Assembly (NCBI GenBank): GCA_043823645.1
Contig: JBDRAO010000024.1
Location: forward strand, 1 to 48,704
Direction of reading: 5' to 3'
Source: a bacterium
GTDB lineage: Bacteria > Patescibacteriota > WWE3 > JBDRAO01
DNA: 48,704 nucleotides
Below the pieces are notes generated by a model that saw nothing but the letters and a program-made list of their open reading frames with translations, was not told where the DNA came from and did no database searches. The position numbers and the translations under genes were made by a program. This document shows, piece after piece, positions 1-48,704 of the stretch. The first letter of the stretch is position 1, and each line of letters opens with the position of its first letter.

Positions 1-78
1 AACAAGTTGCCGGAGACAAATTCCCGTGTGGAAAAGTTTGCCTTAGGCGAGCTATCCGGGTCAACTGACCGTCTCTAA
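1..78 (+). CDS. 3' end of an unidentified CDS entering from the left edge (partial)
   Basis: Frame 1 is open from base 1 to TAA at 76-78 (NKLPETNSRVEKFALGELSGSTDRL*). The stop lies in a hairpin (accgtc/gacggt) followed by a T-run. Too short to identify. Confidence 0.25.
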   Translation, partial: NKLPETNSRVEKFALGELSGSTDRL

Positions 79-139
79 CAGGACGGTTATTTTGTTGACA
101 AACATCCCAAAAAATGATACATTGAGCTTAATATCACTA

Positions 140-166
140 CCCCGGGGTAAAACCCGGGGCTTTTTC
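140..166 (+). terminator. Intrinsic terminator-like hairpin
   Basis: ccccgggg-taaaa-cccgggg stem-loop followed directly by cttttt. Confidence 0.5.
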
Positions 167-250
167 TGCCTGACTCATATGTGCTCGATATCCGACCTTT
201 ATCAAACCTATCCTCTTGATGTTATCTTTGTCTAAAGTGAATTTTTCCAT

Positions 251-306
251 AAAATTAAAGATTAAAGAGCAAAAAGCAAAAACACAAAGCAAAAATTAAA
301 AAACAG
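251..306. repeat. Rep-F copy 1 (A/G-rich: aaaattaaagattaaagagcaaaaagcaaa...)
   Basis: Shares aaaattaaagattaaaRagcaaaRagcaaa with 8927-8962. Lies just past the stop of the 311-700 gene. The opposite flank (705-757) is the T/C-rich inverse. Confidence 0.6.
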
Positions 307-310
307 AAAC

Positions 311-700
311 CTAACGTCTTTTCTTTAGTGTTAGCATACTTGCCCCTAAGATATTCGCCAGTTCGCAAGTTTCTGAATATAGGTTGTCTAATTTCGCCCC
401 TATGTTACTTTCGCCAACTGAATCTCTTGTCAGCGAAATCCAAAATTTTGACTCATTAGCGCTCTTGAGTGCGTGGCTCAAGAAATTGGTGAAATCTCGT
501 TTTGAACTGCCCGCCTGGGCTTCCACAACATTTGCCCCCACAGATGTTGCTGAACGCAAGAGTTGTTTTCCCAATGTTTGGTAGATATAATCTCTGGGCA
601 GAATTCTCAAAACGGCAATAACATCCAAGGCATACTTCTTGGATCGCTGCTCAAAGTTAAGATTGCTATTTCTTTTTTCTGGATTGTTGTTGACTTCCAT
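311..700 (-). CDS. Four-helix-bundle protein (23S rRNA intervening-sequence protein family)
   Basis: 129 aa. GKQLLRSATSVGANVVEAQAGSSKRDF...SANESKFW matches the family pattern QlxRaaxSixaNIaEG...s.kdf...E. Confidence 0.75.
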   Translation of the reverse strand: MEVNNNPEKRNSNLNFEQRSKKYALDVIAVLRILPRDYIYQTLGKQLLRSATSVGANVVEAQAGSSKRDFTNFLSHALKSANESKFWISLTRDSVGESNIGAKLDNLYSETCELANILGASMLTLKKRR

Positions 701-704
701 TTTT

Positions 705-757
705 TTTTTCTTTACTCTACATTTTTACTCTTTTCTCTTTACTCTTTACTCTTTTTA
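705..757. repeat. Rep-F-like T/C-rich arm (ctttactcttttctctttactctttactc)
   Basis: Its reverse complement is aaagagtaaagagtaaagagaaaagagtaaa. This is an imperfect inverted partner of 251-306 across the four-helix-bundle gene. Confidence 0.5.
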
Positions 758-3664
758 AGGGCAGCAGGGTGTATCCACCCCCACACTACACGGATCCACC
801 AAACTTCCTTTATACCTCACCTCGAAGTGTAAGTGATTTCCGGTGGTATTGGTACCGGTGTTGTTTACAAAAGCCACCGCCTGGCCAGGGTAAACAGTGT
901 CGCCTTTTTTTACTGCGTTGCTCTCCAAGTGCCTAAAGGTTACCTCGTACTCACCGCTTTTTAAAGTAACATATATACCACCCTGGCGCGTGCTACCCAA
1001 GTCCGCCACCGTAGCCTCACCCGGAAAGGGAGATTTAACCGGGGTTTTATACGGCACTGCCACATCAACTCCTTGGTGGGCATAGGGGGTACAAATACCA
1101 AAAGCAGTACAAGTCTCCCGCGGCGCTCCATATTCTCCCAAAGGAGGGCACACCCCTCCCGCAACAGGCGGCAGGGTGGGCGGCAAACCGGCCGGAGGAG
1201 ACCCCACCATAATGCTGGCCTGGCCGGAGGTGGTTACCGTATCTCCTGCCGACGTGCTTACACTTAGAGTAAGAACATTCACCACTAAGGAGTCGTTCAG
1301 CGAGCCGTTGGCGGGCACTAAAAAGGGGTAATCGAAGCTAAAGGTATCTCCCTTTGCCAAAGCTGGAGGCAGGGCAGGTGAGGCAAAGGAACCCAGCGAA
1401 ACCGAGCCCAAGGCGCTGTGCATGGTAATTTCGTCCGATGCGGTAAGATTGGCAATATCATCGTTGGCAGTAATGGTTACAGTGTAGGTTACCGGGGTTT
1501 CGGTGTCGTTGGGGACGCTAGTAATTGAAGCGCTTTTCGCCACCTGTACATATGCCGACGCCGGAGGGCCGGAAGGCCCAATGGCCGGACCGTGGGGCCC
1601 GTAATCAAAAAAAGCTGAACCCACTACCATAACAACTATAAAAATAGGGAAACCAACCATAAAAACCAAACACCCGCATCCGGCTATGAGACACCCTCTA
1701 ACAGTATCAGAATCATCGCTTTCGCCTCTAACACCTTTCCACACCCATTTGACAGTTTTTTCAAAAATCCAAGAAGCCACCGCGCCAATAGCGGCCATTA
1801 TGGCACTCCCTACCGGCGTGGCCACAAAGGCCGCAAAGGCCGAGGCTATCCCAAGAAGCACTTTGGGTAATGTTCTAAACCCTTGCCGCGCCAAATTAGT
1901 AGCCAACACTCGCATCCAGCTGGTAGCCGCTCCTGTCCAGGTGACAAAACCGCCCTGCCAAAATTTGATACCTTTTAAAAGCCAGGGGAATTTCCGCTTG
2001 AGGTAGGCGAAAAGCTTTTTTTGTAGAGCATCTAAATACCTCCCCACAAAAGTCAGAAAACCCATCCTCAAATCATTTAACGATTTGGCGTTGATAGCCA
2101 TTAGAAAGTTGTACCACTCGGCGGGGGGTATTTTTAGCCTTTGCAGTTCGGGAATTACCTGTGTAATGAAAAAGTCGATCTCAGCCTGGGTAAGTCCAAA
2201 CATTGGACCCATATTTCTTAGTAGGTGCGGAGGGGTGGTAAGTAGGGCGTTAATTTTTTGGGCTCTTATACCCGCGTTGGCAATACGGTGCGGCCCAAAT
2301 GTGTAATAGTTAGCGAAACCAATTTTCCTGTGAGCGATGCCTTTTACCGTGTTGATGCCATCCTTGTCAAAACCCAAAATAGCCCAAGCCGCCTTGAAAG
2401 GCTCGGCCCTAACTTTTTTTAACCCGTCCCACGCTTGCCTGAACTCAACATAAGCAAAGTTTTTTATGCCAAAATTGTTGTTCCAGGTACCGCTTAGGCC
2501 AAAATGCTTAACTTTTTTTAAGCCCTCCGCCACCCACCAGCCGGGGGTCAAGTACTTAACTTTTTGCATTATGCCAGCGGGCATAAAAGGAGCGTAACGC
2601 CTTGCCAAAGTGCTTATCCAAAGATAGCTCCTAATAACCGATTTGCTCTCAATATTCTTAATAAGCTCGGTAAACAGATGCTGATTCTCCCTGAACATCA
2701 GCATATCTTGAAGACCAAACAAGGCCTCCATATCGGGAGATATCAAACCCCGCAAGTCTTTCCTCACCCTCTGGGCCTCTCGCCACATCTCCCACAAAAG
2801 CCGATCCATTTCGTTTTTAACATCTGCCAGTTGGCTGTTGAGGCTTAACGCCTCGCCCAACCTGCTTAAATCTCCCTTCAAAAGAGCCTCTTCCACCTCT
2901 TTAACTTGGTTAGTTAAACCCTGTGCTGTTACATACCCACCCACATTGAATTGGTCCCCAAGCTGTGATTTTAGGGTGGCATAGCGAGTCCTGATACTCT
3001 TTAGATTCTGCACCGCCGGATTGTTTAAAAAGGCCGTGGCGCCGCTGTGCTGAATACCAGCATCAAAAAGAGCATCCACCCAATGCTCTTGAACATTTAT
3101 AAATTTTGGAACTCTGTCGGAGAAAGACTTGGAATAGCTTACCCAATCTACAACATCCTCCCCTAGCTTCTTGAGAGAAGTCTGAAGTGAGCCTCTGCCT
3201 TTGGCTTTCCATTTGCCAGTAATAGGATCCTTTTCAAAAATCGCAAGGTTTGCAGGAAAGCCGTTTGAGCCGCGCATCATAGGTAACCAAACCTCTTCCC
3301 GCTCTACCATTACCGAAAGATCGTCCCACGAAAACACTGACTGCACCCACTCCTTACCTGTCTTTTTGACCATCTCCCAAACCCCCTCTTTCTGCCACTC
3401 CCTGGGATCAAGCGTAATGCCAATTCCCAAAGCTCCGGGCAACTCTTCATATTCCTCTTCGGTGGGTTGAAAGGTAGCATCGGTTTTTTCCTTATAGCGG
3501 GCCTTGAGGGCTAAATCTAAATCCTTTTGGAGCTGTTTTTTAATCTGGGCAGGGATATTAACAGCCCCGGCAAAATACTCGCCAAGCTGCTGTTCCATTG
3601 TCTCCAAATCTTCCGGGGATCGATATCGTTTATAGGGTTTTTTGCCTTTTTTTCCCTGGGCCAT
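755..3664 (-). CDS. Large membrane protein with C-terminal M23 (LytM) peptidase; candidate T4SS-associated cell-wall hydrolase
   Basis: 969 aa. About 560 aa of soluble N-terminal region, then hydrophobic helices (LLGIASAFAAFVATPVGSAIMAAIGAV; CLVFMVGFPIFIVVMVVGSAFF). Next an Ig-like stretch (PVTYTVTITANDD), then M23 motifs HQGVD and GNHLHFEV. Confidence 0.7.
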   Translation of the reverse strand: MAQGKKGKKPYKRYRSPEDLETMEQQLGEYFAGAVNIPAQIKKQLQKDLDLALKARYKEKTDATFQPTEEEYEELPGALGIGITLDPREWQKEGVWEMVKKTGKEWVQSVFSWDDLSVMVEREEVWLPMMRGSNGFPANLAIFEKDPITGKWKAKGRGSLQTSLKKLGEDVVDWVSYSKSFSDRVPKFINVQEHWVDALFDAGIQHSGATAFLNNPAVQNLKSIRTRYATLKSQLGDQFNVGGYVTAQGLTNQVKEVEEALLKGDLSRLGEALSLNSQLADVKNEMDRLLWEMWREAQRVRKDLRGLISPDMEALFGLQDMLMFRENQHLFTELIKNIESKSVIRSYLWISTLARRYAPFMPAGIMQKVKYLTPGWWVAEGLKKVKHFGLSGTWNNNFGIKNFAYVEFRQAWDGLKKVRAEPFKAAWAILGFDKDGINTVKGIAHRKIGFANYYTFGPHRIANAGIRAQKINALLTTPPHLLRNMGPMFGLTQAEIDFFITQVIPELQRLKIPPAEWYNFLMAINAKSLNDLRMGFLTFVGRYLDALQKKLFAYLKRKFPWLLKGIKFWQGGFVTWTGAATSWMRVLATNLARQGFRTLPKVLLGIASAFAAFVATPVGSAIMAAIGAVASWIFEKTVKWVWKGVRGESDDSDTVRGCLIAGCGCLVFMVGFPIFIVVMVVGSAFFDYGPHGPAIGPSGPPASAYVQVAKSASITSVPNDTETPVTYTVTITANDDIANLTASDEITMHSALGSVSLGSFASPALPPALAKGDTFSFDYPFLVPANGSLNDSLVVNVLTLSVSTSAGDTVTTSGQASIMVGSPPAGLPPTLPPVAGGVCPPLGEYGAPRETCTAFGICTPYAHQGVDVAVPYKTPVKSPFPGEATVADLGSTRQGGIYVTLKSGEYEVTFRHLESNAVKKGDTVYPGQAVAFVNNTGTNTTGNHLHFEVRYKGSLVDPCSVGVDTPCCP

Positions 3665-3731
3665 TGATTACAAGATTATCAAAAATTTAACCAATTGACT
3701 AACAACCTGTCTTTGTGATATTTTTTGACCA

Positions 3732-5048
3732 ATGATTCTCAGCAAGCTCCGCCAAGCATTTATTATTGCCGTTTTCTCTCTTGTTATAATCTCTCCCTTT
3801 GGGAACCTTATCCCCAAAGCGTTTGCACAAACTGGGCCCGCCACAGCCGTAACCACTGCCTTAACCATCTGGGGACTGGTAAATTCGGACAATATGAATA
3901 TGCGGGAGTGGATTAAGGGCGCTTTTATAAGCTCGGTGGTAGAAATTGCCAATGAGGTAATTTTTGGCATGAACTCCGACGAGCTGGCTTTGTGTGAGGG
4001 CAACTGGGGCACTGGCAATTGTGTGCTCACCGTTGATGACTTAACAAAAAACAACGAGACTGAGAATAAACCCAACACCAAACCCACCGGCAGTGTGGTG
4101 CCACGGGCCGGCCTTTTAGCCTTTACCGCCCAAACCACCCGTGATATCTCCATGGCCAAACCTCCTCTTAACTTGGCTCTTTACATAGATGATGTGGCTT
4201 CGCAAAGTATCTTTTTCCCGGCCGGAACTGCTCAAGCCGGTTTTGTTCGAGATATCTTTATAGGAGCCCACACCATAGTGGACGCGGTGGCGCAAGATGT
4301 TTTCGAAGGAGTGGTTCTAAAACTTTGGAAGCAGAGCCGCAATGTGGCTTACTTTTTCTTTATTGTGGTGATGATAGTGGGAGGCTTTATGATTATGTTT
4401 AACCGCCAAATTGAGCCCCGCACGGCCGTAACAGTCCAATATCTCCTACCTAGGGTAGTTTTGGGTCTTTTGGGAGTCACTTTTAGCTATGCCATTGTGT
4501 CTTTTGGGGTGCAGATGGCTCATGTTTTGCAGTTTTTGGGTTATGCGCTTATTGAAAATATGGTACCCGATCTTCTTACCGGAGGCAGCCCACTCTACGC
4601 AATGCTCAATGTTTTACTGGCGCTTTTCCCCCCGGTTACTCTCTTCTATGTATTTATAACACTGGTGGTCCTGCTGGCCATTATCTTTACCGCCTTTGCG
4701 TTCTTCTTTGCCACCATTTCTCGTTTTGTAAAATTGGTTCTGCTGGCAGTGGTGGGCCCGTTGGTTATTGCTTGGGGCAGTCTGCCTGGGCAGGAAGAAG
4801 CCATCACCAACTGGTTTAAGGGGGTGCTTTCCAATGTGGTGGCCATTCCGGCCATGTTCACAGTGTTCTGGCTAGGCTGGGCTATCCTTGTTACCAGCAC
4901 CTTTGCCGCTCCCAACCCCTTGTCCTTCTTTATTTCCCTTATTTTGGGCGCTGGCCTTATGTGGCAGGCCAGAAAAATGCCCAAGGTAATAGATGCCGCT
5001 CTGGGAGCTCCAGAGTTTTACATTCCCGGAAGAGTTAAAAAGAAATAA
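3732..5048 (+). CDS. Polytopic membrane protein, VirB6/TrbL-like (candidate T4SS channel subunit)
   Basis: 438 aa. Signal-like N-terminus (FSLVIISPFGNLIPKAFAQ) and at least 6 hydrophobic helices in the C-terminal half. Divergent from the M23 protein. The assignment rests on architecture and context only. Confidence 0.4.
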   Translation: MILSKLRQAFIIAVFSLVIISPFGNLIPKAFAQTGPATAVTTALTIWGLVNSDNMNMREWIKGAFISSVVEIANEVIFGMNSDELALCEGNWGTGNCVLTVDDLTKNNETENKPNTKPTGSVVPRAGLLAFTAQTTRDISMAKPPLNLALYIDDVASQSIFFPAGTAQAGFVRDIFIGAHTIVDAVAQDVFEGVVLKLWKQSRNVAYFFFIVVMIVGGFMIMFNRQIEPRTAVTVQYLLPRVVLGLLGVTFSYAIVSFGVQMAHVLQFLGYALIENMVPDLLTGGSPLYAMLNVLLALFPPVTLFYVFITLVVLLAIIFTAFAFFFATISRFVKLVLLAVVGPLVIAWGSLPGQEEAITNWFKGVLSNVVAIPAMFTVFWLGWAILVTSTFAAPNPLSFFISLILGAGLMWQARKMPKVIDAALGAPEFYIPGRVKKK

Positions 5049-5067
5049 ATGTGCAGACGCAAAAGTT

Positions 5068-5128
5068 AAAGGGCCAGCCGAGCAGTGAGTAACACCGGTG
5101 GTGTACTACTTACTCGGTTGGCCCTTTG
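5068..5128. terminator. Bidirectional hairpin between convergent genes
   Basis: Arm aaagggccagccgag pairs with ctcggttggcccttt across about 30 nt. It sits between the stops at 5048 (+) and 5140 (-). Confidence 0.5.
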
Positions 5129-5139
5129 TGGCGCAACCT

Positions 5140-5658
5140 CTAGAGGTGAATTTCTCCCTCAATGAGGTTGGTGCCACGGTGCTGGAGTCTGAATTTCGTG
5201 CCGTCTGGCACAGGACTCCACACACCCATTGCGAGCGGCGTCCAGGCCCCGGCGGGGGGCTGGATCTCGAAGAAATTGAATGGCGCCACCTGTTGCAGGT
5301 GGACACCCCCAGGGGCCAGGTTCAACAGCAAGTGCCCCCCACTTGCAAGCCGCCTCATGTTCTGGTCATTTGCGATCCCTGCGAAGGTTTCGCGTCCGAT
5401 CGTTACGGCGCCAATGTTTGGTAGGTCGACACCCAGGTTACCCGCGGCCGCGTCGGCCGGGTTCTTCTTGACCCACAGGTACGGCCCACGGGCCAGAACC
5501 GCGGTTATGTCCGCTGGATCGGGCGGGGCGAGCACCGGGGTCGTGGTCGCAACTGTGCGAGTGCGCCGGCCAGCCACTATATAGGCTGTAACTCCCGCCA
5601 GCAGCACCACCAACAAAACGATCGCCAGAAAAGCCCCCAATGTCAAGGCAAGTTCCAT
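5140..5658 (-). CDS. Membrane-anchored FHA-like domain protein in a GC-rich islet
   Basis: The ORF track starts at 5691, but ATG 5658 (MELALTLGAFLAIVLLVVLLAG...) follows AAGGAGG with a 5-nt spacer. One TM helix, then VTIGRETFAGIANDQNMRRLASGGHLLL...PVPDGTKFRL, which resembles the FHA pattern (tiGR...vSr.Ha...dGd.i.lG). Confidence 0.5.
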   Translation of the reverse strand: MELALTLGAFLAIVLLVVLLAGVTAYIVAGRRTRTVATTTPVLAPPDPADITAVLARGPYLWVKKNPADAAAGNLGVDLPNIGAVTIGRETFAGIANDQNMRRLASGGHLLLNLAPGGVHLQQVAPFNFFEIQPPAGAWTPLAMGVWSPVPDGTKFRLQHRGTNLIEGEIHL

Positions 5659-5743
5659 TTCTTCCTCCTTCTTTTTTTTGCCCTTAGGCATTTTTTGAAA
5701 CCGGTAAAAAGGCTAAACTCTCTGCCGGGTCCAAAAAAACCGA

Positions 5744-5795
5744 GGCTGGCGCAGGCGATCAAAGCGTAAAAGATAAACGAAGCGCCTGCACCAGC
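5744..5795 (-). terminator. Intrinsic terminator (minus strand)
   Basis: ggctggcgcaggcg pairs with cgcctgcaccagcc (1 mismatch). On the minus strand it is followed by tcggttttttt. Confidence 0.5.
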
Positions 5796-5810
5796 CGGAA
5801 AAAAACCAAA

Positions 5811-5862
5811 CCTTTCCCAAAGCCCAACCCGGAGACTGAAACAAAAATGGGTTTGGGAAAGG
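5811..5862 (-). terminator. Intrinsic terminator (minus strand), tandem to the previous one
   Basis: cctttcccaaagccca pairs with tgggtttgggaaagg. On the minus strand it is followed by tttggttttttt. Confidence 0.5.
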
Positions 5863-6135
5863 TGAAAAAAATGAGATTTTACACTCCCGTCCTTGGCGCC
5901 TGCCAGTTTTTTTGGCGCCGCGGTTTAATTTTACGGGAGTTGGTGCGTCCGGCTCATTTGCCGGAAGGCCAAAAAGGGCCCATTTTTCGCACCTTGAGGA
6001 AAAAATCTTTCCTCATCTTCTAATTTCATTATACCCAAAAAACTATAACCTGTCAAGCGACTATAAGTTGCCTTTTGAAAGCAACAAGGAAGAAACTTTC
6101 AAATTTCCCCTTTGTTAGTTTCAAAATTCCCACTT

Positions 6136-6163
6136 TGTACCAATGATTTAAATCACTGGTACA
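6136..6163. promoter_or_regulatory. 28-bp near-perfect palindrome (operator-like)
   Basis: tgtaccaatgatttaaatcactggtaca is symmetric about tttaaa with one mismatch, in a non-coding gap. Confidence 0.3.
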
Positions 6164-6326
6164 GGTATGTATGTTATACTTAACTTGGTTAGGTTCACCT
6201 AACCTGGTGGACGGCGAGCTGTTTTGGCAGTTCAGGTTGTGCCAATCGGTAGGCCCCAATTGAGCTCTTCCTGTAAGGCTTGTTTTGAGCCAGCGAAGGA
6301 GGGGCTTTTTTGTATTCCCCACCATT

Positions 6327-6350
6327 ATCCAACTATTCGAATAGTTGGAT
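6327..6350. repeat. Rep-E copy 1: perfect 24-bp palindrome atccaactattcgaatagttggat
   Basis: Perfect palindrome read directly. Near-copies occur at 14242-14265 and 20258-20278. Confidence 0.8.
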
Positions 6351-6642
6351 AGTACTGGCTACCTACCAAACCAAACAAAAAATGCTCCGGAAAGAGACAA
6401 TCCCCCAATAAACTCGGGACAGCCCTCACCGCAGCTTTTGCATTAAACTGTTTGCGGTAGGTCTCTCCTTTCTCATCCTATGCTTATATTGTAGCAACTT
6501 ATAGCCCAAAAAGCAAGCGGCAACCTAAAGCCCATGTATTTCTGTACAATTATGCAATCGGAATGCAAGACTGTTAGCCACCATTTTTGGAACTTGACTT
6601 CCAAGAAAATGAGGCAAAAATCAAGCCACTGTGTTGGCCTGC

Positions 6643-6671
6643 TTGATATTTTAGTCACACTAGGCTAATAT
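6643..6671 (+). promoter_or_regulatory. Sigma70-like promoter placed for a leaderless transcript
   Basis: TTGATA, 17 nt, TAATAT, then 7 nt to ATG at 6679. No Shine-Dalgarno sequence is possible. Confidence 0.4.
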
Positions 6672-6678
6672 ACCCTCA

Positions 6679-6879
6679 ATGAAAATTATCTCTTACCAAA
6701 ATCTCCAAAAAAAATACGGCGGCATGTTCGTAGCCTTTCCCCAAAAAGGCAAGACTCGGGTCGTGGCCGCAGGCAAAACTGCAGGCGCTCTCTTTAAGAA
6801 ACTCAAAGAGAAAAATCAATACCAAAAGCCTCACACTTTTGAGTACATCACACCCAAAGATGCCCTCTGCGCTTTTTAA
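6679..6879 (+). CDS. DUF5678-like small protein
   Basis: 66 aa. YGGMFVAFPQKGKTRVVAAGKTAGALFKKL fits the short domain usually found just upstream of retropepsin-like proteases. Confidence 0.5.
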   Translation: MKIISYQNLQKKYGGMFVAFPQKGKTRVVAAGKTAGALFKKLKEKNQYQKPHTFEYITPKDALCAF

Positions 6880-7279
6880 ATTTCCCTACCAGCCCAAAGC
6901 CACCCTCCACTACGGTGAGATTCCCGACCCTAGGATTACTGTGTATCTCAAAAGCCTTTTCGGCTTCGAGCCAGTGACAATGCTGGCAGATACCGGAGCT
7001 GATGTGAGCATGTTACCCCGTTCTTGGGCCAAGCGCCTTGGCATTAAGCTTTCTACCCTCAAAAGCCACAATATTTTGGTAGCTTCCGGCAAAGAGATTA
7101 AAGTTTACCGCGGCGAAATTACTCTGAAATTTCGCCAAAAATCGCCAGAGATAACAATCCCCTGTACCTTTACCGCCTCCGACCAAACGCCGCTCCTTCT
7201 AGGCAGAGTAGGAATTTTCCATCGTTTTAGCCTCAAATTCTCCCACACTTCCAAAGCTCTATTAATATTTGACAAATAA
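6839..7279 (+). CDS. Retropepsin-like (clan AA) aspartic protease
   Basis: Active-site motif LADTGADVSMLP and a late LLLGRVG. The start may be ATG 6860 (MPSALFKF). Overlaps the upstream ORF in another frame. Confidence 0.65.
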   Translation: MSTSHPKMPSALFKFPYQPKATLHYGEIPDPRITVYLKSLFGFEPVTMLADTGADVSMLPRSWAKRLGIKLSTLKSHNILVASGKEIKVYRGEITLKFRQKSPEITIPCTFTASDQTPLLLGRVGIFHRFSLKFSHTSKALLIFDK

Positions 7280-7295
7280 TTCCTACTCGGGAAAG

Positions 7296-8921
7296 TTACA
7301 TCCCCATACCGCCCATGGGTGGAACTTGAGGAGTTGGGGGAGCTTCTTTTTCAGGCTCGTCGGTCACCAGAGCATCTGTAGTTAGCACCATTAAGCTTAC
7401 CGAAACAGCATTTTGAAGAGCGCTTTTAGTCACTTTGGCAGGGTCTATAATACCTTTTTCCACCATATCCCCAAATTTTAGCTCCATAACATCGTAGCCA
7501 AAATTGGCATCAGAGCGGTTTATAATCTCCCGCACCACCCAGCCGGCATCTACTCCCGCATTCTCAACTATTTTTCGAAGGGGCATTTCTAAAGCGGCTC
7601 TTAAAATATCGGCCCCAATCTTTTCCTCACCTTTGAGATTTAAGTTATCTAACGCCTTGGCGGCGCGCAGTAGGGCCACCCCGCCTCCGGGCACAATACC
7701 TTCTTCTACCGCCGCTCTTGTTGCCGAAACGGCATCCTCCACTCGATGCTTTTTTTCTTTAAGCTCCACTTCGGTGGCCGCGCCAACATTGATCACTGCC
7801 ACCCCGCCGGCCAGTTTGGCCAACCTTTCCTGCAATTTCTCTTTGTCCCAATCGCTGTCGGCCTCTTTAATTTGGCGCTCCAAAAGGGTAATGCGTCCTT
7901 CAATGGCTTTTTTATCTCCCTTGCCGCCAACAATTACCGAAGTATCTTTATCGGCCACTACTCTGTCTGCCTGACCTAGGTCCGAAACTTGGGTATCTTT
8001 AAGCTCACGCCCCAACTCTTTGGAAATTACCTTGCCTCCGGTTAAAATAGCCAGATCCTCCAGCATTTCGGATCTACGGTCCCCAAATCCCGGGGCCTTA
8101 ATGGCAATGGCATTAAAGGTACCGCGCAGTTTGTTAACCACCAAAGTAGCCAAAGCCTCGCCCTCAACATCATCGGCAATAATCACAAAATCCTTGGTCA
8201 CTTTAACTAAACTCTCTAAAAGGGGAAGGATTTCTTCCATAGAGGCAATTTTCTGATCAGTAATAAGAATGTGGGGGTTGGTAATTTCCGCCTTTAAAGT
8301 GTCAGGGTTAGTGACAAAATAGGCGGAAGCATAGCCCTTGTCGAGCTCCATGCCTTCTTTGTATTCCACACTCAATTCCAATCCCTTGGATTCTTCCACT
8401 GTCACCACCCCATTGGCGCCTACTTTTTCCAGAGCTTCGGCAATTTTATTGCCTATTTCGCTGTCGGCCGCAGAGATAGTGGCAATGGCCGCCTTCTCTT
8501 GCTTGGTACTAATCTTTTTGGCGCTCTTTTCAAGTTCGCTAACCACCGCGTCGCGCGCCTTTTCCAAGCCCCGGCGTAAGACCATGGGGTTGGTACCGGC
8601 AGTAACATTTCTTAGGCCATTGTCCACCAAGGCTTGAGCCAAAAGTGTGGCAGTAGTGGTGCCGTCTCCAGCCACATCGTTGGTCTTACTGGCGGCCTCT
8701 TTTACCAATTGGGCTCCCATATTTTCAAACGGGTCGGCCAACTCTACTTCTTTGGCAACCGTGACCCCATCGTGAGTCACGGTGGGAGCGCCCCACTTCT
8801 TGTCCAAGGCCACATTGCGCCCTTTGGGACCTAAAGTAGTCACCACAGCCTTGGCTAACTTATCAACTCCGCTTTTTAGTTTTTCTCTCGCTTCTTGCGA
8901 GTAAACAATTTGTTTGGCCAT
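7296..8921 (-). CDS. groL: Chaperonin GroEL
   Basis: 541 aa. [14 protein letters not shown] and a C-terminal GGMGM tail. Confidence 0.97.
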
Positions 8922-8926
8922 ATTTC

Positions 8927-8980
8927 AAAATTAAAGATTAAAAAGCAAAGAGCAAAGATACAGAGTATATCTTTAATTTT
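8927..8980. repeat. Rep-F copy 3: solo hairpin element in the groES-groEL spacer
   Basis: Perfect 12-bp inverted arms aaaattaaagat and atctttaatttt (8927-8938 / 8969-8980). The interior matches Rep-F copy 1. Confidence 0.7.
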
Positions 8981-8993
8981 TTCTATTTAAATT

Positions 8994-9287
8994 TTAATCT
9001 TGCTCGACTACGGCGAGCACATCTTCCTCCTTAACAATCAACATCTCTTTGCCATCTAATTTAACATCATTGCCGCCCCACTTTTTGTACAACACTGTGT
9101 CGCCCGCCTTAACTCCCAGGGGGATAGTTTTACCTTCATCGGTTGTTTTGCCGGGGCCGCAAGCCACCACCTTACCCTGCTGGGGCTTTTCTTTGGCTGT
9201 GTCGGGAATTAGAATACCGGAGGCAGTCTTTTGCTCGGCCGCCAATGGTTCTATGAGAATGTTGTCTGTTAAAGGTTTAAGTTTCAT
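8994..9287 (-). CDS. groS: Co-chaperonin GroES
   Basis: 97 aa. MKLKPLTDNILIEP...GKVVACGPG...GDTVLYKKWGG. Confidence 0.95.
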   Translation of the reverse strand: MKLKPLTDNILIEPLAAEQKTASGILIPDTAKEKPQQGKVVACGPGKTTDEGKTIPLGVKAGDTVLYKKWGGNDVKLDGKEMLIVKEEDVLAVVEQD

Positions 9288-10185
9288 ACAGTTTACTGGG
9301 AGTTACCCCTGCCCTTTGGCAGTTCTGTTTATACAACGACAAGATACCACTTGTCAAGTCTTTGGGGTGGAGAAAGAGCTGTTTGGGGTGGCCTCCAGCC
9401 CTTCCGCCCAAAGATGTTTTATTCGCATGTACGGGCTTGCCAGCTAACTTCAATTTAGAAGTTATTCTCTGCAAGCCCTCGACAGCAAAAATGCGAGAAC
9501 CACTAACAGCATTTTTGCTGGCGACATGCTCTAAAACACTTTGGCCCGGATGGGCCGGCGGCTGTGCAGACTCCACAAAATTAGGCAAAAACTCCAAAAT
9601 CCACCGGTTGGCAGACAGAAATTTTTGGTAATACTCCCCCTTGTCAACCAAAGGCTTTACCCGGGCAATTTCTTGGGCCACAAATAAATTCTGGCGCTCC
9701 TTGGGCATTGAAAGGCTCTCTTCCTCAAAAAAGATATTAAAGCAAGCGAAGGTCTTAATAGGTCGTATATGACTTATAAGACCTATTAAAGGGTGGTAGC
9801 GACTTCTACGCTTCAGGGTTAGCGAAAATAGAACAGTGAGCCCAAGCCGAACCAAAAAAAGCCCACCCTGGCGAGTAATTACCATAAAATCGGCATCGGA
9901 AGTTTCCTTGGCGCCTCCGGCCGCCAAATCTCCGGTCAAAAAAACCGCCCTGACACCAGGCATCTTACTCGCCAGTACAGCCAATCGATTTGCTGTACAA
10001 AGTTTTTCTACCAATAAAGCAGAGGGAACTTGTTTTTTAGGACAGTGCCTTACAAAAGGCCTTAAATCGGGTAAGGAGCATTTAGTTCCAATAAGGTACC
10101 GGTAGATTTCTTCCTGCGAGGGGGAATAATTAAAAATCTCAAAGTAACAAAAGGTGCGTTTAACGGCGGACTTAAGGCTTGTCAT
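9277..10185 (-). CDS. Nucleotidyltransferase-fold domain protein (function unknown)
   Basis: 302 aa. VFLTGDLAAGGAKETSDADFMVIT resembles the GS-x-A-x-G...SD-x-D minimal NTase signature. Carries Rep-B in frame. Confidence 0.45.
   Translation of the reverse strand: MTSLKSAVKRTFCYFEIFNYSPSQEEIYRYLIGTKCSLPDLRPFVRHCPKKQVPSALLVEKLCTANRLAVLASKMPGVRAVFLTGDLAAGGAKETSDADFMVITRQGGLFLVRLGLTVLFSLTLKRRSRYHPLIGLISHIRPIKTFACFNIFFEEESLSMPKERQNLFVAQEIARVKPLVDKGEYYQKFLSANRWILEFLPNFVESAQPPAHPGQSVLEHVASKNAVSGSRIFAVEGLQRITSKLKLAGKPVHANKTSLGGRAGGHPKQLFLHPKDLTSGILSLYKQNCQRAGVTPSKLYET
9328..9357 (-). promoter_or_regulatory. Sigma70-like promoter for groES-groEL
   Basis: The minus strand reads TTGACA, 18 nt, TATAAA, about 40 nt upstream of the groES ATG. 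It lies inside the 3' end of the upstream ORF. No CIRCE inverted repeat was seen. Confidence 0.4.
9751..9789. repeat. Rep-B copy 1 (ggtcttaataggtcgtatatgacttataagacctatt), in frame in a CDS
   Basis: Nested inverted arms aataggtc/gacctatt and ggtctta/taagacc. Related copies at 25465-25494 and 37993-38026. Confidence 0.65.
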
Positions 10186-12055
10186 TGGCTGTATCTTTCG
10201 CTATAACCGGGTGAATATCAACCTCCGGCTCGACCTCTTTGTCGGCGCGCGCCGAAGCCGCCATCTCCACCAACTCCTGCGGCTTGGTGGTAATAAGGTT
10301 GTGCTCTTTGGGAGAAGCCACCACCTTTATAGCCACATGGTTAGAGCCGGCAAAAAAGAGGCCCTCGCCCACATCGGCCGAAAGCAGGAACCGCTTTTCC
10401 CCCTCACTCAAATAGAACACCTCGCCCAGCTTGTCAATGGCCGCGGGGTGCTGTTTGAAAAGAATTTGCAAAGAGGCGTTTTTTACAATAGCCCAGCCAT
10501 ACTCATTGTTCAAAAAGTCTTCCACATCTTGGGTAATGGTAGTGAGCCCCAAATAATATTTTCTGGCTCGCTTGGCAATAGAGTACAAAAACATAGCCGA
10601 ATCGGGATACTGCATAAGATACCAGGCCTCATCTACCACCAAAATGCGCTTTTTCAACTGCTTTTTAATGCGAGTCCAAATAAAATCCAACACAATATAC
10701 ATTGCCGTGGGGCGCAACTTATCTTCCAAATTACGAGTGGAGAAAACGGTAAAGGGGTTGGTAATATCCACCGTGGATTGTTCGGAAAAAATGCCGGCCA
10801 AAGAGCCTTTAATATACGGCTCCAACTGCACCGCCATTTCCCGCGCCTCCGGCTCAATTTGCCCCAAAAGCACCTTGTACAAATCTTCCAAAATGGGGGG
10901 CTCCTTGTTTTGGGTGGCCGGCTCGGTGGTGATACCCTTGAGTTTGTAGGTTTGAATGAGAGCCTTATCGAGCACTGCCTCGGCTGAGGGGGTAATTTTC
11001 CCAAAAATTATCTTAAACAAGGTGTGAAGCGATAAAATTTTGGTGCCCAGCTCATTTTCCCCCTCCTCAAAAACTCCCGAGAGATCAAAGGGGTTTATTT
11101 TCTCTTTTGAGTTTTGCGAAAACTCAATATACTCGCCCTGGACCGACTCACATAACCGTTGGTATTCCTGCTCCGGGTCAATGACCAAAACCTCGGCCCC
11201 AAACATTAGCATACGAGCCGCCTCCAACTTTACAAAGTAAGATTTGCCGGCTCCCGATTTGGCAAACACCACCGAGTTGGCATTTTCCAAACCAAACCGG
11301 TCAAAAATTACCAGGGAGTTATTGTGCTCATTAATGCCATATAAAATCCCCTCGTTGGCAGTCAGCTCCGAAGAGGTAAACGGAAAGGTGGTGGCAATTG
11401 AGGTGGTATCCATATTGCGGGTAATCAAAAGCTTATCGGTACAGGTGGGTAAGGTGGTTTTAAAACCTTCTTCCATTTGCAAGGTGGCGTGCTTGGCAAT
11501 GAGCATTAGTGATCCCATGGTGGACTCAATTCTTTTGGAAATATTGTTAAGTTCATCTAAGGTGGGGGCAGAAATGGTGACATAAAAGGAAAATTGGAAA
11601 AAGCGTTCCTCGCCCTTAACCAACTGCTCCTGCAAAGATTTGGCATCCTCCAAGGCAGCCTTAACAGCCGGATCAACCACCCGCCTTCTTTCGATATCGC
11701 TTGATATGGTCACTTCCATCTCGGCAACTTTACGGCGCAGATCATCCAGCACCCCTTTGGCTTTAACTGGGTAGTAAAACATAGAAACATCGATGCTATG
11801 TTCAAAATTGATTATCGGTGAGAGCCAGTTGGCGCTCACAAACCTCGGGTAGCCGGACACAAACAAGGTGCGGTAATACAAATCGCCTATTTTAATATTG
11901 TCAAAGTCAATCTCGATTGAGGGGGGAGCAATAATGTCTTTTAAGTTAAAGCTTCCTTGTTCTAAAACCTCGGCGGCCGAAGGTTCGGACACCGGCTTAA
12001 TATCTTCCAAGGAGGCGACTTCTTTCTTTTTTGCAAAAGGAAGGTTTAGTTTCAT
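10172..12055 (-). CDS. virB4: VirB4/TraE-type T4SS ATPase
   Basis: 627 aa. Walker A is FAKSGAGKSYF and Walker B is RILVVDEAW. The N-terminal APPSIEIDFDNIKIGDLYYRTLFVSGYPRFV is typical of Gram-positive VirB4 homologues. Confidence 0.8.
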   Translation of the reverse strand: MKLNLPFAKKKEVASLEDIKPVSEPSAAEVLEQGSFNLKDIIAPPSIEIDFDNIKIGDLYYRTLFVSGYPRFVSANWLSPIINFEHSIDVSMFYYPVKAKGVLDDLRRKVAEMEVTISSDIERRRVVDPAVKAALEDAKSLQEQLVKGEERFFQFSFYVTISAPTLDELNNISKRIESTMGSLMLIAKHATLQMEEGFKTTLPTCTDKLLITRNMDTTSIATTFPFTSSELTANEGILYGINEHNNSLVIFDRFGLENANSVVFAKSGAGKSYFVKLEAARMLMFGAEVLVIDPEQEYQRLCESVQGEYIEFSQNSKEKINPFDLSGVFEEGENELGTKILSLHTLFKIIFGKITPSAEAVLDKALIQTYKLKGITTEPATQNKEPPILEDLYKVLLGQIEPEAREMAVQLEPYIKGSLAGIFSEQSTVDITNPFTVFSTRNLEDKLRPTAMYIVLDFIWTRIKKQLKKRILVVDEAWYLMQYPDSAMFLYSIAKRARKYYLGLTTITQDVEDFLNNEYGWAIVKNASLQILFKQHPAAIDKLGEVFYLSEGEKRFLLSADVGEGLFFAGSNHVAIKVVASPKEHNLITTKPQELVEMAASARADKEVEPEVDIHPVIAKDTANDKP

Positions 12056-12732
12056 ATTTTACCTTGCACCATTACTCTTTCGCGATCGGACGGATCGCCG
12101 ATTTTTTGAAACCTTGATATTTGAGGGTTATAGGCGGCGTAGAAAAGTTCCACTAATTCCTGGTTTTGCATCTGGCGCGCGCCAATGCCAATACGGGCAA
12201 ATTGCTTAATGAGGTGATCTCTTTTGGGCTCCAATTCCAACAAAGCTTTTTTAACCAAGGTTTTTTGCGGCATTAAAAACTTAGGCTGGGGCTCGCGGTT
12301 TCTTAACCAATCTACCGGCGACTGTTTGGGCTTTATAGAAACGGAATTGTAGGGAATGGTTACAAAAAACTTTTTATCTAAAACATCGTTTTTAGCCACA
12401 ATTTGCTTGATATACTCTTCGTATTCTTTAATCTCGGCTATTCTTTTTTGGCTTGGTTGTTTGGTTTTTTCGCTTGACAGCCAATTGAGGTACTGGGAAA
12501 TATCCATTCGTTTGCTTTTTATGAGAATTTGCACCTGGAAAGAAAGGGAATTTAAAAGACTGCCATAGGCGTCAATGGCGGCGTCCTGCTCTCTTTCAGA
12601 CAAGAGGTCAAAATTTACCGCCGACACAGTCAGCAGGAGCCTTACCCCGCCATCTTTGAGTATTACTAAGCCATCGCGAATGGTTTCAATGTCCAAATGA
12701 TTTTGGGTGGTAGTTTTTACAGCAGTCGGCAT
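12052..12732 (-). CDS. T4SS-associated protein resembling the VirB4 N-terminal domain
   Basis: 226 aa. LDIETIRDGLVILKDGGVRLLLTVSAVNFDLLSEREQDAAIDAYGSLLNSL follows the same pattern as the N-terminal region of VirB4/TraC-type proteins. Shows 4-nt stop/start overlap with virB4. Confidence 0.4.
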   Translation of the reverse strand: MPTAVKTTTQNHLDIETIRDGLVILKDGGVRLLLTVSAVNFDLLSEREQDAAIDAYGSLLNSLSFQVQILIKSKRMDISQYLNWLSSEKTKQPSQKRIAEIKEYEEYIKQIVAKNDVLDKKFFVTIPYNSVSIKPKQSPVDWLRNREPQPKFLMPQKTLVKKALLELEPKRDHLIKQFARIGIGARQMQNQELVELFYAAYNPQISRFQKIGDPSDRERVMVQGKI

Positions 12733-12736
12733 TGTG

Positions 12737-13774
12737 TTAAGAAGCTTTAGCCCTTATCTCTAAGGGGGGCAATTTCTCGCCCTTAAGACTTATTTTAATA
12801 GTATCAAAATTTTCACCATCTTTCCTCACTTCCACTAAATAGTCACCGTTTTCAAGCGAGGTGGTAATTTGAAAACGGCCCAAAGCATTGCTTTTTAGGG
12901 CTCTAACAGGGTCGCCATCGGGCTCTTTAATTACAATAACAGCGCCATCTACCAGCTTGCCTTTCTTGTCGAAAACTATGCCATGCACCGTATTTGGTTT
13001 GGTTTCAAAAACAGGCTGGGGCTTTTCTGCCACTACCTTTTTTGGCGCCGGTTTGTTTTTAATACGGGGCGCGCCGGGTTCTTTTCGTACTACCACTGGC
13101 GGTTCATAAGATTGGCGCGATTCTTCCCGCTGGGTTTTTTTGGCAACCTCCTCTACCTGAAAGAAAGGCTCTTTCTTAGAAGGCGGTGAGGAGGGCCCTG
13201 CCACGGTAGACACAAAAGGGGCGGCCAACGGCGCCGCCGAGGGAGGCGGCTCGGGAGAAGTATCTTTTTTCTCCAAAGAAAAGTCTAGGGATCTAATAAA
13301 ATCTTCCCGCCTTTTTTCCAAAGGATCGCTATTCTCGTGAGACACTCTTTCCAAAACTTCGGTAAGCTCTACTTTTTTATCGTAGCGACTGGTATCTTTT
13401 GACACCACCGGCGCTTCGGCTAAAAACTCATCTAAAACTTGCATAAATTTAGGGTATTGGGGGGCCTTGCGCCACACCATTATTACCGGGGAAAAAAGCG
13501 CCTTGATAAAGCTTTTAATCCAAATGTCTAAACCCCTATCTTGAATGGGCACAAAGGCCATACCCACCCCAAGGCCTATACAAATAAACACTAAAAGCCA
13601 GCGCCAAATAAAGTAGAGGCCGGATTTGTAGGCAATAAAGGCAGAAACCGCTCCCACTGCCACATAGCCAAACTGCTTAATGGTCAGTTCCCCTATTAGC
13701 TTAAACTCCACATTCATTATGTTTTGGGGAACAGGGTGTTGTTTTGAGGTTCTGTAAGAACTGGTGTCGGGCAT
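12737..13774 (-). CDS. PrgI-family (VirB3-like) membrane protein with C-terminal carboxypeptidase-regulatory-like beta-sandwich
   Basis: 345 aa. HPVPQNIMNVEFKLIGELTIKQFGYVAVGAV plus two TM helices is PrgI-like. A Pro/Lys-rich linker follows. The C-terminus VHGIVFDKKGKLVDGAVIVIKEPDG...GDYLVEVRKDG is CarboxypepD_reg-like. Confidence 0.5.
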   Translation of the reverse strand: MPDTSSYRTSKQHPVPQNIMNVEFKLIGELTIKQFGYVAVGAVSAFIAYKSGLYFIWRWLLVFICIGLGVGMAFVPIQDRGLDIWIKSFIKALFSPVIMVWRKAPQYPKFMQVLDEFLAEAPVVSKDTSRYDKKVELTEVLERVSHENSDPLEKRREDFIRSLDFSLEKKDTSPEPPPSAAPLAAPFVSTVAGPSSPPSKKEPFFQVEEVAKKTQREESRQSYEPPVVVRKEPGAPRIKNKPAPKKVVAEKPQPVFETKPNTVHGIVFDKKGKLVDGAVIVIKEPDGDPVRALKSNALGRFQITTSLENGDYLVEVRKDGENFDTIKISLKGEKLPPLEIRAKAS

Positions 13775-13806
13775 ATTCCTTAAATACTACCACGAAAATA
13801 TTAGGT

Positions 13807-14220
13807 TCAGTTATCAAGTGCGTAGTTTAAAAGAGAGTCGGCTTCTTGGTTTTTCTCCCGCGGAATGTGGTTGTAAGTCACCTTGGCAAAGTTTTTTTCT
13901 AAGCTTTTAACTTGGGTTGCCAAAACAGCCAAACGGGCTTCTTTTATTTTCCACCGACCCGATAATTGCTCCACCACCAGTTTGGAATCTAAAAAGGCTC
14001 TTATTGCTTTGTCCCTGGCATTCCCAAAACCGGTAGCTCTTTGCAAACCTGCCATAATACCGTGATACTCGGCTTCGTTGTTGGTGGCCACTCCAATTTG
14101 CAAGCCAGCCTGGGCCAAAGTTTTGTCGCTTAAATCCTTGATAACATATCCTACCGCCGCCGGACCTGGGTTGCCGCGCGCGCCACCATCACTGTAAATC
14201 AGTAGTGTATCCTTTTTCAT
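13807..14220 (-). CDS. rnhA: Ribonuclease HI
   Basis: The likely start is MKKDTLLIYSDGGARGNPGPAA (ATG 14220; the track extends to 14247). NNEAEYHG and KNQEAD are catalytic-motif-like. Confidence 0.8.
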   Translation of the reverse strand: MKKDTLLIYSDGGARGNPGPAAVGYVIKDLSDKTLAQAGLQIGVATNNEAEYHGIMAGLQRATGFGNARDKAIRAFLDSKLVVEQLSGRWKIKEARLAVLATQVKSLEKNFAKVTYNHIPREKNQEADSLLNYALDN

Positions 14221-14241
14221 AAAGCACCAAACTATCCCTCT

Positions 14242-14265
14242 ATCCAACTATTCGAATAGTTAGAT
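14242..14265. repeat. Rep-E copy 2 (atccaactattcgaatagttagat)
   Basis: One mismatch from the 6327-6350 palindrome. Intergenic, between rnhA and the Wzz-like gene. Confidence 0.75.
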
Positions 14266-14270
14266 AATGA

Positions 14271-14804
14271 TTAGTTCAGGTATTCTTTAATTGCTATAGC
14301 AAATAATCCTACCCCCAACCCCCCTAAAATCCCTACCAACAAGGTCAAAATTATGTTTGCCGTCACGGCTGTCACCTCTCTGGAACCAGCCACCTCCACA
14401 AGCTTTACAGCCGGATCGCCCGCCAGGGATAATTCTTCAAAGGTTTGGGCGAGCTTGGCGGTGAGATCTAAAAGTTCGGGCTCGCCTATATCTTTTCCCA
14501 CCAAAGCCACCTGCACCAATTGCTCGCTTTTGCGAACCACCTTGCTGGCTTTAAACTCCCGCGCCAATCCTACCAAAGTATCGGTATAGTGATATGCTGT
14601 CTGCTGGGCGTGAAAACCGTCATAGGCGTAGTAATCGTCTTGCGGTTCTTGGGCAGTACGAGTCACAAAAAAAAGCGCCCTCGCTTCATAAATGGGGTGG
14701 GGGCGAAGGAAAAGATAACCACCGGCAATAAAAAGCCCTATTACGCCAAAAACAACCACCAACCGCCAACTCTCTTTAAGTTTTTGCAAAACCTGTTTTA
14801 ATTC
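14271..14804 (-). CDS. Wzz/chain-length-determinant-like bitopic membrane protein
   Basis: ELKQVLQKLKESWRLVVVFGVIGLFIAGGYL at the N-terminus and a second TM helix at the C-terminus. The start is uncertain: GTG 14804 is proposed, while the track ATG 14885 adds an implausible Cys/Arg-rich extension. Confidence 0.4.
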   Translation of the reverse strand, partial: ELKQVLQKLKESWRLVVVFGVIGLFIAGGYLFLRPHPIYEARALFFVTRTAQEPQDDYYAYDGFHAQQTAYHYTDTLVGLAREFKASKVVRKSEQLVQVALVGKDIGEPELLDLTAKLAQTFEELSLAGDPAVKLVEVAGSREVTAVTANIILTLLVGILGGLGVGLFAIAIKEYLN

Positions 14805-14976
14805 CACAAGTTTATAGTACCAAACTTTGGCTGTGTTACAATAAACACAAGGACGAAAGCGTGAAACATAAAGGCGAAGGCGCACTGTTTTACGCCGCGA
14901 GGACTGTTTGACGAGCGGAGCGAGGAGTTCCGTAGCAAGTAAAACAGCTTGCGCCGAGCCTTTTGTTGCTACTACA

Positions 14977-16368
14977 ATGCCTAGAAAACCATACTACATC
15001 ACCACTCCAATTTACTATGTGAACGATATCCCCCATGTGGGACACACTTGCACCACCTTGGTGGCCGATGTTTTGGCCCGCTACCAGAAAGAGCGAGGAA
15101 GAGAGGCGTTTTTTTTAACAGGTACCGATGAACACGGCGCCAAAATTGCCGAGGCGGCTAAAAAAGCGGGCAAGGAACCACAAGAGTTTACCAATGAAGT
15201 TTCCCAAAGATTTGTGGAGGCTTGGAAGCTCTTAAACTTTGAGTACGATTATTTTATCCGCACCACTAACCCCAAACACAAAACCCTAGCCCAAGGCTTT
15301 CTGCAAAGACTCTACGACCAGGGAGACATTTACAAAGGGCATTATGAAGGCCTTTACTGTGTGGGCTGTGAAAAATTTATAACTGAAAAGGAACTAGTAG
15401 ATGGTAAGTGTCCCCTGCACGAGCGGGAACCGGAAAAACAAAGTGAAGAAAATTACTTCTTTAAGCTTTCTGCCTACATCCCAAAAGTGAAGGAACTCAT
15501 TGAGAAAGACATTTTCAGAGTGTCGCCGGAAAACAAAAAGAAGGAGATTTTAAACAAAATTGAGGCGGGGGTGCGAGATCTTTCCATTAGCCGCGCCAAT
15601 GTTACCTGGGGCATACCAATTCCTTGGGACAGCCGCCAAACTATTTATGTCTGGTTTGAGGCGCTCCTTAATTACTGGACAGCACCACAAATGGTGGGAC
15701 AAGAACTTTGGCCGCCAGGAATACAATTTATTGGCAAGGAAATTGCCTGGTTCCACTGTGTCATTTGGCCAGCTATGCTGTTGTCTTACGGAGAAACATT
15801 ACCCAAAGAAGTCTTTGTGCACGACTTTTACAACTTAAAGGGCATTAAAATTAGTAAAAGTTTGGGTAATATGATAGGCCCTTCCGAGTTAGTGGAAAAA
15901 TTTGGGGTAGACGGCGCCCGCTACCTTTTGGCTGTTTTTTTCCCCCACTCTTCCGACACTGCTCTTGCTTGGGAACTTATGATCAACAAGTACAATGCCG
16001 ATTTGGCCAATGGGTTGGGTAATCTGGTGTCCCGTTTGGCAGCTCTGGCTGAGAAGAACCAAGTATCTCCCTACACCCCCTTTACCCCCCTTCCCCCCTT
16101 AACCCTCTGGGATGAGTATAATCTCCCTCAAATTTTAGAGGGAACTTGGGAAAAACTTCGCGCCTTGGACAAGGAACTCAATGAAAAACAACCCTGGAAA
16201 CTAGAGCCAGAAAAAGCCCGACCGGTGCTTTCAGAAATCATTGGCAAACTCCTGCAACTAAACTCCCAAATAAAACCCTTCCTTCCCCAAACCACTACCG
16301 CTATTGAAGCCGTCTTTGCCGCTAACCCAACTGAGGCTTTGAAAAAACCTCTTTTTCCAAGACTATGA
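14977..16368 (+). CDS. metG: Methionine--tRNA ligase (compact form)
   Basis: The start MPRKPYYITTPIYYVNDIPHVGH carries the HIGH motif. GIKISKSLGN is the KMSKS motif. CVGCEKF...CPLH is a zinc knuckle. The track start 14908 is probably too far upstream. Confidence 0.9.
   Translation: MPRKPYYITTPIYYVNDIPHVGHTCTTLVADVLARYQKERGREAFFLTGTDEHGAKIAEAAKKAGKEPQEFTNEVSQRFVEAWKLLNFEYDYFIRTTNPKHKTLAQGFLQRLYDQGDIYKGHYEGLYCVGCEKFITEKELVDGKCPLHEREPEKQSEENYFFKLSAYIPKVKELIEKDIFRVSPENKKKEILNKIEAGVRDLSISRANVTWGIPIPWDSRQTIYVWFEALLNYWTAPQMVGQELWPPGIQFIGKEIAWFHCVIWPAMLLSYGETLPKEVFVHDFYNLKGIKISKSLGNMIGPSELVEKFGVDGARYLLAVFFPHSSDTALAWELMINKYNADLANGLGNLVSRLAALAEKNQVSPYTPFTPLPPLTLWDEYNLPQILEGTWEKLRALDKELNEKQPWKLEPEKARPVLSEIIGKLLQLNSQIKPFLPQTTTAIEAVFAANPTEALKKPLFPRL
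16070..16108. repeat. Rep-A copy 1 (C-rich, in frame in metG; encodes PYTPFTPLPPLTL)
   Basis: ccctacaccccctttaccccccttccccccttaaccctc shares ccccttaacccc / ccccccttaccc blocks with the other four copies. Confidence 0.65.
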
Positions 16369-17717
16369 AAAAACATTGGCCCCTACTCCTAATTCTTTTT
16401 CTGGGACTGGCTTTGCGCCTTTATAAAATTACCGCCCGCGACTTTTGGTACGATGAGTCTTTTACAGCAGTTTTAATCTCCTGGGATTGGAGGGCAATGT
16501 GGCAAGGAATCCTAAATGATGTTCACCCACCCCTCTACTACTTGCTCTTAAAACCATTCTCTCTTCTTTTGGGCTGGACACCTTTTGGGTTGCGATTTTT
16601 TAGCACTCTCTTTTCCACGGCCAGCATTTTCTTAGTTTATAAAATTGGGGCTCGCTTTGCGCTAACGCACAAAGACAAGGCCGGGCTGGCGGCCGCTTTT
16701 ATAACTGCCATTGCCCCCTTTCAAATCCAGTATGCCCAAGAAGCCAGGCAATACGCTCTTATGGGTTTTTTGGCGCTTTGCGCTTTGTATTTTGTTATCA
16801 AAAAGCAAAGCAAGTTTAACTTTCTTTTGGCAGGAGCTTTTTTAAGCCTCACTTTCTTAACCCAATATGCAGGAATTTTGGTACTGCCGGCTATTTTAAT
16901 GGTAGCTTTTATCCTGACTTTTGAAAAAAGATTTAGGTTTTTCACTTTTGCCAAAAAGGCTTCCAAACGGATTATCCTCATTTCAATTCCCGTATCACTG
17001 GCTTTCTTGGCCTGGCTGCCAATTTTTAAAAGGCACCGAGAGAATATGGGAAACCCAGCCTGGATACCAAACCCCACTCTCTCGCGCTTTGCCCAAAGCA
17101 TTTACACTTTTGTTTTTGGTGAGTGGCCCAAACAAGCCGGGGTCAGTGTGCCCAATGAGAACTTTTTTGGCATTGGGACTGTCATCCTTGGCTTGGTTGT
17201 TTTAGTTTTTCTGGTGATTGTTTTAGCCAAAAGATGTAAACTTTCCAATTTTGCTTTTATCATCTTTACCCTTACTATTCTTTTGGAAAGTTATGTTTTG
17301 GCCCACTTTTTGGGCATTAATTTTTACATGGAGCGCTACCTTTTCACGGCTTCTTTTGGGATTTACATCAGTCTAGGGTTAGTGGCGGCAAGGTTGGAAA
17401 GCTTCAAAAAATTCACTGGGGTGGCGCTATTGGGGCTAATAACACTACTGACCATAACTATTAGACAAAAGCCTCTTGACCAGCGCTTTCAAACTTTGGC
17501 AAAAATTGTGCCGGAGGGAAAATACCAAACTATTGTAGCCACATCTCCTTTTGACTACCCCACCGCTATTTTCTACCTCTACAAGAAGGCTCCAAATTTC
17601 AAAGTTTACAATAAACAAAACCCAACCGAAGATCTCTCCGGCTGGGTTGTTATTGGCCCAAATCAAGTTGACTCTCTTTCAAACCTCAACCCCCAAACCA
17701 CCTTGGTACTGGATTAA
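16365..17717 (+). CDS. GT-C family glycosyltransferase (ArnT/PMT-like, family 39)
   Basis: 450 aa, polytopic. The N-terminus LALRLYKITARDFWYDESFT is typical of ArnT/PMT-type enzymes. ATGA overlap with the metG stop. Confidence 0.6.
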   Translation: MKKHWPLLLILFLGLALRLYKITARDFWYDESFTAVLISWDWRAMWQGILNDVHPPLYYLLLKPFSLLLGWTPFGLRFFSTLFSTASIFLVYKIGARFALTHKDKAGLAAAFITAIAPFQIQYAQEARQYALMGFLALCALYFVIKKQSKFNFLLAGAFLSLTFLTQYAGILVLPAILMVAFILTFEKRFRFFTFAKKASKRIILISIPVSLAFLAWLPIFKRHRENMGNPAWIPNPTLSRFAQSIYTFVFGEWPKQAGVSVPNENFFGIGTVILGLVVLVFLVIVLAKRCKLSNFAFIIFTLTILLESYVLAHFLGINFYMERYLFTASFGIYISLGLVAARLESFKKFTGVALLGLITLLTITIRQKPLDQRFQTLAKIVPEGKYQTIVATSPFDYPTAIFYLYKKAPNFKVYNKQNPTEDLSGWVVIGPNQVDSLSNLNPQTTLVLD

Positions 17718-17733
17718 TAAACCCAGATGCCAC

Positions 17734-18000
17734 CTACTCCAACGCACCGTGGCTCACATCGAGCCCAAAGAAACCAGGCTCGATCCCAATATGTTCGGCG
17801 TACTCTCCCGTCTGGACCGGAATGGTGTAGAAAGTGGCAGGACTTCCAATACCAACCGCAATGTAGGGCAGTTCGGTAGTCCCAGGCCTCACGACAACAT
17901 AGTTGGGAGCCTCGCCGTCTCTAACGATGGCAGTTTTGATAGCCGCCCTTGCACTCTCCACAAAATCCTCGCCAATCTCGTGCGTACTCAAACGATACAT
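17734..18000 (-). CDS. Hypothetical small protein
   Basis: Proposed start is ATG 18000 (MYRLSTHEIGEDF), preceded by aaaggag with a 6-nt spacer. The track start 18108 lacks an RBS. No recognisable domain. Confidence 0.4.
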   Translation of the reverse strand: MYRLSTHEIGEDFVESARAAIKTAIVRDGEAPNYVVVRPGTTELPYIAVGIGSPATFYTIPVQTGEYAEHIGIEPGFFGLDVSHGALE

Positions 18001-18173
18001 CTGTAACTCCTTTCTTTTTTTGCAAGATTTAACTAACTCAACAACAGTACACCAAATTTGGCTAATTTGCAAACTAGGGGGCAAGGCCGGAGCAAAAAGC
18101 CACTCCATAAATTTAGTAGTAATTTATGGACCCTTGTCAACAAATTTATGCTAAATTTGTGGGGTAAGAACGA

Positions 18174-21017
18174 CTAAACTTTATAGGCGTGGGGGCAAAG
18201 GTCGCGGAAATCACAGTATTTGCAAAGGAGGGAAGGTTTGGCAGGGAAATCGGAGGTTTTAATGTCGGCAATTGCTTGGGCCACCTTGTCTTTGGCTGTA
18301 TCTAGCTGTTTGGCAGTGCGCGCGGTAGTGGCCTTTTGCCCCGTTTCCAAAAAGTAGAGCGCCAAAGAGTGGGGCATAATACCCAAAACATCGCGAGCCG
18401 CCAGGGCATAAATAGTCAGCTGGTCATCTTTGGCTACAAACTTGGCCTTACTATCGGAGCCGGTTTTATAATCAATAATTTCATACTTTTCTTCCCCAAC
18501 CTTATCTACCCTATCAATTGAGCCTATCAGTTTAGTACCTTCTATATTAAGGGTAAACTTTTTTTCTAAAAAAAGCGGCTCTCCCAGCTTTTGCCCATGC
18601 TCTTTGTAGTAGCGTTCCAAAATAACCCTGCCATCCTCAAAGCGCATTTGTTTGTGTCGGGCATGCTCATAGCCTTCACTATTTTCCTTAAAGTGACCCT
18701 CGTAAAGTTCCAGCAACCTTTTGAGTGAGGTATCTTTGAACAAATCCTCGCGGTGCCAGTCACGCAAAGTGCGGTGCATGGTTTGGCCAAAACTCAAAGA
18801 GTGCGAAGGCAGGGTAGGGATGCCTAAAACATAGCGATACTGGTATTTTTTGGGGCACTGCTTAAAGGTTTCTAGTTGGGAGTAGGAGACATAGGTCATA
18901 TTGGTCGTATAAGACTTATTAACTGTTTCAGCAAACGAAACGGCTTGGGGTACTGTAACGGCAACTTTTTGGGTAAAGGGCTGGGAAGTTTTGAGTTTTG
19001 AACTTTGAGTTTTTTGCAACTCACCCAAAAAACCGGAGGGTTTTCTTTCGCGCGCGCCGCCGTAATCCCTGGCCCAGCTCAAAAACACCCCTTCTTTGGC
19101 CCGAGTAAGACCGACATAAAAAAGTCGGCGCTCCTCTTGAAGATGGTAATTACCGGAAGGCAAAATTTCCTTAATTAAAGCTTCAGGGATTGCAATGGGG
19201 TCAGACCGATTGATAGAGGGAAAGCGACCCGCCACCAAGGAGGGCATAAAGACATATTTGAATTCCAACCCCTTGGCACTGTGAATAGTGAGTAGGTTCA
19301 CAGTATCTACATCTTCAATCTCCGCCTGGGCCGGATTGTCTCCGGCTTCTTTTAAAACTTGGAGCCAATCGGCCAGCTCGTAAATGTTAGGCTCATCGGC
19401 TGATTGCTCGTATTGTTTCACTTTTTCGAAAAACAAATTAATGTTTTTTATTTTGAGGCGATTGGCAATTGATTCTTCTTTGGTAAAACTTTCAAGGTAC
19501 CTAAGTTTAGCCAGTATCTCAAAAAGCAAACGGGTGGGAGACTTTTTTTCCAAATCTTTTCTAAAAGTTTGCAGTAGGACGGCCGCATTGACAACTGTTG
19601 GGTTTTCACTTACCAAAACTGTCTCATAGAGACTTTTTTTCTCTCGGCGGGCCGATTGCACTAGCTCTTGAATAATGGCCGAATCTAATTTCAAAAAAAG
19701 TGGCGCCGTTAAGAGTCTAAAAAGGGCCACGCTGTCTTGCGAATTGGCCAGCCATTGAATAAGCGAGATCAGTACCCTAACTTCCTCCTGATCAAAAAGA
19801 CCCCGATTGCCAATCAGTTGATAGGGGATACCGGCATGGCGCAAGGCTTGAACATACGGCGTCAGTTGAGAGTTGGATCGGGCCAGAATGGCAAAATCTT
19901 TGTAAAATAGCTGTTGGGCGCTGGCTACTGGCTTCTGGCTTTTCTCTATTGTTGTGAGGATTTTACCGACCACCCCCAAAGCCTCTTCCTGCTCGGTAGC
20001 GTACTCTGCAATTTCCACCTGGCACGGCCAATCCACTTGAGACTGCAGTTCCTTGTTTATTTTTTCTTTTACTTCCAAACGGTCGGGGTTGTTGCCTTGA
20101 ATGAGTTTATAGGCGCTGTCTAGTATTTTTTGCCCTGAGCGATAGTTTTTAGAAAGCACCACTGTTTCGGCTTTAGGGTAAGTTTTCCTAAACTCTAAAA
20201 TGTTAGAGAGGGAAGCACCCCGAAAACGGTAAATGGCCTGGTCATCATCCCCCACTACCACTATTCGAATAGTTGGATAATCAGAAGGGCACAGCAGTTT
20301 TACCAGTTCAAACTGCGCCAGGTTTGTGTCTTGGAACTCATCTACCAAAATATACTTAAACTGTTGGCGGTATTTTTCCAAAACGGCCGGCCGTTCCTTA
20401 AAAAGCCTTAAACACCAAAGAATTAGATCACCAAAATCGAGTTTATTCTCTTTTAGTTTAAGGCTTTCATAAAAAGAGTAGGCGTGGGCCAGCTCTTGGT
20501 ACTTTTCTTTTTCCTCGCCTTCATACTTTTTTACCCAGGCTTCAAACTCGGGCGGGGTAATAGCCTCATCTTGCAAACGAGAAAAAAATTTTAAGCTGGC
20601 GCCAATAAATTTGTTAGGGTTTCCCAAGGGTCTAAAATAGGTCAAATTAAAATCGAAAAGGTTTTCTTTAATAAGTAAGTACTGCTGAGGAAAGGAAATA
20701 ATTTTATAGGAAGAGGAAAGGCCCAACTCTAAACCGGACTCCTGTAAAACACGGTCGGCAAAGCGGTGAAAAGTCAAAACCCAAGGCTCAGTGTAACCCA
20801 GGGGCATTGAATCTCCCAAACGGTTAAGCATCTCCTCGGCCGCTTTTTGGGTAAAAGTAAGCGCCAAGATTTCCTCCGGACGGGCCTTGCCTTTTTTCAA
20901 CAAAGATTTAATGCGCTCGGTAATCACCCGCGTTTTCCCGCTCCCCGGCCCGGCCACTACTAGCAAGGCCCCCGCCTCATGTTTTACTACACGGCTTTGC
21001 TCTGGGTTAAGTTTCAT
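18174..21017 (-). CDS. UvrD/PcrA-type helicase fused to a C-terminal RecB/Cas4-type PD-(D/E)XK nuclease
   Basis: Start is MKLNPEQSRVV (ATG 21017). Helicase motifs AGPGSGKT, VDEFQDT and VGDDDQAIYRFRGA. C-terminal nuclease motifs GSIDRVD...IIDYKTG...QLTIYA, plus Cys ligands CPKKY and CKYCDFRDLC. Confidence 0.85.
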   Translation of the reverse strand: MKLNPEQSRVVKHEAGALLVVAGPGSGKTRVITERIKSLLKKGKARPEEILALTFTQKAAEEMLNRLGDSMPLGYTEPWVLTFHRFADRVLQESGLELGLSSSYKIISFPQQYLLIKENLFDFNLTYFRPLGNPNKFIGASLKFFSRLQDEAITPPEFEAWVKKYEGEEKEKYQELAHAYSFYESLKLKENKLDFGDLILWCLRLFKERPAVLEKYRQQFKYILVDEFQDTNLAQFELVKLLCPSDYPTIRIVVVGDDDQAIYRFRGASLSNILEFRKTYPKAETVVLSKNYRSGQKILDSAYKLIQGNNPDRLEVKEKINKELQSQVDWPCQVEIAEYATEQEEALGVVGKILTTIEKSQKPVASAQQLFYKDFAILARSNSQLTPYVQALRHAGIPYQLIGNRGLFDQEEVRVLISLIQWLANSQDSVALFRLLTAPLFLKLDSAIIQELVQSARREKKSLYETVLVSENPTVVNAAVLLQTFRKDLEKKSPTRLLFEILAKLRYLESFTKEESIANRLKIKNINLFFEKVKQYEQSADEPNIYELADWLQVLKEAGDNPAQAEIEDVDTVNLLTIHSAKGLEFKYVFMPSLVAGRFPSINRSDPIAIPEALIKEILPSGNYHLQEERRLFYVGLTRAKEGVFLSWARDYGGARERKPSGFLGELQKTQSSKLKTSQPFTQKVAVTVPQAVSFAETVNKSYTTNMTYVSYSQLETFKQCPKKYQYRYVLGIPTLPSHSLSFGQTMHRTLRDWHREDLFKDTSLKRLLELYEGHFKENSEGYEHARHKQMRFEDGRVILERYYKEHGQKLGEPLFLEKKFTLNIEGTKLIGSIDRVDKVGEEKYEIIDYKTGSDSKAKFVAKDDQLTIYALAARDVLGIMPHSLALYFLETGQKATTARTAKQLDTAKDKVAQAIADIKTSDFPAKPSLLCKYCDFRDLCPHAYKV
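20258..20278. repeat. Rep-E copy 3, in frame inside the helicase (encodes DYPTIRI next to motif VGDDDQ)
   Basis: ccactattcgaatagttggat. The right half is identical to the Rep-E palindrome and the left half has a 1-nt deletion. Confidence 0.65.
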
Positions 21018-21048
21018 AAAACCAGTGTAGCACCAATAAGTAACACAG

Positions 21049-21062
21049 GTTACATATGTAAC
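21049..21062. promoter_or_regulatory. Perfect 14-bp palindrome GTTACATATGTAAC in the helicase/dnaA divergent region
   Basis: Read directly. Flanked by a further gtaaca half-site. Confidence 0.3.
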
Positions 21063-21134
21063 ATACAAAAAAGATAGCTTTGCCCCGAGCCTATCGAGGG
21101 CTACCAGCCCCAAGCCTGTTGAAGTGTTGACACT

Positions 21135-21143
21135 TTATGCACA
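21135..21143 (+). promoter_or_regulatory. DnaA-box-like 9-mer TTATGCACA upstream of dnaA
   Basis: Matches the TTATNCACA consensus. It directly follows a TTGACA hexamer (21127-21132). Confidence 0.35.
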
Positions 21144-21184
21144 AAGACTTAATGTGAATTTATACCCTTCCTGCCCCAAAAGAC

Positions 21185-22546
21185 ATGCTTGAAAACCCAA
21201 ACCTTACCACAATATGGCAGAAAGTCTTAAACTCTTTGGAAGTGGACTTATCCCCAGCTGTCTTTAACACTTTTTTTAGAAGCACCCGTGTTTTAAAACA
21301 GGAAAATAACATCTTTACCATTGCCGTTTCCGACACTTATCAAAAAGAAAATCTGGAATTGCGCTACTATGCCCAAATTAAAACAGTGCTGGATGACATA
21401 GTAAGCGAAAAAACCGAACTGATCTTTAAGATCAGCGCTCCCCAAGAAACAGAACACAAAGGAAATTTGGGACCCCTGTTCAAAAAAGAGGATAACAGTG
21501 AGCAACACTCTCTATGTCTTGCCAAGGCCAAAGAGGCCGGCCTGGCTCCCTTTTACACTTTTGATTCGTTTATAGTGGGCGCCAACAACAATGTGGCCCA
21601 CGCCACAGCGGAAGCTATTACTAAAAATCCGGGGCAAATGTACAACCCCCTTTTCATATACTCTGGGGTGGGCCTTGGAAAAACGCATCTTATTCAAGCC
21701 ATTGGCAATGAGATTATAAAAGAGCACCCCCATCTTAAAGTGCTTTATTGTACCGGAGAGAGTTTTATGAACGAGCTTTTGGAAGCCATTGGCAATAGAA
21801 GAACTGCCTTTTTTAGAAAAAAATTCCGCGCCGCCGATGTTTGGATTATAGATGACGCCCAATTCATTGCCGGTCGCGAATCTACTCAAGAAGAATTCTT
21901 TAACACCTTTAACACTCTCTACCAGGAAAAAAAACAGGTAATCTTAGCCTCGGATCGCGCTCCCCGCGACATTTCCAAACTGGAAGAACGGCTCTCCTCC
22001 CGCTTTGCGGCCGGTATGATAACCCGCCTCGACCCACCCGATTTGGAAATGCGTATTGTTCTTTTGCGCCAAAAGAGGCAGGAGAATAATTTTACTGTGA
22101 GTGACGAAATTTTAGAAACAGTGGCGCGCCTGGTGTCTGCCAATATTCGCGAACTGGAAGGAGCCCTCCTGCAGGTAGTCTCGCACGCGGCCGCCAAGAA
22201 AGAACCATTGTCAAAAGAAATGGTGTTTGAAATTCTAGGTAAGGGCGAGAAAGATTTCAAATTAAGCCGCGCTCCCAAAAAAATGATCCGCAATGTGGCC
22301 CAACACTACGACATTTTAATAAAAGATTTAAAAGGCCGGTCACGCAAGGCAGACATTGTCCTGCCACGGCAGGTTTGTATGTATCTTTTAAGAATAGATT
22401 GCGATCTGCCCTTGGAAAGTGTGGGGGAACTGCTGGGCGGGCGGGACCACACCACCATAATGCACGGGGTCGCCAAGATTGAAAACAAGGCGCAAAAAGA
22501 TAGTTCCTTTAAAAAAGAAATCCACAACTTATCCACCCAGTTCTAA
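21185..22546 (+). CDS. dnaA: Chromosomal replication initiator DnaA
   Basis: 453 aa. FDSFIVGANN, SGVGLGKTHL, IIDDAQF and the C-terminal GGRDHTTIMHG. Confidence 0.95.
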   Translation: MLENPNLTTIWQKVLNSLEVDLSPAVFNTFFRSTRVLKQENNIFTIAVSDTYQKENLELRYYAQIKTVLDDIVSEKTELIFKISAPQETEHKGNLGPLFKKEDNSEQHSLCLAKAKEAGLAPFYTFDSFIVGANNNVAHATAEAITKNPGQMYNPLFIYSGVGLGKTHLIQAIGNEIIKEHPHLKVLYCTGESFMNELLEAIGNRRTAFFRKKFRAADVWIIDDAQFIAGRESTQEEFFNTFNTLYQEKKQVILASDRAPRDISKLEERLSSRFAAGMITRLDPPDLEMRIVLLRQKRQENNFTVSDEILETVARLVSANIRELEGALLQVVSHAAAKKEPLSKEMVFEILGKGEKDFKLSRAPKKMIRNVAQHYDILIKDLKGRSRKADIVLPRQVCMYLLRIDCDLPLESVGELLGGRDHTTIMHGVAKIENKAQKDSSFKKEIHNLSTQF

Positions 22547-22684
22547 ACATCCTTCCGAGACTACCCCACACACAAAAACAGCCTAAACAGGGAAAGAAAG
22601 CAATCTAGCAATCAAAAAACGCCGCCACAAAAGCAAGGCAACTTTTTCAACAAGCCAAAGCTTGAGATTTGTAACCCCCAACCC

Positions 22685-22713
22685 CACTTTTCCACTTTTC
22701 CACTTTTCCACTC
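22685..22713. repeat. Tandem 8-mer cacttttc x3.5, giving three overlapping TTTTCCACT DnaA-box-like 9-mers
   Basis: Read directly. Followed by an AT-rich tract (actaattttattataatgtttag). Confidence 0.45.
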
Positions 22714-22755
22714 TTTCTACTACCACTACTACTAATTTTATTATAATGTTTAGTA

Positions 22756-23889
22756 GTGAAACTACTAATAGCATGTCTAATTGGTAAATTGGGAGCCGTT
22801 TTTTTAAAAATACTTGGGTTTTCGGCCTCCACCTGGCCGGGACACCTGAGTTTAAAGCTTGATCCCCACTTGGTAGAAAAGCTTGAGAGCAGGTTACCCT
22901 GTGGTTCTGTGGTAGTGAGCGGTACCAATGGTAAAACCACCACCGCCAATATGATTGCCTATGTTTTAACTAAGGCTGGTTACCAGGTAATCCACAATAA
23001 CCTTTCCGCCAATTTGCTTAACGGCATCGCTACCTCTTTAGTTTTATCCACCAAACTTACCGGTACTTATCCACATTATGGGGATAAGTCGGTGGGGGTT
23101 TTTGAAATTGACGAGGCGGTTTTCCCAAAAGCTTTGAGCCGGTTTACTCCCGAGGTGGTGGTTTTACTTAATCTCTCCCGAGATCAACTTGATCGCTATG
23201 GTGAGGTGGATCTTTTGGTTTCCAAGTGGCGTGAGGCTTTGCTGGGTTTGGAGAGGCAGGGTTCTTTTCCCAAGGTGGTTTACTGCTCGGATGATAAAAG
23301 GCTGCAAGAAGTGGTGGGGGGTTTTCCGGAGGAGCTGTCGTGCCCAGTCTTGAAACAGCCGCAGTTTTCCCAAACAAATGTCCGGTTTGCTGTTACGGTA
23401 GCTTCTTTGCTGGGAGTTTCTGCAAAAAGGGCAGAGGCTCTTTTGGCAGAATTCCGGCCCGTGTTTGGGAGGGGGGAAGCGGTCTTGTGGCACGCCAGCC
23501 GGTTTCACCTCTATTTAGCTAAGAACCCCCAAAGCTTCAATGAAAACCTAAAATTTTGGCTCAATAAAGCCGGACCAAAGACAGCTTTTTGGCTTCTTCT
23601 CAACGATAACATTCCGGATGGCAGGGATGTCTCTTGGATTTGGGATATAGACTCGGCTTTACTTTTTAAGCTACTTAGGGGCCGAGCGGTGTATATATCC
23701 GGCAGGCGAGCTTATGATATGGCCTTGCGTTTAAAGTATGCCGGTCTTGATTCTAATTTATTGGTGGTGACTCGCAAGGTAAGAGAGGCGGCCGAAAATA
23801 TTGCCGCCACTCAAAAAGAAGTGGTGGTTTTTCCCACTTACTCGGCTATGCTTGAGGTGAGAAAAGTCTTAACAGGAAAGAGAATATGA
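22756..23889 (+). CDS. murT: Mur-ligase-family protein MurT (lipid II isoglutaminyl synthase subunit)
   Basis: GTG start. VVSGTNGKTTTANM P-loop and the C-terminal DUF1727-like GRDVSWIWDID. Paired with gatD. Confidence 0.8.
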   Translation: MKLLIACLIGKLGAVFLKILGFSASTWPGHLSLKLDPHLVEKLESRLPCGSVVVSGTNGKTTTANMIAYVLTKAGYQVIHNNLSANLLNGIATSLVLSTKLTGTYPHYGDKSVGVFEIDEAVFPKALSRFTPEVVVLLNLSRDQLDRYGEVDLLVSKWREALLGLERQGSFPKVVYCSDDKRLQEVVGGFPEELSCPVLKQPQFSQTNVRFAVTVASLLGVSAKRAEALLAEFRPVFGRGEAVLWHASRFHLYLAKNPQSFNENLKFWLNKAGPKTAFWLLLNDNIPDGRDVSWIWDIDSALLFKLLRGRAVYISGRRAYDMALRLKYAGLDSNLLVVTRKVREAAENIAATQKEVVVFPTYSAMLEVRKVLTGKRI

Positions 23890-24602
23890 CAATGGTGTGG
23901 TTGTACCCCAAACATCTTAATTTGTACGGCGATAGAGGCAATATTGAATGTCTCAAGCGGCGGCTTGAGTGGCGGGGACTCCAATATAAATTGGTAGAGT
24001 TTAATGTGGGAGATTCTCTCAAAAAACTTACAGGGGCAGACCTGTTTTTTGCCGGAGGCGGGCCGGATTCATTGCAAAGGGAGGTTTCAGCCGATGCCTT
24101 TCGCCTCAAACCGGCGCTTATAAAGGCGCAAGAGCAGGGCAGGGCCGGGCTCTTTATTTGCGGCTTTTACCAGCTTTTGGGGCGTTTCTACCGCCCCGCT
24201 GAAGGAGCCGACATCCCTGGTCTTGGTATCTTTGATTGCTACACCGAACACTTCGGGGCGCGGCGAAAGCGTTGTGTGGGAAATATTGTTACCACGCCCC
24301 TTATCCCTCTTAACCCCCTTACCCCCCTTGTTGGATTTGAAAACCACGAGGGCAGAACTTACCTATGTCCCACGGCCAAACCTCTAGCCAAAGTTCAACG
24401 GGGCTTTGGCAACAATGGCCAAGACAAGACCGAGGGGATCATTAAGGGAAATTTTGTGGGGACTTACTTACACGGCCCTCTTTTACCTAAAAACCCCCAC
24501 CTGGCCGATTGGCTATTGGCAAAAGCTTTGGGCGAAAAACTACCATTCCTAGACGACAAATTGGAGTGGCAGACACATACAAATGCTCTCAAACTCAAGT
24601 AA
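23886..24602 (+). CDS. gatD: Glutamine amidotransferase GatD (CobQ-like), partner of MurT
   Basis: LNLYGDRGNIECLKRRLEWRG, catalytic-Cys context ICGFYQLLG, GFENHEGRT and the His context GTYLHGP. Confidence 0.8.
   Translation: MTMVWLYPKHLNLYGDRGNIECLKRRLEWRGLQYKLVEFNVGDSLKKLTGADLFFAGGGPDSLQREVSADAFRLKPALIKAQEQGRAGLFICGFYQLLGRFYRPAEGADIPGLGIFDCYTEHFGARRKRCVGNIVTTPLIPLNPLTPLVGFENHEGRTYLCPTAKPLAKVQRGFGNNGQDKTEGIIKGNFVGTYLHGPLLPKNPHLADWLLAKALGEKLPFLDDKLEWQTHTNALKLK
24296..24330. repeat. Rep-A copy 2 (in frame in gatD; encodes PLIPLNPLTPL)
   Basis: gccccttatccctcttaacccccttacccccctt, immediately before the conserved GFENH motif. Confidence 0.65.
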
Positions 24603-25947
24603 CTTTTTCAAAAAAAACCTCAATGCGCCCAACTTGCTCTGTTTGCTGGTCTTTCTTTTGCCTCTGGGTACCGCCAAGCATTTTGTAGGCAGTTACTCCT
24701 ATATAAACGGCTACCTGGTGGATTATTTGGTGCCGGCTTTTTATGTCAGTGAGTTTCTGGTTTGGGGGGTAATAATTCAATTAGGAATTAAGAATTACGC
24801 CTGCCTGCCGGCAAGGCAGGAATTACGAATTAGAAGACCTCTCTGGCAGAAAAGGTTACTTACAAGCTTCGCAGTTTTGGTTTTTCTGGCAGTTAACTTT
24901 GCTCAGGCCGCAAACCCTATTGCCTGGGTCTATCGTGCCTACCGTTTGCTGGAGGCTTTTTTGCTTTTTAAGGCGGCTTCGGCGCTGTTAAAAGACAGCG
25001 CTGTTTTTAAACGCGTGGCCCTCTTTTTTGCCGGAGGGGTGCTTTGGGCCGGAGTTTTGGGTTTGGCGCAGTTTGTGCTCCAAAGGCCGCTTTTTGGTTA
25101 TTTGCCTTTGGGAGAGAGCCAATTCCAACTCTACAATCCGGCGGTGGCCAAAATTGAGCTTTGGGGCAAGGTACTGGTGCGAGCCTACAGCGGTTTTCCC
25201 CACCCGAATATCCTAGCGGGGTACTTGGTGGTGGGAGTTTTATTAACTCTGGAAACGCTAGTTTCCAGTCGTAAGCTTCCCCCGCCCGCCGCGCCTGAGC
25301 GCAGCGATGGCGGGCGCGGTAGGAGACTTAAGTTACCTAGGTTTCCTAGGTTACTTACGAGCTTCGTAGGGGTTACTTTGGTGGTAGGGGTGGTAGCGCT
25401 TGTGGCAACTTTTTCACGGACAGGGGTGGTGGCTTTGGTAGTGGGAGTTTTGCTGTGGTTGTGTTATAGGTCCTATAAGACCCATAAGACCTATGTCGCA
25501 ATTGCTGGGGTACTTTTGCTACTGTTGGTGGGGCTAGCTCTAACCCCCCGCTTTGCAGAAAGCCTTACGGAGCGGGTGAGCCTAGCCAAAATGGCTTTTG
25601 AAGTTTGGGCCAGGCATCCCATTATTGGCGTCGGGCTTAACAGTTTCTCAAACTTTACAGCTCCTTTTAAGTTCCAACCGGTACACAATATCTTTCTTTT
25701 GATCTTTTCAGAAGCCGGCCTTTTGGGGGGTGTTTTATTTTTGGGTTTTCTTGCAAAAATCTTGCGGCGGGTAGTATTTCCCGCCGGACTAATGCTTATT
25801 CCTTTGCTTTTTTTCGGGCTTTTTGACCACTTTTTACTCACTACTTATCAGGGAATCACTCTTGGTAGTTTGACGCTGGCAATGGTTGTGACATATACTA
25901 AATACAATGGCAGAACAGATACAGGCGGCTCCTCCAAAACCGTTTGA
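24583..25947 (+). CDS. O-antigen ligase/polymerase-like (Wzy_C) membrane protein
   Basis: 454 aa, polytopic. FSRTGVVALVVGVLL and GVGLNSFSNF are typical of the O-antigen-ligase family loop. Carries several repeat insertions. Confidence 0.6.
   Translation: MLSNSSNFFKKNLNAPNLLCLLVFLLPLGTAKHFVGSYSYINGYLVDYLVPAFYVSEFLVWGVIIQLGIKNYACLPARQELRIRRPLWQKRLLTSFAVLVFLAVNFAQAANPIAWVYRAYRLLEAFLLFKAASALLKDSAVFKRVALFFAGGVLWAGVLGLAQFVLQRPLFGYLPLGESQFQLYNPAVAKIELWGKVLVRAYSGFPHPNILAGYLVVGVLLTLETLVSSRKLPPPAAPERSDGGRGRRLKLPRFPRLLTSFVGVTLVVGVVALVATFSRTGVVALVVGVLLWLCYRSYKTHKTYVAIAGVLLLLLVGLALTPRFAESLTERVSLAKMAFEVWARHPIIGVGLNSFSNFTAPFKFQPVHNIFLLIFSEAGLLGGVLFLGFLAKILRRVVFPAGLMLIPLLFFGLFDHFLLTTYQGITLGSLTLAMVVTYTKYNGRTDTGGSSKTV
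24786..24833. repeat. Composite Rep-D arm + Rep-C GC palindrome + Rep-D arm, in frame in the O-antigen ligase
   Basis: aattaagaattacg-cctgcctgccggcaaggcagg-aattacgaattag encodes IKNYACLPARQELRIR. Confidence 0.7.
25465..25494. repeat. Rep-B copy 2 (ataggtcctataagacccataagacctat), in frame (YRSYKTHKTY)
   Basis: Terminal inverted arms ataggtc/gacctat. Same family as 9751-9789 and 37993-38026. Confidence 0.65.
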
Positions 25948-27244
25948 TTTTAAAAAAATCCTGGCTCTTTTGGGTTTACTGGCAGTTTTGGGAGTGGTGT
26001 TTTTAGTTGTTTCCAAGGGCAACTTTGAGCTTTTGGGTACCAAAAAACCAGCCGGCGGAGAGGTTGTTTTGGAATATTGGGGCCTCTTTGAACCGGAAAG
26101 CATTTTTGCGGGAGTAATTGAGGCTTATGAAGAAGATCACCCCACGGTAACTATCAACTACACCCAAAAGACTTTTACTGATCTTGACCAGTATAAAACC
26201 ACCCTTGAGATTAGAAGCCAGCAGGGTACCGGGCCGGACATTTTTCGCCTGCACGCTTCTTGGGTGCCGGAGCTAACCAATATTATTACCCCCGCCCCCA
26301 AAGAAATTATGACTGCCGGACAATTTAGAGACATTTTCTACCCGGTGGCGTATGACAATTTGGTTTTCAATGACTCCATTTACGCCATCCCTCTAATGTA
26401 CGATGGCTTGGCCCTGTTTTATGATCCGGTGCGGTTTGAGGCGGCTAACTTGGACCCCCCAGAAACTTGGGAGCAGTTTCGCGAGGCGGCCGTGCTTTTA
26501 ACTGAAAAGGACGCCGTCGCCAAAAAAATAATAAGAAGCGGGGCCGCTTTGGGAGTGGGTTCCAATGTGGCGCATGCCTCGGACATTTTTGGGTTAATGC
26601 TGGCTCAAAATGGAGTGGCCTACCCGGACGATCTGGACACCAAAAAGGCGGAAGATGTCTTAACTTATTATGCGCTTTATAACACCACCGATAAGGTTTG
26701 GGATGCCTCTTTTCCCAATTCCCTGCAAGCCTTTGCCAACGGCCAGACCGCCATGATTTTGGCGCCCTCTTGGCGCTCGTTTGACATTTTAAGCTATAAC
26801 CCGCGGCTTAATTTTGAGGTGGCGCCGGTGCCACAAATTCCTATGCTTGAGGAGCGCTATGGCCGGGTGGGTTGGGCCTCATTTTGGGCTGAGAGTGTCT
26901 CCTCCAAAAGTGCCCACCCCCAAGAGGCCTGGGAGTTTATAAAATATCTATCCAGTAAAGAAGTTCAGCAAAAGCTTTATGCCGCAGAGGCGGTCTTGCG
27001 TCCCTTTGGGGAGTTTTACTCAAGGCGCGATCTAAAAGAGGCTCTTATGGGGGATTCACGGGCCAGGGCTTTTATACTTGACGCCGATGTGGCGGTGATG
27101 TGGCCCATTGTGGATAATGCCGGCCAGGCGGAAAATGTGGCGGCGGTAGTCACGGCTCTCGACTCTTTGCAAAAAAATATTTCTGAAAGCTCGGCCGCCA
27201 AGACCCTTAAAGCCAAACTTACCGGTGTGCCGTTAGAGGAGTAG
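25907..27244 (+). CDS. Extracellular solute-binding protein (ABC-type, family 1), orphan
   Basis: 445 aa. N-terminal membrane anchor and a periplasmic-binding-protein-like pattern (YEEDHPTVTINYT...IFRLHASWVPE...YDGLALFY). No permease or ATPase is adjacent. Confidence 0.6.
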   Translation: MAEQIQAAPPKPFDFKKILALLGLLAVLGVVFLVVSKGNFELLGTKKPAGGEVVLEYWGLFEPESIFAGVIEAYEEDHPTVTINYTQKTFTDLDQYKTTLEIRSQQGTGPDIFRLHASWVPELTNIITPAPKEIMTAGQFRDIFYPVAYDNLVFNDSIYAIPLMYDGLALFYDPVRFEAANLDPPETWEQFREAAVLLTEKDAVAKKIIRSGAALGVGSNVAHASDIFGLMLAQNGVAYPDDLDTKKAEDVLTYYALYNTTDKVWDASFPNSLQAFANGQTAMILAPSWRSFDILSYNPRLNFEVAPVPQIPMLEERYGRVGWASFWAESVSSKSAHPQEAWEFIKYLSSKEVQQKLYAAEAVLRPFGEFYSRRDLKEALMGDSRARAFILDADVAVMWPIVDNAGQAENVAAVVTALDSLQKNISESSAAKTLKAKLTGVPLEE

Positions 27245-27246
27245 TC

Positions 27247-28881
27247 TCAGGAATTCAATCCATTTTGAGGAAAGACCCCCTGTTTTTTGAAATATTGGGC
27301 AATAAGGGCCAGCTGGGGAATATTAAGCTTTAGGGAAATAAGAATATAAACCCCAAGACCTGCCAGAGTGGTTAGGCCGGTTAAAACCAAAAGCCCCCAA
27401 ACACGAGTGGTATCCAGCACCAAAGCATCCAGCAATTTTAGCGGTAAAAAGAGGCTCACCCCCATAAAAAATGCCGCCACCCCAATACTAAACACCGGTT
27501 TTAAAAAAGCCGGCCTTTCAAATTTGTGAAGTTTCCTATCAAGCATTATTATTAGTAAGCCTGCATTGACAATAGAGGCAATAGAACAAGAAAGAGCCAA
27601 AGACCAAACTGGCAATTTTAACCCCAAAACAAACAAAACGCTCAAAAGAGAATTAATAACAATGGAGACAATGCCGGCCTTAGTGGGAGTTTTAGTGTCT
27701 CCCAGGGCGTAAAAAGCCCTTGCCAAAAGGTAGGCGCTCCCTTGAGCCACAATAGAAATGGCAAAAAAGCTCAGAGTATAGGCAGTTTGCAGGGTGGCTT
27801 CCCAATTAAATCGCGCCGCTCCAAAGACCAGCCGTGTTAGGGGAATTCTTAAAACTAAAAGCAAGACGGCAAAAGGGGCTGTTAAAAAAAGCAGTTGGTG
27901 AAAAAGCCTTTGAAAGGTAATTTTAAATTGGGTAATATTGCCGGCATCTTTGGAAAGTTTGGGAAGAGCCGCTTGGGCAATACTGGCGCCAAAAAGGCTC
28001 ACTGGCAGAACTTGCAAGTGCTGGGCAAAGTTAAAATAAATAAGAGCCGAGGCAGAAATAAATGAGGCCAAAATAATATCTACCGTGTAGTCAATTTGGG
28101 CCACCGATTGTCCCAAAAGCCGCGGTAGGGTGAGTTTGGCAATCTTTACCACCTGAGTGTTTTTAAGGTCAAGGGATATTTTGGGCCGCCAACCCAAACG
28201 AAGCGCCGGGTAAAGCTGGACTAAGAAATGAAGAAAAGTACCCAAGACCACTCCCCAGGCAGGGCCAAAAATCCCCAGGCTGGGCGTTAAAAATAAAATA
28301 CCAGCAATAATGCCTAAATTGTAAAAAATGGGAGCCAGGGCGGTGGTTAAAAAAGCCTCCATTGACTGCAAAATACCGCTTAGAAAATTGCTTAAGACGA
28401 AAAAAATCTGAGCCAGGGTGATAATAACAGTAATCTGAGCCAGCAGAGATTTTTGCGCGTCTGTAAATCCTGGAGCAATGAGACCAGCTAAAGGTTTGGC
28501 AAAAATAATTACCAAAGCGGCTGTACCAGCAAACAATAAGAGAGCCCAACTAAGGGAAACATTGGCTGTTTTCCAGGCTTTTTTATAATCTTTCTCACCC
28601 AGGAGCTTAGAAAAAACCGGTATAAAGGCGGAGGACAAGGCTCCCATAATTAAAAGCTGAAAAACCAAATCGGGAATTCTAAAGGCGGCAAAATAAACTC
28701 CCAAGACATCGTCGGAGCCAAAGCGGGCCGCCAAGGCCCTATCGCGCAAAAGACCTAAAACCTTAGAAAAAGCCACCGCTGTAATCAGGGTGGCCGCCGC
28801 GGCCGCAACACTTTGTTTTTTAGTGGAAAATTTATCTAAAATCACTCTCTCTATTAAATACCGCCCTTTCCTTTTTTTCAA
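27247..28881 (-). CDS. murJ: Lipid II flippase MurJ
   Basis: 544 aa with about 14 TM helices. The N-terminal KVLGLLRDRALAARFG and FFAISIVAQG patterns are typical of MurJ/MviN. Confidence 0.8.
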   Translation of the reverse strand: MKKRKGRYLIERVILDKFSTKKQSVAAAAATLITAVAFSKVLGLLRDRALAARFGSDDVLGVYFAAFRIPDLVFQLLIMGALSSAFIPVFSKLLGEKDYKKAWKTANVSLSWALLLFAGTAALVIIFAKPLAGLIAPGFTDAQKSLLAQITVIITLAQIFFVLSNFLSGILQSMEAFLTTALAPIFYNLGIIAGILFLTPSLGIFGPAWGVVLGTFLHFLVQLYPALRLGWRPKISLDLKNTQVVKIAKLTLPRLLGQSVAQIDYTVDIILASFISASALIYFNFAQHLQVLPVSLFGASIAQAALPKLSKDAGNITQFKITFQRLFHQLLFLTAPFAVLLLVLRIPLTRLVFGAARFNWEATLQTAYTLSFFAISIVAQGSAYLLARAFYALGDTKTPTKAGIVSIVINSLLSVLFVLGLKLPVWSLALSCSIASIVNAGLLIIMLDRKLHKFERPAFLKPVFSIGVAAFFMGVSLFLPLKLLDALVLDTTRVWGLLVLTGLTTLAGLGVYILISLKLNIPQLALIAQYFKKQGVFPQNGLNS

Positions 28882-28904
28882 CCATATGCTAAAGTAAAGT
28901 TCAT

Positions 28905-29126
28905 ATGGCTCAAAAAAAATCGGCTCTCAAAAAGACTCGCCATGATGCCAAGGTGGGCGCCCAAAACAAGATCATTAAAAAGAATCTTAAAAGGCTTTTA
29001 AAAAAAGCCGTTAAAAAAGATGTCAGTCTGGCTTACAAAAAGCTGGATAAAGCGGCCAAAAGAGGCATTATCCACCAAAATAAAGCCAGTCGTTTAAAGT
29101 CTAGACTGGCAAAAAAGCTAAAATAA
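28905..29126 (+). CDS. rpsT: 30S ribosomal protein S20
   Basis: 73 aa, basic. MAQKKSALKKTRHDAKV...IHQNKASRLKSRL. Confidence 0.9.
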   Translation: MAQKKSALKKTRHDAKVGAQNKIIKKNLKRLLKKAVKKDVSLAYKKLDKAAKRGIIHQNKASRLKSRLAKKLK

Positions 29127-29132
29127 TTCCCC

Positions 29133-29660
29133 ATGCCCCAAATGAAACCGGCCATTAATTTATACGAGGAAGCTTCTCTTGAAAAGCAGGCTCCTAAAAG
29201 TAAAGCCTTAAATTGGCTGGCCACTTTTGGCAAGACTATTATTATTGGGGTTAATTTTGTGACCATTGGCGCTTTTGTATTTAGAGTGGTGGTCGATCAG
29301 AAAAGATTGGATTTAAAAGAGAAGGTGATGACGCAAGAGCGAGTCTTGCTGGCCAACCAGTCTTTTGAAAATGATTTCCGCATTATGCAGGAAAAAGTAA
29401 ACCTTTTGAAGGAATTTTCAACCCAGAGTGTCTTAACGGAAAGATTAAATCTTATAGAGCAGAGTATGCCAGAAAGTGTGGTGAGCCAAAGCTTTGATTT
29501 AGATCAAAAGACTGTGGTAGTAAAGGCAGAGTCGGCCAGTGGGACGGCCCTTTCGGTCATGGCGGCCAATCTACTGGATGGGGGCGCCCAAGATTTTATC
29601 TTAAAAGAGGCGCGGTTTAGTCCGGAAGGTTTTGCGGTGGCTTTTCAGATAACATTTTAA
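29133..29660 (+). CDS. PilN-like bitopic protein
   Basis: A short N-terminus with INLY (compare the PilN INLLP motif), one TM helix, a coiled coil, then an alpha/beta tail. The assignment rests on architecture. Confidence 0.35.
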   Translation: MPQMKPAINLYEEASLEKQAPKSKALNWLATFGKTIIIGVNFVTIGAFVFRVVVDQKRLDLKEKVMTQERVLLANQSFENDFRIMQEKVNLLKEFSTQSVLTERLNLIEQSMPESVVSQSFDLDQKTVVVKAESASGTALSVMAANLLDGGAQDFILKEARFSPEGFAVAFQITF

Positions 29661-29663
29661 ACT

Positions 29664-30239
29664 ATGTCTAATCCTTATTACTTTTATTATGGCAAATATT
29701 TACGACCCTTTGTAAGAAAGGAGCCTCAAAAAACTTATACAGTGGCAGTAATGTCACTGCTAACAGTGATGCTTTTTGGCGTCTTTGCCATTGCCCCCAC
29801 GGTTAAAAGCATTTTAAAAGCCTCCGATGAGCTAACCAGGCTTTCCGAGCTTTCTGCCAATTTGAATATTAAAATTGAAAATGTTCAAAAGGCGCGGCTT
29901 TTATATGCCCAGGCTAAACCTTTTGAAGAGGCGCTGGACAGCCAAATTTATGTCTTTGAAGGTTGGGGCCGGGCGGTGGGAGATATTACCGCTTTGGCCA
30001 ATGAGGCCTCTTTGGCGGTTGCTGTGGTAGATCCGGGGCTAATTATTAACAATGAGGGTTTTTTGCAAGTTAAGCTCTCCGGCGCCTACCTTGATATTGA
30101 GCTTTTTTTGGAAGGGCTCACCAAGAAACACCGTAATTATAGTTTAGATAAACTGGTTTTGGAAAAAAATGAGGATAATTCTAACCTAGATGAGAGTCAG
30201 GTTGAGGCTGAAGTTTTGCTAAAGGTTCTGTTCCTTTAA
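29664..30239 (+). CDS. PilO-like bitopic protein
   Basis: Same N-in/TM/coiled-coil/globular layout. Tightly coupled to the previous gene. Confidence 0.3.
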   Translation: MSNPYYFYYGKYLRPFVRKEPQKTYTVAVMSLLTVMLFGVFAIAPTVKSILKASDELTRLSELSANLNIKIENVQKARLLYAQAKPFEEALDSQIYVFEGWGRAVGDITALANEASLAVAVVDPGLIINNEGFLQVKLSGAYLDIELFLEGLTKKHRNYSLDKLVLEKNEDNSNLDESQVEAEVLLKVLFL

Positions 30240-30241
30240 GT

Positions 30242-30418
30242 ATGTCACGAGATTTTTTGCTAGTTTTAATATTAATATTTTTTACCGGTTTGGCGGTGGG
30301 TGGTATTAGCCTTATAAGGCCGAAAGATTTGGATGAGTCTTTGGTAGATTCAAATAAGGAAGTTTATCTTCCCCTGGATCCAACCCTTGACATAGACTTT
30401 ATAAAAAGTCTATACTAG
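30242..30418 (+). CDS. Small membrane protein (58 aa, below the ORF-track cutoff)
   Basis: ATG 30242 lies 2 nt after the previous stop. MSRDFLLVLILIFFTGLAVGGISLIRPKDL...IKSLY*, with one TM helix. Fills the operon gap exactly. Confidence 0.4.
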   Translation: MSRDFLLVLILIFFTGLAVGGISLIRPKDLDESLVDSNKEVYLPLDPTLDIDFIKSLY

Positions 30419-30427
30419 GTTCGTATT

Positions 30428-33163
30428 ATGAAAACCTTCCTGCTTAGGCCCTCAATTATTAAAGAAACCAAACGAACTCTGGGCGCTTTGGGCCTTTTGA
30501 CCCTCATTATTACTATTCCCATTACCACCTTGGCAGTGCTTAATACCAGAAATTATGTTACTAAACAAAAAGCGGCCGGTGAGGCTTTTTCAGATTATAG
30601 AACCTATGAGTTTGAGGCGGGGGGGCAAAAATATTTGAATTACAGTTTTTTGGAAAATGACGGGGTAACTTCTTGGGAGATGAATTGTCCCATGGGTGAC
30701 GGTGGCGTGGATTGGGGCAGTTGTACCGAAATTGCGCCCAACGATTTAAGCTGGGTGTCCGGCGCTCCCTTTTCGGGGTATCGCGCCTATGAGTTTGAGG
30801 CGGGGGGGCAAAAGCAGGTGAATTTTGGATTTTTGGAGCAGGCTGGCCTGAAGTCTTGGGAGATGAATTGTCCCTCGGGGGACAGTGGGGTTGATTTTTC
30901 CGCCTGTTCGGCTCTGGTGCCGGTGGATTTGAGTGGCCTTCCCGGAGCTCCCTTTACCAGCTACCGAGCCTATGAGTTTGAGGCCTTATCGGCAGGGGGC
31001 GAGGAACGGATCGCAGTTGTTACCTGGGGCGGACTTTCGGGAGAGCCCAATGTTTTAACCGCCAAGCCCGACGGCTCTGATCAGCAAATACTGTCCTATG
31101 TAGATGATGGGAAATTTGATAGCAACTACCTGTATGGAGGAGATGTTTGTGGGGATTATCTGTTTGTTTCTGGAGGAGCTTCGCCATCGTTGCACTCCGG
31201 TGATGTTTATAAGATTTCCTTATTGGATGGCTCTGTTACAAAGATTGTGTCTAGTGACCAGTTTGAGGGGAGTGCTTTGGGGTATGTTTCGGCTTCTCCT
31301 GATTGCTCCAAAATCTCATTTACGGTGGACACGGATAGTTTTGGCCGTGAAATTTTCATGACCACTGCCGAGGGCAGTAATGTTGTAAACATTACCCACG
31401 CCACATCCGGCTCCCAAAGTTTCCCTGTGTTTTTGAGCAGTAATGAAATTGCCTACAAAAGCAATCGGTTGGGCGGGGATGTGCTTGTAAAACAAAATGT
31501 TGATTCTGGGGCAGTCTCAACCATTGCCGACCTGTCTCCTTCGATCCTTGGTTATCTTGGTATTAACAGCGCCAGAGATAAGTTTGTGTTCTCTTTAGGG
31601 TTAACAGAAGATACCCAGGATATTTTTACTCTCAATGTTGATGGCACAAATTTGACCCAAGTTACAGCCACAGTAGAGGACGAAGAGAGGCCCAAGTTTG
31701 ATCAGGCCGGGGTAAAAATTTATTACAGAAGGCAGAGGCCAAGTAAGGCGTACAACCTTTACAGTATGAACTCCAACGGCTCAAACCAGACAGCGGTATT
31801 AACAAGCGACAGTATTGACTACATCCAAGCCACCTCCTACTTTGCAGGGTCGGGCGGTGCCACCCAAAAATACCTCAACTATGGCTTTATGAGCGCCACC
31901 GGCAATACTTCTTATGAAATGAACTGTCCCCTAGGTAGCGATGGGGTAGAGTGGGGGGAGTGCTCCTCTTTGGTACCGGTGGATTTGAGCGGAGTAACCG
32001 GAGCTCCTTTTACTGGCTACCGCGCTTACGAGTTTATGAGAGCCGGTCAGCAATATCTCAGTTACGGATTTCTTGAGGCAGGGGGGTTAACCTCGAGGGA
32101 AATGGAGTGTCCCATGGGTGCCAGTGGAGTTGACTGGGGGCAGTGCTCGGCTCTGGCGGCGGTGGATTTAACCGATATTATTCCCGCCCAGCCCAACCCT
32201 CCCTTGTGTACCATTACCGGCCCAACCAGCACGGTGGTGGGGCAGGCGGCCACCTGGAGCGCCACGGCCACAGTTCCCCTGGGCGGCGATGCCAATGTTG
32301 AGATAGATGTCAATGATCAGCGTTGGGTAGGGGGGGCTGGTCTCGAGAGAATTGCTTATTCTGATTGCGGTAATACCAACAGCACCTGCGCTGTTGAGGG
32401 GAGCTACACATTTGAGGAAGAGGGCACCCATTATGTTTTTTGTAGAGGGTATAACGACGGCCTAAGAGAGTGCCGTCCCTTTGGGCCTTATGAATACCCG
32501 GCCGATGTTGATTGCGGCCCCACAGATTATTTGACTGTTGCCGTTACCGCACCGGTCCAATATGATGGCTATTTTTGCGCCGAAAACAGTTGGGAGTGTC
32601 CTGCCCAACCCGATTGCGATACTGCCGGCAACAACATTGGTATCTGTTATTCCACCCGTGAGCAGTGCCTAACAAACTGTGTTGAGCCTGAAGGCGACTA
32701 TATCTATATCAAGTCTTCTATGCAAGGCAAGGCTTCCGGCAATTGGGATGGCCCTTGCTATTACTGGATAGACGATGCCGCTCATCCATGGAATTACCAA
32801 GCGGAGAAAGTGCCTGGACATCTTAGTGAGGCTGGAGAGGCAGTAGTTGATGTTTCTCCTTATAATCTTATTCCAGGTGTGGAATACTATTTTTCCCTTA
32901 AAGCTTACCAGCATATTCAGAAGGTGGTGTTGCTGTCTTACCAGCCGGGAATGGTGGTAGACTTTGGAGAGATGTTGGCTGGAGATGTGTATCTGCCCGA
33001 CGAGCAGGGAGCCCAGGATGGCGAGGTCAACAGCGCCGACTTTAGTAAAATTATTGAGAATTTGTGGAGCACCATAAAAGACTACTATGATTTAGACGGC
33101 AATGGAGAAATAAACTCCATTGATATGTCTTTAATTATTAGCAACTGGTTCAAGCGCGACTAG
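30428..33163 (+). CDS. Large secreted protein: novel Cys-pair repeats + PD40/TolB-like beta-propeller + Ig-like region + C-terminal dockerin
   Basis: 911 aa with an N-terminal TM/signal sequence. Five copies of a roughly 61-aa repeat (YRAYEFEAGGQK..NYGFLE..SWEMNCP.G..GVDW..CS.L.PVDLSG..GAPF). PD40-like strands (IFMTTAEGSNVVNITH; DIFTLNVDGTNLTQVT; YSMNSNGSNQTAVL). Dockerin segments DGEVNSADFS and DLDGNGEINSIDMS. Confidence 0.7.
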   Translation: MKTFLLRPSIIKETKRTLGALGLLTLIITIPITTLAVLNTRNYVTKQKAAGEAFSDYRTYEFEAGGQKYLNYSFLENDGVTSWEMNCPMGDGGVDWGSCTEIAPNDLSWVSGAPFSGYRAYEFEAGGQKQVNFGFLEQAGLKSWEMNCPSGDSGVDFSACSALVPVDLSGLPGAPFTSYRAYEFEALSAGGEERIAVVTWGGLSGEPNVLTAKPDGSDQQILSYVDDGKFDSNYLYGGDVCGDYLFVSGGASPSLHSGDVYKISLLDGSVTKIVSSDQFEGSALGYVSASPDCSKISFTVDTDSFGREIFMTTAEGSNVVNITHATSGSQSFPVFLSSNEIAYKSNRLGGDVLVKQNVDSGAVSTIADLSPSILGYLGINSARDKFVFSLGLTEDTQDIFTLNVDGTNLTQVTATVEDEERPKFDQAGVKIYYRRQRPSKAYNLYSMNSNGSNQTAVLTSDSIDYIQATSYFAGSGGATQKYLNYGFMSATGNTSYEMNCPLGSDGVEWGECSSLVPVDLSGVTGAPFTGYRAYEFMRAGQQYLSYGFLEAGGLTSREMECPMGASGVDWGQCSALAAVDLTDIIPAQPNPPLCTITGPTSTVVGQAATWSATATVPLGGDANVEIDVNDQRWVGGAGLERIAYSDCGNTNSTCAVEGSYTFEEEGTHYVFCRGYNDGLRECRPFGPYEYPADVDCGPTDYLTVAVTAPVQYDGYFCAENSWECPAQPDCDTAGNNIGICYSTREQCLTNCVEPEGDYIYIKSSMQGKASGNWDGPCYYWIDDAAHPWNYQAEKVPGHLSEAGEAVVDVSPYNLIPGVEYYFSLKAYQHIQKVVLLSYQPGMVVDFGEMLAGDVYLPDEQGAQDGEVNSADFSKIIENLWSTIKDYYDLDGNGEINSIDMSLIISNWFKRD

Positions 33164-33167
33164 TAGT

Positions 33168-33232
33168 CAATTAACAATTACGAGTTACAAATTACGAATG
33201 AATTAAAATCCTATGAATTATAATTCGTAATT
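33168..33232. repeat. Rep-D solo hairpin element
   Basis: caattaacaattacgagttacaaattacgaatga ... attcgtaatt. The left arm is about 90% identical by eye to 46307-46340 and 47438-47471. Confidence 0.7.
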
Positions 33233-33237
33233 AGATT

Positions 33238-33885
33238 GTGATGGCAAAAAACACCAAGAATATAAAAATTAAGTTTCAGTTGGAAAGTCTCCTTTCGGTC
33301 AATGCTCTTTTGGCCGTGGTAATTGCCCTGGAGCTTTTAATTGCTCTTTATCTCATTGTCTCTCAAAATTACCAACTAAAGGCTTTATACAATCGCTCTT
33401 TGGAGGGAGTGAGGAAAATATCCGAAGAGTCAACTGCCAAGGCCAAACAGGCCAGCACCTCAGCCTCTCTGCTTTTACAGGCAGACGCCAAAACCTACTT
33501 GGCTGGAGAGCCGGCTGAAGTAGAGGTAGTGCTTACGCTCGACAAGCCGGAGACAATTTCTGCCATTGAGGGCCGGCTCAAATACGATCCCAACTATATT
33601 AAGATTAACAATATTGTGACTCGTAGCCTTTTCAAAAAAGCGGCCGATAAGGACGACCCCGCCGGTGGGGTTTTCTACTTTGCCTTTTACAGCGAAGACG
33701 GCCAAAAAATAACCAACTCTTTGGGGCTAGCCACTGTTTCGTTTACGCCTCTGCGCCAGGGCGCCACGGCTTTAGAGTTTGTATTTAGTGAAGGAGCTAG
33801 CAGTAGCAGTTCCACAGTAATGCGCTATACCGACCCCACCAATCTCTTGCAAAAGGTTAATAGTGTCGATATTGTAATAGAGTAA
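33238..33885 (+). CDS. Cohesin-domain protein (membrane-anchored)
   Basis: 215 aa with an N-terminal TM helix. VEVVLTLDKPETISAIEGRLKYDPNYIKINNI...FYFAFYS...LATVSFTPLRQGATALEF fits the cohesin beta-sandwich pattern. Confidence 0.6.
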   Translation: MMAKNTKNIKIKFQLESLLSVNALLAVVIALELLIALYLIVSQNYQLKALYNRSLEGVRKISEESTAKAKQASTSASLLLQADAKTYLAGEPAEVEVVLTLDKPETISAIEGRLKYDPNYIKINNIVTRSLFKKAADKDDPAGGVFYFAFYSEDGQKITNSLGLATVSFTPLRQGATALEFVFSEGASSSSSTVMRYTDPTNLLQKVNSVDIVIE

Positions 33886-34826
33886 TGTTTAAAAAGTCTG
33901 CCTTGCCTGCCATAATTTTAACTATCCCTTTCCTGGTCGTTTTTAGCGCCAAGGCTTACGCGGCGGAAGTAACTATGTCCCTGGATCCAGCCACTGCCAC
34001 GGTGGCTAAAGATAGTACCCAGACAGTTAAGGTAATGCTTAACTCCGGCACCCAAGAAATTACCGCCGGTGATGTTTATTTGGAGTACGATTCCTCTAAA
34101 GTTCAAATAACCCAGGCAAATGTTTCCAAGGGTGAGCAGGATTACAATTATGGCGCCGGCACTTGTGATTTTAGACTCAAAGGGACGGTGGTAGATAGCT
34201 CCAAAGTGAGGTTTGGCTTTTCTTGTGAGGATGACCAGGGGTTGAACCAACCATTTACAGGATCAGTTCATGTGGGTTCGGTTTTGTTTACTGCCTTGGT
34301 AGGTTCAGGTTCAACTAACCTTACTCTTAAATTCACCCCCGGTGCCACGGCCGGAGACTGCAATGCCGCCAAAGACGGGGTTGATTATTTAACCGGAACT
34401 TCGGGGGGTACCTACACTTTCACCTCAGGGGGAGGAAACGAGACACACCTGGTATGCAATACCTCCAACCAGTGCGTTTCTGTGTCCGGAGCCGGTACCA
34501 ACGAGTGTACCGCCAACTCCGACTGCGAGGAGGACGCCCCCACCCACAACGAATGCAACACTAGCAATGTTTGTGTTAGCGTTTCTGGAGCGGGGACAAA
34601 TGAGTGTACCGCCAATTCTGACTGCGCCACAGAGGAAGAGGAGGAAGAGGAAGACGACACCGATACCACCACTACCACAACCACCACCTCAACCAGCACT
34701 TACAGCACCACTTCAAAAGGGGCCACTGGCTCAGCCGTGCCTCAGACAGCTGGCAATGTTTGGCTCACCATATTAGGAGGGTTAGGATCCTTGGGCTTGA
34801 TTTTATTGGCAGTTTTGGTATTTTAA
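33885..34826 (+). CDS. Cohesin-domain surface protein with duplicated Cys motif, acidic/Thr-rich stalk and sortase-type C-terminal signal
   Basis: Signal peptide, then TVKVMLNSGTQEITAGDVYLEYDSSKVQI (cohesin-like). Two copies of CNTSN.CVSVSGAGTNECTANSDC. EEEEEEDDTDTTTTTTTTSTS stalk. VPQTAG plus a hydrophobic tail. Confidence 0.6.
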   Translation: MFKKSALPAIILTIPFLVVFSAKAYAAEVTMSLDPATATVAKDSTQTVKVMLNSGTQEITAGDVYLEYDSSKVQITQANVSKGEQDYNYGAGTCDFRLKGTVVDSSKVRFGFSCEDDQGLNQPFTGSVHVGSVLFTALVGSGSTNLTLKFTPGATAGDCNAAKDGVDYLTGTSGGTYTFTSGGGNETHLVCNTSNQCVSVSGAGTNECTANSDCEEDAPTHNECNTSNVCVSVSGAGTNECTANSDCATEEEEEEEDDTDTTTTTTTTSTSTYSTTSKGATGSAVPQTAGNVWLTILGGLGSLGLILLAVLVF

Positions 34827-34838
34827 TATTAATACTTT

Positions 34839-35408
34839 ATGAATCTAATTAGTACGGCGCAAGCCGGCAAAAGCCTCAAAACATTTATTACCATTGGAGT
34901 TTTGGCAGTGGCCGCCCTTGGGGTAGCCAAGGGGGGGCAGTATGTTTACACCACCTATGTGGGAGCGGGAGCAGAAAGTACCCCTCAACAAGTCAAGGCA
35001 GACACCATTACTGCCAATTCAGCCGTTATTAGTTGGAATACCTCAAAGGAAAGTTTTGGCTTTGTGGAGTACGGCTCCACTCCGGAACTGGGTCTTTCGG
35101 CCCAAAGTTCCCTAAGTGAAAAAACTTTGGAACACTCAGCGGCTCTTAAAAACCTACTGCCCAACACTAAATATTATTACAAGATTGGGTCAGGGGCAGA
35201 ATCTTTTGGTCAGGGAGAGGGCGACACACCCTATTCGTTTGTGACACTAGCCTCCGGCGGCCAAAAAGTGGAAGAACCGGAAGAAGATGCCACTACGGTT
35301 ACCGAAGCCGGTTTTGATAAATATATGTACACTGCCGATCCTCTTTACGATCTCAACAAAGACGGCGAGGTTAACTCAATAGATTACGAACTTTTTAAGT
35401 CTCGGTAG
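34839..35408 (+). CDS. FN3-domain protein with C-terminal dockerin-like segment
   Basis: ITANSAVISWNTSKESFGFVEYG...LLPNTKYYYKI is FN3-like. YDLNKDGEVNSIDYELF is a single dockerin-type Ca-binding segment. Confidence 0.55.
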   Translation: MNLISTAQAGKSLKTFITIGVLAVAALGVAKGGQYVYTTYVGAGAESTPQQVKADTITANSAVISWNTSKESFGFVEYGSTPELGLSAQSSLSEKTLEHSAALKNLLPNTKYYYKIGSGAESFGQGEGDTPYSFVTLASGGQKVEEPEEDATTVTEAGFDKYMYTADPLYDLNKDGEVNSIDYELFKSR

Positions 35409-35430
35409 ACGATACCCCCCTCTCTAGGAA

Positions 35431-35484
35431 CACCCGAAGGGTGGAATTCCTTTTTTGTTGTATATGTATTCCACCCTTCGGGTG
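35431..35484. terminator. Bidirectional terminator between convergent genes
   Basis: Perfect 17-nt inverted arms cacccgaagggtggaat and attccacccttcgggtg. Each arm also folds as caccc-gaa-gggtg. The plus-strand copy is followed by tcctttttt. Confidence 0.7.
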
Positions 35485-35493
35485 TATAGCTAG

Positions 35494-36111
35494 TCAACCC
35501 CTCCTTTTGCCAATAATCAAAAGCCTTTTAGTATCCAGCCCCGGTGGAGTACAAGTCATAAGAATTACCCACGATTCATTTTTGGAAAAATACTCGCTTT
35601 GCATAAAAGGGCTCACCTCCTCGGGCTTTAGGGTAATTTTATAAATCACCTCAAAAGTGTCGCTTTCGTTTCCTCTTTCAATGGTAAAAGAGTCTCCAAA
35701 ATTCAAATGATGCAGGGTGGAAAAAATAGTGTCGTAATCCAAAGCGTCAAAGAACCAGGGCAAGACTGAGTGGCCATACAAAAAGCTAATGCCGGCCTCC
35801 CCGGGCAATACAGTTCCCTGTAAGTGCCCAATAAATCCTTTGGGGTCCAAATCAAAAATGTTGGCTTTAACTTGGGCATCTTCAATAGATAATTTAGGAA
35901 TGCTAAGGTAAAAAAAGCTTTCTGTGGCGGTGGCGGCGCTTCCCAGTACAGGGCTTTCCCGCGCCTTTAAGGGTTTAATGTTTCCGGGTAAAACCATCTG
36001 ATTGCCTTTGGAAGGCATACTTTTAAGAATGGGTAAAAACACCTGCGCTGTTAAAAGATAAGCGCCGGTAATAAAGCTCGCCAAAGCGGCCATTTTTTTA
36101 AAATATTTCAT
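35494..36111 (-). CDS. Sortase
   Basis: 205 aa with an N-terminal anchor. His context FLYGHS, catalytic VILMTCTPPG (TLxTC-like) and a downstream Arg (KRLLI). Confidence 0.75.
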   Translation of the reverse strand: MKYFKKMAALASFITGAYLLTAQVFLPILKSMPSKGNQMVLPGNIKPLKARESPVLGSAATATESFFYLSIPKLSIEDAQVKANIFDLDPKGFIGHLQGTVLPGEAGISFLYGHSVLPWFFDALDYDTIFSTLHHLNFGDSFTIERGNESDTFEVIYKITLKPEEVSPFMQSEYFSKNESWVILMTCTPPGLDTKRLLIIGKRRG

Positions 36112-36725
36112 AGCAAATTAATTAAAAGCCAGCTTTCCACCGATTCCCATGGGTCTTGGGCTAAACTTTTAAGTTTTTTTTCCAGTTCCAAAAGGCCAAC
36201 TTGCAGGCTTAAAGCCTTTTTTGGGCTCAAGGTGGCCTTTCTGGCCCCGCTGATTATTTTCTCAAGCCGAGTAAAAAGGAAAGCCAGGCCTAAAAGCAAG
36301 TTTTCACCCTCGGTTTGCATTTTTCTAAGAGCCGCCACGGCATTTTTAGCGTTTTGTTGTGATACCGCGTCCAGCAATTTGAAAATCGCCCGACTGTGGT
36401 AAACGCTAAAGTCTTTAACCACCCCGCCCTGAGCATTAACCCAGTCACCCACCTTTTTTAAAGACAAATTGTCTCCCAGGTAGCACAGCGCCAGCTCAAT
36501 GGCTGGCTTTTGTTCCACTATTTTGGTGAGCAGGTTTAGGCTGTCTTTGGGAAAATTATTAAGGACCCAAAGATTAGTTTCCCCAAAAAGAGTGTCTCCC
36601 TTGTAAAGCGTTTCTACCACCCCGTCCATTTCCTTAAAATTATCAAAGGAAGTTTTTTTAAAAGGCAAACTTTCCAAAAATAAATCAATGGGCTTTTTTT
36701 GATTGCCGTAGAGTAGGTAGATCAT
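36108..36725 (-). CDS. DNA polymerase III delta-subunit-like protein (short)
   Basis: 205 aa. The MIYLLYGNQ start and helical C-terminal half resemble HolA. Weak assignment. Confidence 0.35.
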   Translation of the reverse strand: MIYLLYGNQKKPIDLFLESLPFKKTSFDNFKEMDGVVETLYKGDTLFGETNLWVLNNFPKDSLNLLTKIVEQKPAIELALCYLGDNLSLKKVGDWVNAQGGVVKDFSVYHSRAIFKLLDAVSQQNAKNAVAALRKMQTEGENLLLGLAFLFTRLEKIISGARKATLSPKKALSLQVGLLELEKKLKSLAQDPWESVESWLLINLL

Positions 36726-37753
36726 AAATCTTTAATAAATTCCTGCACCGCGGAAAAATCGCCCGCCTTTGGTATTAACACCCAGGCGCCGTTGTAAGGC
36801 TCCGTCTCTTTGGGGTTGTAGAACAAGTTACCATCTAGCACCTGTTTACTAATTTGGGCATTGTCTGAGCTTTGGGCTAAATCATAAAAAGCCAAAGCCT
36901 CTTCCAGGCTAACATTAGTCTCAACATATTCTTTGAAAATATCGTAGAGCAGTTTAATTTTAGCCGGATTAAAAAGTGTTTTGTGAGAAAGAAGGCGGTC
37001 TTTAAAAGCCAAAATTACCTTTTGCTGGCGGGCGCTTCTGGCAAAATCGGTGCCCTCATCGCCCAGGGCGTGGCGACTGCGAACGAATTGCAGGGCTTTT
37101 TCTCCGCTTAAAGTTTGCTCTCCGGCAGAAAAGTAAACATGAGTGTAACGGTCTTCCTCGGGGTAAACATTTTCGCGACCCTCAACAGGGTATTTATAAT
37201 CGTCAAATTCGTGAGCTATATCTACTGTTAAACCGCCCACCGTGTCAACCGCTTTTACAAAGCCTTCAAAACCCACCACGGCGTAGTAGTGAATGGGTAA
37301 GTCTAAGATATTTTCGATCGTTTTTTCCAAAGCCTCAACCCCGCCCCACTGGTAAACAGCGTTAATTTTGCCGCTGTAGGGTGAGTCGGCGTAGGGTACC
37401 CAAAGATCGCGGGGAAGGGAAATTATAAACGCTTTGGTACCGGTTTCGTTAATGGAGCCTACCATTATAGTGTCGGTGAGCCAGCCGCTTTCCGTACTTT
37501 GTTTACCGCGGCGATCTAAGCCTAAAATGAGAATATTGGTTTGTCCGTTGGCGGCGGCTAGAGAGGGCGCGCCGGTAATTTTTGAAATCACGCCGGTGGC
37601 CGATTGGCGGCCGATATTTTTAACCGCCATTACGGAAATTGTAAAGAGTACCACTATTCCCAAGCCTAGTAGCGCAAGCTTTACCGTTTTTTTCTTGGGG
37701 GCGGTAGTGGTATCTTTTAGATACTTTTTGCGTCTTACAGTTTTAAATGGCAT
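36722..37753 (-). CDS. LytR-CpsA-Psr (LCP) family protein
   Basis: 343 aa with an N-terminal TM helix. TNILILGLDRRG...DTIMVGSINETGTKAFIISLPRDLWV...RSRH. Confidence 0.85.
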   Translation of the reverse strand: MPFKTVRRKKYLKDTTTAPKKKTVKLALLGLGIVVLFTISVMAVKNIGRQSATGVISKITGAPSLAAANGQTNILILGLDRRGKQSTESGWLTDTIMVGSINETGTKAFIISLPRDLWVPYADSPYSGKINAVYQWGGVEALEKTIENILDLPIHYYAVVGFEGFVKAVDTVGGLTVDIAHEFDDYKYPVEGRENVYPEEDRYTHVYFSAGEQTLSGEKALQFVRSRHALGDEGTDFARSARQQKVILAFKDRLLSHKTLFNPAKIKLLYDIFKEYVETNVSLEEALAFYDLAQSSDNAQISKQVLDGNLFYNPKETEPYNGAWVLIPKAGDFSAVQEFIKDL

Positions 37754-38372
37754 TGATTAAATTTATAAAATCTTGGTAATTAAGGCTGGCCTGGCCCACC
37801 AGAAAGCCGGAAAGCCGGGGGATTTTAGCCAGAGGTTTAATATTTTGCGCATTGACACTGCCGCCGTAGAGCAGGGTGGCTTCTGGTTCCAAATCTTTTT
37901 TGTATTGAGTTAGCTCTTTTTTGACCTTTTCTAGGTCGACAGCCTTAAACTGCCCCCCTTGGCTGATATTCTCCGGTGGCTCGTAGCAGAAGATATAGGT
38001 CTTATAAGTCGTATAGGATCTATATTCTTTAATTTGGGAGAGTTTACTAAAGCAGAGTAGGGGAGTGATGTTTTTTGCCAAGAGCGCTGCTATTTTTTGG
38101 GCAATGATATCTTCTCCCTCGCCCAATTTCCGGCGGTCGCTGTGGCCCACCAGGCAGTATTTTACCTTAGGGTTTGCAAGGGTCTTTTCGGTAGCATCTT
38201 GGGCTCCTAAAGTTACCGGTAACATGTCCCACTCAGGCCAGTTTAGAAAAGCCTCCGGCGGGCAAACTATAACTTCGGCTCCCTTTGGCAGGTCAGCTCC
38301 AGCCATCTTTTCAATAAATTCTCTGGCTCCGGCTAAGTTTTGTTTATTTTTCCAATTAGCTACAAAATACAA
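37743..38372 (-). CDS. tpiA: Triose-phosphate isomerase (compact, about 209 aa)
   Basis: TTG start. ANWKN (catalytic Lys), LVGHSDRR (His) and CYEPPENI (Glu). Carries Rep-B in frame just before the YEP strand. Confidence 0.7.
   Translation of the reverse strand: MYFVANWKNKQNLAGAREFIEKMAGADLPKGAEVIVCPPEAFLNWPEWDMLPVTLGAQDATEKTLANPKVKYCLVGHSDRRKLGEGEDIIAQKIAALLAKNITPLLCFSKLSQIKEYRSYTTYKTYIFCYEPPENISQGGQFKAVDLEKVKKELTQYKKDLEPEATLLYGGSVNAQNIKPLAKIPRLSGFLVGQASLNYQDFINLINAI
37993..38026. repeat. Rep-B copy 3 (ataggtcttataagtcgtataggatctat), in frame in tpiA (YRSYTTYKTY)
   Basis: Same ataggtcYtataag core as the other copies. Confidence 0.6.
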
Positions 38373-38374
38373 AT

Positions 38375-38452
38375 GAATTACGAATTACGAATGACGAATT
38401 ACGAATGAAAAATGCAATTAATTCGTAATTGTTAATTCGTAATTGTTAATTA
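38375..38452. repeat. Rep-D solo hairpin element in the tpiA-pgk spacer, with remnant mini-ORF
   Basis: aattacgaattacgaatgacgaattacgaATGAAAAATGCAATTAATTCGTAAttgttaattcgtaattgttaatt. The mini-ORF at 38405-38428 reads MKNAINS*. Confidence 0.75.
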
Positions 38453-38459
38453 GTGTGTT

Positions 38460-39362
38460 TCACTGCTGTAGCGCGTTTAAACCAGGCAACTGGTGTCCCA
38501 GAACATATTCAAGCATAGCGCCCCCACCAGTAGATACAAAGTCTATTTTATTGAGCAGGCCGTAGGCGCGTAAAGCATCTATGGTGTGATTACCACCCAC
38601 CACCTTAAAAGCAGTGCAGTTTCTAGCCACCGCCTCGGCAATGGCTTTGGTACCGGTGGCGTACTCCTCCTTTTCATAAAGGCCCACCGGCCCATTCCAA
38701 AGGATAGTCTGGGCGTTTTTTATGTGGGCCTGGTAGCTTTTTATGAGATTGGTGTCTAAATCCAGGGCTTTTCCTAAATATTTCGAGCCTAAAAGCACTT
38801 TATTGGCCGTTTTTTCAAACTCGGCAATGAGCGGCTGTTTGGTTTCTATTTTTGCTCCGCCTAAAATTACCACAAAGGGCCTTTTGACATCTTCTGTTTT
38901 GAGTTGGTTTAGATGGGTTAGTTCCCGCTCTAAATTAATACCAATACAAGCGGTTGGCACTGCTTGAGGCAGTAGGGTAACAGAGGTATGTTTACGGTGC
39001 AAGGTGGCAAAGCACTCCTGAACAAAAATGTCCTTTCCTTGGCCCAGTTCCTTGGCAAAAGCCGGATTTTCTGTTTCTTCACGGGGGTCAAAGCGCAAGT
39101 TTTCCAAAACTCTCACCCTTTTTTGGTAGATTTTGGCAAAAAAACTTTGCACCGGTTTGAGCGAGAGCTTGGGGTTAGTTTTGCCGGCGGGCCGGCCGCG
39201 GTGGCCGCAAAGAGTAAGGCTTTTAGGGCTTTGCGCCAAAATATAATCAATTGAGGCCCGCATCCGTTCGGGTCGAAAAAAATCGGTATTATTGGGAATA
39301 TCTAGGTCTGCCCGCATAAGAATATTTTTATGAGTGAGATTAATTTCTTTTAAGGTTCTCAT
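38460..39362 (-). CDS. pgk: Phosphoglycerate kinase (compact, about 300 aa)
   Basis: RADLDIP, CGHRGRP, LENLRFDPREE, ILGGAKIETK, WNGPVGLYE and STGGGAMLEYV. Confidence 0.85.
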   Translation of the reverse strand: MRTLKEINLTHKNILMRADLDIPNNTDFFRPERMRASIDYILAQSPKSLTLCGHRGRPAGKTNPKLSLKPVQSFFAKIYQKRVRVLENLRFDPREETENPAFAKELGQGKDIFVQECFATLHRKHTSVTLLPQAVPTACIGINLERELTHLNQLKTEDVKRPFVVILGGAKIETKQPLIAEFEKTANKVLLGSKYLGKALDLDTNLIKSYQAHIKNAQTILWNGPVGLYEKEEYATGTKAIAEAVARNCTAFKVVGGNHTIDALRAYGLLNKIDFVSTGGGAMLEYVLGHQLPGLNALQQ

Positions 39363-39380
39363 AAGTTAATATGAGTATAT

Positions 39381-40451
39381 ATGGAAATCTTAAGTCTTGA
39401 AACCAGTTGCGATGAGACTGCCGCCGCCGTGGTGTCAGATGGCACCAAAGTGCTTTCCTCGGTGGTGGCTTCAAGCGAGGCTCTCCACCAAAAATATGGC
39501 GGCATTGTGCCGGAAGTGGCGGCTCGGGAACAGGTAAGAACAATTATTCCGGTTATTCACGAGGCTTTGGAACGGGCCTCAGTGGGGTGGGGCATTGATG
39601 CCATAGCGGTTACTTATGGCCCTGGATTAGTGGGCTCCCTTTTGGTAGGGGTAGAGACTGCCAAGGCGCTGAGTTGGGTACTAAATAAGCCACTGCTAAA
39701 AGTAAACCATCTGCTGGCCCACATTTATGGAGCTTTCCTGATCTCCCCCGACCCCGCTTTACCCCCCTTACCCGCTTACCCCCGGATTGAGTTCCCCTTT
39801 GTAGCCCTTGTTGTTTCTGGTGGCCACACCGACTTACTATTGATGAAAGGCCACACAACATACCGGTGGCTTGGGGGAACGCGCGATGACGCCGCCGGCG
39901 AGGCTTTTGATAAGGCGGCTCGCCTTTTGGGTTTAGGTTATCCCGGCGGGCCGGCCATTGCCAAAGTGGCTTTAAGTGGGCAGGCCGGTGCAGTAGACCC
40001 GCTTCCCAGGCCCTTAATAAACTCCCCCGATTTAGACTTTTCCTTCTCCGGTCTCAAAACCGCCCTCCTAAAGCGAGTATCCTATCCTTCCCTTTCCTAT
40101 TCTCCCCCCTTTCCTATAATTTCCCCCTTACCCCCTTTGACCCCCTTAACCCCAGAACAAGTAAACCTTGCCTACGAATTTCAAGAGGCGACCACAGACA
40201 CTCTGACTCACAAAACTATTCTTGCGGGAAAAAAGTACAACACCTCGACTATTGTCCTCTGCGGCGGGGTCTCGGCTAACATCTGCCTGCGGGAAAAATT
40301 AAGTGTGGCTGCGGAAAAAGAGGGGATTCAAGTTTTAGTGCCGGATTTTAAATATTCCACCGATAACGCCGCCATGGTAGGCAGTCGCGCCTTTTTTGCG
40401 CCCAGTGTAAGTTTGGGGGAATTAACAGCCGAGGCCGGCCTAAATTATTGA
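39381..40451 (+). CDS. tsaD: tRNA N6-adenosine threonylcarbamoyltransferase TsaD
   Basis: ILSLETSCDETAAAVV, VSGGHT, AAGEAFDK and LCGGVSAN. Confidence 0.9.
   Translation: MEILSLETSCDETAAAVVSDGTKVLSSVVASSEALHQKYGGIVPEVAAREQVRTIIPVIHEALERASVGWGIDAIAVTYGPGLVGSLLVGVETAKALSWVLNKPLLKVNHLLAHIYGAFLISPDPALPPLPAYPRIEFPFVALVVSGGHTDLLLMKGHTTYRWLGGTRDDAAGEAFDKAARLLGLGYPGGPAIAKVALSGQAGAVDPLPRPLINSPDLDFSFSGLKTALLKRVSYPSLSYSPPFPIISPLPPLTPLTPEQVNLAYEFQEATTDTLTHKTILAGKKYNTSTIVLCGGVSANICLREKLSVAAEKEGIQVLVPDFKYSTDNAAMVGSRAFFAPSVSLGELTAEAGLNY
39744..39785. repeat. Rep-A copy 3 (in frame in tsaD; SPDPALPPLPAYP)
   Basis: tcccccgaccccgctttacccccccttacccgcttaccccc-type C-run block, read directly at 39744-39785. Confidence 0.55.
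40081..40154. repeat. Rep-A copy 4 (in frame in tsaD; YPSLSYSPPFPIISPLPPLTPLTP)
   Basis: ...ttccccccttaccccctttgacccccttaacccc. The longest copy. Confidence 0.6.
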
Positions 40452-41164
40452 GCGACCGGTTGCCAAGAGGAGCCGAGGATTACCAAAAGATCGGTATTGG
40501 GGATAATCTCGCCATCGGGAACACTGCCGGCCACATTGCCTGAGAAAAGGTCAGCCAGGCTCAGCGCCTCATTGGTATATTGCCCTGAAATGTCAACAAT
40601 AATGGGGGTGGTGTAGCTGGCTTTGGCGGCATTAACCACGCTGTCGATTGAAAATGGTGATTCTTCAGTGGCCTCCACTGAGGTTTTGGCCAGCTGGCCC
40701 AAACCGGGATTGCCGGTGCCATTGTAAATGGCCACACTGAGAGCGTTTTGCGCCTCGGGCCCTTGAGCGCCTTCCTCCCCGCCCAAACCTTCCAAACTTT
40801 CTTCGTTGTTGATTACCAGAGGCACTACATCAATGATTTTGTTAATCCCAGGCCTATAAAGGATGGCTTTTAAGGCTTTGGAATAGGCAATTAATTTGTC
40901 GCCATCTTCGGCCTTTTCAAAGAAAGGCTCGGTCTCGCGCAATTTTTCCACATCGGTAATAGTGGCCACTGAGGGCTGTTCGTCGGTAGGGAGTTGGATT
41001 AGTTTGCCCACATCGGTAAGGGTGCTGTCAAAGTCTTTTTGAGATTGGACGGCCGGAGATTTGGCCAGCTCTTGGTACTTATAGTAGAAATAACCTCCCG
41101 CCCCAAGAGCGCCCAGAGTCATAGCAACTAGTAATCCATAAATAAGAATAGAACCTTTTTTCAT
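40445..41164 (-). CDS. Membrane-anchored LytR_C-domain-like protein
   Basis: 239 aa with an N-terminal TM helix. The C-terminal LSVAIYNGTGNPGLGQLAK resembles the LytR C-terminal domain pattern (v.V.NgtG..GlA). Confidence 0.45.
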   Translation of the reverse strand: MKKGSILIYGLLVAMTLGALGAGGYFYYKYQELAKSPAVQSQKDFDSTLTDVGKLIQLPTDEQPSVATITDVEKLRETEPFFEKAEDGDKLIAYSKALKAILYRPGINKIIDVVPLVINNEESLEGLGGEEGAQGPEAQNALSVAIYNGTGNPGLGQLAKTSVEATEESPFSIDSVVNAAKASYTTPIIVDISGQYTNEALSLADLFSGNVAGSVPDGEIIPNTDLLVILGSSWQPVAQ

Positions 41165-41190
41165 CAGTGGGGTTACTATACACTACTGTG

Positions 41191-42222
41191 TCAACTTGTC
41201 AAGCTTTTCACCGCCTGCGCCCCGGCAATCTTGGAGCTTAGCCGTCCAAAGCCTTGCGCCGCCTCATCCGACTTAGCCTTGGCGTTGGTAATGTGCTTTT
41301 GCAAAATGGTAAAATCATCTTCAAACTTTTCCGCCTCTTTTTTAATGGCTTGCAATGATTGCAAAATAAGTTTCGCCTTTTCACCCACCTGCTGTTTTTC
41401 AAACCCAATCATAATAACTCGCAAAAAGGAAAAAAATTGGTTGGGGGAGACAGCCGTGACTCTTTTTTGGTAGGCATACTCCAAAAGCTCGGGAAAAGTG
41501 TTGTTTATTTCATATGCCACCGGTTCAGAAGGGATATACATAATGGCAAAATCTACCGTGCCCTCGGCCGGCAAAATGTACTTGTTGGCAATGTCGCGAA
41601 TATGCTTGCGGCAATCATTTTCAAACTGTTTTCCGGCCACCCCCTTTTCCTTACCGGAGGTGTTAATGTAGCGTCTAAAAGATTCCATGGGAAACTTGGC
41701 GTCAATGGGGATTTTGCCCTCTCCGGTTTCAATTAAAGCGTCTACTCGCTCGCCGCTTGAAAACTGGTATTGCAGGGAAAACCGGCCGTGGGGGATGGTC
41801 TCTTTTAAAAGGTCGTTTAAAATTTGCTCGCCAATATTGCCCCTGAGTTTGGGAGCCTGTAGGACCTGATAGACATCTTTAATGTAACCGGTGGTCTCAG
41901 CCAAGCCTCCCAGCTCTTTTTGCACTCCGGCAATCACCGAGGCGGCCTTATCGAGCCGTTCGTTGACCGATTTGTTGCTCTGCTGTAAATGCTCCACCAG
42001 GTTTTTTTGAGAGGAGGATAGCTGTTTGTCTAGGGTTTCGCGAGTCCTATCGAGCGAGCTTTGCATATTGGAAAGCCACTCGGTGAGCACTTTTTGGTTT
42101 TGATCGTCCGAAGGTTTTAGCACCTCTTGCAGTTTCTTGTAGAGTAGTATTAGTCCCCCTGCCAAGGACAGCAGTGTGACAAAGATGCCAAAAACCAGTA
42201 GATTACTCATATGAGTAATCAT
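41191..42222 (-). CDS. rmuC: DNA recombination protein RmuC
   Basis: N-terminal TM helix, a long coiled coil, LRGNIGEQILNDLL and VDFAIMYIPSE. The start may be the internal ATG at 42210 (MSNLLVF). Confidence 0.8.
   Translation of the reverse strand: MITHMSNLLVFGIFVTLLSLAGGLILLYKKLQEVLKPSDDQNQKVLTEWLSNMQSSLDRTRETLDKQLSSSQKNLVEHLQQSNKSVNERLDKAASVIAGVQKELGGLAETTGYIKDVYQVLQAPKLRGNIGEQILNDLLKETIPHGRFSLQYQFSSGERVDALIETGEGKIPIDAKFPMESFRRYINTSGKEKGVAGKQFENDCRKHIRDIANKYILPAEGTVDFAIMYIPSEPVAYEINNTFPELLEYAYQKRVTAVSPNQFFSFLRVIMIGFEKQQVGEKAKLILQSLQAIKKEAEKFEDDFTILQKHITNAKAKSDEAAQGFGRLSSKIAGAQAVKSLTS
42201..42220. promoter_or_regulatory. Perfect 20-bp palindrome gattactcatatgagtaatc containing both divergent start codons
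   Basis: The central CATATG gives lepA its ATG at 42211 and the rmuC internal ATG at 42208-42210 (minus). Both strands read ATGAGTAAT (MSN). Confidence 0.5.
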
Positions 42223-43992
42223 ATCAGAAACTTTGCCATAATTTCACACATTGATCACGGCAAGTCCACCCTGGCCGATAGGTTTTTGGAGCTGACCCAA
42301 ACGGTGGGTAAAAAAGAAATGCATGCGCGTTTTTTGGACAGCATGGCCCTGGAGCAGGAAAAAGGGATTACTATTAAGCTCAAGGCTGTTAGAATGAGCT
42401 GTCAAATGTCGGACATCAGTCATCCGACATCCGACAGGTTTATTCTTAATTTAATAGACACGCCTGGACATGTGGATTTTTCCTACGAAGTCTCGCGCGC
42501 CCTGGCCGCCTGTGAGGGCGCTCTTTTGCTGGTAGATGCCACTCAGGGCATTCAGGCGCAAACCTTAGCAGTGCTTTATAAGGCGCTCGATTTAAATTTA
42601 ACTATTATTCCGGTAATCAATAAGGTAGATTTGCCTACGGCAGGAAGCGGATTGGCCGTTTTAGAACAGCAAATGCGCGATTTGCTGGGAGGGTATGGGG
42701 GTGAGGTTTCCAAAATATCGGCCAAGACCGGTGGGGGAGTAGAAGGGCTTTTACAAAGGATTGTAAAAGAAATCCCAAGTCCAAAATCCCTGCCTTGCCG
42801 GCAGGCAGGCAAATATCAAAACAAATTGAGAGCCTTAATTTTCGATAGTTACTACGACCAGTACAAAGGGGTGGTGGCTCTGGTAAGGGTTTTTGGGGGT
42901 ACCATTGAGGGTAGTAGTCCTCTTTATGCTGTAGGGTCAAAAACCGAGTTTGAACCTTTGGAGCTGGGGTTTTTTACGCCCCACTCCAAAAAAACCGCCT
43001 TAATTTCAGCTGGTGAGGTGGGCTATATTGCCACCGGTTTAAAAGATATCTCTAAGGTTCGAGTGGGGGATACCATTGTTTCCTTTCCCCTTAACCCCCT
43101 TTCCCCCCTTACCCCTCTCCCCGGCTACAGGGCGCCGCAGGCTATGGTTTTTTTAAGCCTCTACCCTAAAGACGCGGCTCGTTTTGGAGACCTCAAAAAG
43201 GCTCTGGAACACCTAAATTTAACCGATGCGGCCCTTACAGTGGAGCCGGAAAACACGCCCGCCTTGGGGGTGGGTTTTAAGGTGGGCTTTTTGGGGCTTT
43301 TGCACGCTGAAATAACCGTGGAACGCTTAAAGCGGGAATACGGCTTAGATTTAATTAGCACCATCCCCCAGGTGGCTCATAAAAAAGTTGAGGGAGATAT
43401 TTACGAGCCAAAGGTAAAGGGGCAAATTTTTACGCCTCGGCGGTACTTGGGAGCGGTGCTAAAATTAACCGATTCGGCCCGCGGGGAGTTTTTAGATACC
43501 CGCTATTTAAGTGAGGATAGCGTTTTGGTAGAGGCAAAACTGCCGCTTTCGGAGCTCGTGGCCAATTTTTACGATCGTCTCAAGTCACTCACTTCAGGTT
43601 ATGCCAGTTTGAGTTACGAGTTTTTGGGGTTTGAAAAGGAAGATTTGGTACTCCTTGATATTTTGGTACACGGGGAAAAGGTGGCCGCCCTTTCTCAAAT
43701 TGTGCCACGAGCGAGGGCCTACGCCATTGGCAGTCAATTAATAAAAAAATTAAAAGATACCATCCCCAGGGAGCAGTTTAAGGTGGCTTTGCAGGCGGCC
43801 ATTGGGGGCAAGATTATTGCCCGAGAAACTTTGCCGGCTTTTAGAAAAGATGTCACCGCCAAGCTTTACGGGGGAGACCGCACCCGCCGCGATAAATTAC
43901 TCAAAAAGCAGGCCAGGGGAAAAAAGAGGATGGGGGCTGAGGGCAGGGTAAACCTTTCCCCGGAAGCTATTTTTAAATTAGTCTCCTCGTGA
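42211..43992 (+). CDS. lepA: Elongation factor 4 (LepA)
   Basis: NFAIISHIDHGKSTLADR, IDTPGHVDF, NKVDL and the C-terminal LYGGDRTRRDKLLKKQ. Confidence 0.95.
   Translation: MSNHIRNFAIISHIDHGKSTLADRFLELTQTVGKKEMHARFLDSMALEQEKGITIKLKAVRMSCQMSDISHPTSDRFILNLIDTPGHVDFSYEVSRALAACEGALLLVDATQGIQAQTLAVLYKALDLNLTIIPVINKVDLPTAGSGLAVLEQQMRDLLGGYGGEVSKISAKTGGGVEGLLQRIVKEIPSPKSLPCRQAGKYQNKLRALIFDSYYDQYKGVVALVRVFGGTIEGSSPLYAVGSKTEFEPLELGFFTPHSKKTALISAGEVGYIATGLKDISKVRVGDTIVSFPLNPLSPLTPLPGYRAPQAMVFLSLYPKDAARFGDLKKALEHLNLTDAALTVEPENTPALGVGFKVGFLGLLHAEITVERLKREYGLDLISTIPQVAHKKVEGDIYEPKVKGQIFTPRRYLGAVLKLTDSARGEFLDTRYLSEDSVLVEAKLPLSELVANFYDRLKSLTSGYASLSYEFLGFEKEDLVLLDILVHGEKVAALSQIVPRARAYAIGSQLIKKLKDTIPREQFKVALQAAIGGKIIARETLPAFRKDVTAKLYGGDRTRRDKLLKKQARGKKRMGAEGRVNLSPEAIFKLVSS
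42788..42809. repeat. Rep-C GC palindrome in frame in lepA (SLPCRQAG)
   Basis: ccctgccttgccggcaggcagg is the same core as 24800-24820, 46696-46714 and 47497-47516. Confidence 0.7.
43081..43122. repeat. Rep-A copy 5 (in frame in lepA; FPLNPLSPLTPLP)
   Basis: tcctttccccttaaccccctttccccccttacccctctcccc. Confidence 0.65.
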
Positions 43993-44005
43993 AGTCCGGT
44001 ATTAC

Positions 44006-44034
44006 TTGACAATGGAGTATTACCATTGTAGATT
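44006..44034 (+). promoter_or_regulatory. Sigma70-like promoter for a leaderless vapB transcript, flanked by direct repeats
   Basis: TTGACA, 17 nt, TAGATT, then 6 nt to ATG at 44041. GTATTAC direct repeats bracket the -35 hexamer. Confidence 0.4.
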
Positions 44035-44040
44035 GGTGGT

Positions 44041-44280
44041 ATGACTTACGCTACCACTGTAACTACAAAGGGGCAGGTAACTATTCCCCATAAAATTAGA
44101 GATGCCTATAATATTGCTCCCGGACAGAAGGTGGAGTTTGCCGGTAGAGGCGGTGTTATAGAAGTAAGGCCTTTGCGCGATATTTTTTACTATAGAGGTT
44201 ACTTTAAAACGGATAAGAAGTATAACGAAAAAGAGGCCGAGAAGGCTTACATTAAAGACATAATCGCCGGAAGAGTTTAA
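44041..44280 (+). CDS. AbrB/MazE/SpoVT-family antitoxin
   Basis: 79 aa. TTKGQVTIPHKIRDAYNIAPGQKVEF is the swapped-hairpin motif. Confidence 0.75.
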   Translation: MTYATTVTTKGQVTIPHKIRDAYNIAPGQKVEFAGRGGVIEVRPLRDIFYYRGYFKTDKKYNEKEAEKAYIKDIIAGRV

Positions 44281-44281
44281 T

Positions 44282-44668
44282 ATGGTACTGGACACGGATT
44301 GTGTTATCCGCTTAATTACAAAAGATGATGAGAAGAAGGCTTTAAAAGTTGAGAAAGCAATGCGAGGGGCTAAGTATTTAGTACTTACGGATGTCACCTT
44401 TGCGGAGATTTATTTTGTTCTCAAATCCAACTACTCTTTTGATAGAAAGGAAATCTTTAAGGTATTGACAGGTTTAGTGAATACTGCCAATGTTGTTTGC
44501 AATACAGAGGTCTTACTGAAAACAGTAGATATTTTAAGCGCAGTTGCGTCGAGCAGTTTTGTGGACGCTTATGAAGCGGCCTTTTCTTTAGTGGGCAATA
44601 CCGGTAAGGTGTTGTCTTTTGATCGCGATTTTGACAAGATAAGGGGTATTACCAGAGTAGAGCCTTAA
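44282..44668 (+). CDS. PIN-domain toxin (VapC-like)
   Basis: 128 aa. MVLDTD, E at FAEIY, VDAYEA and SFDRDFD give the acidic PIN tetrad spacing. 1-nt gap after the antitoxin. Confidence 0.7.
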   Translation: MVLDTDCVIRLITKDDEKKALKVEKAMRGAKYLVLTDVTFAEIYFVLKSNYSFDRKEIFKVLTGLVNTANVVCNTEVLLKTVDILSAVASSSFVDAYEAAFSLVGNTGKVLSFDRDFDKIRGITRVEP

Positions 44669-44671
44669 ATT

Positions 44672-44830
44672 ATGCCAAAGAGGAAATATCAACCAAAGGT
44701 TAAAAAAAGAGCCAGAAAGCATGGGTTTCTAAAACGGATGGCGAGCCCTGGTGGTAAAAATGTACTCAAACGCCGCCGCCTCAAAGGGAGAAAGCGTTTG
44801 GCTGTAAGCGTCCGCAAAAAATCAGGTTAG
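44672..44830 (+). CDS. rpmH: 50S ribosomal protein L34 (52 aa, below the ORF-track cutoff)
   Basis: Translated by hand as [52 protein letters not shown]. Compare the L34 consensus ..RKR.HGF..RM....G..VL..RR.KGRK.L. Confidence 0.9.
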
Positions 44831-44845
44831 TATTTGACTGAGTAT

Positions 44846-44889
44846 TCATAATTCATAATTGTTAATTGTTAATTGTTAATTGTTAATTG
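44846..44889. repeat. Rep-D-related tandem 7-mer (gttaatt x5) in the rpmH-rnpA spacer
   Basis: tcataattcataattgttaattgttaattgttaattgttaattg. Confidence 0.7.
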
Positions 44890-45236
44890 ATACCGTGGCT
44901 CTTTCCAAGGAATACATTTTAAAAGACAAATACTATTTCAAACGAGTGCGGCGCCTGGGCAAAACCTTTTCTACCCCTTTGTTTTTTTTGAATATTGCCC
45001 CCTGTAAAGATGCCCGAGAGCTAAAATTTGGCCTCATTGTGACCACCAAAGTTGACAAACGGGCAGTGGAACGCAACCGGATTAGGCGGGCTTTAAGTGA
45101 AGCGGTTAGAGTAAGACTGCCAAAGCTCAATAGGGGATACCATGTGGTAATAGTTGCCAAAGCGGCGGCCGTAGGCAAAAGTTACCAGGATTTCGATGCC
45201 TGTTTTGCCAAACTCTTGCCAAAGACACCTCTCTAG
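44880..45236 (+). CDS. rnpA: Ribonuclease P protein component
   Basis: FGLIVTTKVDKRAVERNRIRRALSEAVR is the RNR motif region. Follows rpmH as in most bacteria. The start is uncertain: TTG 44880 lies in the repeat, and GTG 44895 is an alternative. Confidence 0.8.
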   Translation: MLIDTVALSKEYILKDKYYFKRVRRLGKTFSTPLFFLNIAPCKDARELKFGLIVTTKVDKRAVERNRIRRALSEAVRVRLPKLNRGYHVVIVAKAAAVGKSYQDFDACFAKLLPKTPL

Positions 45237-46309
45237 CCCTTTTTCCTCCCCCCTTTCTTTTTCTTTTTAAGTACCACATGCAAGGGAAAAAATTCAAAAT
45301 AATCGTTTTCGTCAAACCAGCCGCATTTGATATTATAGAGGCGAATGGTGGTCAGGCGGGAAAGAGCCAGAGCGTATAAAGTGAGCTGGTCAATGGGCTT
45401 TTGCTTTCTGGCCGAAGGTTTATAATCTAAAATGTGCAAACAACCATTTCTCATTTGCAATATATCAATATGTCCCGTTAGGGCTTCTTCATCTTCCAAA
45501 CTCAGGGGGATTTCAAACCCCAGCTCATTTTGATAGTGTAAAATGTCCTCTTTAGTTAAAAGCACCGGCAGTTCGGTAGCAATGGTCACCGAGTCGTTTA
45601 CCAGCATATATTCTTGTAGAATCTCGTGCCTTAGTTTATTGTTGCCCACCGCTTGCAAGACAAAATTGGCCATATGGCAGGCGGCGTTTTTAGTGGGCTT
45701 AATCCTTACTTGGTCTAAATTAAAGGTATTTTTGTAATAAGAGGCTCTCTTTTGGGCGGTTCTAAACTTTTGGTGGGGGCACTCGTCAAACACCAGCTCC
45801 AAAAACTCGCGAATGGGGCGCAGGGTGTAGTGGGAAAAGTTTTGCTCCAGCTGGCATCGGAGTTTGGCGCGGTGGTATTTGAAATTATACACCTGCTCGT
45901 GGTGCAGTCTGGCCTCAGCAATGATTTCCTTTGGTTTATAGTTGAGTTTTACAAAGTCTCTCATTCTGGTAAAGGGGATAAAACCGGCATAACTTTTAAG
46001 CCAGTTGGTAATGTTTTGGGGGCTGACTGTGACACCGTAGTGTTGGCTTACCTTTTGGGCGGATTCGTCCAGGGAGTTTAGGCGGTTATACAAGGTAATG
46101 CAATCTAAGATTACCCTTAAAGGGAAAGTTTTGTGTTTGGTGACTCCGGGGGTAAACTTTTTTTGACACAGTTTGCAAAAGTAAACCTGCACCTCCTCGT
46201 GCTTTTTGGATCTAATGCCGGTTTTAACCACTTTACTGCCCGAGCAAAAGGGGCACAAAGCGGCGGTTTTTATAATGCCAACTTCCTGTTTATCAAATAA
46301 CACAATCAA
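45233..46309 (-). CDS. Zinc-ribbon + PD-(D/E)XK (RecB/Cas4-like) nuclease-domain protein
   Basis: 358 aa with a TTG start. N-terminal CPFCSGSKVVKTG...YFCKLCQKKF is an IS1-InsA-like C4 ribbon. C-terminal GHIDILQMRNGCLHILDYKPSARKQKPIDQLTLYALAL parallels the helicase nuclease motif GSIDRVD...IIDYKTG...QLTIYALA. Confidence 0.55.
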   Translation of the reverse strand: MIVLFDKQEVGIIKTAALCPFCSGSKVVKTGIRSKKHEEVQVYFCKLCQKKFTPGVTKHKTFPLRVILDCITLYNRLNSLDESAQKVSQHYGVTVSPQNITNWLKSYAGFIPFTRMRDFVKLNYKPKEIIAEARLHHEQVYNFKYHRAKLRCQLEQNFSHYTLRPIREFLELVFDECPHQKFRTAQKRASYYKNTFNLDQVRIKPTKNAACHMANFVLQAVGNNKLRHEILQEYMLVNDSVTIATELPVLLTKEDILHYQNELGFEIPLSLEDEEALTGHIDILQMRNGCLHILDYKPSARKQKPIDQLTLYALALSRLTTIRLYNIKCGWFDENDYFEFFPLHVVLKKKKKGGRKKG

Positions 46310-46340
46310 TTAACAATTACGAATGTACAATTACGAATTA
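46307..46340. repeat. Rep-D long arm (caattaacaattacgaatgtacaattacgaatta)
   Basis: 32 of 34 positions identical to 47438-47471. Supplies the last codons and the stop (..INS*) of the 46331-46687 gene. Confidence 0.8.
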
Positions 46341-46687
46341 ATTTTGGATGTTTTTTGAATAGCGCCAATAATTTTACAAAGTTCCTCACAATCGTTCAAG
46401 AGAGACTCTGCCGCCCTTTCGTCAACATATTGAGAATCCTTCAACAACCTTATCCAATATCTCGTTTCTCTAGTTTCTTTGTACGCTATTGACATTTTAG
46501 ATACAAAATCCTTTTTTGATTGGGCGCCAATAGCTTCCTCAACATTAGCGCCAATTCCGGTACCGCTCCGCAAAACCTGTTTGGACAGAACAAACTCTCT
46601 TTTCTTTTCACTAAGAAAACGGTACAGTTTGATGACTCTCAAAGAAAATTGGTAGCTCTTATTCAGTATTAGGTTATCTTTTTTCAT
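46331..46687 (-). CDS. Four-helix-bundle protein (23S rRNA IVS protein family)
   Basis: 118 aa. SKQVLRSGTGIGANVEEAIGAQSKKDF...ETRYW. The ATG and stop are both contributed by Rep-D arms. Confidence 0.8.
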   Translation of the reverse strand: MKKDNLILNKSYQFSLRVIKLYRFLSEKKREFVLSKQVLRSGTGIGANVEEAIGAQSKKDFVSKMSIAYKETRETRYWIRLLKDSQYVDERAAESLLNDCEELCKIIGAIQKTSKINS

Positions 46688-46790
46688 TCGTAATTCCTGC
46701 CTGCCGGCAGGCAGACGTAATTGTTAATTCGTAATTGTCTCCGTTGTTTTCCCCCATTCGTAATTCGTAATTGTTAATTCGTAATTGTCT
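46685..46790. repeat. Rep-D arms + Rep-C GC palindrome (46696-46714) between two four-helix-bundle genes
   Basis: cattcgtaattcctgcctgccggcaggcagacgtaattgttaattcgtaattg ... cattcgtaattcgtaattgttaattcgtaattg. Confidence 0.8.
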
Positions 46791-47253
46791 TGAAGGCCCT
46801 TTCCCACGCCCGCTTTAAGTTTAATATCTTTCTTTTTTGTATTTGGTACTGGTGCAGGAATTTTACTAAAGATTCTTTGGTTTCAGCGTTTTCCGAAGCG
46901 GCCACCAAGAAATCCAGGCGGGAGATAATGTCGGCCATTACCTGCGAGGCCTGTTCCAGCTCGTTAAGCCCCCGGTCAATATCTACAAACTTTTCGCCAT
47001 AGCTTACGCTAATGAGCCGAGGAGGGGATTGGGCCAGTTTTTTAAGTTCGCTGTGTTCTTCCTGCAATTCTTTGGGGAGTTTGAGCTTAAAGATATCCGA
47101 GGCCAGTTGAGTGGTTTTCTGGTAAACCTCCAAGTCGCGAAAAGATTTGATGGCCGTTCTCACGCGGTACTTTTTGAATTCCCGCTTGTAATATTTTTTT
47201 GGGGCCGGGTAGGTCATTGGGTTCAGTATAACCATTTCTGCCAGCTTTGCCAA
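46774..47253 (-). CDS. Divergent four-helix-bundle-like protein
   Basis: 159 aa, all-helical. FRDLEVYQKTTQLASDIFKL matches the family N-terminal helix (f.dL.vwq.a..l), but the central SxGANxxEG motif is not preserved. The last codons (TITN*) are encoded by Rep-D. Confidence 0.45.
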   Translation of the reverse strand: MAKLAEMVILNPMTYPAPKKYYKREFKKYRVRTAIKSFRDLEVYQKTTQLASDIFKLKLPKELQEEHSELKKLAQSPPRLISVSYGEKFVDIDRGLNELEQASQVMADIISRLDFLVAASENAETKESLVKFLHQYQIQKRKILNLKRAWERAFKTITN

Positions 47254-47437
47254 TTTCAGTCAAAATTGGCACTTTTGGTGGTGGTATCAAGCGCCCCAGC
47301 TTCCTATGGCGTTTTTGCTTTAGCTAAAGGAGATAACCCCTTCCATCTCCCTGGTTTTAGGATCAAAATCTCCCGAATTTTGGGGAGAATAGGGGAGCGC
47401 CCAAAACTCGAGAGATGAAATCTGAGGCTATGGGACT

Positions 47438-47516
47438 CAATTAAGAATTACGAATGTACAATTACGAATGAAATACAAAGAAATTAATTCGTAATTCCTG
47501 CCTGCCGGCGAGGCAG
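47438..47516. repeat. Rep-D solo hairpin with remnant mini-ORF + Rep-C GC palindrome
   Basis: caattaagaattacgaatgtacaattacgaATGAAATACAAAGAAATTAATTCGTAAttcctgcctgccggcgaggcag. The mini-ORF at 47468-47494 reads MKYKEINS*. Confidence 0.8.
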
Positions 47517-48704
47517 TCACAAACTGGCGCTAGGGGAAGCTTGAGGAGTAGGCCCGTTTGCCGGTGGGGCAGGGGAGAGTACCGGCTCTATATTGGCATT
47601 TTCTTCTAGTATTTTGAGTCTTTCTTCAATGCGGTCAAGCCTTTCGGTGGTGGCTTTTTCAAACTCTCTAAAGGTATCATTGAGCTCCAAAAGTTGTAGG
47701 TGTTCCTCTTGCACCGCCTTCACCAACAAGGTGGCAAACCTGGAATAATTTATCCCCATGTACCCATCAGATTTATTGGTATATACAATTCCCGGGAATA
47801 TCTCTTGCACTTCTTGAGCTATTAGTCCTATGTCTCTTTTTCCGGTACTGTCGTTAATCCAGTGGAAGGAATATGGCTTGAGTTTAAGTATCCCCTCTAA
47901 AGTACCCTCCAGAGGCTCTAGACTATTCTTGACACGAAGATCAGAGGTAGAGGTAGTTAAATCCCCATCATCTTCAATATACAGATCCACTGGAGAAGAA
48001 GCCCCACTCCCCACTATCAGTCTTATATTACCGGCTACCTCTAATTTTTGATTTGGGCCCGTTGTCCCGATGCCGACGTTGCCCGCACTTGACATAAACA
48101 TATAAGTAGAACCACCGGCTTGGAAAGCCAAATTCTTACCGGCTCCACTGCCAAAATAAGCTTCACCTAGTGTCCCGTTATATCCAAATACCGCTCTACC
48201 TTGAGTAATTCTTATTAAATTACTATCAGAGACAAGACCAGCTTCATTAAGCGATATATTTCCATTAACTTCCAATTTATAGGTTGGATTCGTCGTCCCG
48301 ATGCCGACGTTGCCGGTTGTTGTAATCCTCATTTTCTCCGAAGAACCTGGACTAAACAAAATACTACCCGAATTGTTAGAATGTGCTCGCAGATCAACAT
48401 CGACTCCACTTAGAAATAAACCATTCGAAGTATACGAAGAAGCAATCACACCGCCCCCACTTGGTACTACCAGTTGACCAAGATAGGAGATATTAGTAGT
48501 TGTGCCTCCCGAATTGACAAATGAGGCAGTAGCAGGTTGACCGCTACTTTGGTTTTGTCTCACAGTCAAGATTGGATTCGAGCTTGAACCAATGACGTGC
48601 AGTACCGAATCTGGTCCCGTCGTTCCGATGCCGACGTTGCCTGAAATTATCATCCCTCCCGATGGTCCCGCTATTCCCGAATATGTTCCCGCTGATATGG
48701 CTCC
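47517..48704 (-). CDS. Tail-fibre-like repeat protein with C-terminal S74 intramolecular-chaperone domain (5' end beyond the window)
   Basis: The frame stays open to base 48704. GNVGIGTT(G/N)P repeats (DNA motif cccgatgccgacgttgcc x3). C-terminal DLRVKNS...LKPYSFHW...DIGLIAQEVQEIFP...GINYS is typical of the endosialidase-chaperone (peptidase S74) domain, followed by a coiled coil. Confidence 0.7.
   Translation of the reverse strand, partial: GAISAGTYSGIAGPSGGMIISGNVGIGTTGPDSVLHVIGSSSNPILTVRQNQSSGQPATASFVNSGGTTTNISYLGQLVVPSGGGVIASSYTSNGLFLSGVDVDLRAHSNNSGSILFSPGSSEKMRITTTGNVGIGTTNPTYKLEVNGNISLNEAGLVSDSNLIRITQGRAVFGYNGTLGEAYFGSGAGKNLAFQAGGSTYMFMSSAGNVGIGTTGPNQKLEVAGNIRLIVGSGASSPVDLYIEDDGDLTTSTSDLRVKNSLEPLEGTLEGILKLKPYSFHWINDSTGKRDIGLIAQEVQEIFPGIVYTNKSDGYMGINYSRFATLLVKAVQEEHLQLLELNDTFREFEKATTERLDRIEERLKILEENANIEPVLSPAPPANGPTPQASPSASL

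Follow-up and report, generated by a model that had tools for sequence, protein, structure and literature searches.

A reading of the sequence alone had proposed that, in a stretch of DNA of 48,704 nt (contig C24, hereafter the window), a palindromic element of roughly 30 nt lies in frame inside three unrelated proteins. This raises the questions of whether the segments form one repeat family, whether they are true insertions, and how such a repeat came to lie in coding DNA. The window belongs to a draft genome of 680 kb in 88 contigs, with a GC content of 45%; the data are in line with a CPR origin.

A repeat of constant length in genes and leaders

The three segments turned out to be one repeat at the DNA level, designated Rep-B, that is read in differing frames and orientations in unrelated proteins, and whose alignment is beyond chance according to the null scans described below. 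All three were recovered within a few bases of the proposed positions (9751/9757-9787, 25465-25495 and 37994-38024), and the peptides proposed for the O-antigen ligase and TpiA were found in the proposed frames. However, the window contains four copies, the one at 18890-18920 having been overlooked.

Copy 1 consists of a 31-nt core (9757-9787) and a half unit (9751-9756), and lies inside an ORF of the reverse strand (9277-10185), where it is read LIGLISHIRPI; it scores 42.6 bits, and its predicted hairpin has a stability of -7 kcal/mol (z = -6.6). The protein had been labelled 'NTase-fold'; a motif supports this label, but Pfam and NCBIfam give no match, and we therefore speak of an NTase-like protein. 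Copy 2 (18890-18920, 39.2 bits) is read NKSYTTNMTY in the ORF of a UvrD-type helicase/PD-(D/E)xK nuclease (18174-21113, reverse strand), and its hairpin is no better than those of shuffles. It lies within the linker that joins UvrD_C to the PD-(D/E)xK nuclease domain, which begins immediately after the copy. Copy 3 (25465-25495, 43.0 bits) is read YRSYKTHKTY in a loop between transmembrane helices of a Wzy_C O-antigen ligase (24583-25947, forward strand). Copy 4 (37994-38024, 42.3 bits) is read YRSYTTYKTY in tpiA (37743-38372, reverse strand), directly before the catalytic-Glu strand IFCYEP.

Alignment of the copies gave the consensus TATAGGTCN TATANGWCN TATANGACC TATW, that is, 31 nt made of 3.5 nine-base units. 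This length is found in all 18 copies of the genome, which occur in both orientations, and some flanks carry extra, degenerate 9-nt units. GTC in the first unit and GAC in the last one make Rep-B a quasi-palindrome, whose sole polarity comes from the middle unit. In the stem, 88% of the cells are paired, compared to 22 to 54% when the partner column is slid. Stem covariation was no better than that of shuffles, its score being reached in 57 of 500, and hairpin stability is very uneven, from -7 kcal/mol down to shuffle level, with two of six copies no better than shuffled sequence. We therefore make no claim of a conserved structure, and reject the idea of a hairpin under selection or of a conserved RNA or DNA structure. 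An Rfam search with every copy gave no known RNA family.

The 13-nt core pattern is matched 18 times in the window, compared to 3.5 expected, and none of 100 shuffles had as many matches. A position-weight scan of the whole genome gave 19 full-length hits (27 to 46 bits) and one partial hit (16 bits), the rest being shifted overlaps. The 19 hits correspond to 18 loci, because the ends of contigs C36 and C56 overlap. No site of the 680-kb genome scored between 16 and 27 bits, and in five simulated genomes scanned with the same matrix, the best chance match reached 3.8 to 14 bits. A single copy was found with the same model in 960 kb of unrelated CPR loci. Chance and codon bias are ruled out as the source of Rep-B by these scans. 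The density is one copy per 38 kb.

Fourteen to 15 of the 18 copies are coding, compared to a coding fraction of 0.91 (P = 0.23; gene calls are ORF-based, and it is a crude gene model that places 91% of the genome in genes), so that genes are neither avoided nor preferred by Rep-B. Among coding copies, eight are read in the Y-type frame (Y-K/R-S/T), five in the I-type frame (I-G-L/P), and one as L-Y-D. The frame of this last copy, which has the lowest score of all, is open only because the consensus TAA/TAG has become TAC. I-G-L copies form membrane helices, such as the first helix of the prepilin peptidase, and Y-K-T copies are found in linkers and in loops that join membrane helices. Four copies are in 5' leaders or adjoin them; these sites are immediately upstream of rpsP, upstream of gyrB and of pcrA, and between pilin genes. 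The 18 copies are clustered on only nine contigs, compared to 15.4 expected (P < 1e-4), with four copies in one glycosylation cluster and three on the contig of the pilus genes. Either local spread or no more than a tolerance for the repeat in genes of the envelope and pilus could account for this.

Insertion and replacement in host proteins

The proposal of in-frame insertion holds for some hosts and not for others. In the NTase-like protein, exactly nine residues present at the copy are absent from 13 of 13 class-level orthologues (RRSR[YHPLIGLIS]HIRPIKTFAC here, with the nine residues in brackets, compared to RRRR-EQKVAPDRVC in the orthologues). This copy is a lineage-specific insertion. 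The ligase and the helicase are intermediate. The O-antigen ligase of the nearest relative (P0141/L055) has a shorter loop, IKFRKK, where the Rep-B peptide stands here; the DNA of that loop is unrelated, and the net change is about +4 aa. In the helicase, the linker change is +2 to +7 aa depending on the alignment, and the syntenic helicase of L055 (75% identical) has KKPYHPPY at the site of copy 2, with no Rep-B DNA. These differences of +4 and +2 to +7 aa sit in poorly alignable loops.

Three other hosts show no length change. In a GT4 glycosyltransferase (copy at C12:15714), the segment ELYDLYDLCDLY aligns ungapped on ELIDLYSRCKGL of 2f9f, and also ungapped to 3c4q; the Wzy_C and GT4 domains of this genome have fewer residues than their Pfam profiles. 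In TpiA, the segment containing the copy is equal in length to that of orthologues at 33 to 71% identity. The relative at 71% (L021) has Rep-B at the identical site, sharing 25 of 31 nt and eight of ten third codon positions, and relatives at 54% and 49% have decayed look-alikes; a difference of 3 aa (9 nt) between TpiA and its L021 counterpart adjoins the copy. The tyrosyl-tRNA synthetase (TyrRS, contig ends C56/C36) has 357 aa, a length shared by nearly all of the best 120 homologues listed, including those of archaea, and its segment KYGSNRTYKTYKNL aligns ungapped on DNGGNKTFKSYEEL of PDB entry 8zmi, as it does, again ungapped, with 3vgj. In these alignments, the copies in TyrRS, GT4 and TpiA occupy the positions of ancestral residues and leave the length unchanged. 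Insertion only is ruled out by these three hosts, and in-place change only by the NTase-like protein. Such mixed length changes, host by host, argue that Rep-B most probably both inserts and overwrites.

At the tyrS site, three relatives (L051, L052 and L053, at 78, 77 and 75% identity) encode HGSNKTYKNY, YGGDKTYKNY and HGGDKAYKSY, respectively, with non-repeat DNA. Using a matrix built without the TyrRS copy, these sites score 4.3, -17.6 and -15.3 bits, compared to 37.6 here. They nevertheless rank in the top 0.005 to 0.5% of repeat scores at their own loci, the L051 site being the best among 21,044 positions. Since these 'empty' sites are extreme in score, the target would have resembled Rep-B beforehand. 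About 11 of 31 positions differ from L051, and in our reading of the alignment eight of these move the present genome to the Rep-B consensus, including synonymous changes (GGC to GGG, TAC to TAT and AAA to AAG). The remaining deviations from consensus keep the conserved Gly and Asn. They fall exactly where the protein needs these residues, a pattern that stepwise selection would also predict.

A more distant relative (L054, 73%) has a 9-nt periodicity of its own at the tyrS site, and Rep-B-like arrays upstream of tyrS and of rpsP; the copy in the rpsP leader is present here too. No Rep-B was found in 53 kb of syntenic DNA from L051, L052 and L055, which covers four places occupied in this genome (in tyrS, in the leader of rpsP, and in the genes of the helicase and the ligase); L055 matches the window gene for gene from 14.9 to 27 kb. 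We read this absence as a probable recent gain. Single-step and gradual change are indistinguishable here, because the nearest outgroups are only 71 to 78% identical. A metagenome scan with the PMT-like host protein gave no relative, and one with PilB gave relatives at no more than 50% identity, which are uninformative for the C40 sites.

These observations bear on the possibility that Rep-B evolves in place by point mutation, with a DNA or RNA motif being favoured by selection or by molecular drive. Such a motif could be a site bound by a four-helix-bundle protein, or a USS/DUS-type uptake signal, and would arise at any place that the host protein tolerates. The in-place copies of TyrRS, GT4 and TpiA are explained equally well in this way as by copying. 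The high ranks of the relatives' sites in repeat score and the coincidence of consensus deviations with conserved residues are also in line with it, as are the recurrence of sites in lineages akin to this one (L021 for tpiA, L054 for the rpsP leader) and a conservation of third codon positions that, between tpiA and its L021 counterpart, is higher in Rep-B than in its flanks. Nevertheless, point mutation alone does not explain the +27-nt insertion in the NTase-like gene, and the fixed length of 3.5 units, together with the lack of sites of 16 to 27 bits, argues for a discrete unit of transfer. A density of one per 38 kb is also far below that of known uptake signals, and a structural motif is at odds with the absence of hairpin covariation and the very uneven stability. 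We consider evolution in place possible, but rather unlikely compared to the copying of a template, to which we return below.

Link to a four-helix-bundle gene across phyla

When a model of the 18 copies was run against 134 representative genomes of the class, few genomes gave hits, and the clearest hits were inside or beside one small kind of gene. It encodes a four-helix-bundle protein of the PF05635 family. The present genome has five PF05635 genes, two of which are of the suffix type (on C79 and C23). The C79 gene is complete and has a TIGR02436 domain followed by a TIGR04258 suffix domain; the C23 gene is truncated by the contig end and matches TIGR02436 only. Full-length relatives of the gene have TIGR04258. 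In the C23 gene, the loop before the last helix is itself Rep-B (39 bits), and reads LAYKSNRSYKTYS (LAY-KSNRSYKTY-S). This loop, with the same coding DNA, is present in four relatives of the class (G029, G025, G005 and G015), and the same Rep-B loop was found in ten loci of other phyla or groups, from Nitrospirota, Desulfobacterota, Phycisphaerae, Verrucomicrobiota, Doudnabacteria and Saccharibacteria.

Other genes of this kind have other units. The C79 gene contains, in the same loop, a different 9-mer (TATGTGACA TATGTAACA TATGTAACA; unit TATGTWACN; about 1130-1158). This unit defines a sister family, 'Rep-B2', and is dispersed too: one copy lies at C58:5482 and another in the window (21040-21065), in the spacer that separates the helicase gene from dnaA. 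More distant gene subfamilies have yet other units. As a test of prediction, the unit in the loop of the G001 gene (AATTTGWCN) was searched in its own genome, where it had 56 matches, at roughly ten separate sites, compared to five for the reversed control; in three other genomes, AATTTGWCN was found in background numbers only. The unit co-varies with the gene subfamily and predicts dispersed arrays in three of three cases, a small sample.

The exact 27-nt pattern TAGGTCNTATANGWCNTATANGACCTA was then searched with one genome per species. It has about 22 specified bases, and well under one chance hit is expected; at least 119 loci were found, in many phyla. The 31-nt sequence is common to Patescibacteria, Acidobacteriota, Chlorobi, Bacteroidota, Cloacimonadota, Planctomycetota, Verrucomicrobiota, Nitrospirota and Desulfobacterota. 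The gene lies within the fetched stretch (up to 8 kb) at only ten of the 119 listed loci, most of which are solo copies, so that the link is genome-wide and not physical. Copy numbers differ greatly between genomes. Counted as strand-matches, which are lower bounds since 150 candidates were scored per genome, and in which a palindromic copy can match both strands, there are at least 141 matches in a Pyrinomonadaceae MAG, at least 83 in a Cloacimonadota MAG, at least 69 in Marinifilum and at least 61 in a Chlorobium MAG. A single locus each was found in Saccharibacteria, Doudnabacteria, Desulfobacterales and Verrucomicrobium. In the first three of these, which were the ones looked at, the single locus is inside the gene. 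Of the four copy-rich genomes, three have a close homologue of the gene; none was found in the Chlorobium MAG, which may be incomplete. In other phyla, copies that lie within long ORFs are mostly located in NRPS loops that are variable, or in high-GC ORFs that are spurious, and for this reason are uninformative on insertion versus replacement.

Explanations and known systems

The explanation that we favour, with moderate confidence, is that Rep-B represents this genome's solo copies of quasi-palindromic arrays of 9-nt units that are found across phyla, are partnered with suffix-type four-helix-bundle genes, and have entered coding DNA by copying, either as additions or in place of existing sequence. 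The template would have a fixed size of 3.5 units (31 nt) and would be copied into other DNA with variable junctions. The outcome would be a gain of as many as three units, as for the 27 nt of the NTase-like gene, or the overwriting of a stretch of similar length (TyrRS, GT4 and TpiA), and overwriting would favour targets that already resemble Rep-B. With a 9-nt unit and two of three frames open on each strand (Y-K/R-S/T and I-G-L/P), most copies would be translatable, which may be why many of them survive inside the genes of a genome with little noncoding DNA. Selection would retain copies in loops, linkers, membrane helices and 5' leaders, and would remove or edit those in the stop-containing frame. 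The constant 31 nt, which is also the size of the partner loop, the lack of intermediate scores and the variable copy number suggest a discrete copying event. The combination of a +27-nt insertion, small gains, exact replacement and targets with prior resemblance points to templated copying with variable junctions rather than to cut-and-paste. We infer that this copying is conversion-like and that the four-helix-bundle protein participates in it.

It is less probable, and in our view unlikely, that Rep-B is a miniature insertion element (RPE-, MITE- or REP-like), a discrete unit of 27 to 31 nt perhaps mobilised by a Y1 (IS200/RAYT-like) transposase, in which case the hosts of unchanged length would result from compensating deletions. 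The clean +9 aa insertion in the NTase-like protein and the uniform copy length would fit such an element; the genome has two PF01797 genes, and the large differences in copy number between genomes are as expected for mobile elements. However, the TyrRS and GT4 copies lie residue for residue on conserved positions, and it is implausible that a deletion of exactly equal length would have compensated for a copy and also brought back homologous residues. Nor did we see a target-site duplication. A different palindrome, TTCCACCCGNCGGGTGGAA, of which there are 11 copies, lies on either side of the RAYT-like gene on C26; as this Y1 gene has a REP of its own, mobilisation of Rep-B by a RAYT or IS200 system was rejected. 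Rep-B is not next to either Y1_Tnp gene (C26 and C40), the copy nearest to the C40 gene being about 2 kb away, upstream of gyrB. Finally, L051 has a Y1_Tnp-like gene, yet no Rep-B was found in its 21 kb.

A more specific mechanism would have Avd-related suffix-type proteins act with a polymerase, such as the reverse transcriptase of the resident diversity-generating retroelement (DGR), to write the loop-coding 31-nt patch over partly similar sites. We regard this as highly doubtful, and any role of a reverse transcriptase is pure conjecture. If true, such loop-template writing would be a natural short-patch 'copy-over' system across bacterial phyla, and would explain the presence of Rep-B in essential genes (tyrS) with no change in length. 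Least credible is the growth of coding tandem repeats at each locus by slippage: a 9-nt periodicity, degenerate extra units in some flanks and the 9-nt difference from L021 in TpiA would suit it, but it is effectively refuted as the sole explanation by the constant unit number (3.5) and by the recurrence of the same unit and GTC...GAC arrangement at 18 unrelated loci, in three frames, both orientations and 5' leaders, and in more than ten phyla.

Returning to templated copying with a partner gene, the consequences would be the following. If the partnership is functional, the long-unexplained PF05635 or '23S rRNA intervening sequence protein' family gains a testable role, the sequence-specific handling of 9-nt arrays, and DNA spread by a route other than transposition or ordinary slippage is indicated. 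On a practical level, assemblies break at Rep-B (contigs C23, C36/C56 and C58 end there), and annotators should recognise the odd Tyr/Lys/Thr or Ile/Gly/Pro peptides that it encodes. The initial remark that this is not a described trait is in line with full-text literature searches by sequence, peptides and concept, which gave nothing relevant. Our best reading is that a repeat family partnered with a suffix-type gene is undescribed in the searchable literature.

Among known systems, the Rickettsia palindromic elements (RPEs; Ogata et al. 2000) had been put forward as the precedent. Rep-B shares with them a dispersed palindrome that lies inside coding genes, is translated in frame, and is tolerated at permissive positions of essential proteins. 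The analogy is otherwise loose: RPEs are reportedly about 100 to 150 bp long, are clean insertions that add 30 to 50 residues, and are confined to Rickettsia, whereas Rep-B has 31 nt in 9-nt units, often causes no length change, and is tied to a four-helix-bundle gene across many phyla. REPs are extragenic, and the RAYT gene is flanked by them. Like REP/REPIN-RAYT systems, Rep-B is a short (20 to 40 nt), imperfect and dispersed palindrome with a variable copy number and a single-copy partner gene; unlike them, it is mostly genic (14-15 of 18), its partner is a four-helix-bundle gene rather than a transposase, and the repeat is inside the partner's coding sequence.

The uptake signals of Haemophilus (USS) and Neisseria (DUS) have cores of 9 to 12 nt and occur about once per kb. 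They resemble Rep-B as DNA motifs that accumulate in coding regions with no indels, in tolerated frames and often as inverted pairs. Rep-B differs from them by its 31 nt, its 18 loci per 680 kb, a real 27-nt insertion and a partner gene. This partner belongs to the same four-helix-bundle superfamily as the S23p/PF05635 proteins of 23S rRNA intervening sequences and as Avd of DGRs, and Avd-dependent homing also overwrites its target with the length unchanged. Rep-B, in contrast, has no rRNA context and no adenine-specific mutagenesis, and forms 31-nt patches in many genes rather than in one variable region. Its identity as a DGR variable region was rejected, the only DGR of the genome (C16) having its own 161-nt repeat pair, with no Rep-B there.

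Finally, the SDRs of cyanobacteria (Elhai et al. 2008) are, like Rep-B, very small dispersed repeats with no recognised transposase. They are reportedly 21 to 27 nt long and lineage-restricted, and are not known to have a partner gene, 9-nt units or in-frame overwriting, which are the features that distinguish Rep-B. Repeats of this small, dispersed kind are commonly regarded as intergenic junk or taken to be clean insertions. Rep-B stands apart by the identity of its 31 nt across phyla, together with its presence inside one kind of small gene, by its translation in essential enzymes, and by at least three copies that appear to replace conserved codons at constant protein length.

Repeat sites in the genome and in its relatives

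The leader immediately 5' of rpsP is a recurrent repeat site. In the source genome it is occupied by Rep-B, the 31-nt quasi-palindrome built of nine-nt units; in the relative at 73% the same leader holds a 4.5-unit array (6078-6125 of locus L054), and in a relative at 78% (15700-15730 of locus L051) it holds the outer arms only, ATAGGT ATTA ACCTAT. A class relative has six Rep-B copies within 2.6 kb (3361-5959 of locus L048, contig C21 of genome G029): two lie inside a four-helix-bundle gene, three are read in a single frame in the neighbouring 585-aa membrane/TPR protein (as IGRIGLIGPIR, IGRIGPIRPM and IGQIGPIGPIR), and one falls at the stop codon of the gene next along. Copies are also found in frame within NRPS adenylation domains in MAGs of Aminicenantes and Acidobacteriota (L211, position 7674; L212, position 525), where they are translated as YRSYRSYRTY and NRSYKSYKTY at a site between the ...LTAEKF and YKTGDLARW motifs.

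The sister family Rep-B2 forms a 9-mer array at window 21040-21065, with units GTAACACAG, GTTACATAT and GTAACATA and the consensus unit TATGTWACN. This unit also builds the loop of the four-helix-bundle gene on C79. The array is located in the 72-nt spacer between a helicase gene and dnaA, and is therefore probably near the replication origin.

Assembly breaks and the TpiA sequence

The draft assembly is broken by Rep-B and Rep-B2 repeats. A copy of one or the other was found within ~100 nt of contig ends at C23, C36/C56 and C58, and tyrS is divided between C56 and C36, the split point being a Rep-B copy. At the edge of the window itself, positions 1-70 match the DUF3800-II RNA family of Rfam at 61 bits, against a gathering score of 43; the match is truncated by the window start.

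TpiA (window 37743-38372) is without an 11-residue GxHTGE segment that is present in all 15 class-level orthologues aligned, and in this lineage GHSDRR replaces GHSERR. The deletion is found, whole or mostly, in relatives at 71% and 54% as well. It is possible that this lineage has an unusual or impaired triosephosphate isomerase.

Retroelement and REP/RAYT-like loci beyond the window

Contig C16 of the source genome carries, at 9330-12104, a diversity-generating retroelement that looks complete. A small Avd-like ORF is located upstream of its reverse transcriptase (9835-11073), and the element also has two 161-nt inverted repeats, at 9330-9490 and 11049-11209, which are 88% identical. A gene ending ...YSYRCVR has the second of these repeats as its 3' end.

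The locus at 8398-9183 of contig C26 contains the gene for a RAYT-like Y1 transposase (240 aa, HFHFL...YIHLNP). Because the palindrome CATTCCACCCGNCGGGTGGAATG flanks this gene at either side and has 11 copies genome-wide, this CPR bacterium appears to have a REP/RAYT system.

What the first reader, a model, noticed from the sequence alone, without database searches (positions are those of the whole stretch)
16070..16108. Rep-A: C-run repeat (ccccttaacccc / ccccccttaccc) inserted in frame in four essential genes, always sense-strand, with G-quadruplex potential on the template strand
There are five copies:
- metG 16070-16108 (PYTPFTPLPPLTL)
- gatD 24296-24330 (PLIPLNPLTPL, directly before the conserved GFENH)
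- tsaD 39744-39785 (PDPALPPLPAYP)
- tsaD 40081-40154 (PPFPIISPLPPLTPLTP)
- lepA 43081-43122 (FPLNPLSPLTPLP)

Each sits where orthologues have a loop, and all are read as Pro-Leu-(Asn/Thr/Ser)-Pro-Leu. All five are C-rich on the coding strand. The reverse complement of the lepA copy is GGGGAGAGGGGTAAGGGGGGAAAGGGGGTTAAGGGG, a canonical four-plus G-run quadruplex motif on the template strand. A truncated copy may sit intergenically at about 35411-35428. The pattern looks like a mobile or recombining short element that is tolerated only when translated as a PLxPL loop. Alternatively it is a selected DNA or RNA structure embedded in housekeeping genes.
Basis: partly seen in the sequence, partly recalled or inferred. 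Interest (0 to 1): 0.75.

Follow-up and report, generated by a model that had tools for sequence, protein, structure and literature searches.

The report
Repeated C-rich 30-base module in genes
Five copies of a roughly 30-base, cytosine-run repeat sit in frame in four housekeeping genes of an uncultured ultra-small (CPR) bacterium, where they encode floppy proline-leucine loops; they are real and specific to this lineage, but look like locally grown coding tandem repeats rather than a jumping element or a proven DNA switch.

Summary
Five arrays (metG, gatD, tsaD x2, lepA) share one architecture: four C3-6 runs joined by TT-containing spacers, 29-32 nt long, with a 9-bp period. All are C-rich on the sense strand. 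The pattern gives 5 hits against 0.02 expected by chance.

The similarity is at the DNA level, not the peptide level. The module sits in all three codon phases, and synonymous codon choice inside it is strongly skewed. For example, Pro is CCC in 23 of 29 codons, against 39% elsewhere.

The arrays are absent from about 75 kb of the nearest relatives. They are identical in a second sample of the same organism.

All lie in length-variable loops. In an AlphaFold model of TsaD, the two arrays are the only low-confidence segments. "Inserted" holds only for tsaD (+33 and +63 nt). The lepA array adds 6 nt and sits between native CCCCTT-like seeds. The gatD array adds nothing.

There are no inverted repeats, no defined ends and no intergenic copies, so this is not RPE- or MITE-like.

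All five carry a G-quadruplex (G4) motif on the template strand. A published E. coli study found that orientation to be the genetically stable one.

Best reading: slippage-born coding repeats, filtered by loop tolerance and orientation. The uniform four-run size is unexplained and keeps a templated-cassette reading open.

A whole-genome census could not be done.

The parts
16076..16105 (+). metG array. Core is CCCCCTTTACCCCCCTTCCCCCCTTAACCC (30 nt, 4 C-runs), read TPFTPLPPLTL.
   Evidence: It lies in a length-variable loop of the anticodon-binding domain, and the window's version is among the shortest.
24297..24327 (+). gatD array. Core is CCCCTTATCCCTCTTAACCCCCTTACCCCCC (31 nt, 4 C-runs), read PLIPLNPLTPL, directly before GFENH.
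   Evidence: There is no length change against relatives L122 and L124. The 5' half is homologous to L122 (CCG CTT CTC CCT CTT A).
39752..39783 (+). tsaD array 1. Core is CCCCGCTTTACCCCCCTTACCCGCTTACCCCC (32 nt, 4 C-runs), read DPALPPLPAYP(R).
   Evidence: Here 45 nt replace 12 nt of the closest relative L207, a net gain of 33 nt. AlphaFold pLDDT is below 50 at residues 127-133.
40123..40153 (+). tsaD array 2. Core is CCCCCTTACCCCCTTTGACCCCCTTAACCCC (31 nt, 4 C-runs), read SPLPPLTPLTP.
   Evidence: Together with 40081-40122, 72 nt replace 9 nt of L207, a net gain of 63 nt. pLDDT is below 50 at residues 237-252.
40081..40122 (+). T/C-rich stretch directly upstream of tsaD array 2 that belongs to the same loop insertion. 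It carries a 17-bp imperfect duplication (CCCTTTCCTATAATCCC x2.3).
   Evidence: (TRF row 40090-40129, period 17).
43087..43115 (+). lepA array. Core is CCCCTTAACCCCCTTTCCCCCCTTACCCC (29 nt, 4 C-runs), read PLNPLSPLTP.
   Evidence: It lies in the domain II loop between GDTI and PLPGY. It is 6 nt longer than in the closest relative L206, which carries single seeds CCCCTTAAA and CCCCCTG.

Best explanation
The five arrays are lineage-specific coding tandem repeats. Each has a 9-bp unit of about CCCCCTTAA and four C-runs, spans about 30 nt, and contains almost no G.

They arose at the DNA level inside loop-coding segments of housekeeping genes in a Patescibacteria (CPR) bacterium.

Inferred origin:
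- Replication slippage or local tandem duplication, followed by homogenisation.
- This was seeded on native Pro-Leu codon pairs (CCC-CTT or CCC-TTA) where such seeds existed (lepA, gatD).
- It grew as true insertions in indel-hotspot loops (tsaD).
- Ectopic templated repair between copies may have helped.

Inferred reasons for retention:
- The period is a multiple of three, and both open frames give neutral Pro-Leu-x coil that surface loops tolerate.
- With the G-rich strand as the transcription template, the repeat does not form transcription-induced G4 or R-loops, so it is genetically stable. The opposite orientation would also encode strongly basic Gly/Lys/Arg peptides or stop codons.

Shown here: the repeat family, its DNA-level nature, its loop location, its lineage specificity and its stability between two samples.

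Inferred only: the slippage origin and the orientation filter.
For: Repeat family:
- Period-9 arrays at all five sites, far above chance.

DNA-level rather than peptide-level:
- The first C of the module sits at codon phase 1, 0, 2, 1, 0 in the five copies.
- Inside the arrays, Pro is CCC in 23/29 codons against 39% outside (p = 1e-5).
- Thr is ACC in 7/7 against 46%.
- Ser is TCC in 7/8 against 21%.
- Leu is CTT or TTA in 14/17 against 38%.
- Third-position C is 58% against 25% (p = 9e-10).

Loop location:
- Both TsaD sites are hypervariable in 20 CPR homologues.
- They are the only pLDDT < 50 segments of the model.
- The LepA, MetRS and GatD sites are variable in length among orthologues.

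Seeds in relatives:
- LepA of L206 has CCCCTTAAA and CCCCCTG flanking the site.
- GatD of L122 has CCG CTT CTC CCT CTT A.

Local duplication is active in this genome:
- A 17-bp duplication abuts tsaD array 2.
- LepA carries a second insertion of +21 nt made of four copies of an unrelated 7-bp unit (TCCGACA). Relative L209 has a different 7-bp array at the same site.

Lineage specificity:
- No arrays in about 75 kb from relatives at 59-77% protein identity (p = 0.01).

Stability:
- L121, from another sample, is 99.84% identical over 4.3 kb. It has no indel and no SNP in either tsaD array.

Orientation filter:
- Single CCCCTT seeds are unbiased, 15 sense against 12 antisense. Arrays are 5/5 sense.
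- Antisense frames give GKGGKGVKG- or RGVRGLRG-type peptides or stops.
- In E. coli, a G4-forming repeat was 270-354 times more mutable with the G-rich strand as non-template than as template (PMC7023247).
Against: - A stepwise slippage model predicts many 2-run and 3-run intermediates and variable copy number. The window instead has 10 two-run chains (Markov expectation 22.7), none of three runs, and five of exactly four, all 29-32 nt long.
- Slippage alone does not explain why five independent loops ended up with the same unit.
- tsaD site 1 has no Pro-Leu seed in any relative.
- No copy-number polymorphism was seen, so ongoing slippage is not demonstrated.
- The sense-strand bias is not significant on its own (p = 0.06).
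- In another metagenome-assembled genome (L043), the same 9-bp unit is read antisense as KGVKGVKGVRGV.
- Only 48.7 kb of this genome could be examined.
Confidence: 0.5

Rival explanations
1. A discrete cassette of about 30 nt with four C-runs is copied into, or written over, loop-coding DNA. This could happen by ectopic gene conversion, microhomology-templated repair, or an unknown insertion activity. It would be an RPE-like 'selfish DNA in genes' at one-fifth the size.
For: - Size is quantised: all five copies have exactly four TT-linked C-runs and span 29-32 nt, with no three-run forms and fewer two-run forms than expected.
- All three codon phases are used.
- tsaD site 1 gains 33 nt with no seed in relatives.
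- gatD looks like a same-length overwrite of its 3' half, where 10 of 18 nt differ from L122 against 3 of 18 in the 5' half.
- The native 5' flanks of the gatD and lepA copies are alike (ATTGTTNCC...CCCCTTA) and could anchor ectopic repair.
Against: - The copies share no order of spacer variants and no defined ends.
- There are no inverted repeats; the sense strand is unstructured, with MFE from 0 to -3.7.
- No target duplications are evident, and there are no intergenic copies in 48.7 kb.
- Net length changes are 0, +6, +33 and +63 nt rather than a constant value.
- No candidate enzyme was found. Only about half the window's genes were scanned against Pfam. The only reverse-transcriptase-like Pfam hit (RVT_3, 13807-14247) is an RNase H domain.
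- The gatD difference is within what a fast-evolving loop at 73% gene identity could show.
Confidence: 0.2
2. The arrays are kept by selection for a nucleic-acid structure. Candidates are a G-quadruplex on the template strand, an i-motif on the sense strand, or an unstructured C-rich mRNA tract. The structure would modulate transcription, replication or translation of housekeeping genes.
For: - Exactly four runs is the minimum for an intramolecular G4 or i-motif.
- All five fold into G4 on the template strand in ViennaRNA with G4 terms.
- Potential quadruplex motifs number 9 against 2.2 expected.
- Orientation relative to transcription is uniform (5/5), while orientation relative to replication is 4:1. 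metG lies left of the inferred oriC at about 22.6 kb.
Against: - The arrays are not conserved. Orthologues at 59-77% identity lack them.
- Their position within the ORF is arbitrary, from 34% to 80% of gene length.
- In E. coli, the template-strand orientation is the one that did not form G4 on transcription and was 270-354 times more stable (PMC7023247).
- Stable G4 motifs are reported as depleted across genomes (PMC6614823, title and abstract only).
- No G4 formation has been measured.
Confidence: 0.12
3. The selected object is the peptide. A PLxPL polyproline-II-type short linear motif would have been added to several enzymes as a common docking or linker element.
For: - P[LIFVM]xP[LIFVM] occurs 10 times in the window's proteins, and all 10 are inside the arrays.
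- GatD relatives keep a degenerate P-L-x-P-L loop at the same place.
Against: - Codon choice is far too uniform for convergent peptide selection.
- The DNA module occurs in three phases and gives different peptides: PLN/PLS/PLT, PPL/LPP and PAY.
- The arrays are absent from close relatives' TsaD and LepA.
- They are modelled as disordered.
Confidence: 0.08
4. The motif accumulates by molecular drive. In this reading it is a DNA-uptake-signal-like sequence, favoured during natural transformation and copied into genes by homologous replacement without a change in length.
For: - The same-length replacement in gatD and the near-same-length one in lepA.
- The preference for poorly conserved protein segments.
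- From my own knowledge, not tested here: CPR bacteria commonly carry competence machinery, and uptake sequences in Pasteurellaceae sit in tolerant coding positions.
Against: - There is no fixed core sequence, since spacers and run lengths vary.
- Density is about 1 per 10 kb, against roughly 1 per kb for known uptake sequences (my own knowledge).
- Only one orientation is seen.
- tsaD shows real length gains.
Confidence: 0.03

Closest known systems
In-frame coding tandem repeats (bacterial VNTR or minisatellite-type amino-acid repeats; for example the aaTRs of Borg elements, PMC9879509)
   Same: Both have head-to-tail units whose length is a multiple of three. Both arise independently, are lineage-specific, and create disordered segments in proteins (abstract of PMC9879509).
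   Different: - Borg tandem repeats are perfect, often long, A-enriched, and differ in unit from locus to locus.
- Here, one imperfect C-run unit recurs at five loci with a uniform four-run size.
- It sits in cytoplasmic housekeeping enzymes.
- It shows no copy-number polymorphism between two samples.
Rickettsia palindromic elements (RPEs): selfish repeats inserted in frame in protein-coding genes
   Same: Both are a dispersed DNA repeat family found inside unrelated housekeeping ORFs, translated in frame, at positions compatible with the protein fold (PMC10969869).
   Different: - RPEs are about 150 bp, palindromic, and have a conserved sequence and encoded peptide. They fall into ten families and also occur outside genes.
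- These arrays are about 30 nt and almost G-free, so they cannot form a hairpin.
- They have no conserved linear sequence and add no length in gatD.
Potential G-quadruplex-forming repeats in bacterial genes
   Same: All five copies match the canonical four-run motif on the template strand.
   Different: - Known functional bacterial G4s are mostly promoter- or UTR-associated.
- These are mid-ORF and not conserved in relatives.
- In E. coli, this orientation did not form G4 on transcription (PMC7023247).
Cyanobacterial STRR-type C-run short tandem repeats (CCCCAAT, CCCCTTG and similar)
   Same: Both are C-run plus short-spacer tandem units. A public-genome scan with the three-run pattern returned many such arrays, largely from Nostocales and other cyanobacteria.
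   Different: - Most of the cyanobacterial arrays returned have periods of 6-9 nt, mostly 7-8, and many more copies. In a crude ORF test across all returned loci, arrays lie in either orientation (39 against 36).
- The window's arrays have period 9, are coding, and have four runs.
- That STRRs are typically intergenic is from my own knowledge.
DNA uptake sequences (DUS/USS)
   Same: Both are a short motif found inside genes at tolerant positions, which can spread by replacement without changing length.
   Different: The window's motif has no fixed core, low density and a single orientation. The properties of DUS/USS are from my own knowledge, not tested here.

Membership tests
Coding short tandem repeat (in-frame minisatellite / VNTR) | Head-to-tail copies of one unit | tested here: met
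   TRF reports period 9, 3.2-3.7 copies and 77-85% matches at all five sites.
Coding short tandem repeat (in-frame minisatellite / VNTR) | Unit length is a multiple of three, so copy changes keep the frame | tested here: met
   The period is 9. Individual units vary from 8 to 10 nt, but each array is in frame overall.
Coding short tandem repeat (in-frame minisatellite / VNTR) | Copy number varies between strains | tested here: not met
   The one other sample available (L121, 99.84% identical) has both tsaD arrays unchanged. This is a single comparison, and only two of the five arrays are covered.
Coding short tandem repeat (in-frame minisatellite / VNTR) | Arises locally from pre-existing sequence | tested here: inconclusive
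   Seeds are present in relatives for lepA and gatD. None is visible for tsaD site 1. No close relative of MetRS was available.
RPE / MITE-like in-frame mobile element | Conserved element sequence with terminal or internal inverted repeats | tested here: not met
   The copies share only the repeat unit, not a linear order. The 153 nt of cores contain 3 G in total, and the sense strand has MFE between 0 and -3.7 kcal/mol.
RPE / MITE-like in-frame mobile element | Each copy is a clean gain of the element's length relative to empty sites | tested here: not met
   Net changes are 0 nt (gatD), +6 nt (lepA), +33 nt and +63 nt (tsaD).
RPE / MITE-like in-frame mobile element | Copies also occur in intergenic DNA and in both orientations | tested here: not met
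   There are no intergenic or reverse copies in the window. The 35411-35428 candidate is rejected. Only 48.7 kb could be examined.
G-quadruplex-forming sequence | Four or more runs of at least 3 G with loops of 1-7 nt | tested here: met
   All five arrays meet this on the template strand, and G4 appears in the predicted MFE structures.
G-quadruplex-forming sequence | Folds into a quadruplex in vitro or in vivo and affects a process | not testable with these tools
   This needs CD or melting measurements, polymerase-stop assays and reporter assays.
DNA uptake sequence | Invariant core of about 9-12 nt at high genomic density in both orientations | tested here: not met
   Spacers and run lengths vary. 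There are 5 copies in 48.7 kb, all in one orientation.

The most novel reading that the evidence does not exclude
The arrays are copies of a discrete cassette of about 30 nt with four C-runs. The cassette is written into loop-coding DNA by a templated copy-and-replace or insertion process. It would be the smallest known 'selfish DNA inside genes', and its fixed four-run size would reflect a G4 or i-motif intermediate or recognition structure.
Probability: 0.2. Interest if true: 0.8.

Novelty: new variant of a known kind. Interest (0 to 1): 0.45.

Why it matters
Proteins of CPR bacteria are known for lineage-specific insertions, and how these arise is poorly understood.

This contig gives a concrete example. 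Loop segments of four conserved enzymes are built from one nucleotide-level repeat, and a second, unrelated 7-bp repeat builds another LepA loop.

If the process is ordinary slippage, the contig documents how a reduced genome remodels essential proteins, and how strand orientation filters which repeats survive.

If the uniform four-run module is instead a templated cassette, it would extend the Rickettsia RPE phenomenon to a much smaller element and to a different phylum.

Either way, the G-rich oligonucleotides and the full genome make this directly testable.

Tried and rejected
- **Public-genome scan for the three-run pattern.** It returned C-run microsatellites from cyanobacteria, Streptomyces and others, and nothing related to this organism (no BLAST match to the window). 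It was useful only as background.
- **Metagenome scan for LepA relatives.** It returned only LepA at 47-50% identity from unrelated bacteria. I used these as about 1 Mb of negative control.
- **Search of 5.8 billion proteins with a concatenated PLxPL peptide.** There were 95 candidates and none scored, so a protein-level census failed.
- **Exact look-up of the window's LepA.** It found nothing, although the protein is on record as MFH1896074.1 on a 48,704-nt contig. The rest of this metagenome-assembled genome (MAG) could not be reached.
- **MetRS representative search.** The best hit is 51% identical, which is too distant to polarise the metG array.
- **Codon bias plus a Pro-Leu peptide as the full explanation.** Rejected by the codon test.
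- **Chance.** Rejected.
- **Replication-strand explanation of the orientation.** Rejected as the sole cause, because metG lies on the other side of the inferred origin.
- **Rfam.** No family overlaps any array.
- **Intergenic 'truncated copy' at 35411-35428.** Rejected.
Full report
**What is there**

NCBIfam identifies the host ORFs as methionine-tRNA ligase, the lipid II isoglutaminyl synthase subunit GatD, TsaD, and elongation factor 4 (LepA).

Tandem Repeats Finder (TRF) reports a period-9 array at each site, with 3.2-3.7 copies and consensus CCCCCTTAA, CCCCTTACC or ACCCCCCTT.

The pattern CCCCTTN{2,3}CCCCCTT occurs 5 times against 0.02 expected from dinucleotide shuffles. A three-run pattern occurs 5 times against 0.00.

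No reverse-complement copy exists in the window. About 1 Mb of unrelated bacterial DNA holds no TT-spaced C-run array.

The proposed intergenic fragment at 35411-35428 is only a C7 run followed by CTCTCT, and I do not count it.

**Anatomy**

I defined a chain as C3+ runs joined by spacers of at most 6 nt that contain TT. The window then has:
- 1220 single runs;
- 10 two-run chains, against 22.7 expected under a first-order Markov model;
- no three-run chain;
- five four-run chains.

The five four-run chains are exactly the five arrays, and they are 30, 31, 32, 31 and 29 nt long. The cores contain 3 G in 153 nt.

The sense strand is predicted to be unstructured. The complementary strand is predicted to form a G-quadruplex (G4) in all five. 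Canonical (G3+N1-7)x4 motifs number 9 in the window against 2.2 expected, and five of them are these arrays.

A multiple alignment shows the shared three-unit core. It shows no shared order of spacer variants and no common ends.

**Organism and context**

TsaD and LepA homologues place the contig in Patescibacteria/CPR. The window is a complete 48,704-nt contig of an NCBI metagenome-assembled genome (MAG). Its LepA is MFH1896074.1, labelled 'MAG: bacterium'.

dnaA lies at 21185-22546. It is followed by four TTTTCCAC boxes at 22684-22721, and GC skew changes sign there. I infer that oriC is at about 22.6 kb.

On this basis metG lies on the left replichore and the other three genes on the right. 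The C-rich strand is therefore always the sense strand (5/5), but not always the same strand relative to replication (4:1).

The sense bias alone is weak (two-sided p = 0.06). All four host genes are on the + strand, although 56% of coding DNA is on the - strand (p = 0.04).

**DNA-level or peptide-level?**

The similarity is at the DNA level, for three reasons.
- The first base of the module falls at codon phase 1, 0, 2, 1, 0 in metG, gatD, tsaD-1, tsaD-2 and lepA. The 'same' peptide is therefore a by-product of CCC|CTT and CCC|TTA both reading Pro-Leu.
- Synonymous usage inside the arrays departs strongly from the rest of the window:

| Codon measure | Inside arrays | Elsewhere in window | p |
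|---|---|---|---|
| Pro as CCC | 23/29 | 39% | 1e-5 |
| Thr as ACC | 7/7 | 46% | 0.005 |
| Ser as TCC | 7/8 | 21% | 1e-4 |
| Leu as CTT or TTA | 14/17 | 38% | 3e-4 |
| C at third position | 58% | 25% | 9e-10 |

- The peptide motif P[LIFVM]xP[LIFVM] occurs nowhere else in the window's proteins.

**Are they insertions?**

Only some of them are.

*TsaD.* In an alignment with 20 CPR homologues, both sites are hypervariable loops. The closest relative (P0002, 77% identity in the alignment) lacks both arrays. At the DNA level:
- 45 nt replace 12 nt at site 1, a net gain of 33 nt;
- 72 nt replace 9 nt at site 2, a net gain of 63 nt.

The upstream 41 nt of the site 2 insertion carry a separate 17-bp duplication.

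*LepA.* The closest relative (P0122/L206, 71% identity) reads YPLKRGVSPLSGY where the window reads FPLNPLSPLTPLPGY. The net gain is 6 nt. The relative already has single CCCCTTAAA and CCCCCTG seeds at the two edges. Against Thermus EF4, the loop is 3 residues longer.

*GatD.* There is no length difference from two relatives at 75% and 68% identity. They read PLLPLRLSPLL and PVSPIPSIPL at the same place. The 5' half of the array is homologous to L122 (CCG CTT CTC CCT CTT A). The loop is 4 residues longer than in S. aureus GatD.

*MetRS.* The array lies in a segment whose length varies widely among orthologues, and the window's version is among the shortest. The nearest available homologue is only 51% identical, so the event cannot be polarised.

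An AlphaFold model of TsaD (mean pLDDT 87) has only two segments below pLDDT 50, at residues 127-133 and 237-252. Both fall inside the two array-bearing insertions, and both are coil.

**Age and distribution**

About 75 kb from relatives contains no array (L122, L124, L206, L207, L208, L209; 59-77% protein identity). By contrast, the window has five arrays in 48.7 kb (p = 0.01).

A 4.3-kb contig from a different sequencing run (L121) is 99.84% identical to the window. It has 7 SNPs and no indel, and none of the SNPs is in either tsaD array. The arrays are therefore fixed features of this species-level lineage, not hypervariable loci on that timescale.

**Evidence that local duplication shapes loops in this genome**

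LepA carries a second lineage-specific insertion. Four copies of an unrelated 7-bp unit (TCGGACA TCAGTCA TCCGACA TCCGACA, about 42406-42433) add 21 nt relative to L206. Relative L209 has a different 7-bp array (TCTCAAT x4) at the same site.

Intergenic spacers also carry heptamer arrays.

**Orientation**

Single CCCCTT seeds show no strand preference, with 15 sense and 12 antisense. Arrays appear only in the sense orientation.

Reverse-orientation translation would give stop codons in one frame. In the other two it would give strongly basic GKGGKGVKG- or RGVRGLRG-type peptides.

An E. coli study found a G4-forming repeat to be 270-354 times more mutable when the G-rich strand was the non-template strand than when it was the template strand. 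It attributed this to transcription-induced G4 and R-loop formation (PMC7023247). The orientation seen here is thus the stable one. This argues against a working template-strand G4, though it does not exclude one.

The rule is not universal. In another MAG (L043), CCCCCTTAA x4 is read antisense as KGVKGVKGVRGV inside a 278-codon open frame. Yersinia pestis has a CCCCCCTTA x4 array in an open frame on either strand. A crude ORF test on 125 matches to the three-run pattern from public genomes gave 39 sense against 36 antisense.

**Interpretation**

The best-supported account is that these are coding tandem repeats born at the DNA level in tolerant loops. They would have been seeded on native Pro-Leu codons where available, and retained because the product is harmless coil and the orientation is stable.

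They fail the tests for an RPE- or MITE-like element. They have no palindrome, no conserved sequence or ends, no constant length gain and no intergenic copies (RPE features from PMC10969869).

They resemble Borg-type in-frame tandem repeats in creating disordered segments (PMC9879509). They differ in being imperfect, short, and of one unit type across loci.

**What remains unexplained**

All five arrays have exactly four runs and about 30 nt, with no shorter intermediates. It is also unclear why the same unit was used five times. This keeps open a templated copy-and-replace cassette (my estimate 0.2) or selection for a four-run structure (0.12).

**Limits**

The public genome and metagenome scans and the peptide search did not reach other contigs of this organism. 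Strand, frame and size statistics therefore rest on five copies in one contig.

Noticed in passing
window 42405-42436 (lepA, residues ~65-75); L209 10192-10224: A second, unrelated tandem-repeat insertion in LepA. Four copies of a 7-bp unit (TCGGACA TCAGTCA TCCGACA TCCGACA) add 21 nt (7 aa, MSDISHPTSD) relative to L206. Relative L209 has a different 7-bp array (TCTCAAT x4.1) at the same loop.
   Followed up: partly
window 250-295, 709-754, 33176-33199, 38375-38451, 44849-44889, 46756-46788, 47439-47469; L206 12347-12379: AT-rich heptamer tandem arrays (TAATTCG, GAATTAC, TAATTGT, TCTTTAC; 3-7 copies) fill short intergenic spacers. The same TAATTCG unit (x4.7) occurs downstream of rnpA in relative L206, so the family is conserved across relatives. 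Function unknown (promoter, terminator or STRR-like).
   Followed up: no
window 22684-22721: Four tandem TTTTCCAC(T) boxes lie in the 209-bp spacer after dnaA, where GC skew changes sign. This is a likely oriC with DnaA boxes. Relative L122 has a different 14-bp array (AAAAGCTAGCAGCC x2.6) in the same spacer.
   Followed up: partly
window 1-70 (+) and 311-700 (-): Rfam DUF3800-II RNA hit (61 bits, cut at the contig's 5' end), next to a gene for a 23S rRNA intervening-sequence protein (PF05635).
   Followed up: no
window 35430-35447 / 35468-35485: A perfect 18-nt inverted repeat (ACACCCGAAGGGTGGAAT ... ATTCCACCCTTCGGGTGT) lies between two convergent genes. It is probably a bidirectional terminator.
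   Followed up: no
window 38460-43992; L206, L209: Synteny difference. In relatives the order is PGK - (LytR_C) - RmuC - LepA, with TsaD elsewhere (after the MurT/GatD/Wzy/SBP block). In the window, TsaD and a 239-aa ORF sit between PGK and RmuC.
   Followed up: no
L043 3259-3282 (MAG 'bacterium isolate Yes70-31', GC 34%): The same 9-bp unit (CCCCCTTAA x4) is read on the opposite strand as KGVKGVKGVRGV, inside a 278-codon open frame that looks like a metallophosphoesterase (motifs not checked against a profile). This shows the antisense reading can be tolerated elsewhere.
   Followed up: partly
window 24285-24305 and 43072-43095: The native 5' flanks of the gatD and lepA arrays are alike (ATTGTTACCACGCCCCTTAT against ATTGTTTCCTTTCCCCTTAA; IVTTPL against IVSFPL). 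This may be coincidence or a possible anchor for ectopic repair between the two copies.
   Followed up: no
window 34665-34699: An (ACC)x11.7 trinucleotide array lies inside the ORF at 33885-34826 and would encode a poly-Thr tract if in phase. It is another in-frame simple repeat in this contig.
   Followed up: no
window 10172-13774: A VirB4/TraG-like ATPase and a PrgI-family protein point to a type IV secretion- or conjugation-like cluster on the left arm of the contig.
   Followed up: no

Follow-up and report, generated by a model that had tools for sequence, protein, structure and literature searches.

Gene content of the locus

What are the connectors used by cellulose degraders doing beside a sortase gene in a small, uncultured Patescibacterium of the WWE3 type? 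The question is raised by five genes in a 48.7 kb stretch of genome, here called the window. As the original prediction described, four lie consecutively on the forward strand and a sortase gene converges on them from the reverse strand. This cassette is probably a minimal, non-enzymatic cohesin–dockerin system for cell-surface display: the compact gene set probably serves to fix a large binding protein to the WWE3 cell wall via cohesin–dockerin connectors. It is a fresh example of a known design; the design itself is not new. Cohesins, an X-module–dockerin dyad (X-Doc), a sorting signal and a sortase are united here in one locus, with comparative support. NCBI already gives domain-based names to four of the five proteins, and profiles or structure bear out each of the cohesin, dockerin, fn3 and sortase assignments proposed at the outset.

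The cassette genes are tightly packed on a single strand. A promoter-like sequence (11/12 match) lies just upstream of the first, which encodes a 911-aa protein, and a terminator-like hairpin lies downstream of the last, which encodes an FN3 protein. Scanned with regular expressions, the full set of window ORFs shows dockerin loops only in the cassette, which has three. As first reported, the window ORFs that were scanned gave no glycoside hydrolase. MurT/GatD, MurJ and LCP genes are present in the window and suggest a wall of the Gram-positive type.

The cargo protein and its X-module–dockerin dyad

The 911-aa protein (positions 30428–33163, forward strand) is named 'dockerin type I domain-containing protein' by NCBI. 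An N-terminal hydrophobic anchor or signal is followed by repeats, a TolB-like beta-propeller, a Cys-rich Ig-like region, an X-module and a dockerin. Four Cys-containing repeats of about 61 aa start at aa 57, 118, 476 and 531. The propeller is matched by the TolB and Dpp5 models of NCBIfam (E about 1e-9, far under the cut-offs). The claim that the protein ends in a two-segment dockerin holds. Pfam Dockerin_1 is matched at aa 863–904 with 27.1 bits (gathering score 22.9), and an AlphaFold2 model of the last 161 aa (aa 751–911; 32678–33160, forward strand) has a 7-strand beta-sandwich and a two-helix, two-loop dockerin. The model was made from a 21-sequence alignment (pLDDT 89.9, pTM 0.84). In Foldseek, each of its top 10 PDB matches is an X-Doc chain from a type II cohesin–X-dockerin complex (TM 0.64–0.70), the best being 4u3s_B (E 4e-9, TM 0.70/0.72, rmsd 3.3 A), with 5m0y_B and 2b59_B among the others. 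The first calcium loop carries an insertion of about nine residues. The X-Doc dyad is the form that serves cell-surface anchoring in cellulosomes.

Relatives of this protein retain the N-terminus and the X-Doc and exchange the cargo that lies between. The ortholog at locus L001 (825 aa) is 60% identical over the N-terminal 50 aa and 63% identical over the C-terminal 161 aa; the middle of the 911-aa protein has no BLASTP similarity to it (best E = 1.0). The relative P0008 has the same ends but a different, carbohydrate-binding module (CBM)-like cargo. In both relatives the cargo weakly resembles tandem CBMs (CBM_4_9, E 0.029, below threshold). More distant X-Doc relatives bear FG-GAP, SdrD_B, fn3 or InlB-repeat domains. 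No catalytic domain, glycoside hydrolases included, was found in the 10 X-Doc relatives scanned.

The cohesin proteins, the sorting signal and the FN3 protein

The two cohesin-like proteins that had been proposed are both borne out, by different routes. The first (33238–33885, forward strand) is a 215-aa protein, named 'cohesin domain-containing protein' by NCBI, in which Pfam recognizes a single cohesin at aa 89–194 (30.2 bits, gathering score 24.1); the L001 ortholog scores 28.5 bits. Its hydrophobic stretch at about aa 22–42, read from the sequence and with no AxA cleavage site, suggests an N-terminal transmembrane anchor. The second (33885–34826, forward strand) is the putative anchoring scaffold, a 313-aa protein listed as hypothetical by NCBI. 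Here, a Sec signal peptide (..AKAYA|AE) precedes the cohesin (aa about 27–185), two four-Cys repeats of about 33 aa, an acidic/Thr-rich stalk, and VPQTAG with a hydrophobic C-terminus. The protein itself has no Pfam cohesin match at threshold; its ortholog P0003, about 60% identical, passes with 25.5 bits. The AlphaFold2 model is of moderate confidence (mean pLDDT 64, about 78 over aa 30–155), and its top 15 PDB matches in Foldseek are all cohesins (best 6kgf_A, E 1.3e-6, target TM-score 0.65). Judged by the ortholog and this model, the 313-aa protein is the second cohesin of the cassette. The closest structures are type I cohesins, whereas the dockerin dyad looks type II.

The sorting signal, VPQTAG-NVWLTILGGLGSLGLILLAVLVF (34737–34823, forward strand), was also picked out originally. 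It is the only sorting-signal-like C-terminus found by a regular-expression scan of all window ORFs, and orthologs keep the site as VPYTAS, IPQTAG and VPQTAG. It has T-A-G in place of T-G, and two tails are missing: the positively charged one that classical sorting signals bear, and NPRKxALxxFEK, which is conserved in the usual WWE3 substrate.

The FN3 protein (189 aa; 34839–35408, forward strand) consists of an N-terminal hydrophobic segment, an FN3 domain (aa about 47–134), an acidic linker and a single dockerin segment (aa 163–187). Pfam Pur_ac_phosph_N (40.4 bits) and fn3 (25.3 bits) each score above threshold. The dockerin-like end ascribed to it is upheld for one segment. This was recovered by a family dockerin HMM built from distant X-Doc relatives only (HMM positions 23–47 of 58, E 1e-6, among 3394 ORFs); Pfam Dockerin_1 likewise matches the second dockerin segment only, at 18.4 bits, under the gathering score of 22.9. 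The tail is real as a dockerin, but only a single-segment 'half' one. It is retained in the L001 ortholog; the sortase-adjacent FN3 homologue of locus L030 is without it, though L030 has cohesins.

The sortase and recurrence of the cassette

The convergent gene (35494–36111, reverse strand) encodes a protein of 205 aa with an N-terminal membrane anchor, and its identification as a sortase holds: Pfam Sortase is matched with 50.3 bits (gathering score 26.6), and the residues H (LYGHS), C (LMTCT) and R (TKRLL) are visible. TIGR01076 is also matched above its cut-off (47.9 bits). The class-specific models all score far below their cut-offs; the best PDB relatives include several class C sortase chains (E down to 9e-12). 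The enzyme is closest to class C but unclassified. Orthologs occur at 43 loci, all in Patescibacteria and many labelled candidate division WWE3. Of these 43 WWE3-like loci, 41 have, facing the sortase, a small conserved protein that ends in VP[D/E]TG and a transmembrane (TM) segment; this makes VPQTAG a plausible cognate signal. The VP[D/E]TG protein is absent from the three cohesin-bearing locus types (the window, L001/L002 and L030). The cohesin cassette replaces it in the clade of the window and, independently, in one other genome. Because it is conserved in genomes without cohesins, the sortase is not dedicated to the cassette.

L001/L002 share the gene order (cargo with X-Doc, TM cohesin, sorted cohesin, FN3 protein, sortase), and L046 does so in part, so the co-occurrence of the block is not due to chance. 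L030 is an independent case: beside its sortase lie dockerin proteins and a cohesin, significant in Pfam (28.5 bits), whose end resembles a sorting signal. The cassette is rare, with no occurrence in two JGI metagenome scans.

Proposed mechanism of surface display

The sortase would cut the 313-aa protein at its VPQTAG signal and join this cohesin scaffold to peptidoglycan. The 911-aa protein would dock by its X-Doc, with calcium, to one of the two cohesins, so that its 'business end', the beta-propeller and repeats, extends beyond the wall. A second pair, weaker or auxiliary, would consist of the membrane-anchored cohesin and the FN3 protein with its half dockerin. The cargo on display would be a binding module (adhesin) that is swapped from strain to strain on constant connectors. 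We infer the binding of cohesin by dockerin and wall anchoring by the sortase, and likewise a role in episymbiosis or host attachment. The scaffold reading of the original prediction is supported by the X-Doc dyad, the sortase orthologs facing VP[D/E]TG proteins, cassette replacement in two lineages, cargo swapping and the lack of a glycoside hydrolase in the window ORFs scanned.

It is unlikely that the cohesin-like and dockerin-like domains do not pair, their beta-sandwiches and EF-hand loops being generic adhesin parts of independent wall or membrane surface proteins with a sortase nearby by synteny. Genes around the sortase (sortase, S20, holA, LCP, TIM and PGK) do hold the same order in about 40 genomes, and because these neighbours are functionally unrelated, adjacency in such small genomes is weak functional evidence. 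To our knowledge, most non-cellulosomal cohesin and dockerin modules are without a demonstrated partner. However, three or four independent instances, and L030 besides, have cohesins and dockerins within 5 kb of each other. The FN3 dockerin segment is present where cohesins are in the window and L001, although not in L030, and the X-Doc stays 63% identical across a change of cargo.

Comparison with known systems

Cohesin and dockerin modules are found outside cellulosomes in many bacteria and archaea; such non-cellulosomal modules were reportedly treated by Peer et al. in 2009. In type II dyads, the X-Doc of CipA or ScaA, with SdbA, OlpB or ScaB cohesins, attaches a large protein to a cell-surface cohesin. 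The C-terminal 161 aa of the cargo protein superpose along their full length on the type II X-Doc of Clostridium thermocellum and Acetivibrio cellulolyticus (TM about 0.70, rmsd 3.3 A), at a sequence identity of only 12–18%. The anchors of those systems use SLH domains, whereas the cassette would use a sortase; the modelled 313-aa cohesin matches type I better than type II; and the cargo, unlike CipA or ScaA, is not a scaffoldin.

The closest analogue is ScaE of Ruminococcus flavefaciens, a sortase-anchored cohesin, with the X-Doc of CttA or ScaB. ScaE is a single-cohesin scaffold, covalently anchored to the wall by sortase via a C-terminal LPXTG-type signal, and holds proteins ending in an X-Doc dyad, among them CttA, a non-enzymatic binding protein with two CBMs (PMC5301203). 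The cassette cargo would likewise be of the non-enzymatic binding type, the CBM-like cargo of L001 and P0008 especially. In contrast to the Firmicute R. flavefaciens, the organism is a Patescibacterium, and no enzyme-bearing scaffoldin (ScaA/ScaB) is seen. The cassette signal, VPQTAG, has no charged tail; the top matches to the cassette's type II-like X-Doc do not include the R. flavefaciens type III dyad, which bears three insertions; and the cassette adds a membrane-anchored cohesin and a half-dockerin FN3 protein.

Among Patescibacteria, an essential envelope protein of the epibiotic Saccharibacterium Southlakia epibionticum carries a dockerin domain (PMC10633639). For genomes of candidate phylum SR1, a 'cellulosome anchoring protein' and a dockerin-like protein have been reported, and for WWE3 a sortase with predicted sorted proteins (PMC3812714). 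These and earlier non-cellulosomal reports are single-domain annotations, whereas the cassette is a full compact locus. The SR1 proteins, the CBM-like cargo of L001 and P0008, and the combination of cohesin, X-Doc and sorted scaffold, which is the cellulosome anchoring design, would all fit the anchoring end of a small cellulosome-like polysaccharide degrader, to which enzymes encoded elsewhere dock and of which the 911-aa protein is one of several clients. This is distinctly unlikely, given the lack of a glycoside hydrolase among the window ORFs scanned, the absence of catalytic domains from all 10 X-Doc relatives scanned and WWE3 genomes of about 0.9 Mb (L028, L033). Just two cohesins are present, moreover, and each is the sole cohesin of its protein; a multi-enzyme scaffoldin is hence absent. 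Dockerin-bearing enzymes may be encoded outside the 48.7 kb of the window.

A further parallel to the display system favoured here lies in dedicated sortase–substrate pairs such as that of the marine class GN sortase, which has a single target, since one small substrate gene faces the sortase at 41 of 43 WWE3-like loci; in the window, the cohesin scaffold sits in its place. Unlike class GN, the window sortase scores only 12.4 bits against a GN model cut-off of 158, and the substrate family is unrelated.

Ancestral neighbourhood

The PilN/PilO-like neighbours named in the original prediction are supported through orthologs. The PilN-like protein (29133–29660, forward strand) has no Pfam match; its L001 ortholog passes PilN (23.6 bits vs 22.8), and a family HMM finds it at 37 of 43 loci. 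It is an ancestral neighbour and probably lies outside the cohesin system. The PilO-like protein (29664–30239, forward strand; 39 of 43 loci) scores 15.5 bits with Pfam PilO, below the gathering score, and its L028 ortholog 28.6, above it; the family profile matches Myxococcus PilO 3jc8 (E 6e-7). In about 40 WWE3-like genomes, the sortase, the PilN/PilO-like genes and S20 are ancestral neighbours. Recruitment of the sortase and PilN/PilO-like genes as parts for the cassette was rejected in favour of this ancestral synteny of the clade. The N-terminus of the sorted protein was rejected as a prepilin signal: its Gly is not invariant, and it has no Glu5 and no Pfam N_methyl match.

It is very unlikely that the cassette belongs as an accessory to an envelope machine built on PilN/PilO, in which the PilN-like, PilO-like and 58-aa proteins would make up a membrane platform that assembles or positions sorted proteins, here the cohesin scaffold, together with the sortase. 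In favour of this reading, the PilN-like, PilO-like, small TM, sorted protein and convergent sortase genes are contiguous in 37–41 of 43 loci, the PilN/PilO-region genes of the window are co-directional with gaps of just 2–9 nt, and no other type IV pilus gene was found there. Against it, L030 has a cohesin/sortase cassette without PilN/PilO, L009 has the sorted protein without them, and neighbouring housekeeping genes are equally conserved in position. The 58-aa ORF (30242–30418, forward strand) was picked up by an ORF search; it follows the PilO-like gene and was missed by the original prediction, whose described genes are all where it placed them. It encodes a conserved small membrane protein, a hypothetical protein for NCBI, which a family HMM places at 39 of the 43 loci.

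Proposed mechanism and organization of the locus

Display of an X-module–dockerin (X-Doc) protein by a sortase-anchored cohesin is the most likely mechanism for this locus, and in our judgement a fairly probable one. (i) The 313-aa cohesin protein would be exported by Sec. (ii) The sortase would cut its VPQTAG motif and link the protein to peptidoglycan. (iii) Two four-Cys knots together with a Thr/Glu-rich linker would form the stalk that raises the cohesin. (iv) The 911-aa protein, likewise exported, would bind a cohesin through its X-Doc in a calcium-dependent manner, displaying its propeller and repeats. (v) A second pair, or a staging site, could be formed by the 215-aa cohesin, which is membrane-anchored, and the FN3 protein with its half dockerin. 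The scaffold interpretation of the original prediction is supported by the parts and by comparative genomics. It is sharpened in three ways: the dockerin is modelled as part of an X-Doc dyad, the cargo is swapped between relatives, and the usual sorted protein, a small VP[D/E]TG substrate facing the sortase in most WWE3-like loci, is replaced.

The genes lie on the + strand in a tight run opened by rpsT (28905–29126). The PilN-like (29133–29660) and PilO-like (29664–30239) genes, recognized by profile matches in orthologs, are followed by a 58-aa ORF call (30242–30418), the 911-aa protein (30428–33163; Pfam Dockerin_1 at its end), the 215-aa protein (33238–33885; Pfam Cohesin), the 313-aa protein (33885–34826; cohesin via ortholog and AlphaFold2 model) and the 189-aa FN3 protein (34839–35408). 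The 205-aa sortase (35494–36111; Pfam Sortase) is convergent on these genes from the − strand, and a holA-like gene, an LCP transferase gene, tpiA and pgk lie beyond it. Intergenic gaps on the + strand are 2–12 nt, except for 74 nt ahead of the 215-aa gene. A promoter-like sequence (TTGACA-18-TATACT, 30387–30416, + strand; 11/12, sigma-70-like) lies within the 58-aa ORF and ends 11 nt upstream of the 911-aa ATG. It is a consensus match only; were it real, the cassette would have a transcript of its own that is nearly leaderless. The terminator-like hairpin downstream of the FN3 gene is also a consensus match only. A mobile-element origin of the cassette was considered and appears unlikely: its G+C content matches that of the flanking DNA, and neither an integrase nor a tRNA lies nearby.

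Cohesin proteins and the sorting signal

Two proteins had been proposed to carry cohesins, and both assignments hold. The 215-aa protein matches Pfam Cohesin (PF00963) at 30.2 bits against a threshold of 24.1. Its ortholog in the related locus L001 scores 28.5 bits, and precomputed Pfam annotation for Cohesin exists for the related proteins P0004–P0006. The 313-aa protein has no Pfam cohesin match of its own, and neither does its ortholog P0002; a further ortholog, P0003, reaches 25.5 bits against 24.1. Aligned by hhalign with the 215-aa family, the whole domain of the 313-aa protein falls in register, but the match is weak (E 0.12). The AlphaFold2 model is a beta-sandwich with pLDDT of about 78 over residues 30–155, and its top 15 Foldseek matches in the PDB are all cohesins, with E down to 1.3e-6. 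The protein is identified as a cohesin because P0003 passes Pfam, the model is a beta-sandwich and these structural matches are uniform; as modelled, it has the nine-strand jelly-roll cohesin fold. For this model, which is of moderate confidence, target TM values are 0.65 for type I cohesins, 0.47 for type III ScaE and 0.41 for type II. The modelled cohesin thus looks more like type I than type II; the partner expected of an X-Doc dyad would be a cohesin of type II or type III, with a crowning helix and beta-flaps.

A classical sorting signal is found at the C-terminus of a secreted protein and comprises an LPXTG-type pentapeptide, a hydrophobic stretch and a positively charged tail. The 313-aa protein has an N-terminal signal peptide (cleavage between AYA and AE, read from sequence) and ends in VPQTAG followed by a 23-residue hydrophobic end. 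This putative sorting signal has no charged tail, either in this protein or in any ortholog. The motif reads T-A-G and is similar to VP[D/E]TG, the motif that the usual substrate of these sortases carries. Across all window ORFs, a scan found no further dockerin loop or sorting-signal-like C-terminus.

Below the cohesin, the stalk contains two ~33-aa four-Cys repeats (aa 187–250; 34443–34634) with the consensus THxECNTSNxCVSVSGAGTNECTxNSDC. Four-Cys units occur also in P0002, P0003 and the related fragment L046, and the orthologs have further Cys-rich units that are more divergent. The sorted cohesin protein (10270–11130) of L030, a separate genome with its own cassette, contains a similar unit.

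X-module–dockerin and exchangeable cargo

The 911-aa protein ends in a two-segment dockerin, as originally predicted. Dockerin_1 (PF00404) matches its C-terminus at 27.1 bits against a threshold of 22.9 (orthologs 24.6 and 23.5 bits), and the pairing of calcium loop and helix occurs twice, with model helices at 119–127 and 147–155 of a 161-aa fragment. Relative to family members, loop one (GDV...QDGEVNSAD) has an insertion of ~9 residues; loop two, DLDGNGEINSID, is canonical.

This fragment, the last 161 residues (aa 751–911), was searched by exhaustive HMMER, yielding 37 representative proteins, and 20 of the 37 were aligned as AlphaFold2 input. The resulting model (pLDDT 89.9 and pTM 0.84 across the whole 161 aa) is a seven-strand sandwich packed on a two-helix dockerin. 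Its ten best PDB matches are all X-module–dockerin chains from type II cohesin–X-dockerin complexes (4u3s_B, 5m0y_B, 2b59_B and others); TM against the PDB dyads is about 0.70 over the full fragment, with ~170 aligned columns. As modelled, the C-terminus is an X-module–dockerin dyad, with an Ig-like X-module set rigidly against the dockerin. In cellulosomes, such a dyad fixes a large protein onto a cell-surface cohesin.

The part carried by this connector varies. The 825-aa counterpart in L001 is 60% identical to the 911-aa protein over the first 50 residues and 63% over the last 161, whereas the middle (~600–700 residues) gives no BLASTP similarity (best E = 1.0). In L001 this region resembles tandem CBM-type modules; the 911-aa protein has there a TolB-like propeller and four 61-aa repeats. 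Conserved ends and a different middle are seen again in the related protein P0008 and in the fragment L046. Connectors are retained and the business end exchanged, the pattern expected when diversifying pressure acts on a plug-in display system.

The four ~61-aa repeats flank the propeller, two copies on each side (aa 57–178, 30596–30961; aa 476–592, 31853–32203). Their consensus is YRAYEFEAGGQKxLNYGF...SWEMNCPxGxxGVDWGxCSxLxPVDLSGxxGAPF, with two Cys per copy, and they have no match in Pfam or among PDB sequences. They may be additional propeller blades or a separate binding module. Among the X-Doc relatives, P0009, P0010 and P0021 are single chains in which an N-terminal membrane anchor is joined to both a cohesin and an X-Doc; P0009 additionally carries five FG-GAP repeats. 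Proteins of this type could, in principle, link head to tail or bridge scaffolds. PDB sequence searches with single sequences and family profiles returned nothing useful for both cohesin proteins or the 911-aa protein, and JGI metagenome scans with the X-Doc alignment and with the 313-aa family alignment found no relatives.

FN3 protein

The 189-aa protein matches Pfam Pur_ac_phosph_N and fn3 above threshold. Its Dockerin_1 score, 18.4 bits, is below the 22.9 threshold and spans the second dockerin segment only, short of a full dockerin. An HMM built from distant relatives only also aligns the tail to one segment, the second, with E 1e-6. The tail is a genuine dockerin, but only half of one. 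The dockerin-like end ascribed to this protein is thus retained as a single-segment remnant. Descent of the FN3 protein from the usual sorted protein is not favoured, the N-terminal similarity being non-significant for the window protein (E 24) and marginal for L030 (E 0.09). The idea that both proteins are type IV pilin-like, which arises from a 'KGFKTF' N-terminus beside PilN/PilO, fails on a Gly that is not invariant and on the absence of Glu5 and of a Pfam N_methyl match.

Sortase and its usual partner

The convergent sortase is confirmed by Pfam PF04203 (50.3 bits) and TIGR01076 (47.9 bits), both above cut-off, and by its catalytic His (LYGHS), Cys (LMTCT) and Arg (TKRLL), which are invariant between the window and L001. 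No NCBIfam model for classes A–F/GN exceeds its cut-off; class C scores highest, with 54 bits for a cut-off of 160. Several chains named class C sortase are among the closest solved structures.

A sortase scan of one genome per GTDB species gave 43 loci, all in Patescibacteria and many labelled candidate division WWE3; complete genomes CP006914 and MEWB01000001 are included. Nearly all have the arrangement pgk-tpiA-LCP-(holA)-sortase facing a 140–210-aa protein, a ~60-aa protein, PilO-like, PilN-like and rpsT. By family HMM, the usual sorted protein is present in 41 of the 43, the PilO-like and ~60-aa proteins in 39 each and the PilN-like protein in 37, most absences being contigs that end too early. 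The 58-aa ORF of the window, missing from the gene list of the original prediction, has a single hydrophobic segment, a ..LDIDFIKSLY end and no Pfam match; its family is kept 3' of the PilO-like gene in 39/43 loci (..IDIEFLxxxxPAYE).

The usual sorted protein occurs among loci L003–L044 (for example L033:10438–10938 and L028:10539–11075). It has a conserved N-terminal hydrophobic segment (..KGFKTFxLTLxISL..), an SxFxEL...VLAG motif and an acidic, low-complexity middle; at the C-terminus, ..QSTVP[D/E]TG precedes a membrane segment and the tail NPRKxALxxFEK, which is also conserved. The protein belongs to no Pfam family. If anchored at both ends, it could be a tether between membrane and wall. 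Since this sortase family is paired with VPxTG-type signals, the VPQTAG of the 313-aa protein is a credible substrate signal of the adjoining sortase. In the window and L001 the usual sorted protein is absent from the locus, and the cohesin cassette is in place.

Conservation and the PilN/PilO-like genes

L001, on an ENA metagenome contig, is the closest relative locus. It keeps the identical gene order from rpsT to pgk, as the check on conservation of the block in related genomes had called for. The usual sorted protein is likewise missing from L030, a further genome of this group, which has a larger cohesin/dockerin/FN3/PKD cassette (7666–14220) beside the orthologous sortase. Encoded there are an FN3 protein; a PKD protein ending in VFDTG, a TM segment and a tail; a Cys-rich protein; and a 286-aa protein with a signal peptide, a Pfam-significant cohesin (28.5 bits), an acidic linker and a Cys repeat, whose C-terminal part has a membrane segment and a ..SFEK tail. 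Further members are a protein with a weak cohesin-family match and a sub-threshold dockerin, an X-Doc protein and an FN3-PKD protein. Two L030 proteins have sorting-like ends and the conserved ..FEK tail. The cassettes of the window's clade and of L030 are independent, so cohesin–dockerin sets have settled beside this sortase at least twice. PilN/PilO and rpsT are absent from the L030 cassette, and a link to PilN/PilO is therefore not required.

A broader reading takes the conserved WWE3 locus as an undescribed Patescibacteria envelope module that joins a PilN/PilO-type platform to a sortase, the cohesin cassettes being lineage-specific replacements; we consider it improbable. Its parts may be the PilN-like and PilO-like proteins, the ~60-aa membrane protein, the doubly anchored VP[D/E]TG protein and the class-C-like sortase. 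Platform and sortase may tether or build a surface structure, and the cassettes of the window's clade and L030 may convert what was a fixed tether into a plug-in socket that accepts exchangeable adhesins. In the window, the PilN-like and PilO-like proteins are below Pfam thresholds or unmatched; orthologs pass (PilN 23.6 bits in L001, PilO 28.6 bits in L028), and the PilO-like family profile matches Myxococcus PilO 3jc8 (E 6e-7). The PilN-like family profile has no match in the PDB, and the window contains no other pilus genes, with PilM, PilB, PilC and PilT absent. Housekeeping genes on both sides are equally conserved in position, so synteny alone is no proof that PilN/PilO work with the sortase.

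Relation to known systems

Cohesin and dockerin modules beyond cellulosomes have long been known (Peer et al. 2009, as cited in PMC2930009). The window locus does not look like a cellulosome: no glycoside hydrolase domain was found among the window ORFs scanned (48.7 kb of the genome), as had been predicted, and there is one cohesin per scaffold. The nearest described system to sortase-anchored cohesin display at this locus is the R. flavefaciens sca cluster, with which it shares its logic. In that cluster, sortase attaches ScaE, which is a single cohesin, to the wall via LPXTG, and ScaE in turn binds the X-Docs carried by ScaB and by the two-CBM adhesin CttA (PMC5301203). Lineage, cargo, signal and extra parts differ in the window locus. 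Sortase-anchored scaffoldins are considered a Ruminococcus trait (PMC11557425). Dockerin-domain proteins have been noted in SR1 (PMC3812714), and one in the envelope of a Saccharibacterium is essential (PMC10633639). No description of a cohesin–X-Doc–sortase locus in WWE3 was found in the literature searched; what is new is the unusual lineage for a known kind of system. NCBI names in use are 'dockerin type I domain-containing', 'cohesin domain-containing', 'fibronectin type III domain-containing' and 'sortase', and the 313-aa, PilN-like, PilO-like and 58-aa proteins are 'hypothetical'. Because the design is known from Ruminococcus and most domains are already named, the gain lies in context and testability, not in principle.

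Patescibacteria are mostly uncultured, and many are attached to other cells. The locus is a compact candidate for a means of such attachment, with one predicted wall-anchored socket, one predicted plug-bearing binding protein, and natural variants that differ solely in the binding part. If the binding is true, a very distant lineage with tiny genomes would be reusing the cellulosome connectors as a general device for displaying adhesins. The exchangeable cargo would then be a handle to predict host or substrate specificity, and protein engineering would gain a small orthogonal cohesin–X-dockerin pair.

Chromosomal surroundings

The window also encodes dnaA, an O-antigen-ligase-like protein, a solute-binding protein, GroEL, MetRS, TsaD, LepA, RmuC and a VirB4/PrgI-type secretion cluster. 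Sortase anchoring requires a Gram-positive-type peptidoglycan wall. MurT/GatD, for lipid II amidation (22756–24602, +), MurJ (27247–28881, −) and the LCP transferase (36722–37753, −), all near dnaA, are consistent with such a wall. The type IV secretion-like cluster (9277–13774, −) contains a VirB4/TraG P-loop ATPase (10172–12055) and a fusion of a PrgI-family protein with a CarboxypepD_reg domain (12737–13774), flanked by ORFs without a family match. An Rfam DUF3800-II RNA occupies positions 1–70 (+) at 61.3 bits (gathering score 43.2), its 5' part lost at the contig end. Towards the other end lie a 23S rRNA intervening-sequence protein, a bAvd-like four-helix bundle (46331–46687, −), and a second protein, which carries a Peptidase_S74 (endosialidase chaperone) domain (47517–48653, −); the two may mark a phage-tail-fibre-like or diversity-generating context.

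Follow-up and report, generated by a model that had tools for sequence, protein, structure and literature searches.

A four-helix-bundle gene in inverted heptad arrays: a candidate IVS-type gene cassette outside ribosomal RNA

Intervening sequences (IVSs) of 23S rRNA that contain an open reading frame (ORF) show a sporadic, horizontally transferred distribution (PMC4990558). The IVS of Coxiella burnetii has a 28-bp terminal stem and carries three tandem GACAGAT heptamers before the ATG of S23p, and RNase III makes its 5' cut at the first of these repeats (PMC4990558). The copy number of the heptamer differs between Coxiella strains, and the ORF has been described as decaying (PMC4990558).

Here, we report on a 48,704-nt stretch of bacterial DNA (GCA_043823645.1 JBDRAO010000024.1:1-48704, referred to throughout as the window) in which a four-helix-bundle (4HB) gene is enclosed by inverted arrays of the heptad AATTACG. 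With a probability that we put at about 0.6, this feature is an IVS-type stem-loop gene cassette located outside rRNA, with the 4HB gene as its cargo. There is no rRNA in the window, the element sitting between two protein genes and not in helix 25 or helix 45, and neither the window nor loci L001-L164 contain conserved 23S strings; the link to IVSs therefore rests on the protein family, the architecture and the Coxiella paper. The analogy with IVSs, already drawn in a preliminary description of this DNA, is strengthened by the Coxiella heptamers, which sit where RNase III cuts, just ahead of the 4HB ORF.

Anatomy of the cassette and its insertion site

The cassette and the two genes that flank it comprise the following features.

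46303-46791, minus strand: whole inserted cassette, with upstream heptad arrays, GC palindrome, 4HB gene and downstream arms (alignment to L181/L182)
46755-46790, minus strand: distal upstream heptad array, coding-strand AATTACG units, pairing with the downstream arms (inverted repeat I1; outer stem of the RNA fold)
46715-46740, minus strand: second upstream heptad array (direct repeat D2; inverted repeats I5, I12 and I15)
46696-46714, no strand assigned: GC palindrome cctgcctgccggcaggcag nested in the upstream array, a local hairpin (sequence and RNA fold)
46683-46695, minus strand: proximal upstream unit abutting the 4HB start codon, aattacgaATG (sequence)
46331-46687, minus strand: 4HB gene, 118 aa, 23S_rRNA_IVP family (PF05635, 1.4e-28; TIGR02436, 3.5e-32; PDB 2rld, E = 6.7e-33)
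46307-46340, minus strand: downstream arms, two units around TGTACA, overlapping the last codons and stop of the 4HB gene, ATTAATTCGTAA (sequence)
46774-47253, minus strand: ORF159, upstream host gene, likely start ATG near 47217 (90 homologues; paired with a PD-(D/E)XK gene in relatives)
45233-46309, minus strand: downstream host gene, Zn-ribbon plus PD-(D/E)XK protein (PF12705, 2.4e-06; alignment to L181)

The 118-aa protein scores 99.7 bits against the PF05635 profile (cut-off 33.8) and 110.9 bits against TIGR02436 (cut-off 24), and its residues 3-117 match a solved structure of the family, PDB 2rld (BT_0352, 5 chains). The cargo gene is strongly conserved, with 4377 homologues at 61-77% identity across phyla; an exact-sequence look-up returned no record for the window's own protein. 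Neither Pfam nor NCBIfam profiles place a transposase domain in this ORF, the only one in the cassette, and profiles for the DGR accessory protein Avd (bAvd, PF22296 / NF033474) match it weakly (6.5e-05 and 8.5e-05, below the cut-offs).

Read in its coding orientation, the gene runs ...ggcaggaattacgaATGAAAAAAGAT ... AAAATTAATTCGTAAttgtacattcgtaattgttaattg. Tandem AATTACG units reach right up to its ATG, and its last codons and stop lie in the inverted arm, an arrangement reported at the outset and confirmed by the sequence. Upstream arm units outnumber downstream ones, and the upstream array is interrupted by the nested GC palindrome. The inverted repeat I1, 28 nt long and 93% complementary, encloses the element together with its ORF. 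In the predicted RNA fold of the cassette, the complete ORF lies inside an outer stem of ~35 bp with interruptions (MFE -125.6 kcal/mol, z -2.76, with 0 of 100 shuffles as good), and I1 is the outer stem in both the MFE and the centroid folds.

That the arms are AT-rich and intergenic, and that a GC hairpin (47497-47516) follows the stop of one gene, could be taken to mean that they have nothing to do with the 4HB gene and either arose by chance as AT-rich repeats or serve as ordinary intrinsic terminators. This explanation is practically untenable. The word AATTACGAA occurs 18 times in the window versus 0.55 expected, a count reached by 0 of 100 shuffles, with clusters at 24821, 33190-33232, 38376-38444, 46315-46786 and 47446-47496, which rules out chance repeats. 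Intrinsic terminators (GC stem plus T-run) were found neither at the arms nor at the GC palindromes, the scan yielding three sites versus 2.5 expected, all elsewhere, and homologues from unrelated phyla are flanked by heptads of the same sequence and orientation. Rfam at the gathering threshold detected no family over the element and only DUF3800-II in the window; a PK-repBA match at 47367-47491 was sub-threshold, at 26.8 bits versus a cut-off of 45, and was taken as chance.

Two related contigs, L181 and L182, have overlapping flanking genes without arms. Positions 82-762 of L181 align to the window at 47435-46792 and positions 792-1408 to 46302-45686, leaving 489 nt (46303-46791) in place of 29 nt of the empty site, and L182 agrees. 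By alignment, then, the 489-bp block is an insertion relative to both contigs. The preliminary description had drawn a 1.13-kb unit with two 4HB genes, a boundary that the empty sites reduce to 46303-46791. As for ORF159, the supposed second cargo, it does have an arm-encoded end, its last codons and stop (KTITN*) being supplied by the distal upstream array. However, comparison with L181 shows its native last codons swapped by the insertion for arm-encoded ones, and it is the resident member of a conserved gene pair and not a cargo gene. ORF159 is probably a divergent 4HB-like protein. It matches PF05635 weakly (14.4 bits, E = 0.044, N-terminal 35 positions only), 3 of its 90 homologues have a precomputed PF05635 match, and its AF2 model (pLDDT 83.7) has 2gsc and 2rld as top two PDB fold matches, with a TM to target of 0.77-0.82 and E-values of 0.05-0.4. 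Alignment by hhalign of ORF159 or its family to a narrow 4HB alignment (A1) was negative, and a 4HB fold is suggested only by the fold search and the weak Pfam match. On the other side of the cassette, the downstream host gene probably starts at the GTG at 46303, the counterpart of the ATG in L181.

Solo hairpins and related repeats in the window

Arm sequences are also present in the window without the 4HB gene, as listed here together with related repeats.

47438-47496, no strand assigned: solo hairpin, outer arms as in the full copy, 12-15-nt loop (D1, 94%, and D3, 96%, to the full copy; fold)
47497-47516, no strand assigned: imperfect copy of the GC palindrome directly past the stop of gene 47517-48653 (D11)
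38376-38450, no strand assigned: solo hairpin filling the spacer of two co-directional genes (fold z-scores -5.7 and -6.2)
33167-33232, no strand assigned: solo hairpin in the 74-nt spacer of two co-directional genes (D6 family)
24786-24833, plus strand: arm unit, GC palindrome and arm unit, in frame in the Wzy_C (O-antigen ligase) ORF (19-residue insertion)
44845-44890, no strand assigned: half array, (TCATAAT)2(TGTTAAT)4, of related heptads that lack an inverted counterpart (D4)

The 34-mers at 46307-46340 and 47438-47471 are identical at 32 of 34 positions, as first reported. On the plus strand, full copy and solo (47438-47516) are collinear (D1 and D3), which puts the mini-ORF of the solo on the strand opposite to that of the gene; the hairpin is absent from L181. 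Both junctions carry the GC palindrome, as had been described, although the copy at 47497-47516 is imperfect, and further copies are found at 24800-24819 and 42789-42808. The fold of the solo at 33167-33232 barely beats shuffles (z -1.1). Within the O-antigen ligase, the module at 24786-24833 is an insertion versus P0212 and other homologues, and it is missing from the closest homologue and from the syntenic contig L189, which ends before the sites orthologous to the solos at 33167 and 38376. The nesting seen at the cassette (aattacg, palindrome, gaattacgaa) recurs in this module at 24793-24829. The module was correctly described as in frame, but it is not a hairpin of arms, the two units that flank the palindrome having the same orientation.

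The preliminary description regarded the full copy as an autonomous element and the solos as MITE-like internal deletions that keep the first and last codons of the gene (MK...INS*), next to the composite with two cargo genes. Three observations agree with this: both arms and the palindrome of the full copy have their match in the solo at 47438-47516, the loop of that solo, TACAAAGAAAT, matches the YKET codons of the gene at 12 of 13 nt (I21, shuffle p ~0.03), and partial-deletion intermediates exist elsewhere (L041, L122 and L160). However, the heptad context ACGAATG holds an ATG and CGTAATTCGTAA reads RNS*, thus the heptads by themselves provide the ATG and ...AATTCGTAA, and the arm consensus keeps them even far from any gene. 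Given an arm-encoded ATG and stop, loops of suitable length yield mini-ORFs by default, and the arm ATG is in frame with the arm stop in only two of three cases. Mini-ORFs are indeed present in the solos, although the third of those described (33213-33230, MNYNS*) does not begin at an arm ATG, the arm ATG at 33197 giving MN*. The loop match is the one suggestive result of a vestige test on three solo loops and is unconvincing after multiple testing. The cargo carries no transposase domain, ORF159 is a resident with its own conserved partner, and no target-site duplication was found in the window versus L181 or in locus L110 versus L106, both of which are replacements (29 nt and 23 nt, respectively). 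A relationship of autonomous element to deletion derivative is quite unlikely on these grounds.

Distribution, polymorphism and decay across phyla

In a sample of 83 loci from more than 12 phyla, the upstream flank shares 7-mers with the reverse complement of the downstream flank at 80 loci, with a same-locus mean of 9.1 shared 7-mers versus 5.4 +/- 0.36 for permuted pairings; as measured by these 7-mers, the arm sequences on either side of a locus vary together. An exact TTACGAA lies no more than 150 nt upstream in 53 of 84 loci and an exact TTCGTAA within the same distance downstream in 57, and the wrong orientation is seen in only five upstream and five downstream flanks. Exact heptamers have a density of 10.5 per kb near the gene versus 0.59 per kb far away, the flanks have median period-7 scores of 0.66 and 0.54 versus 0.37 in controls, and 87 loci contain an inverted match that is 14 nt or longer (median 28 nt). 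At a minority of loci (L061, L065 and L169), arms are in opposite or direct orientation. Among 12 distant plasmid or phage homologues, 10, located on plasmids and 35-53% identical, have other heptads in the same arrangement, and both phage homologues, distant sequences in unannotated records that may or may not resemble Avd, are without heptad arms. Judged by their flanking sequences, 4HB genes lie between arms at almost every locus examined, and the two travel together in at least a dozen phyla, in line with the preliminary description. Neighboring ORFs are co-directional in 68 of 73 cases upstream and 57 of 76 downstream, indicating that cassettes sit co-directionally in operon spacers. We found no description of the class-level pattern of 4HB genes in inverted heptad arrays in the searchable literature, and string searches with the arm sequence returned only unrelated primers.

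The aattacgaATG junction is also found in L014, L023, L034 and L069, stops inside the first downstream heptads are common across loci (cgtaattcgtaa, cctaattcctaa), and host-gene stops often fall within arms. As the last upstream unit contains or abuts the start codon and the first downstream unit holds the stop, the arms could be cis-regulatory arrays, either putative binding sites for a 4HB pentamer or a slippage-prone heptad tract, controlling translation of the 4HB gene and its neighbors via a start codon hidden in the stem or a change of register. The excess of upstream over downstream units would permit alternative registers, seven is not a multiple of three, and heptad number varies among Coxiella strains. 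As a rival this proposal earns little credence, as it gives no account of arms and gene as a single insertion/deletion unit and leaves the persistence of gene-less hairpins unexplained; it is, moreover, compatible with a stem-loop cassette and not exclusive of it.

A survey of 80 trpD-trpC spacers revealed 14 loci with the cassette, 5 with remnants and 61 that are empty, with no fewer than 11 changes of state across the TrpC tree. The empty spacers carry no arms and, like L181 and L182, uphold the proposal that the 4HB gene and its arms are one inserted unit. Insertion polymorphism among relatives, another expectation expressed at the outset, is seen in the near-identical strains L110 and L106, which differ by the cassette and by 23 nt lost at the filled site. 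Gene-less or partly deleted derivatives at L160, L129/L130, L158, L122 and L041 agree with the proposed coexistence of full and gene-less copies. From these sequence comparisons, orthologous sites vary in whether they hold a cassette, and cassettes decay until only arms are left. In several Flavobacterium and Tenacibaculum species the cassette occupies the same site, and many copies are therefore old, vertically inherited and not actively mobile.

Proposed mechanism and comparison with known systems

If the feature is an IVS-type stem-loop cassette, read-through from the upstream gene would transcribe it, the paired arms would enclose the ORF in a duplex of ~28-35 bp, and RNase III would cut this duplex as it does in the IVSs of Coxiella and Leptospira. 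Cutting would release or insulate the ORF-bearing loop, and rRNA, tRNA operons and mRNA spacers could all thereby tolerate insertion. The window's solo hairpins would represent gene-less derivatives, and spread would occur via horizontal transfer and recombination, not a transposase.

Among the arm mismatches, there are 54 G·U versus 53 A·C and 185 transversions. With no G·U excess, selection for RNA pairing on the sense strand is not separable from DNA-level upkeep, and the lack of bias is also consistent with arms that act as DNA. Heptad hairpins or cruciforms on single-stranded DNA would in that case be the substrate of cassette movement or homogenisation, whether by template switching, by recombination into pre-existing solo hairpins that act as landing pads or by a hairpin-processing enzyme of the host, and the pentameric Avd-like 4HB protein would be a nucleic-acid-binding accessory factor. 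Arms and protein appear to be co-inherited, protein identity being 65.1% for the same arm type versus 62.1% for different types (0 of 1000 permutations), although arm type also tracks host GC content and is not decisive as proof of specific protein recognition. In addition, PF05635 is homologous to DGR Avd, four copies have defined common termini (TCAATTAAC..., D6), solo hairpins with the same arms could serve as recombination targets, and in the solo at 47438 the loop has the opposite orientation to the outer features, as expected from exchange between inverted arms. However, the cassette has no regular companion among recombinases, reverse transcriptases or nucleases, target duplications were not found, the complete lack of arms at empty sites implies that a landing-pad hairpin is not required, and many insertions are ancient and stable. 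We consider this DNA-level explanation unlikely.

The pattern across loci suggests that the rRNA IVS is one case of a much wider, apparently undescribed gene-cassette family. A bolder version is speculative and, in our judgment, doubtful: PF05635 genes with inverted heptad arrays would be domain-wide, transposase-free mobile cassettes, the pentameric 4HB protein would recognize its own arms as RNA or single-stranded DNA and aid maintenance or spread, and one element type would cover the 23S IVS, the 4HB genes in restriction-modification and CRISPR loci and many heptamer arrays of cyanobacteria and Bacteroidota. If IVSs are the rRNA members of a larger family, the origin of IVSs and the role of S23p, questions since the early 1990s, could be studied in cultivable Flavobacterium, Tenacibaculum, Nostoc and Tannerella and by comparative genomics. 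Part of the bacterial heptamer repeat arrays would share a common explanation, as would 4HB genes inside operons, restriction-modification genes and cas loci, and annotators would be warned that C-terminal tails, mini-ORFs and in-frame insertions beside arms may be insertion by-products.

Several known systems resemble the cassette in part. The DGR accessory protein Avd has a four-helix-bundle fold homologous to the cassette protein, but no reverse transcriptase, template or variable repeats lie near the cassette. Integron gene cassettes are likewise compact, promoterless, co-oriented single-gene units with imperfect inverted repeats in many contexts; as far as reading the sequences shows, the cassette differs in having no integrase or array context, and its arms are periodic heptads on both sides of the gene, as opposed to attC with R/L boxes. 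MITEs and REP/BIME elements are, like the copies in the window, short dispersed palindromes in spacers of co-directional genes, with occasional in-frame coding insertions and long and short versions with common termini, and long and short copies in the window do have terminal inverted repeats in common (D1, D3; D6). However, the long copy has no transposase or RAYT-type enzyme and no target-site duplication, and arms conserved across phyla along with their cargo are atypical of lineage-specific REPs or MITEs.

Cyanobacterial STRR sequences are tandem heptamers in intergenic spacers, like the cassette arms. The TAACTGA repeats of Beggiatoaceae, cyanobacteria and Bacteroidetes are also tandem 7-nt intergenic units, sometimes in long arrays, but are mainly direct repeats, whereas the cassette arrays are inverted around one gene family; the paper that describes them nowhere mentions four-helix, S23 or IVS (PMC4679880). 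The closest parallel is the ORF-containing 23S rRNA IVS of Coxiella burnetii and Leptospira. It lies in helix 25 or 45 of 23S rRNA and the cassette between protein-coding genes, the Coxiella heptad is GACAGAT and not AATTACG, the Coxiella ORF is decaying whereas the cassette protein is strongly conserved, and RNase III excision is known for the rRNA IVS and predicted for the cassette. Both nevertheless carry cargo of the PF05635 family, both have a sporadic, horizontally transferred distribution, both enclose the ORF in a stem of terminal inverted repeats of ~28 bp, and in the cassette as in the Coxiella-type IVS the start of the ORF is immediately preceded by tandem heptamers.

A cassette with heptad arms and its empty site

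The window spans a whole MAG contig of 48.7 kb; several of its genes have their best homologues in Patescibacteria/CPR genomes, which suggests a CPR origin. One gene encodes a four-helix-bundle (4HB) protein that matches PF05635 (23S_rRNA_IVP) at 1.4e-28 and TIGR02436 ("four helix bundle protein") at 3.5e-32, both far over the curated cut-offs, as well as the solved structure 2rld at 6.7e-33. The preliminary description had placed the ATG of this gene at the end of one repeat arm and its last codons at the start of the inverted arm, and this reading matches the sequence. The repeat AATTACGAA is present in 18 copies against 0.55 expected, a count reached in 0 of 100 shuffles, and these copies are restricted to five places in the window. 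Around the 4HB gene, units of the heptad AATTACG are arranged as follows.

Features of the cassette and its upstream neighbour
46774-47253, minus strand: ORF159, the upstream neighbour gene
46790-46755, minus strand: distal upstream array of three units, with a short spacer before the next array
46740-46715, minus strand: second upstream array of two units
46714-46696: GC palindrome of 19 nt between the second upstream array and the last unit
46695-46687, minus strand: last upstream unit, running into the ATG
46331-46687, minus strand: 4HB open reading frame, 118 residues
46340-46307: downstream arms, two inverted units around a TGTACA centre, starting inside the last codons and stop

In the RNA fold, an interrupted ~35-bp stem forms between the distal upstream array and the downstream arms, with the second array, the GC hairpin and the whole 4HB reading frame inside it (MFE -125.6 kcal/mol, z = -2.76; 0 of 100 shuffles as good).

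By way of ORF159 homologues we found L181 and L182, contigs that come from different samples and have 77-83% DNA identity to the window. Positions 82-762 of L181 align with 47435-46792 of the window, and 792-1408 with 46302-45686. In L181 the ORF159 homologue overlaps a PD-(D/E)XK gene, no arms are present, and 29 nt stand where the window has 489 nt (46303-46791). Because the alignment blocks stop at 46792 and 46302, the cassette is a 489-nt insert replacing 29 nt. This comparison refutes the earlier proposal that the unit is the 1.13-kb block between two 34-mers. Judged from the aligned sequences, the insertion turned the ORF159 tail LPKKGPTQLDVI* into the arm-encoded KTITN*, which accounts for the "TITN*" end noted before, and the predicted start of the downstream gene is the GTG at 46303, the counterpart position in the comparison with L181. 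L181 is also without the solo hairpin and palindrome found in the window at 47436-47516.

ORF159 has 90 homologues, with the PD-(D/E)XK gene always next in relatives, and is a resident gene. It may be a distant four-helix bundle itself: its PF05635 match is weak (E = 0.044), and its AF2 model (pLDDT 83.7) has 2gsc and 2rld as top PDB fold matches with weak E-values. The pairing of an ORF159-like gene with a Zn-ribbon PD-(D/E)XK gene is conserved between the window (45233-47253) and the related contigs L171-L182, and the junction of the two genes holds the 4HB cassette in the window, a PDDEXK_3 gene in L171-L174, an NTP_transf_2/HepT toxin-antitoxin pair in L175-L180 and no insert in L181/L182. 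The junction seems to be a hotspot where small defence or selfish genes collect. In L172 the PDDEXK_3 gene lies between 33-nt inverted repeats (922-954 and 1612-1644, 85% complementary) that begin at the upstream gene's stop and finish at the downstream gene's start, and it is a second kind of cargo of a stem-loop cassette.

Solo hairpins and other repeats in the window

Copies without a 4HB gene occur elsewhere in the window.

Further arm-bearing sites
33167-33232: solo hairpin
38376-38450: solo hairpin
47438-47496: solo hairpin
44845-44890: half array (TCATAAT)2(TGTTAAT)4, one-sided and without an inverted partner, between rpmH-like and rnpA-like ORFs
24786-24833: arm-palindrome-arm module, in frame in the O-antigen ligase (Wzy_C) ORF

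With z-scores down to -6, the solo hairpins fold well; they have the terminus TCAATTAAC in common with the full copy and are plausibly gene-less derivatives of the cassette. Their mini-ORFs of the form MK...INS* had been taken as the collapsed gene. As a sign of a vestigial gene this is weak, because ACGAATG and ATTAATTCGTAA are themselves arm sequence, present far from genes. In addition, the third example does not start at an arm ATG, and the full copy aligns collinearly with the solo copy at 47438 on the strand opposite the gene. A single loop resembles the gene, with TACAAAGAAAT agreeing with the YKET codons at 12 of 13 nt (shuffle p ~0.03); the other loops do not. Overall, the initial observation was largely real, and its interpretation holds in its core: the gene is the cargo of a hairpin element that is IVS-like and polymorphic; the vestigial codons, the 1.13-kb unit and the analogy with an autonomous element and its MITE derivatives are wrong or unproven.

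Neither the nearest homologue nor the syntenic contig L189 has the 19 residues that the Wzy_C module inserts; in L189 no arm clusters were found over 20 kb. A second stretch of the same ORF, ~28 residues at ~25280-25350, has no counterpart in its closest homologue; its DNA contains a GC-rich palindrome and a AAGTTACCTAGG / CCTAGGTTACTT inverted repeat, which suggests a further small palindromic insert read in frame. The GC palindrome CCTGCCTTGCCGGCAGGCAGG also stands without arms at 42789-42810, in frame in a 593-aa ORF (42211-43992) that by eye resembles LepA/EF4. Other repeats are C-rich units of ~9 nt (CCCCCTTAC-like) in five clusters (16067, 24295, 39744, 40105 and 43086) and the palindrome CCAACTATTCGAATAGTTGG at three sites (6319, 14234 and 20247). 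Window positions 1-70 (+) match the DUF3800-II RNA (RF02961) at 61.3 bits against a gathering threshold of 43.2, cut by the contig 5' end. A PK-repBA Rfam match over a solo hairpin (47367-47491, +; 26.8 bits against gathering 45, E = 0.002) is probably due to chance.

Distribution across phyla and insertion polymorphism

Scanning GTDB with one genome for each species, we obtained 80 loci with proteins 61-75% identical; four metagenome loci bring the total to 84. The GTDB loci span Bacteroidota, Verrucomicrobiota, Planctomycetota, Gemmatimonadota, Cyanobacteriota, Chloroflexota, Acidobacteriota, Desulfobacterota, Pseudomonadota, Patescibacteria, KSB1, Latescibacterota, Cloacimonadota and others. 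Of the 84 loci, 53 have an exact TTACGAA no more than 150 nt upstream of the 4HB gene, 57 have an exact TTCGTAA no more than 150 nt downstream, and 44 have both; the wrong orientation was seen at five loci upstream and five downstream. Exact heptamers reach 10.5 per kb adjoining the gene against 0.59 per kb farther out, and lag-7 periodicity in the flanks is far over that of control windows. Variant heptads change together on both sides of a locus (AATTAGG/CCTAATT, ACTAATT/AATTAGT and AGTTACG/CGTAACT, upstream/downstream). At 80 of 83 loci, 7-mers of the upstream flank recur in the reverse-complemented downstream flank, with a same-locus mean of 9.1 against 5.4 +/- 0.36 in permuted pairings, and an inverted match of at least 14 nt was found at 87 loci (median 28 nt). 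The first downstream heptads usually hold the last codons and stop (cgt aat tcg taa, RNS*; cct aat tcc taa, PNS*), and several other loci resemble the window in that the arm junction creates the ATG.

Plasmid 4HB genes of 35-53% identity show the same arrangement with other heptads, and heptad arms are also found on Chlorohelix, Pseudanabaena and Anabaena cassettes. Two distant phage 4HB homologues have no heptad arms.

Arms of further cassettes
L165, Euhalothece: ACCAGTG upstream, CACTGGT downstream (13 units downstream)
L166, Nostoc: AATTCAA upstream, TTGAATT downstream
L167, Bernardetia: TAGTGAT, 17 units upstream
L168, Treponema: GAAAGNG upstream, CTCTCCG downstream
L183, Monoglobus: AATTAGG-type arms

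Very long arrays at L009 (26 exact TTACGAA over ~360 nt upstream), L053, L032, L167 and L165 indicate slippage expansion. GC-rich palindromes of other sequence stand beside or within the arms at L040, L044, L019 and L072 (Opitutales and other Verrucomicrobiota; for example GGCGCC..GGCGCC and GGCGCGCC..GGCGCGCC), and a GC hairpin beside the arms may be an accessory that recurs among cassettes.

In Tenacibaculum and Lutibacter the cassette lies between trpD and trpC. We surveyed this spacer in 80 metagenome contigs (TrpC 77-87% identical) and four GTDB loci; 14 spacers carry the cassette, 61 have no arms (some are as short as TAAAATG), five have downstream-arm remnants only (e.g., L160, L129/L130 and L158), and four loci at a contig end were left unscored. 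One armless spacer, L122, still holds the gene's last ~ten codons. These states require at least 11 changes on the TrpC tree. Contigs L110 and L106, with flanks ~99% identical in an alignment judged by eye, differ by a ~417-nt cassette; the contig that lacks it has 23 nt in its place, among them six codons of a small ORF, and the alignment shows no target duplication. Several Flavobacterium species carry the cassette at one common site, other than trpD-trpC, which means that many copies are old and have been inherited vertically.

The upstream ORF runs in the same direction as the cassette at 68 of 73 loci, and the downstream ORF does so at 57 of 76. Cassettes often take up the whole spacer, with the arms giving the upstream gene's stop and abutting the next gene's start. 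At L021, L028 and L048 (~1400-2050), from three different phyla, the cassette sits in the 3' end of an HsdM-HsdS-like gene with arms in frame (EITNYELEIT); a diverged second copy of the host's C-terminal tail lies ahead of the 4HB ATG, and a short ORF downstream preserves the original tail. Plasmid cassettes (L185, L188, L183, L169 and L184) lie beside cas1 or cas2, between hsdS and hsdR, or between helicase and DNA methylase genes, and those near cas genes may be the reason for the earlier "cas-associated" label of the family. By eye, the cassettes of L010, L004, L018, L075 and L044 seem to lie beside or between tRNA genes; tRNA operons are stable-RNA operons, processed in any case.

Mode of action and relation to 23S rRNA intervening sequences

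Comparative sequence analysis establishes the cassette as an insertion/deletion unit with complementary, covarying arms and a build that matches the intervening sequence (IVS) of 23S rRNA. No promoter or terminator enrichment was found in the cassette region, and transcription would occur by read-through. The arms would then form a long duplex in RNA, to be cleaved by RNase III, and the cassette would spread without a transposase. Among arm mismatches G·U (54) is about as frequent as A·C (53), which speaks against a purely RNA-level reading; because of this near parity, arm complementarity may instead be kept at the DNA level. Arm type tracks protein similarity, but also host GC content.

We found no description of heptad-arm packaging of 4HB genes outside rRNA in the searchable literature, with subscription journals outside its scope; papers on cas loci, DGRs and CPR rRNA insertions name the protein family, not the arms. 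The class-level pattern of heptad-armed 4HB cassettes appears not yet described in that literature. In the 23S IVS of Coxiella burnetii, a 28-bp terminal stem accompanies an S23p (PF05635) ORF, three tandem GACAGAT heptamers whose copy number differs between strains lie directly before the S23p ATG, and the RNase III 5' cut coincides with the start of the first GACAGAT repeat (PMC4990558). The window cassette has the same architecture as this experimentally characterised IVS, but it lies outside rRNA, the defining location of an IVS, and is therefore IVS-like but not an IVS. Among elements of the IVS kind, the one in the window is a new variant located outside rRNA.
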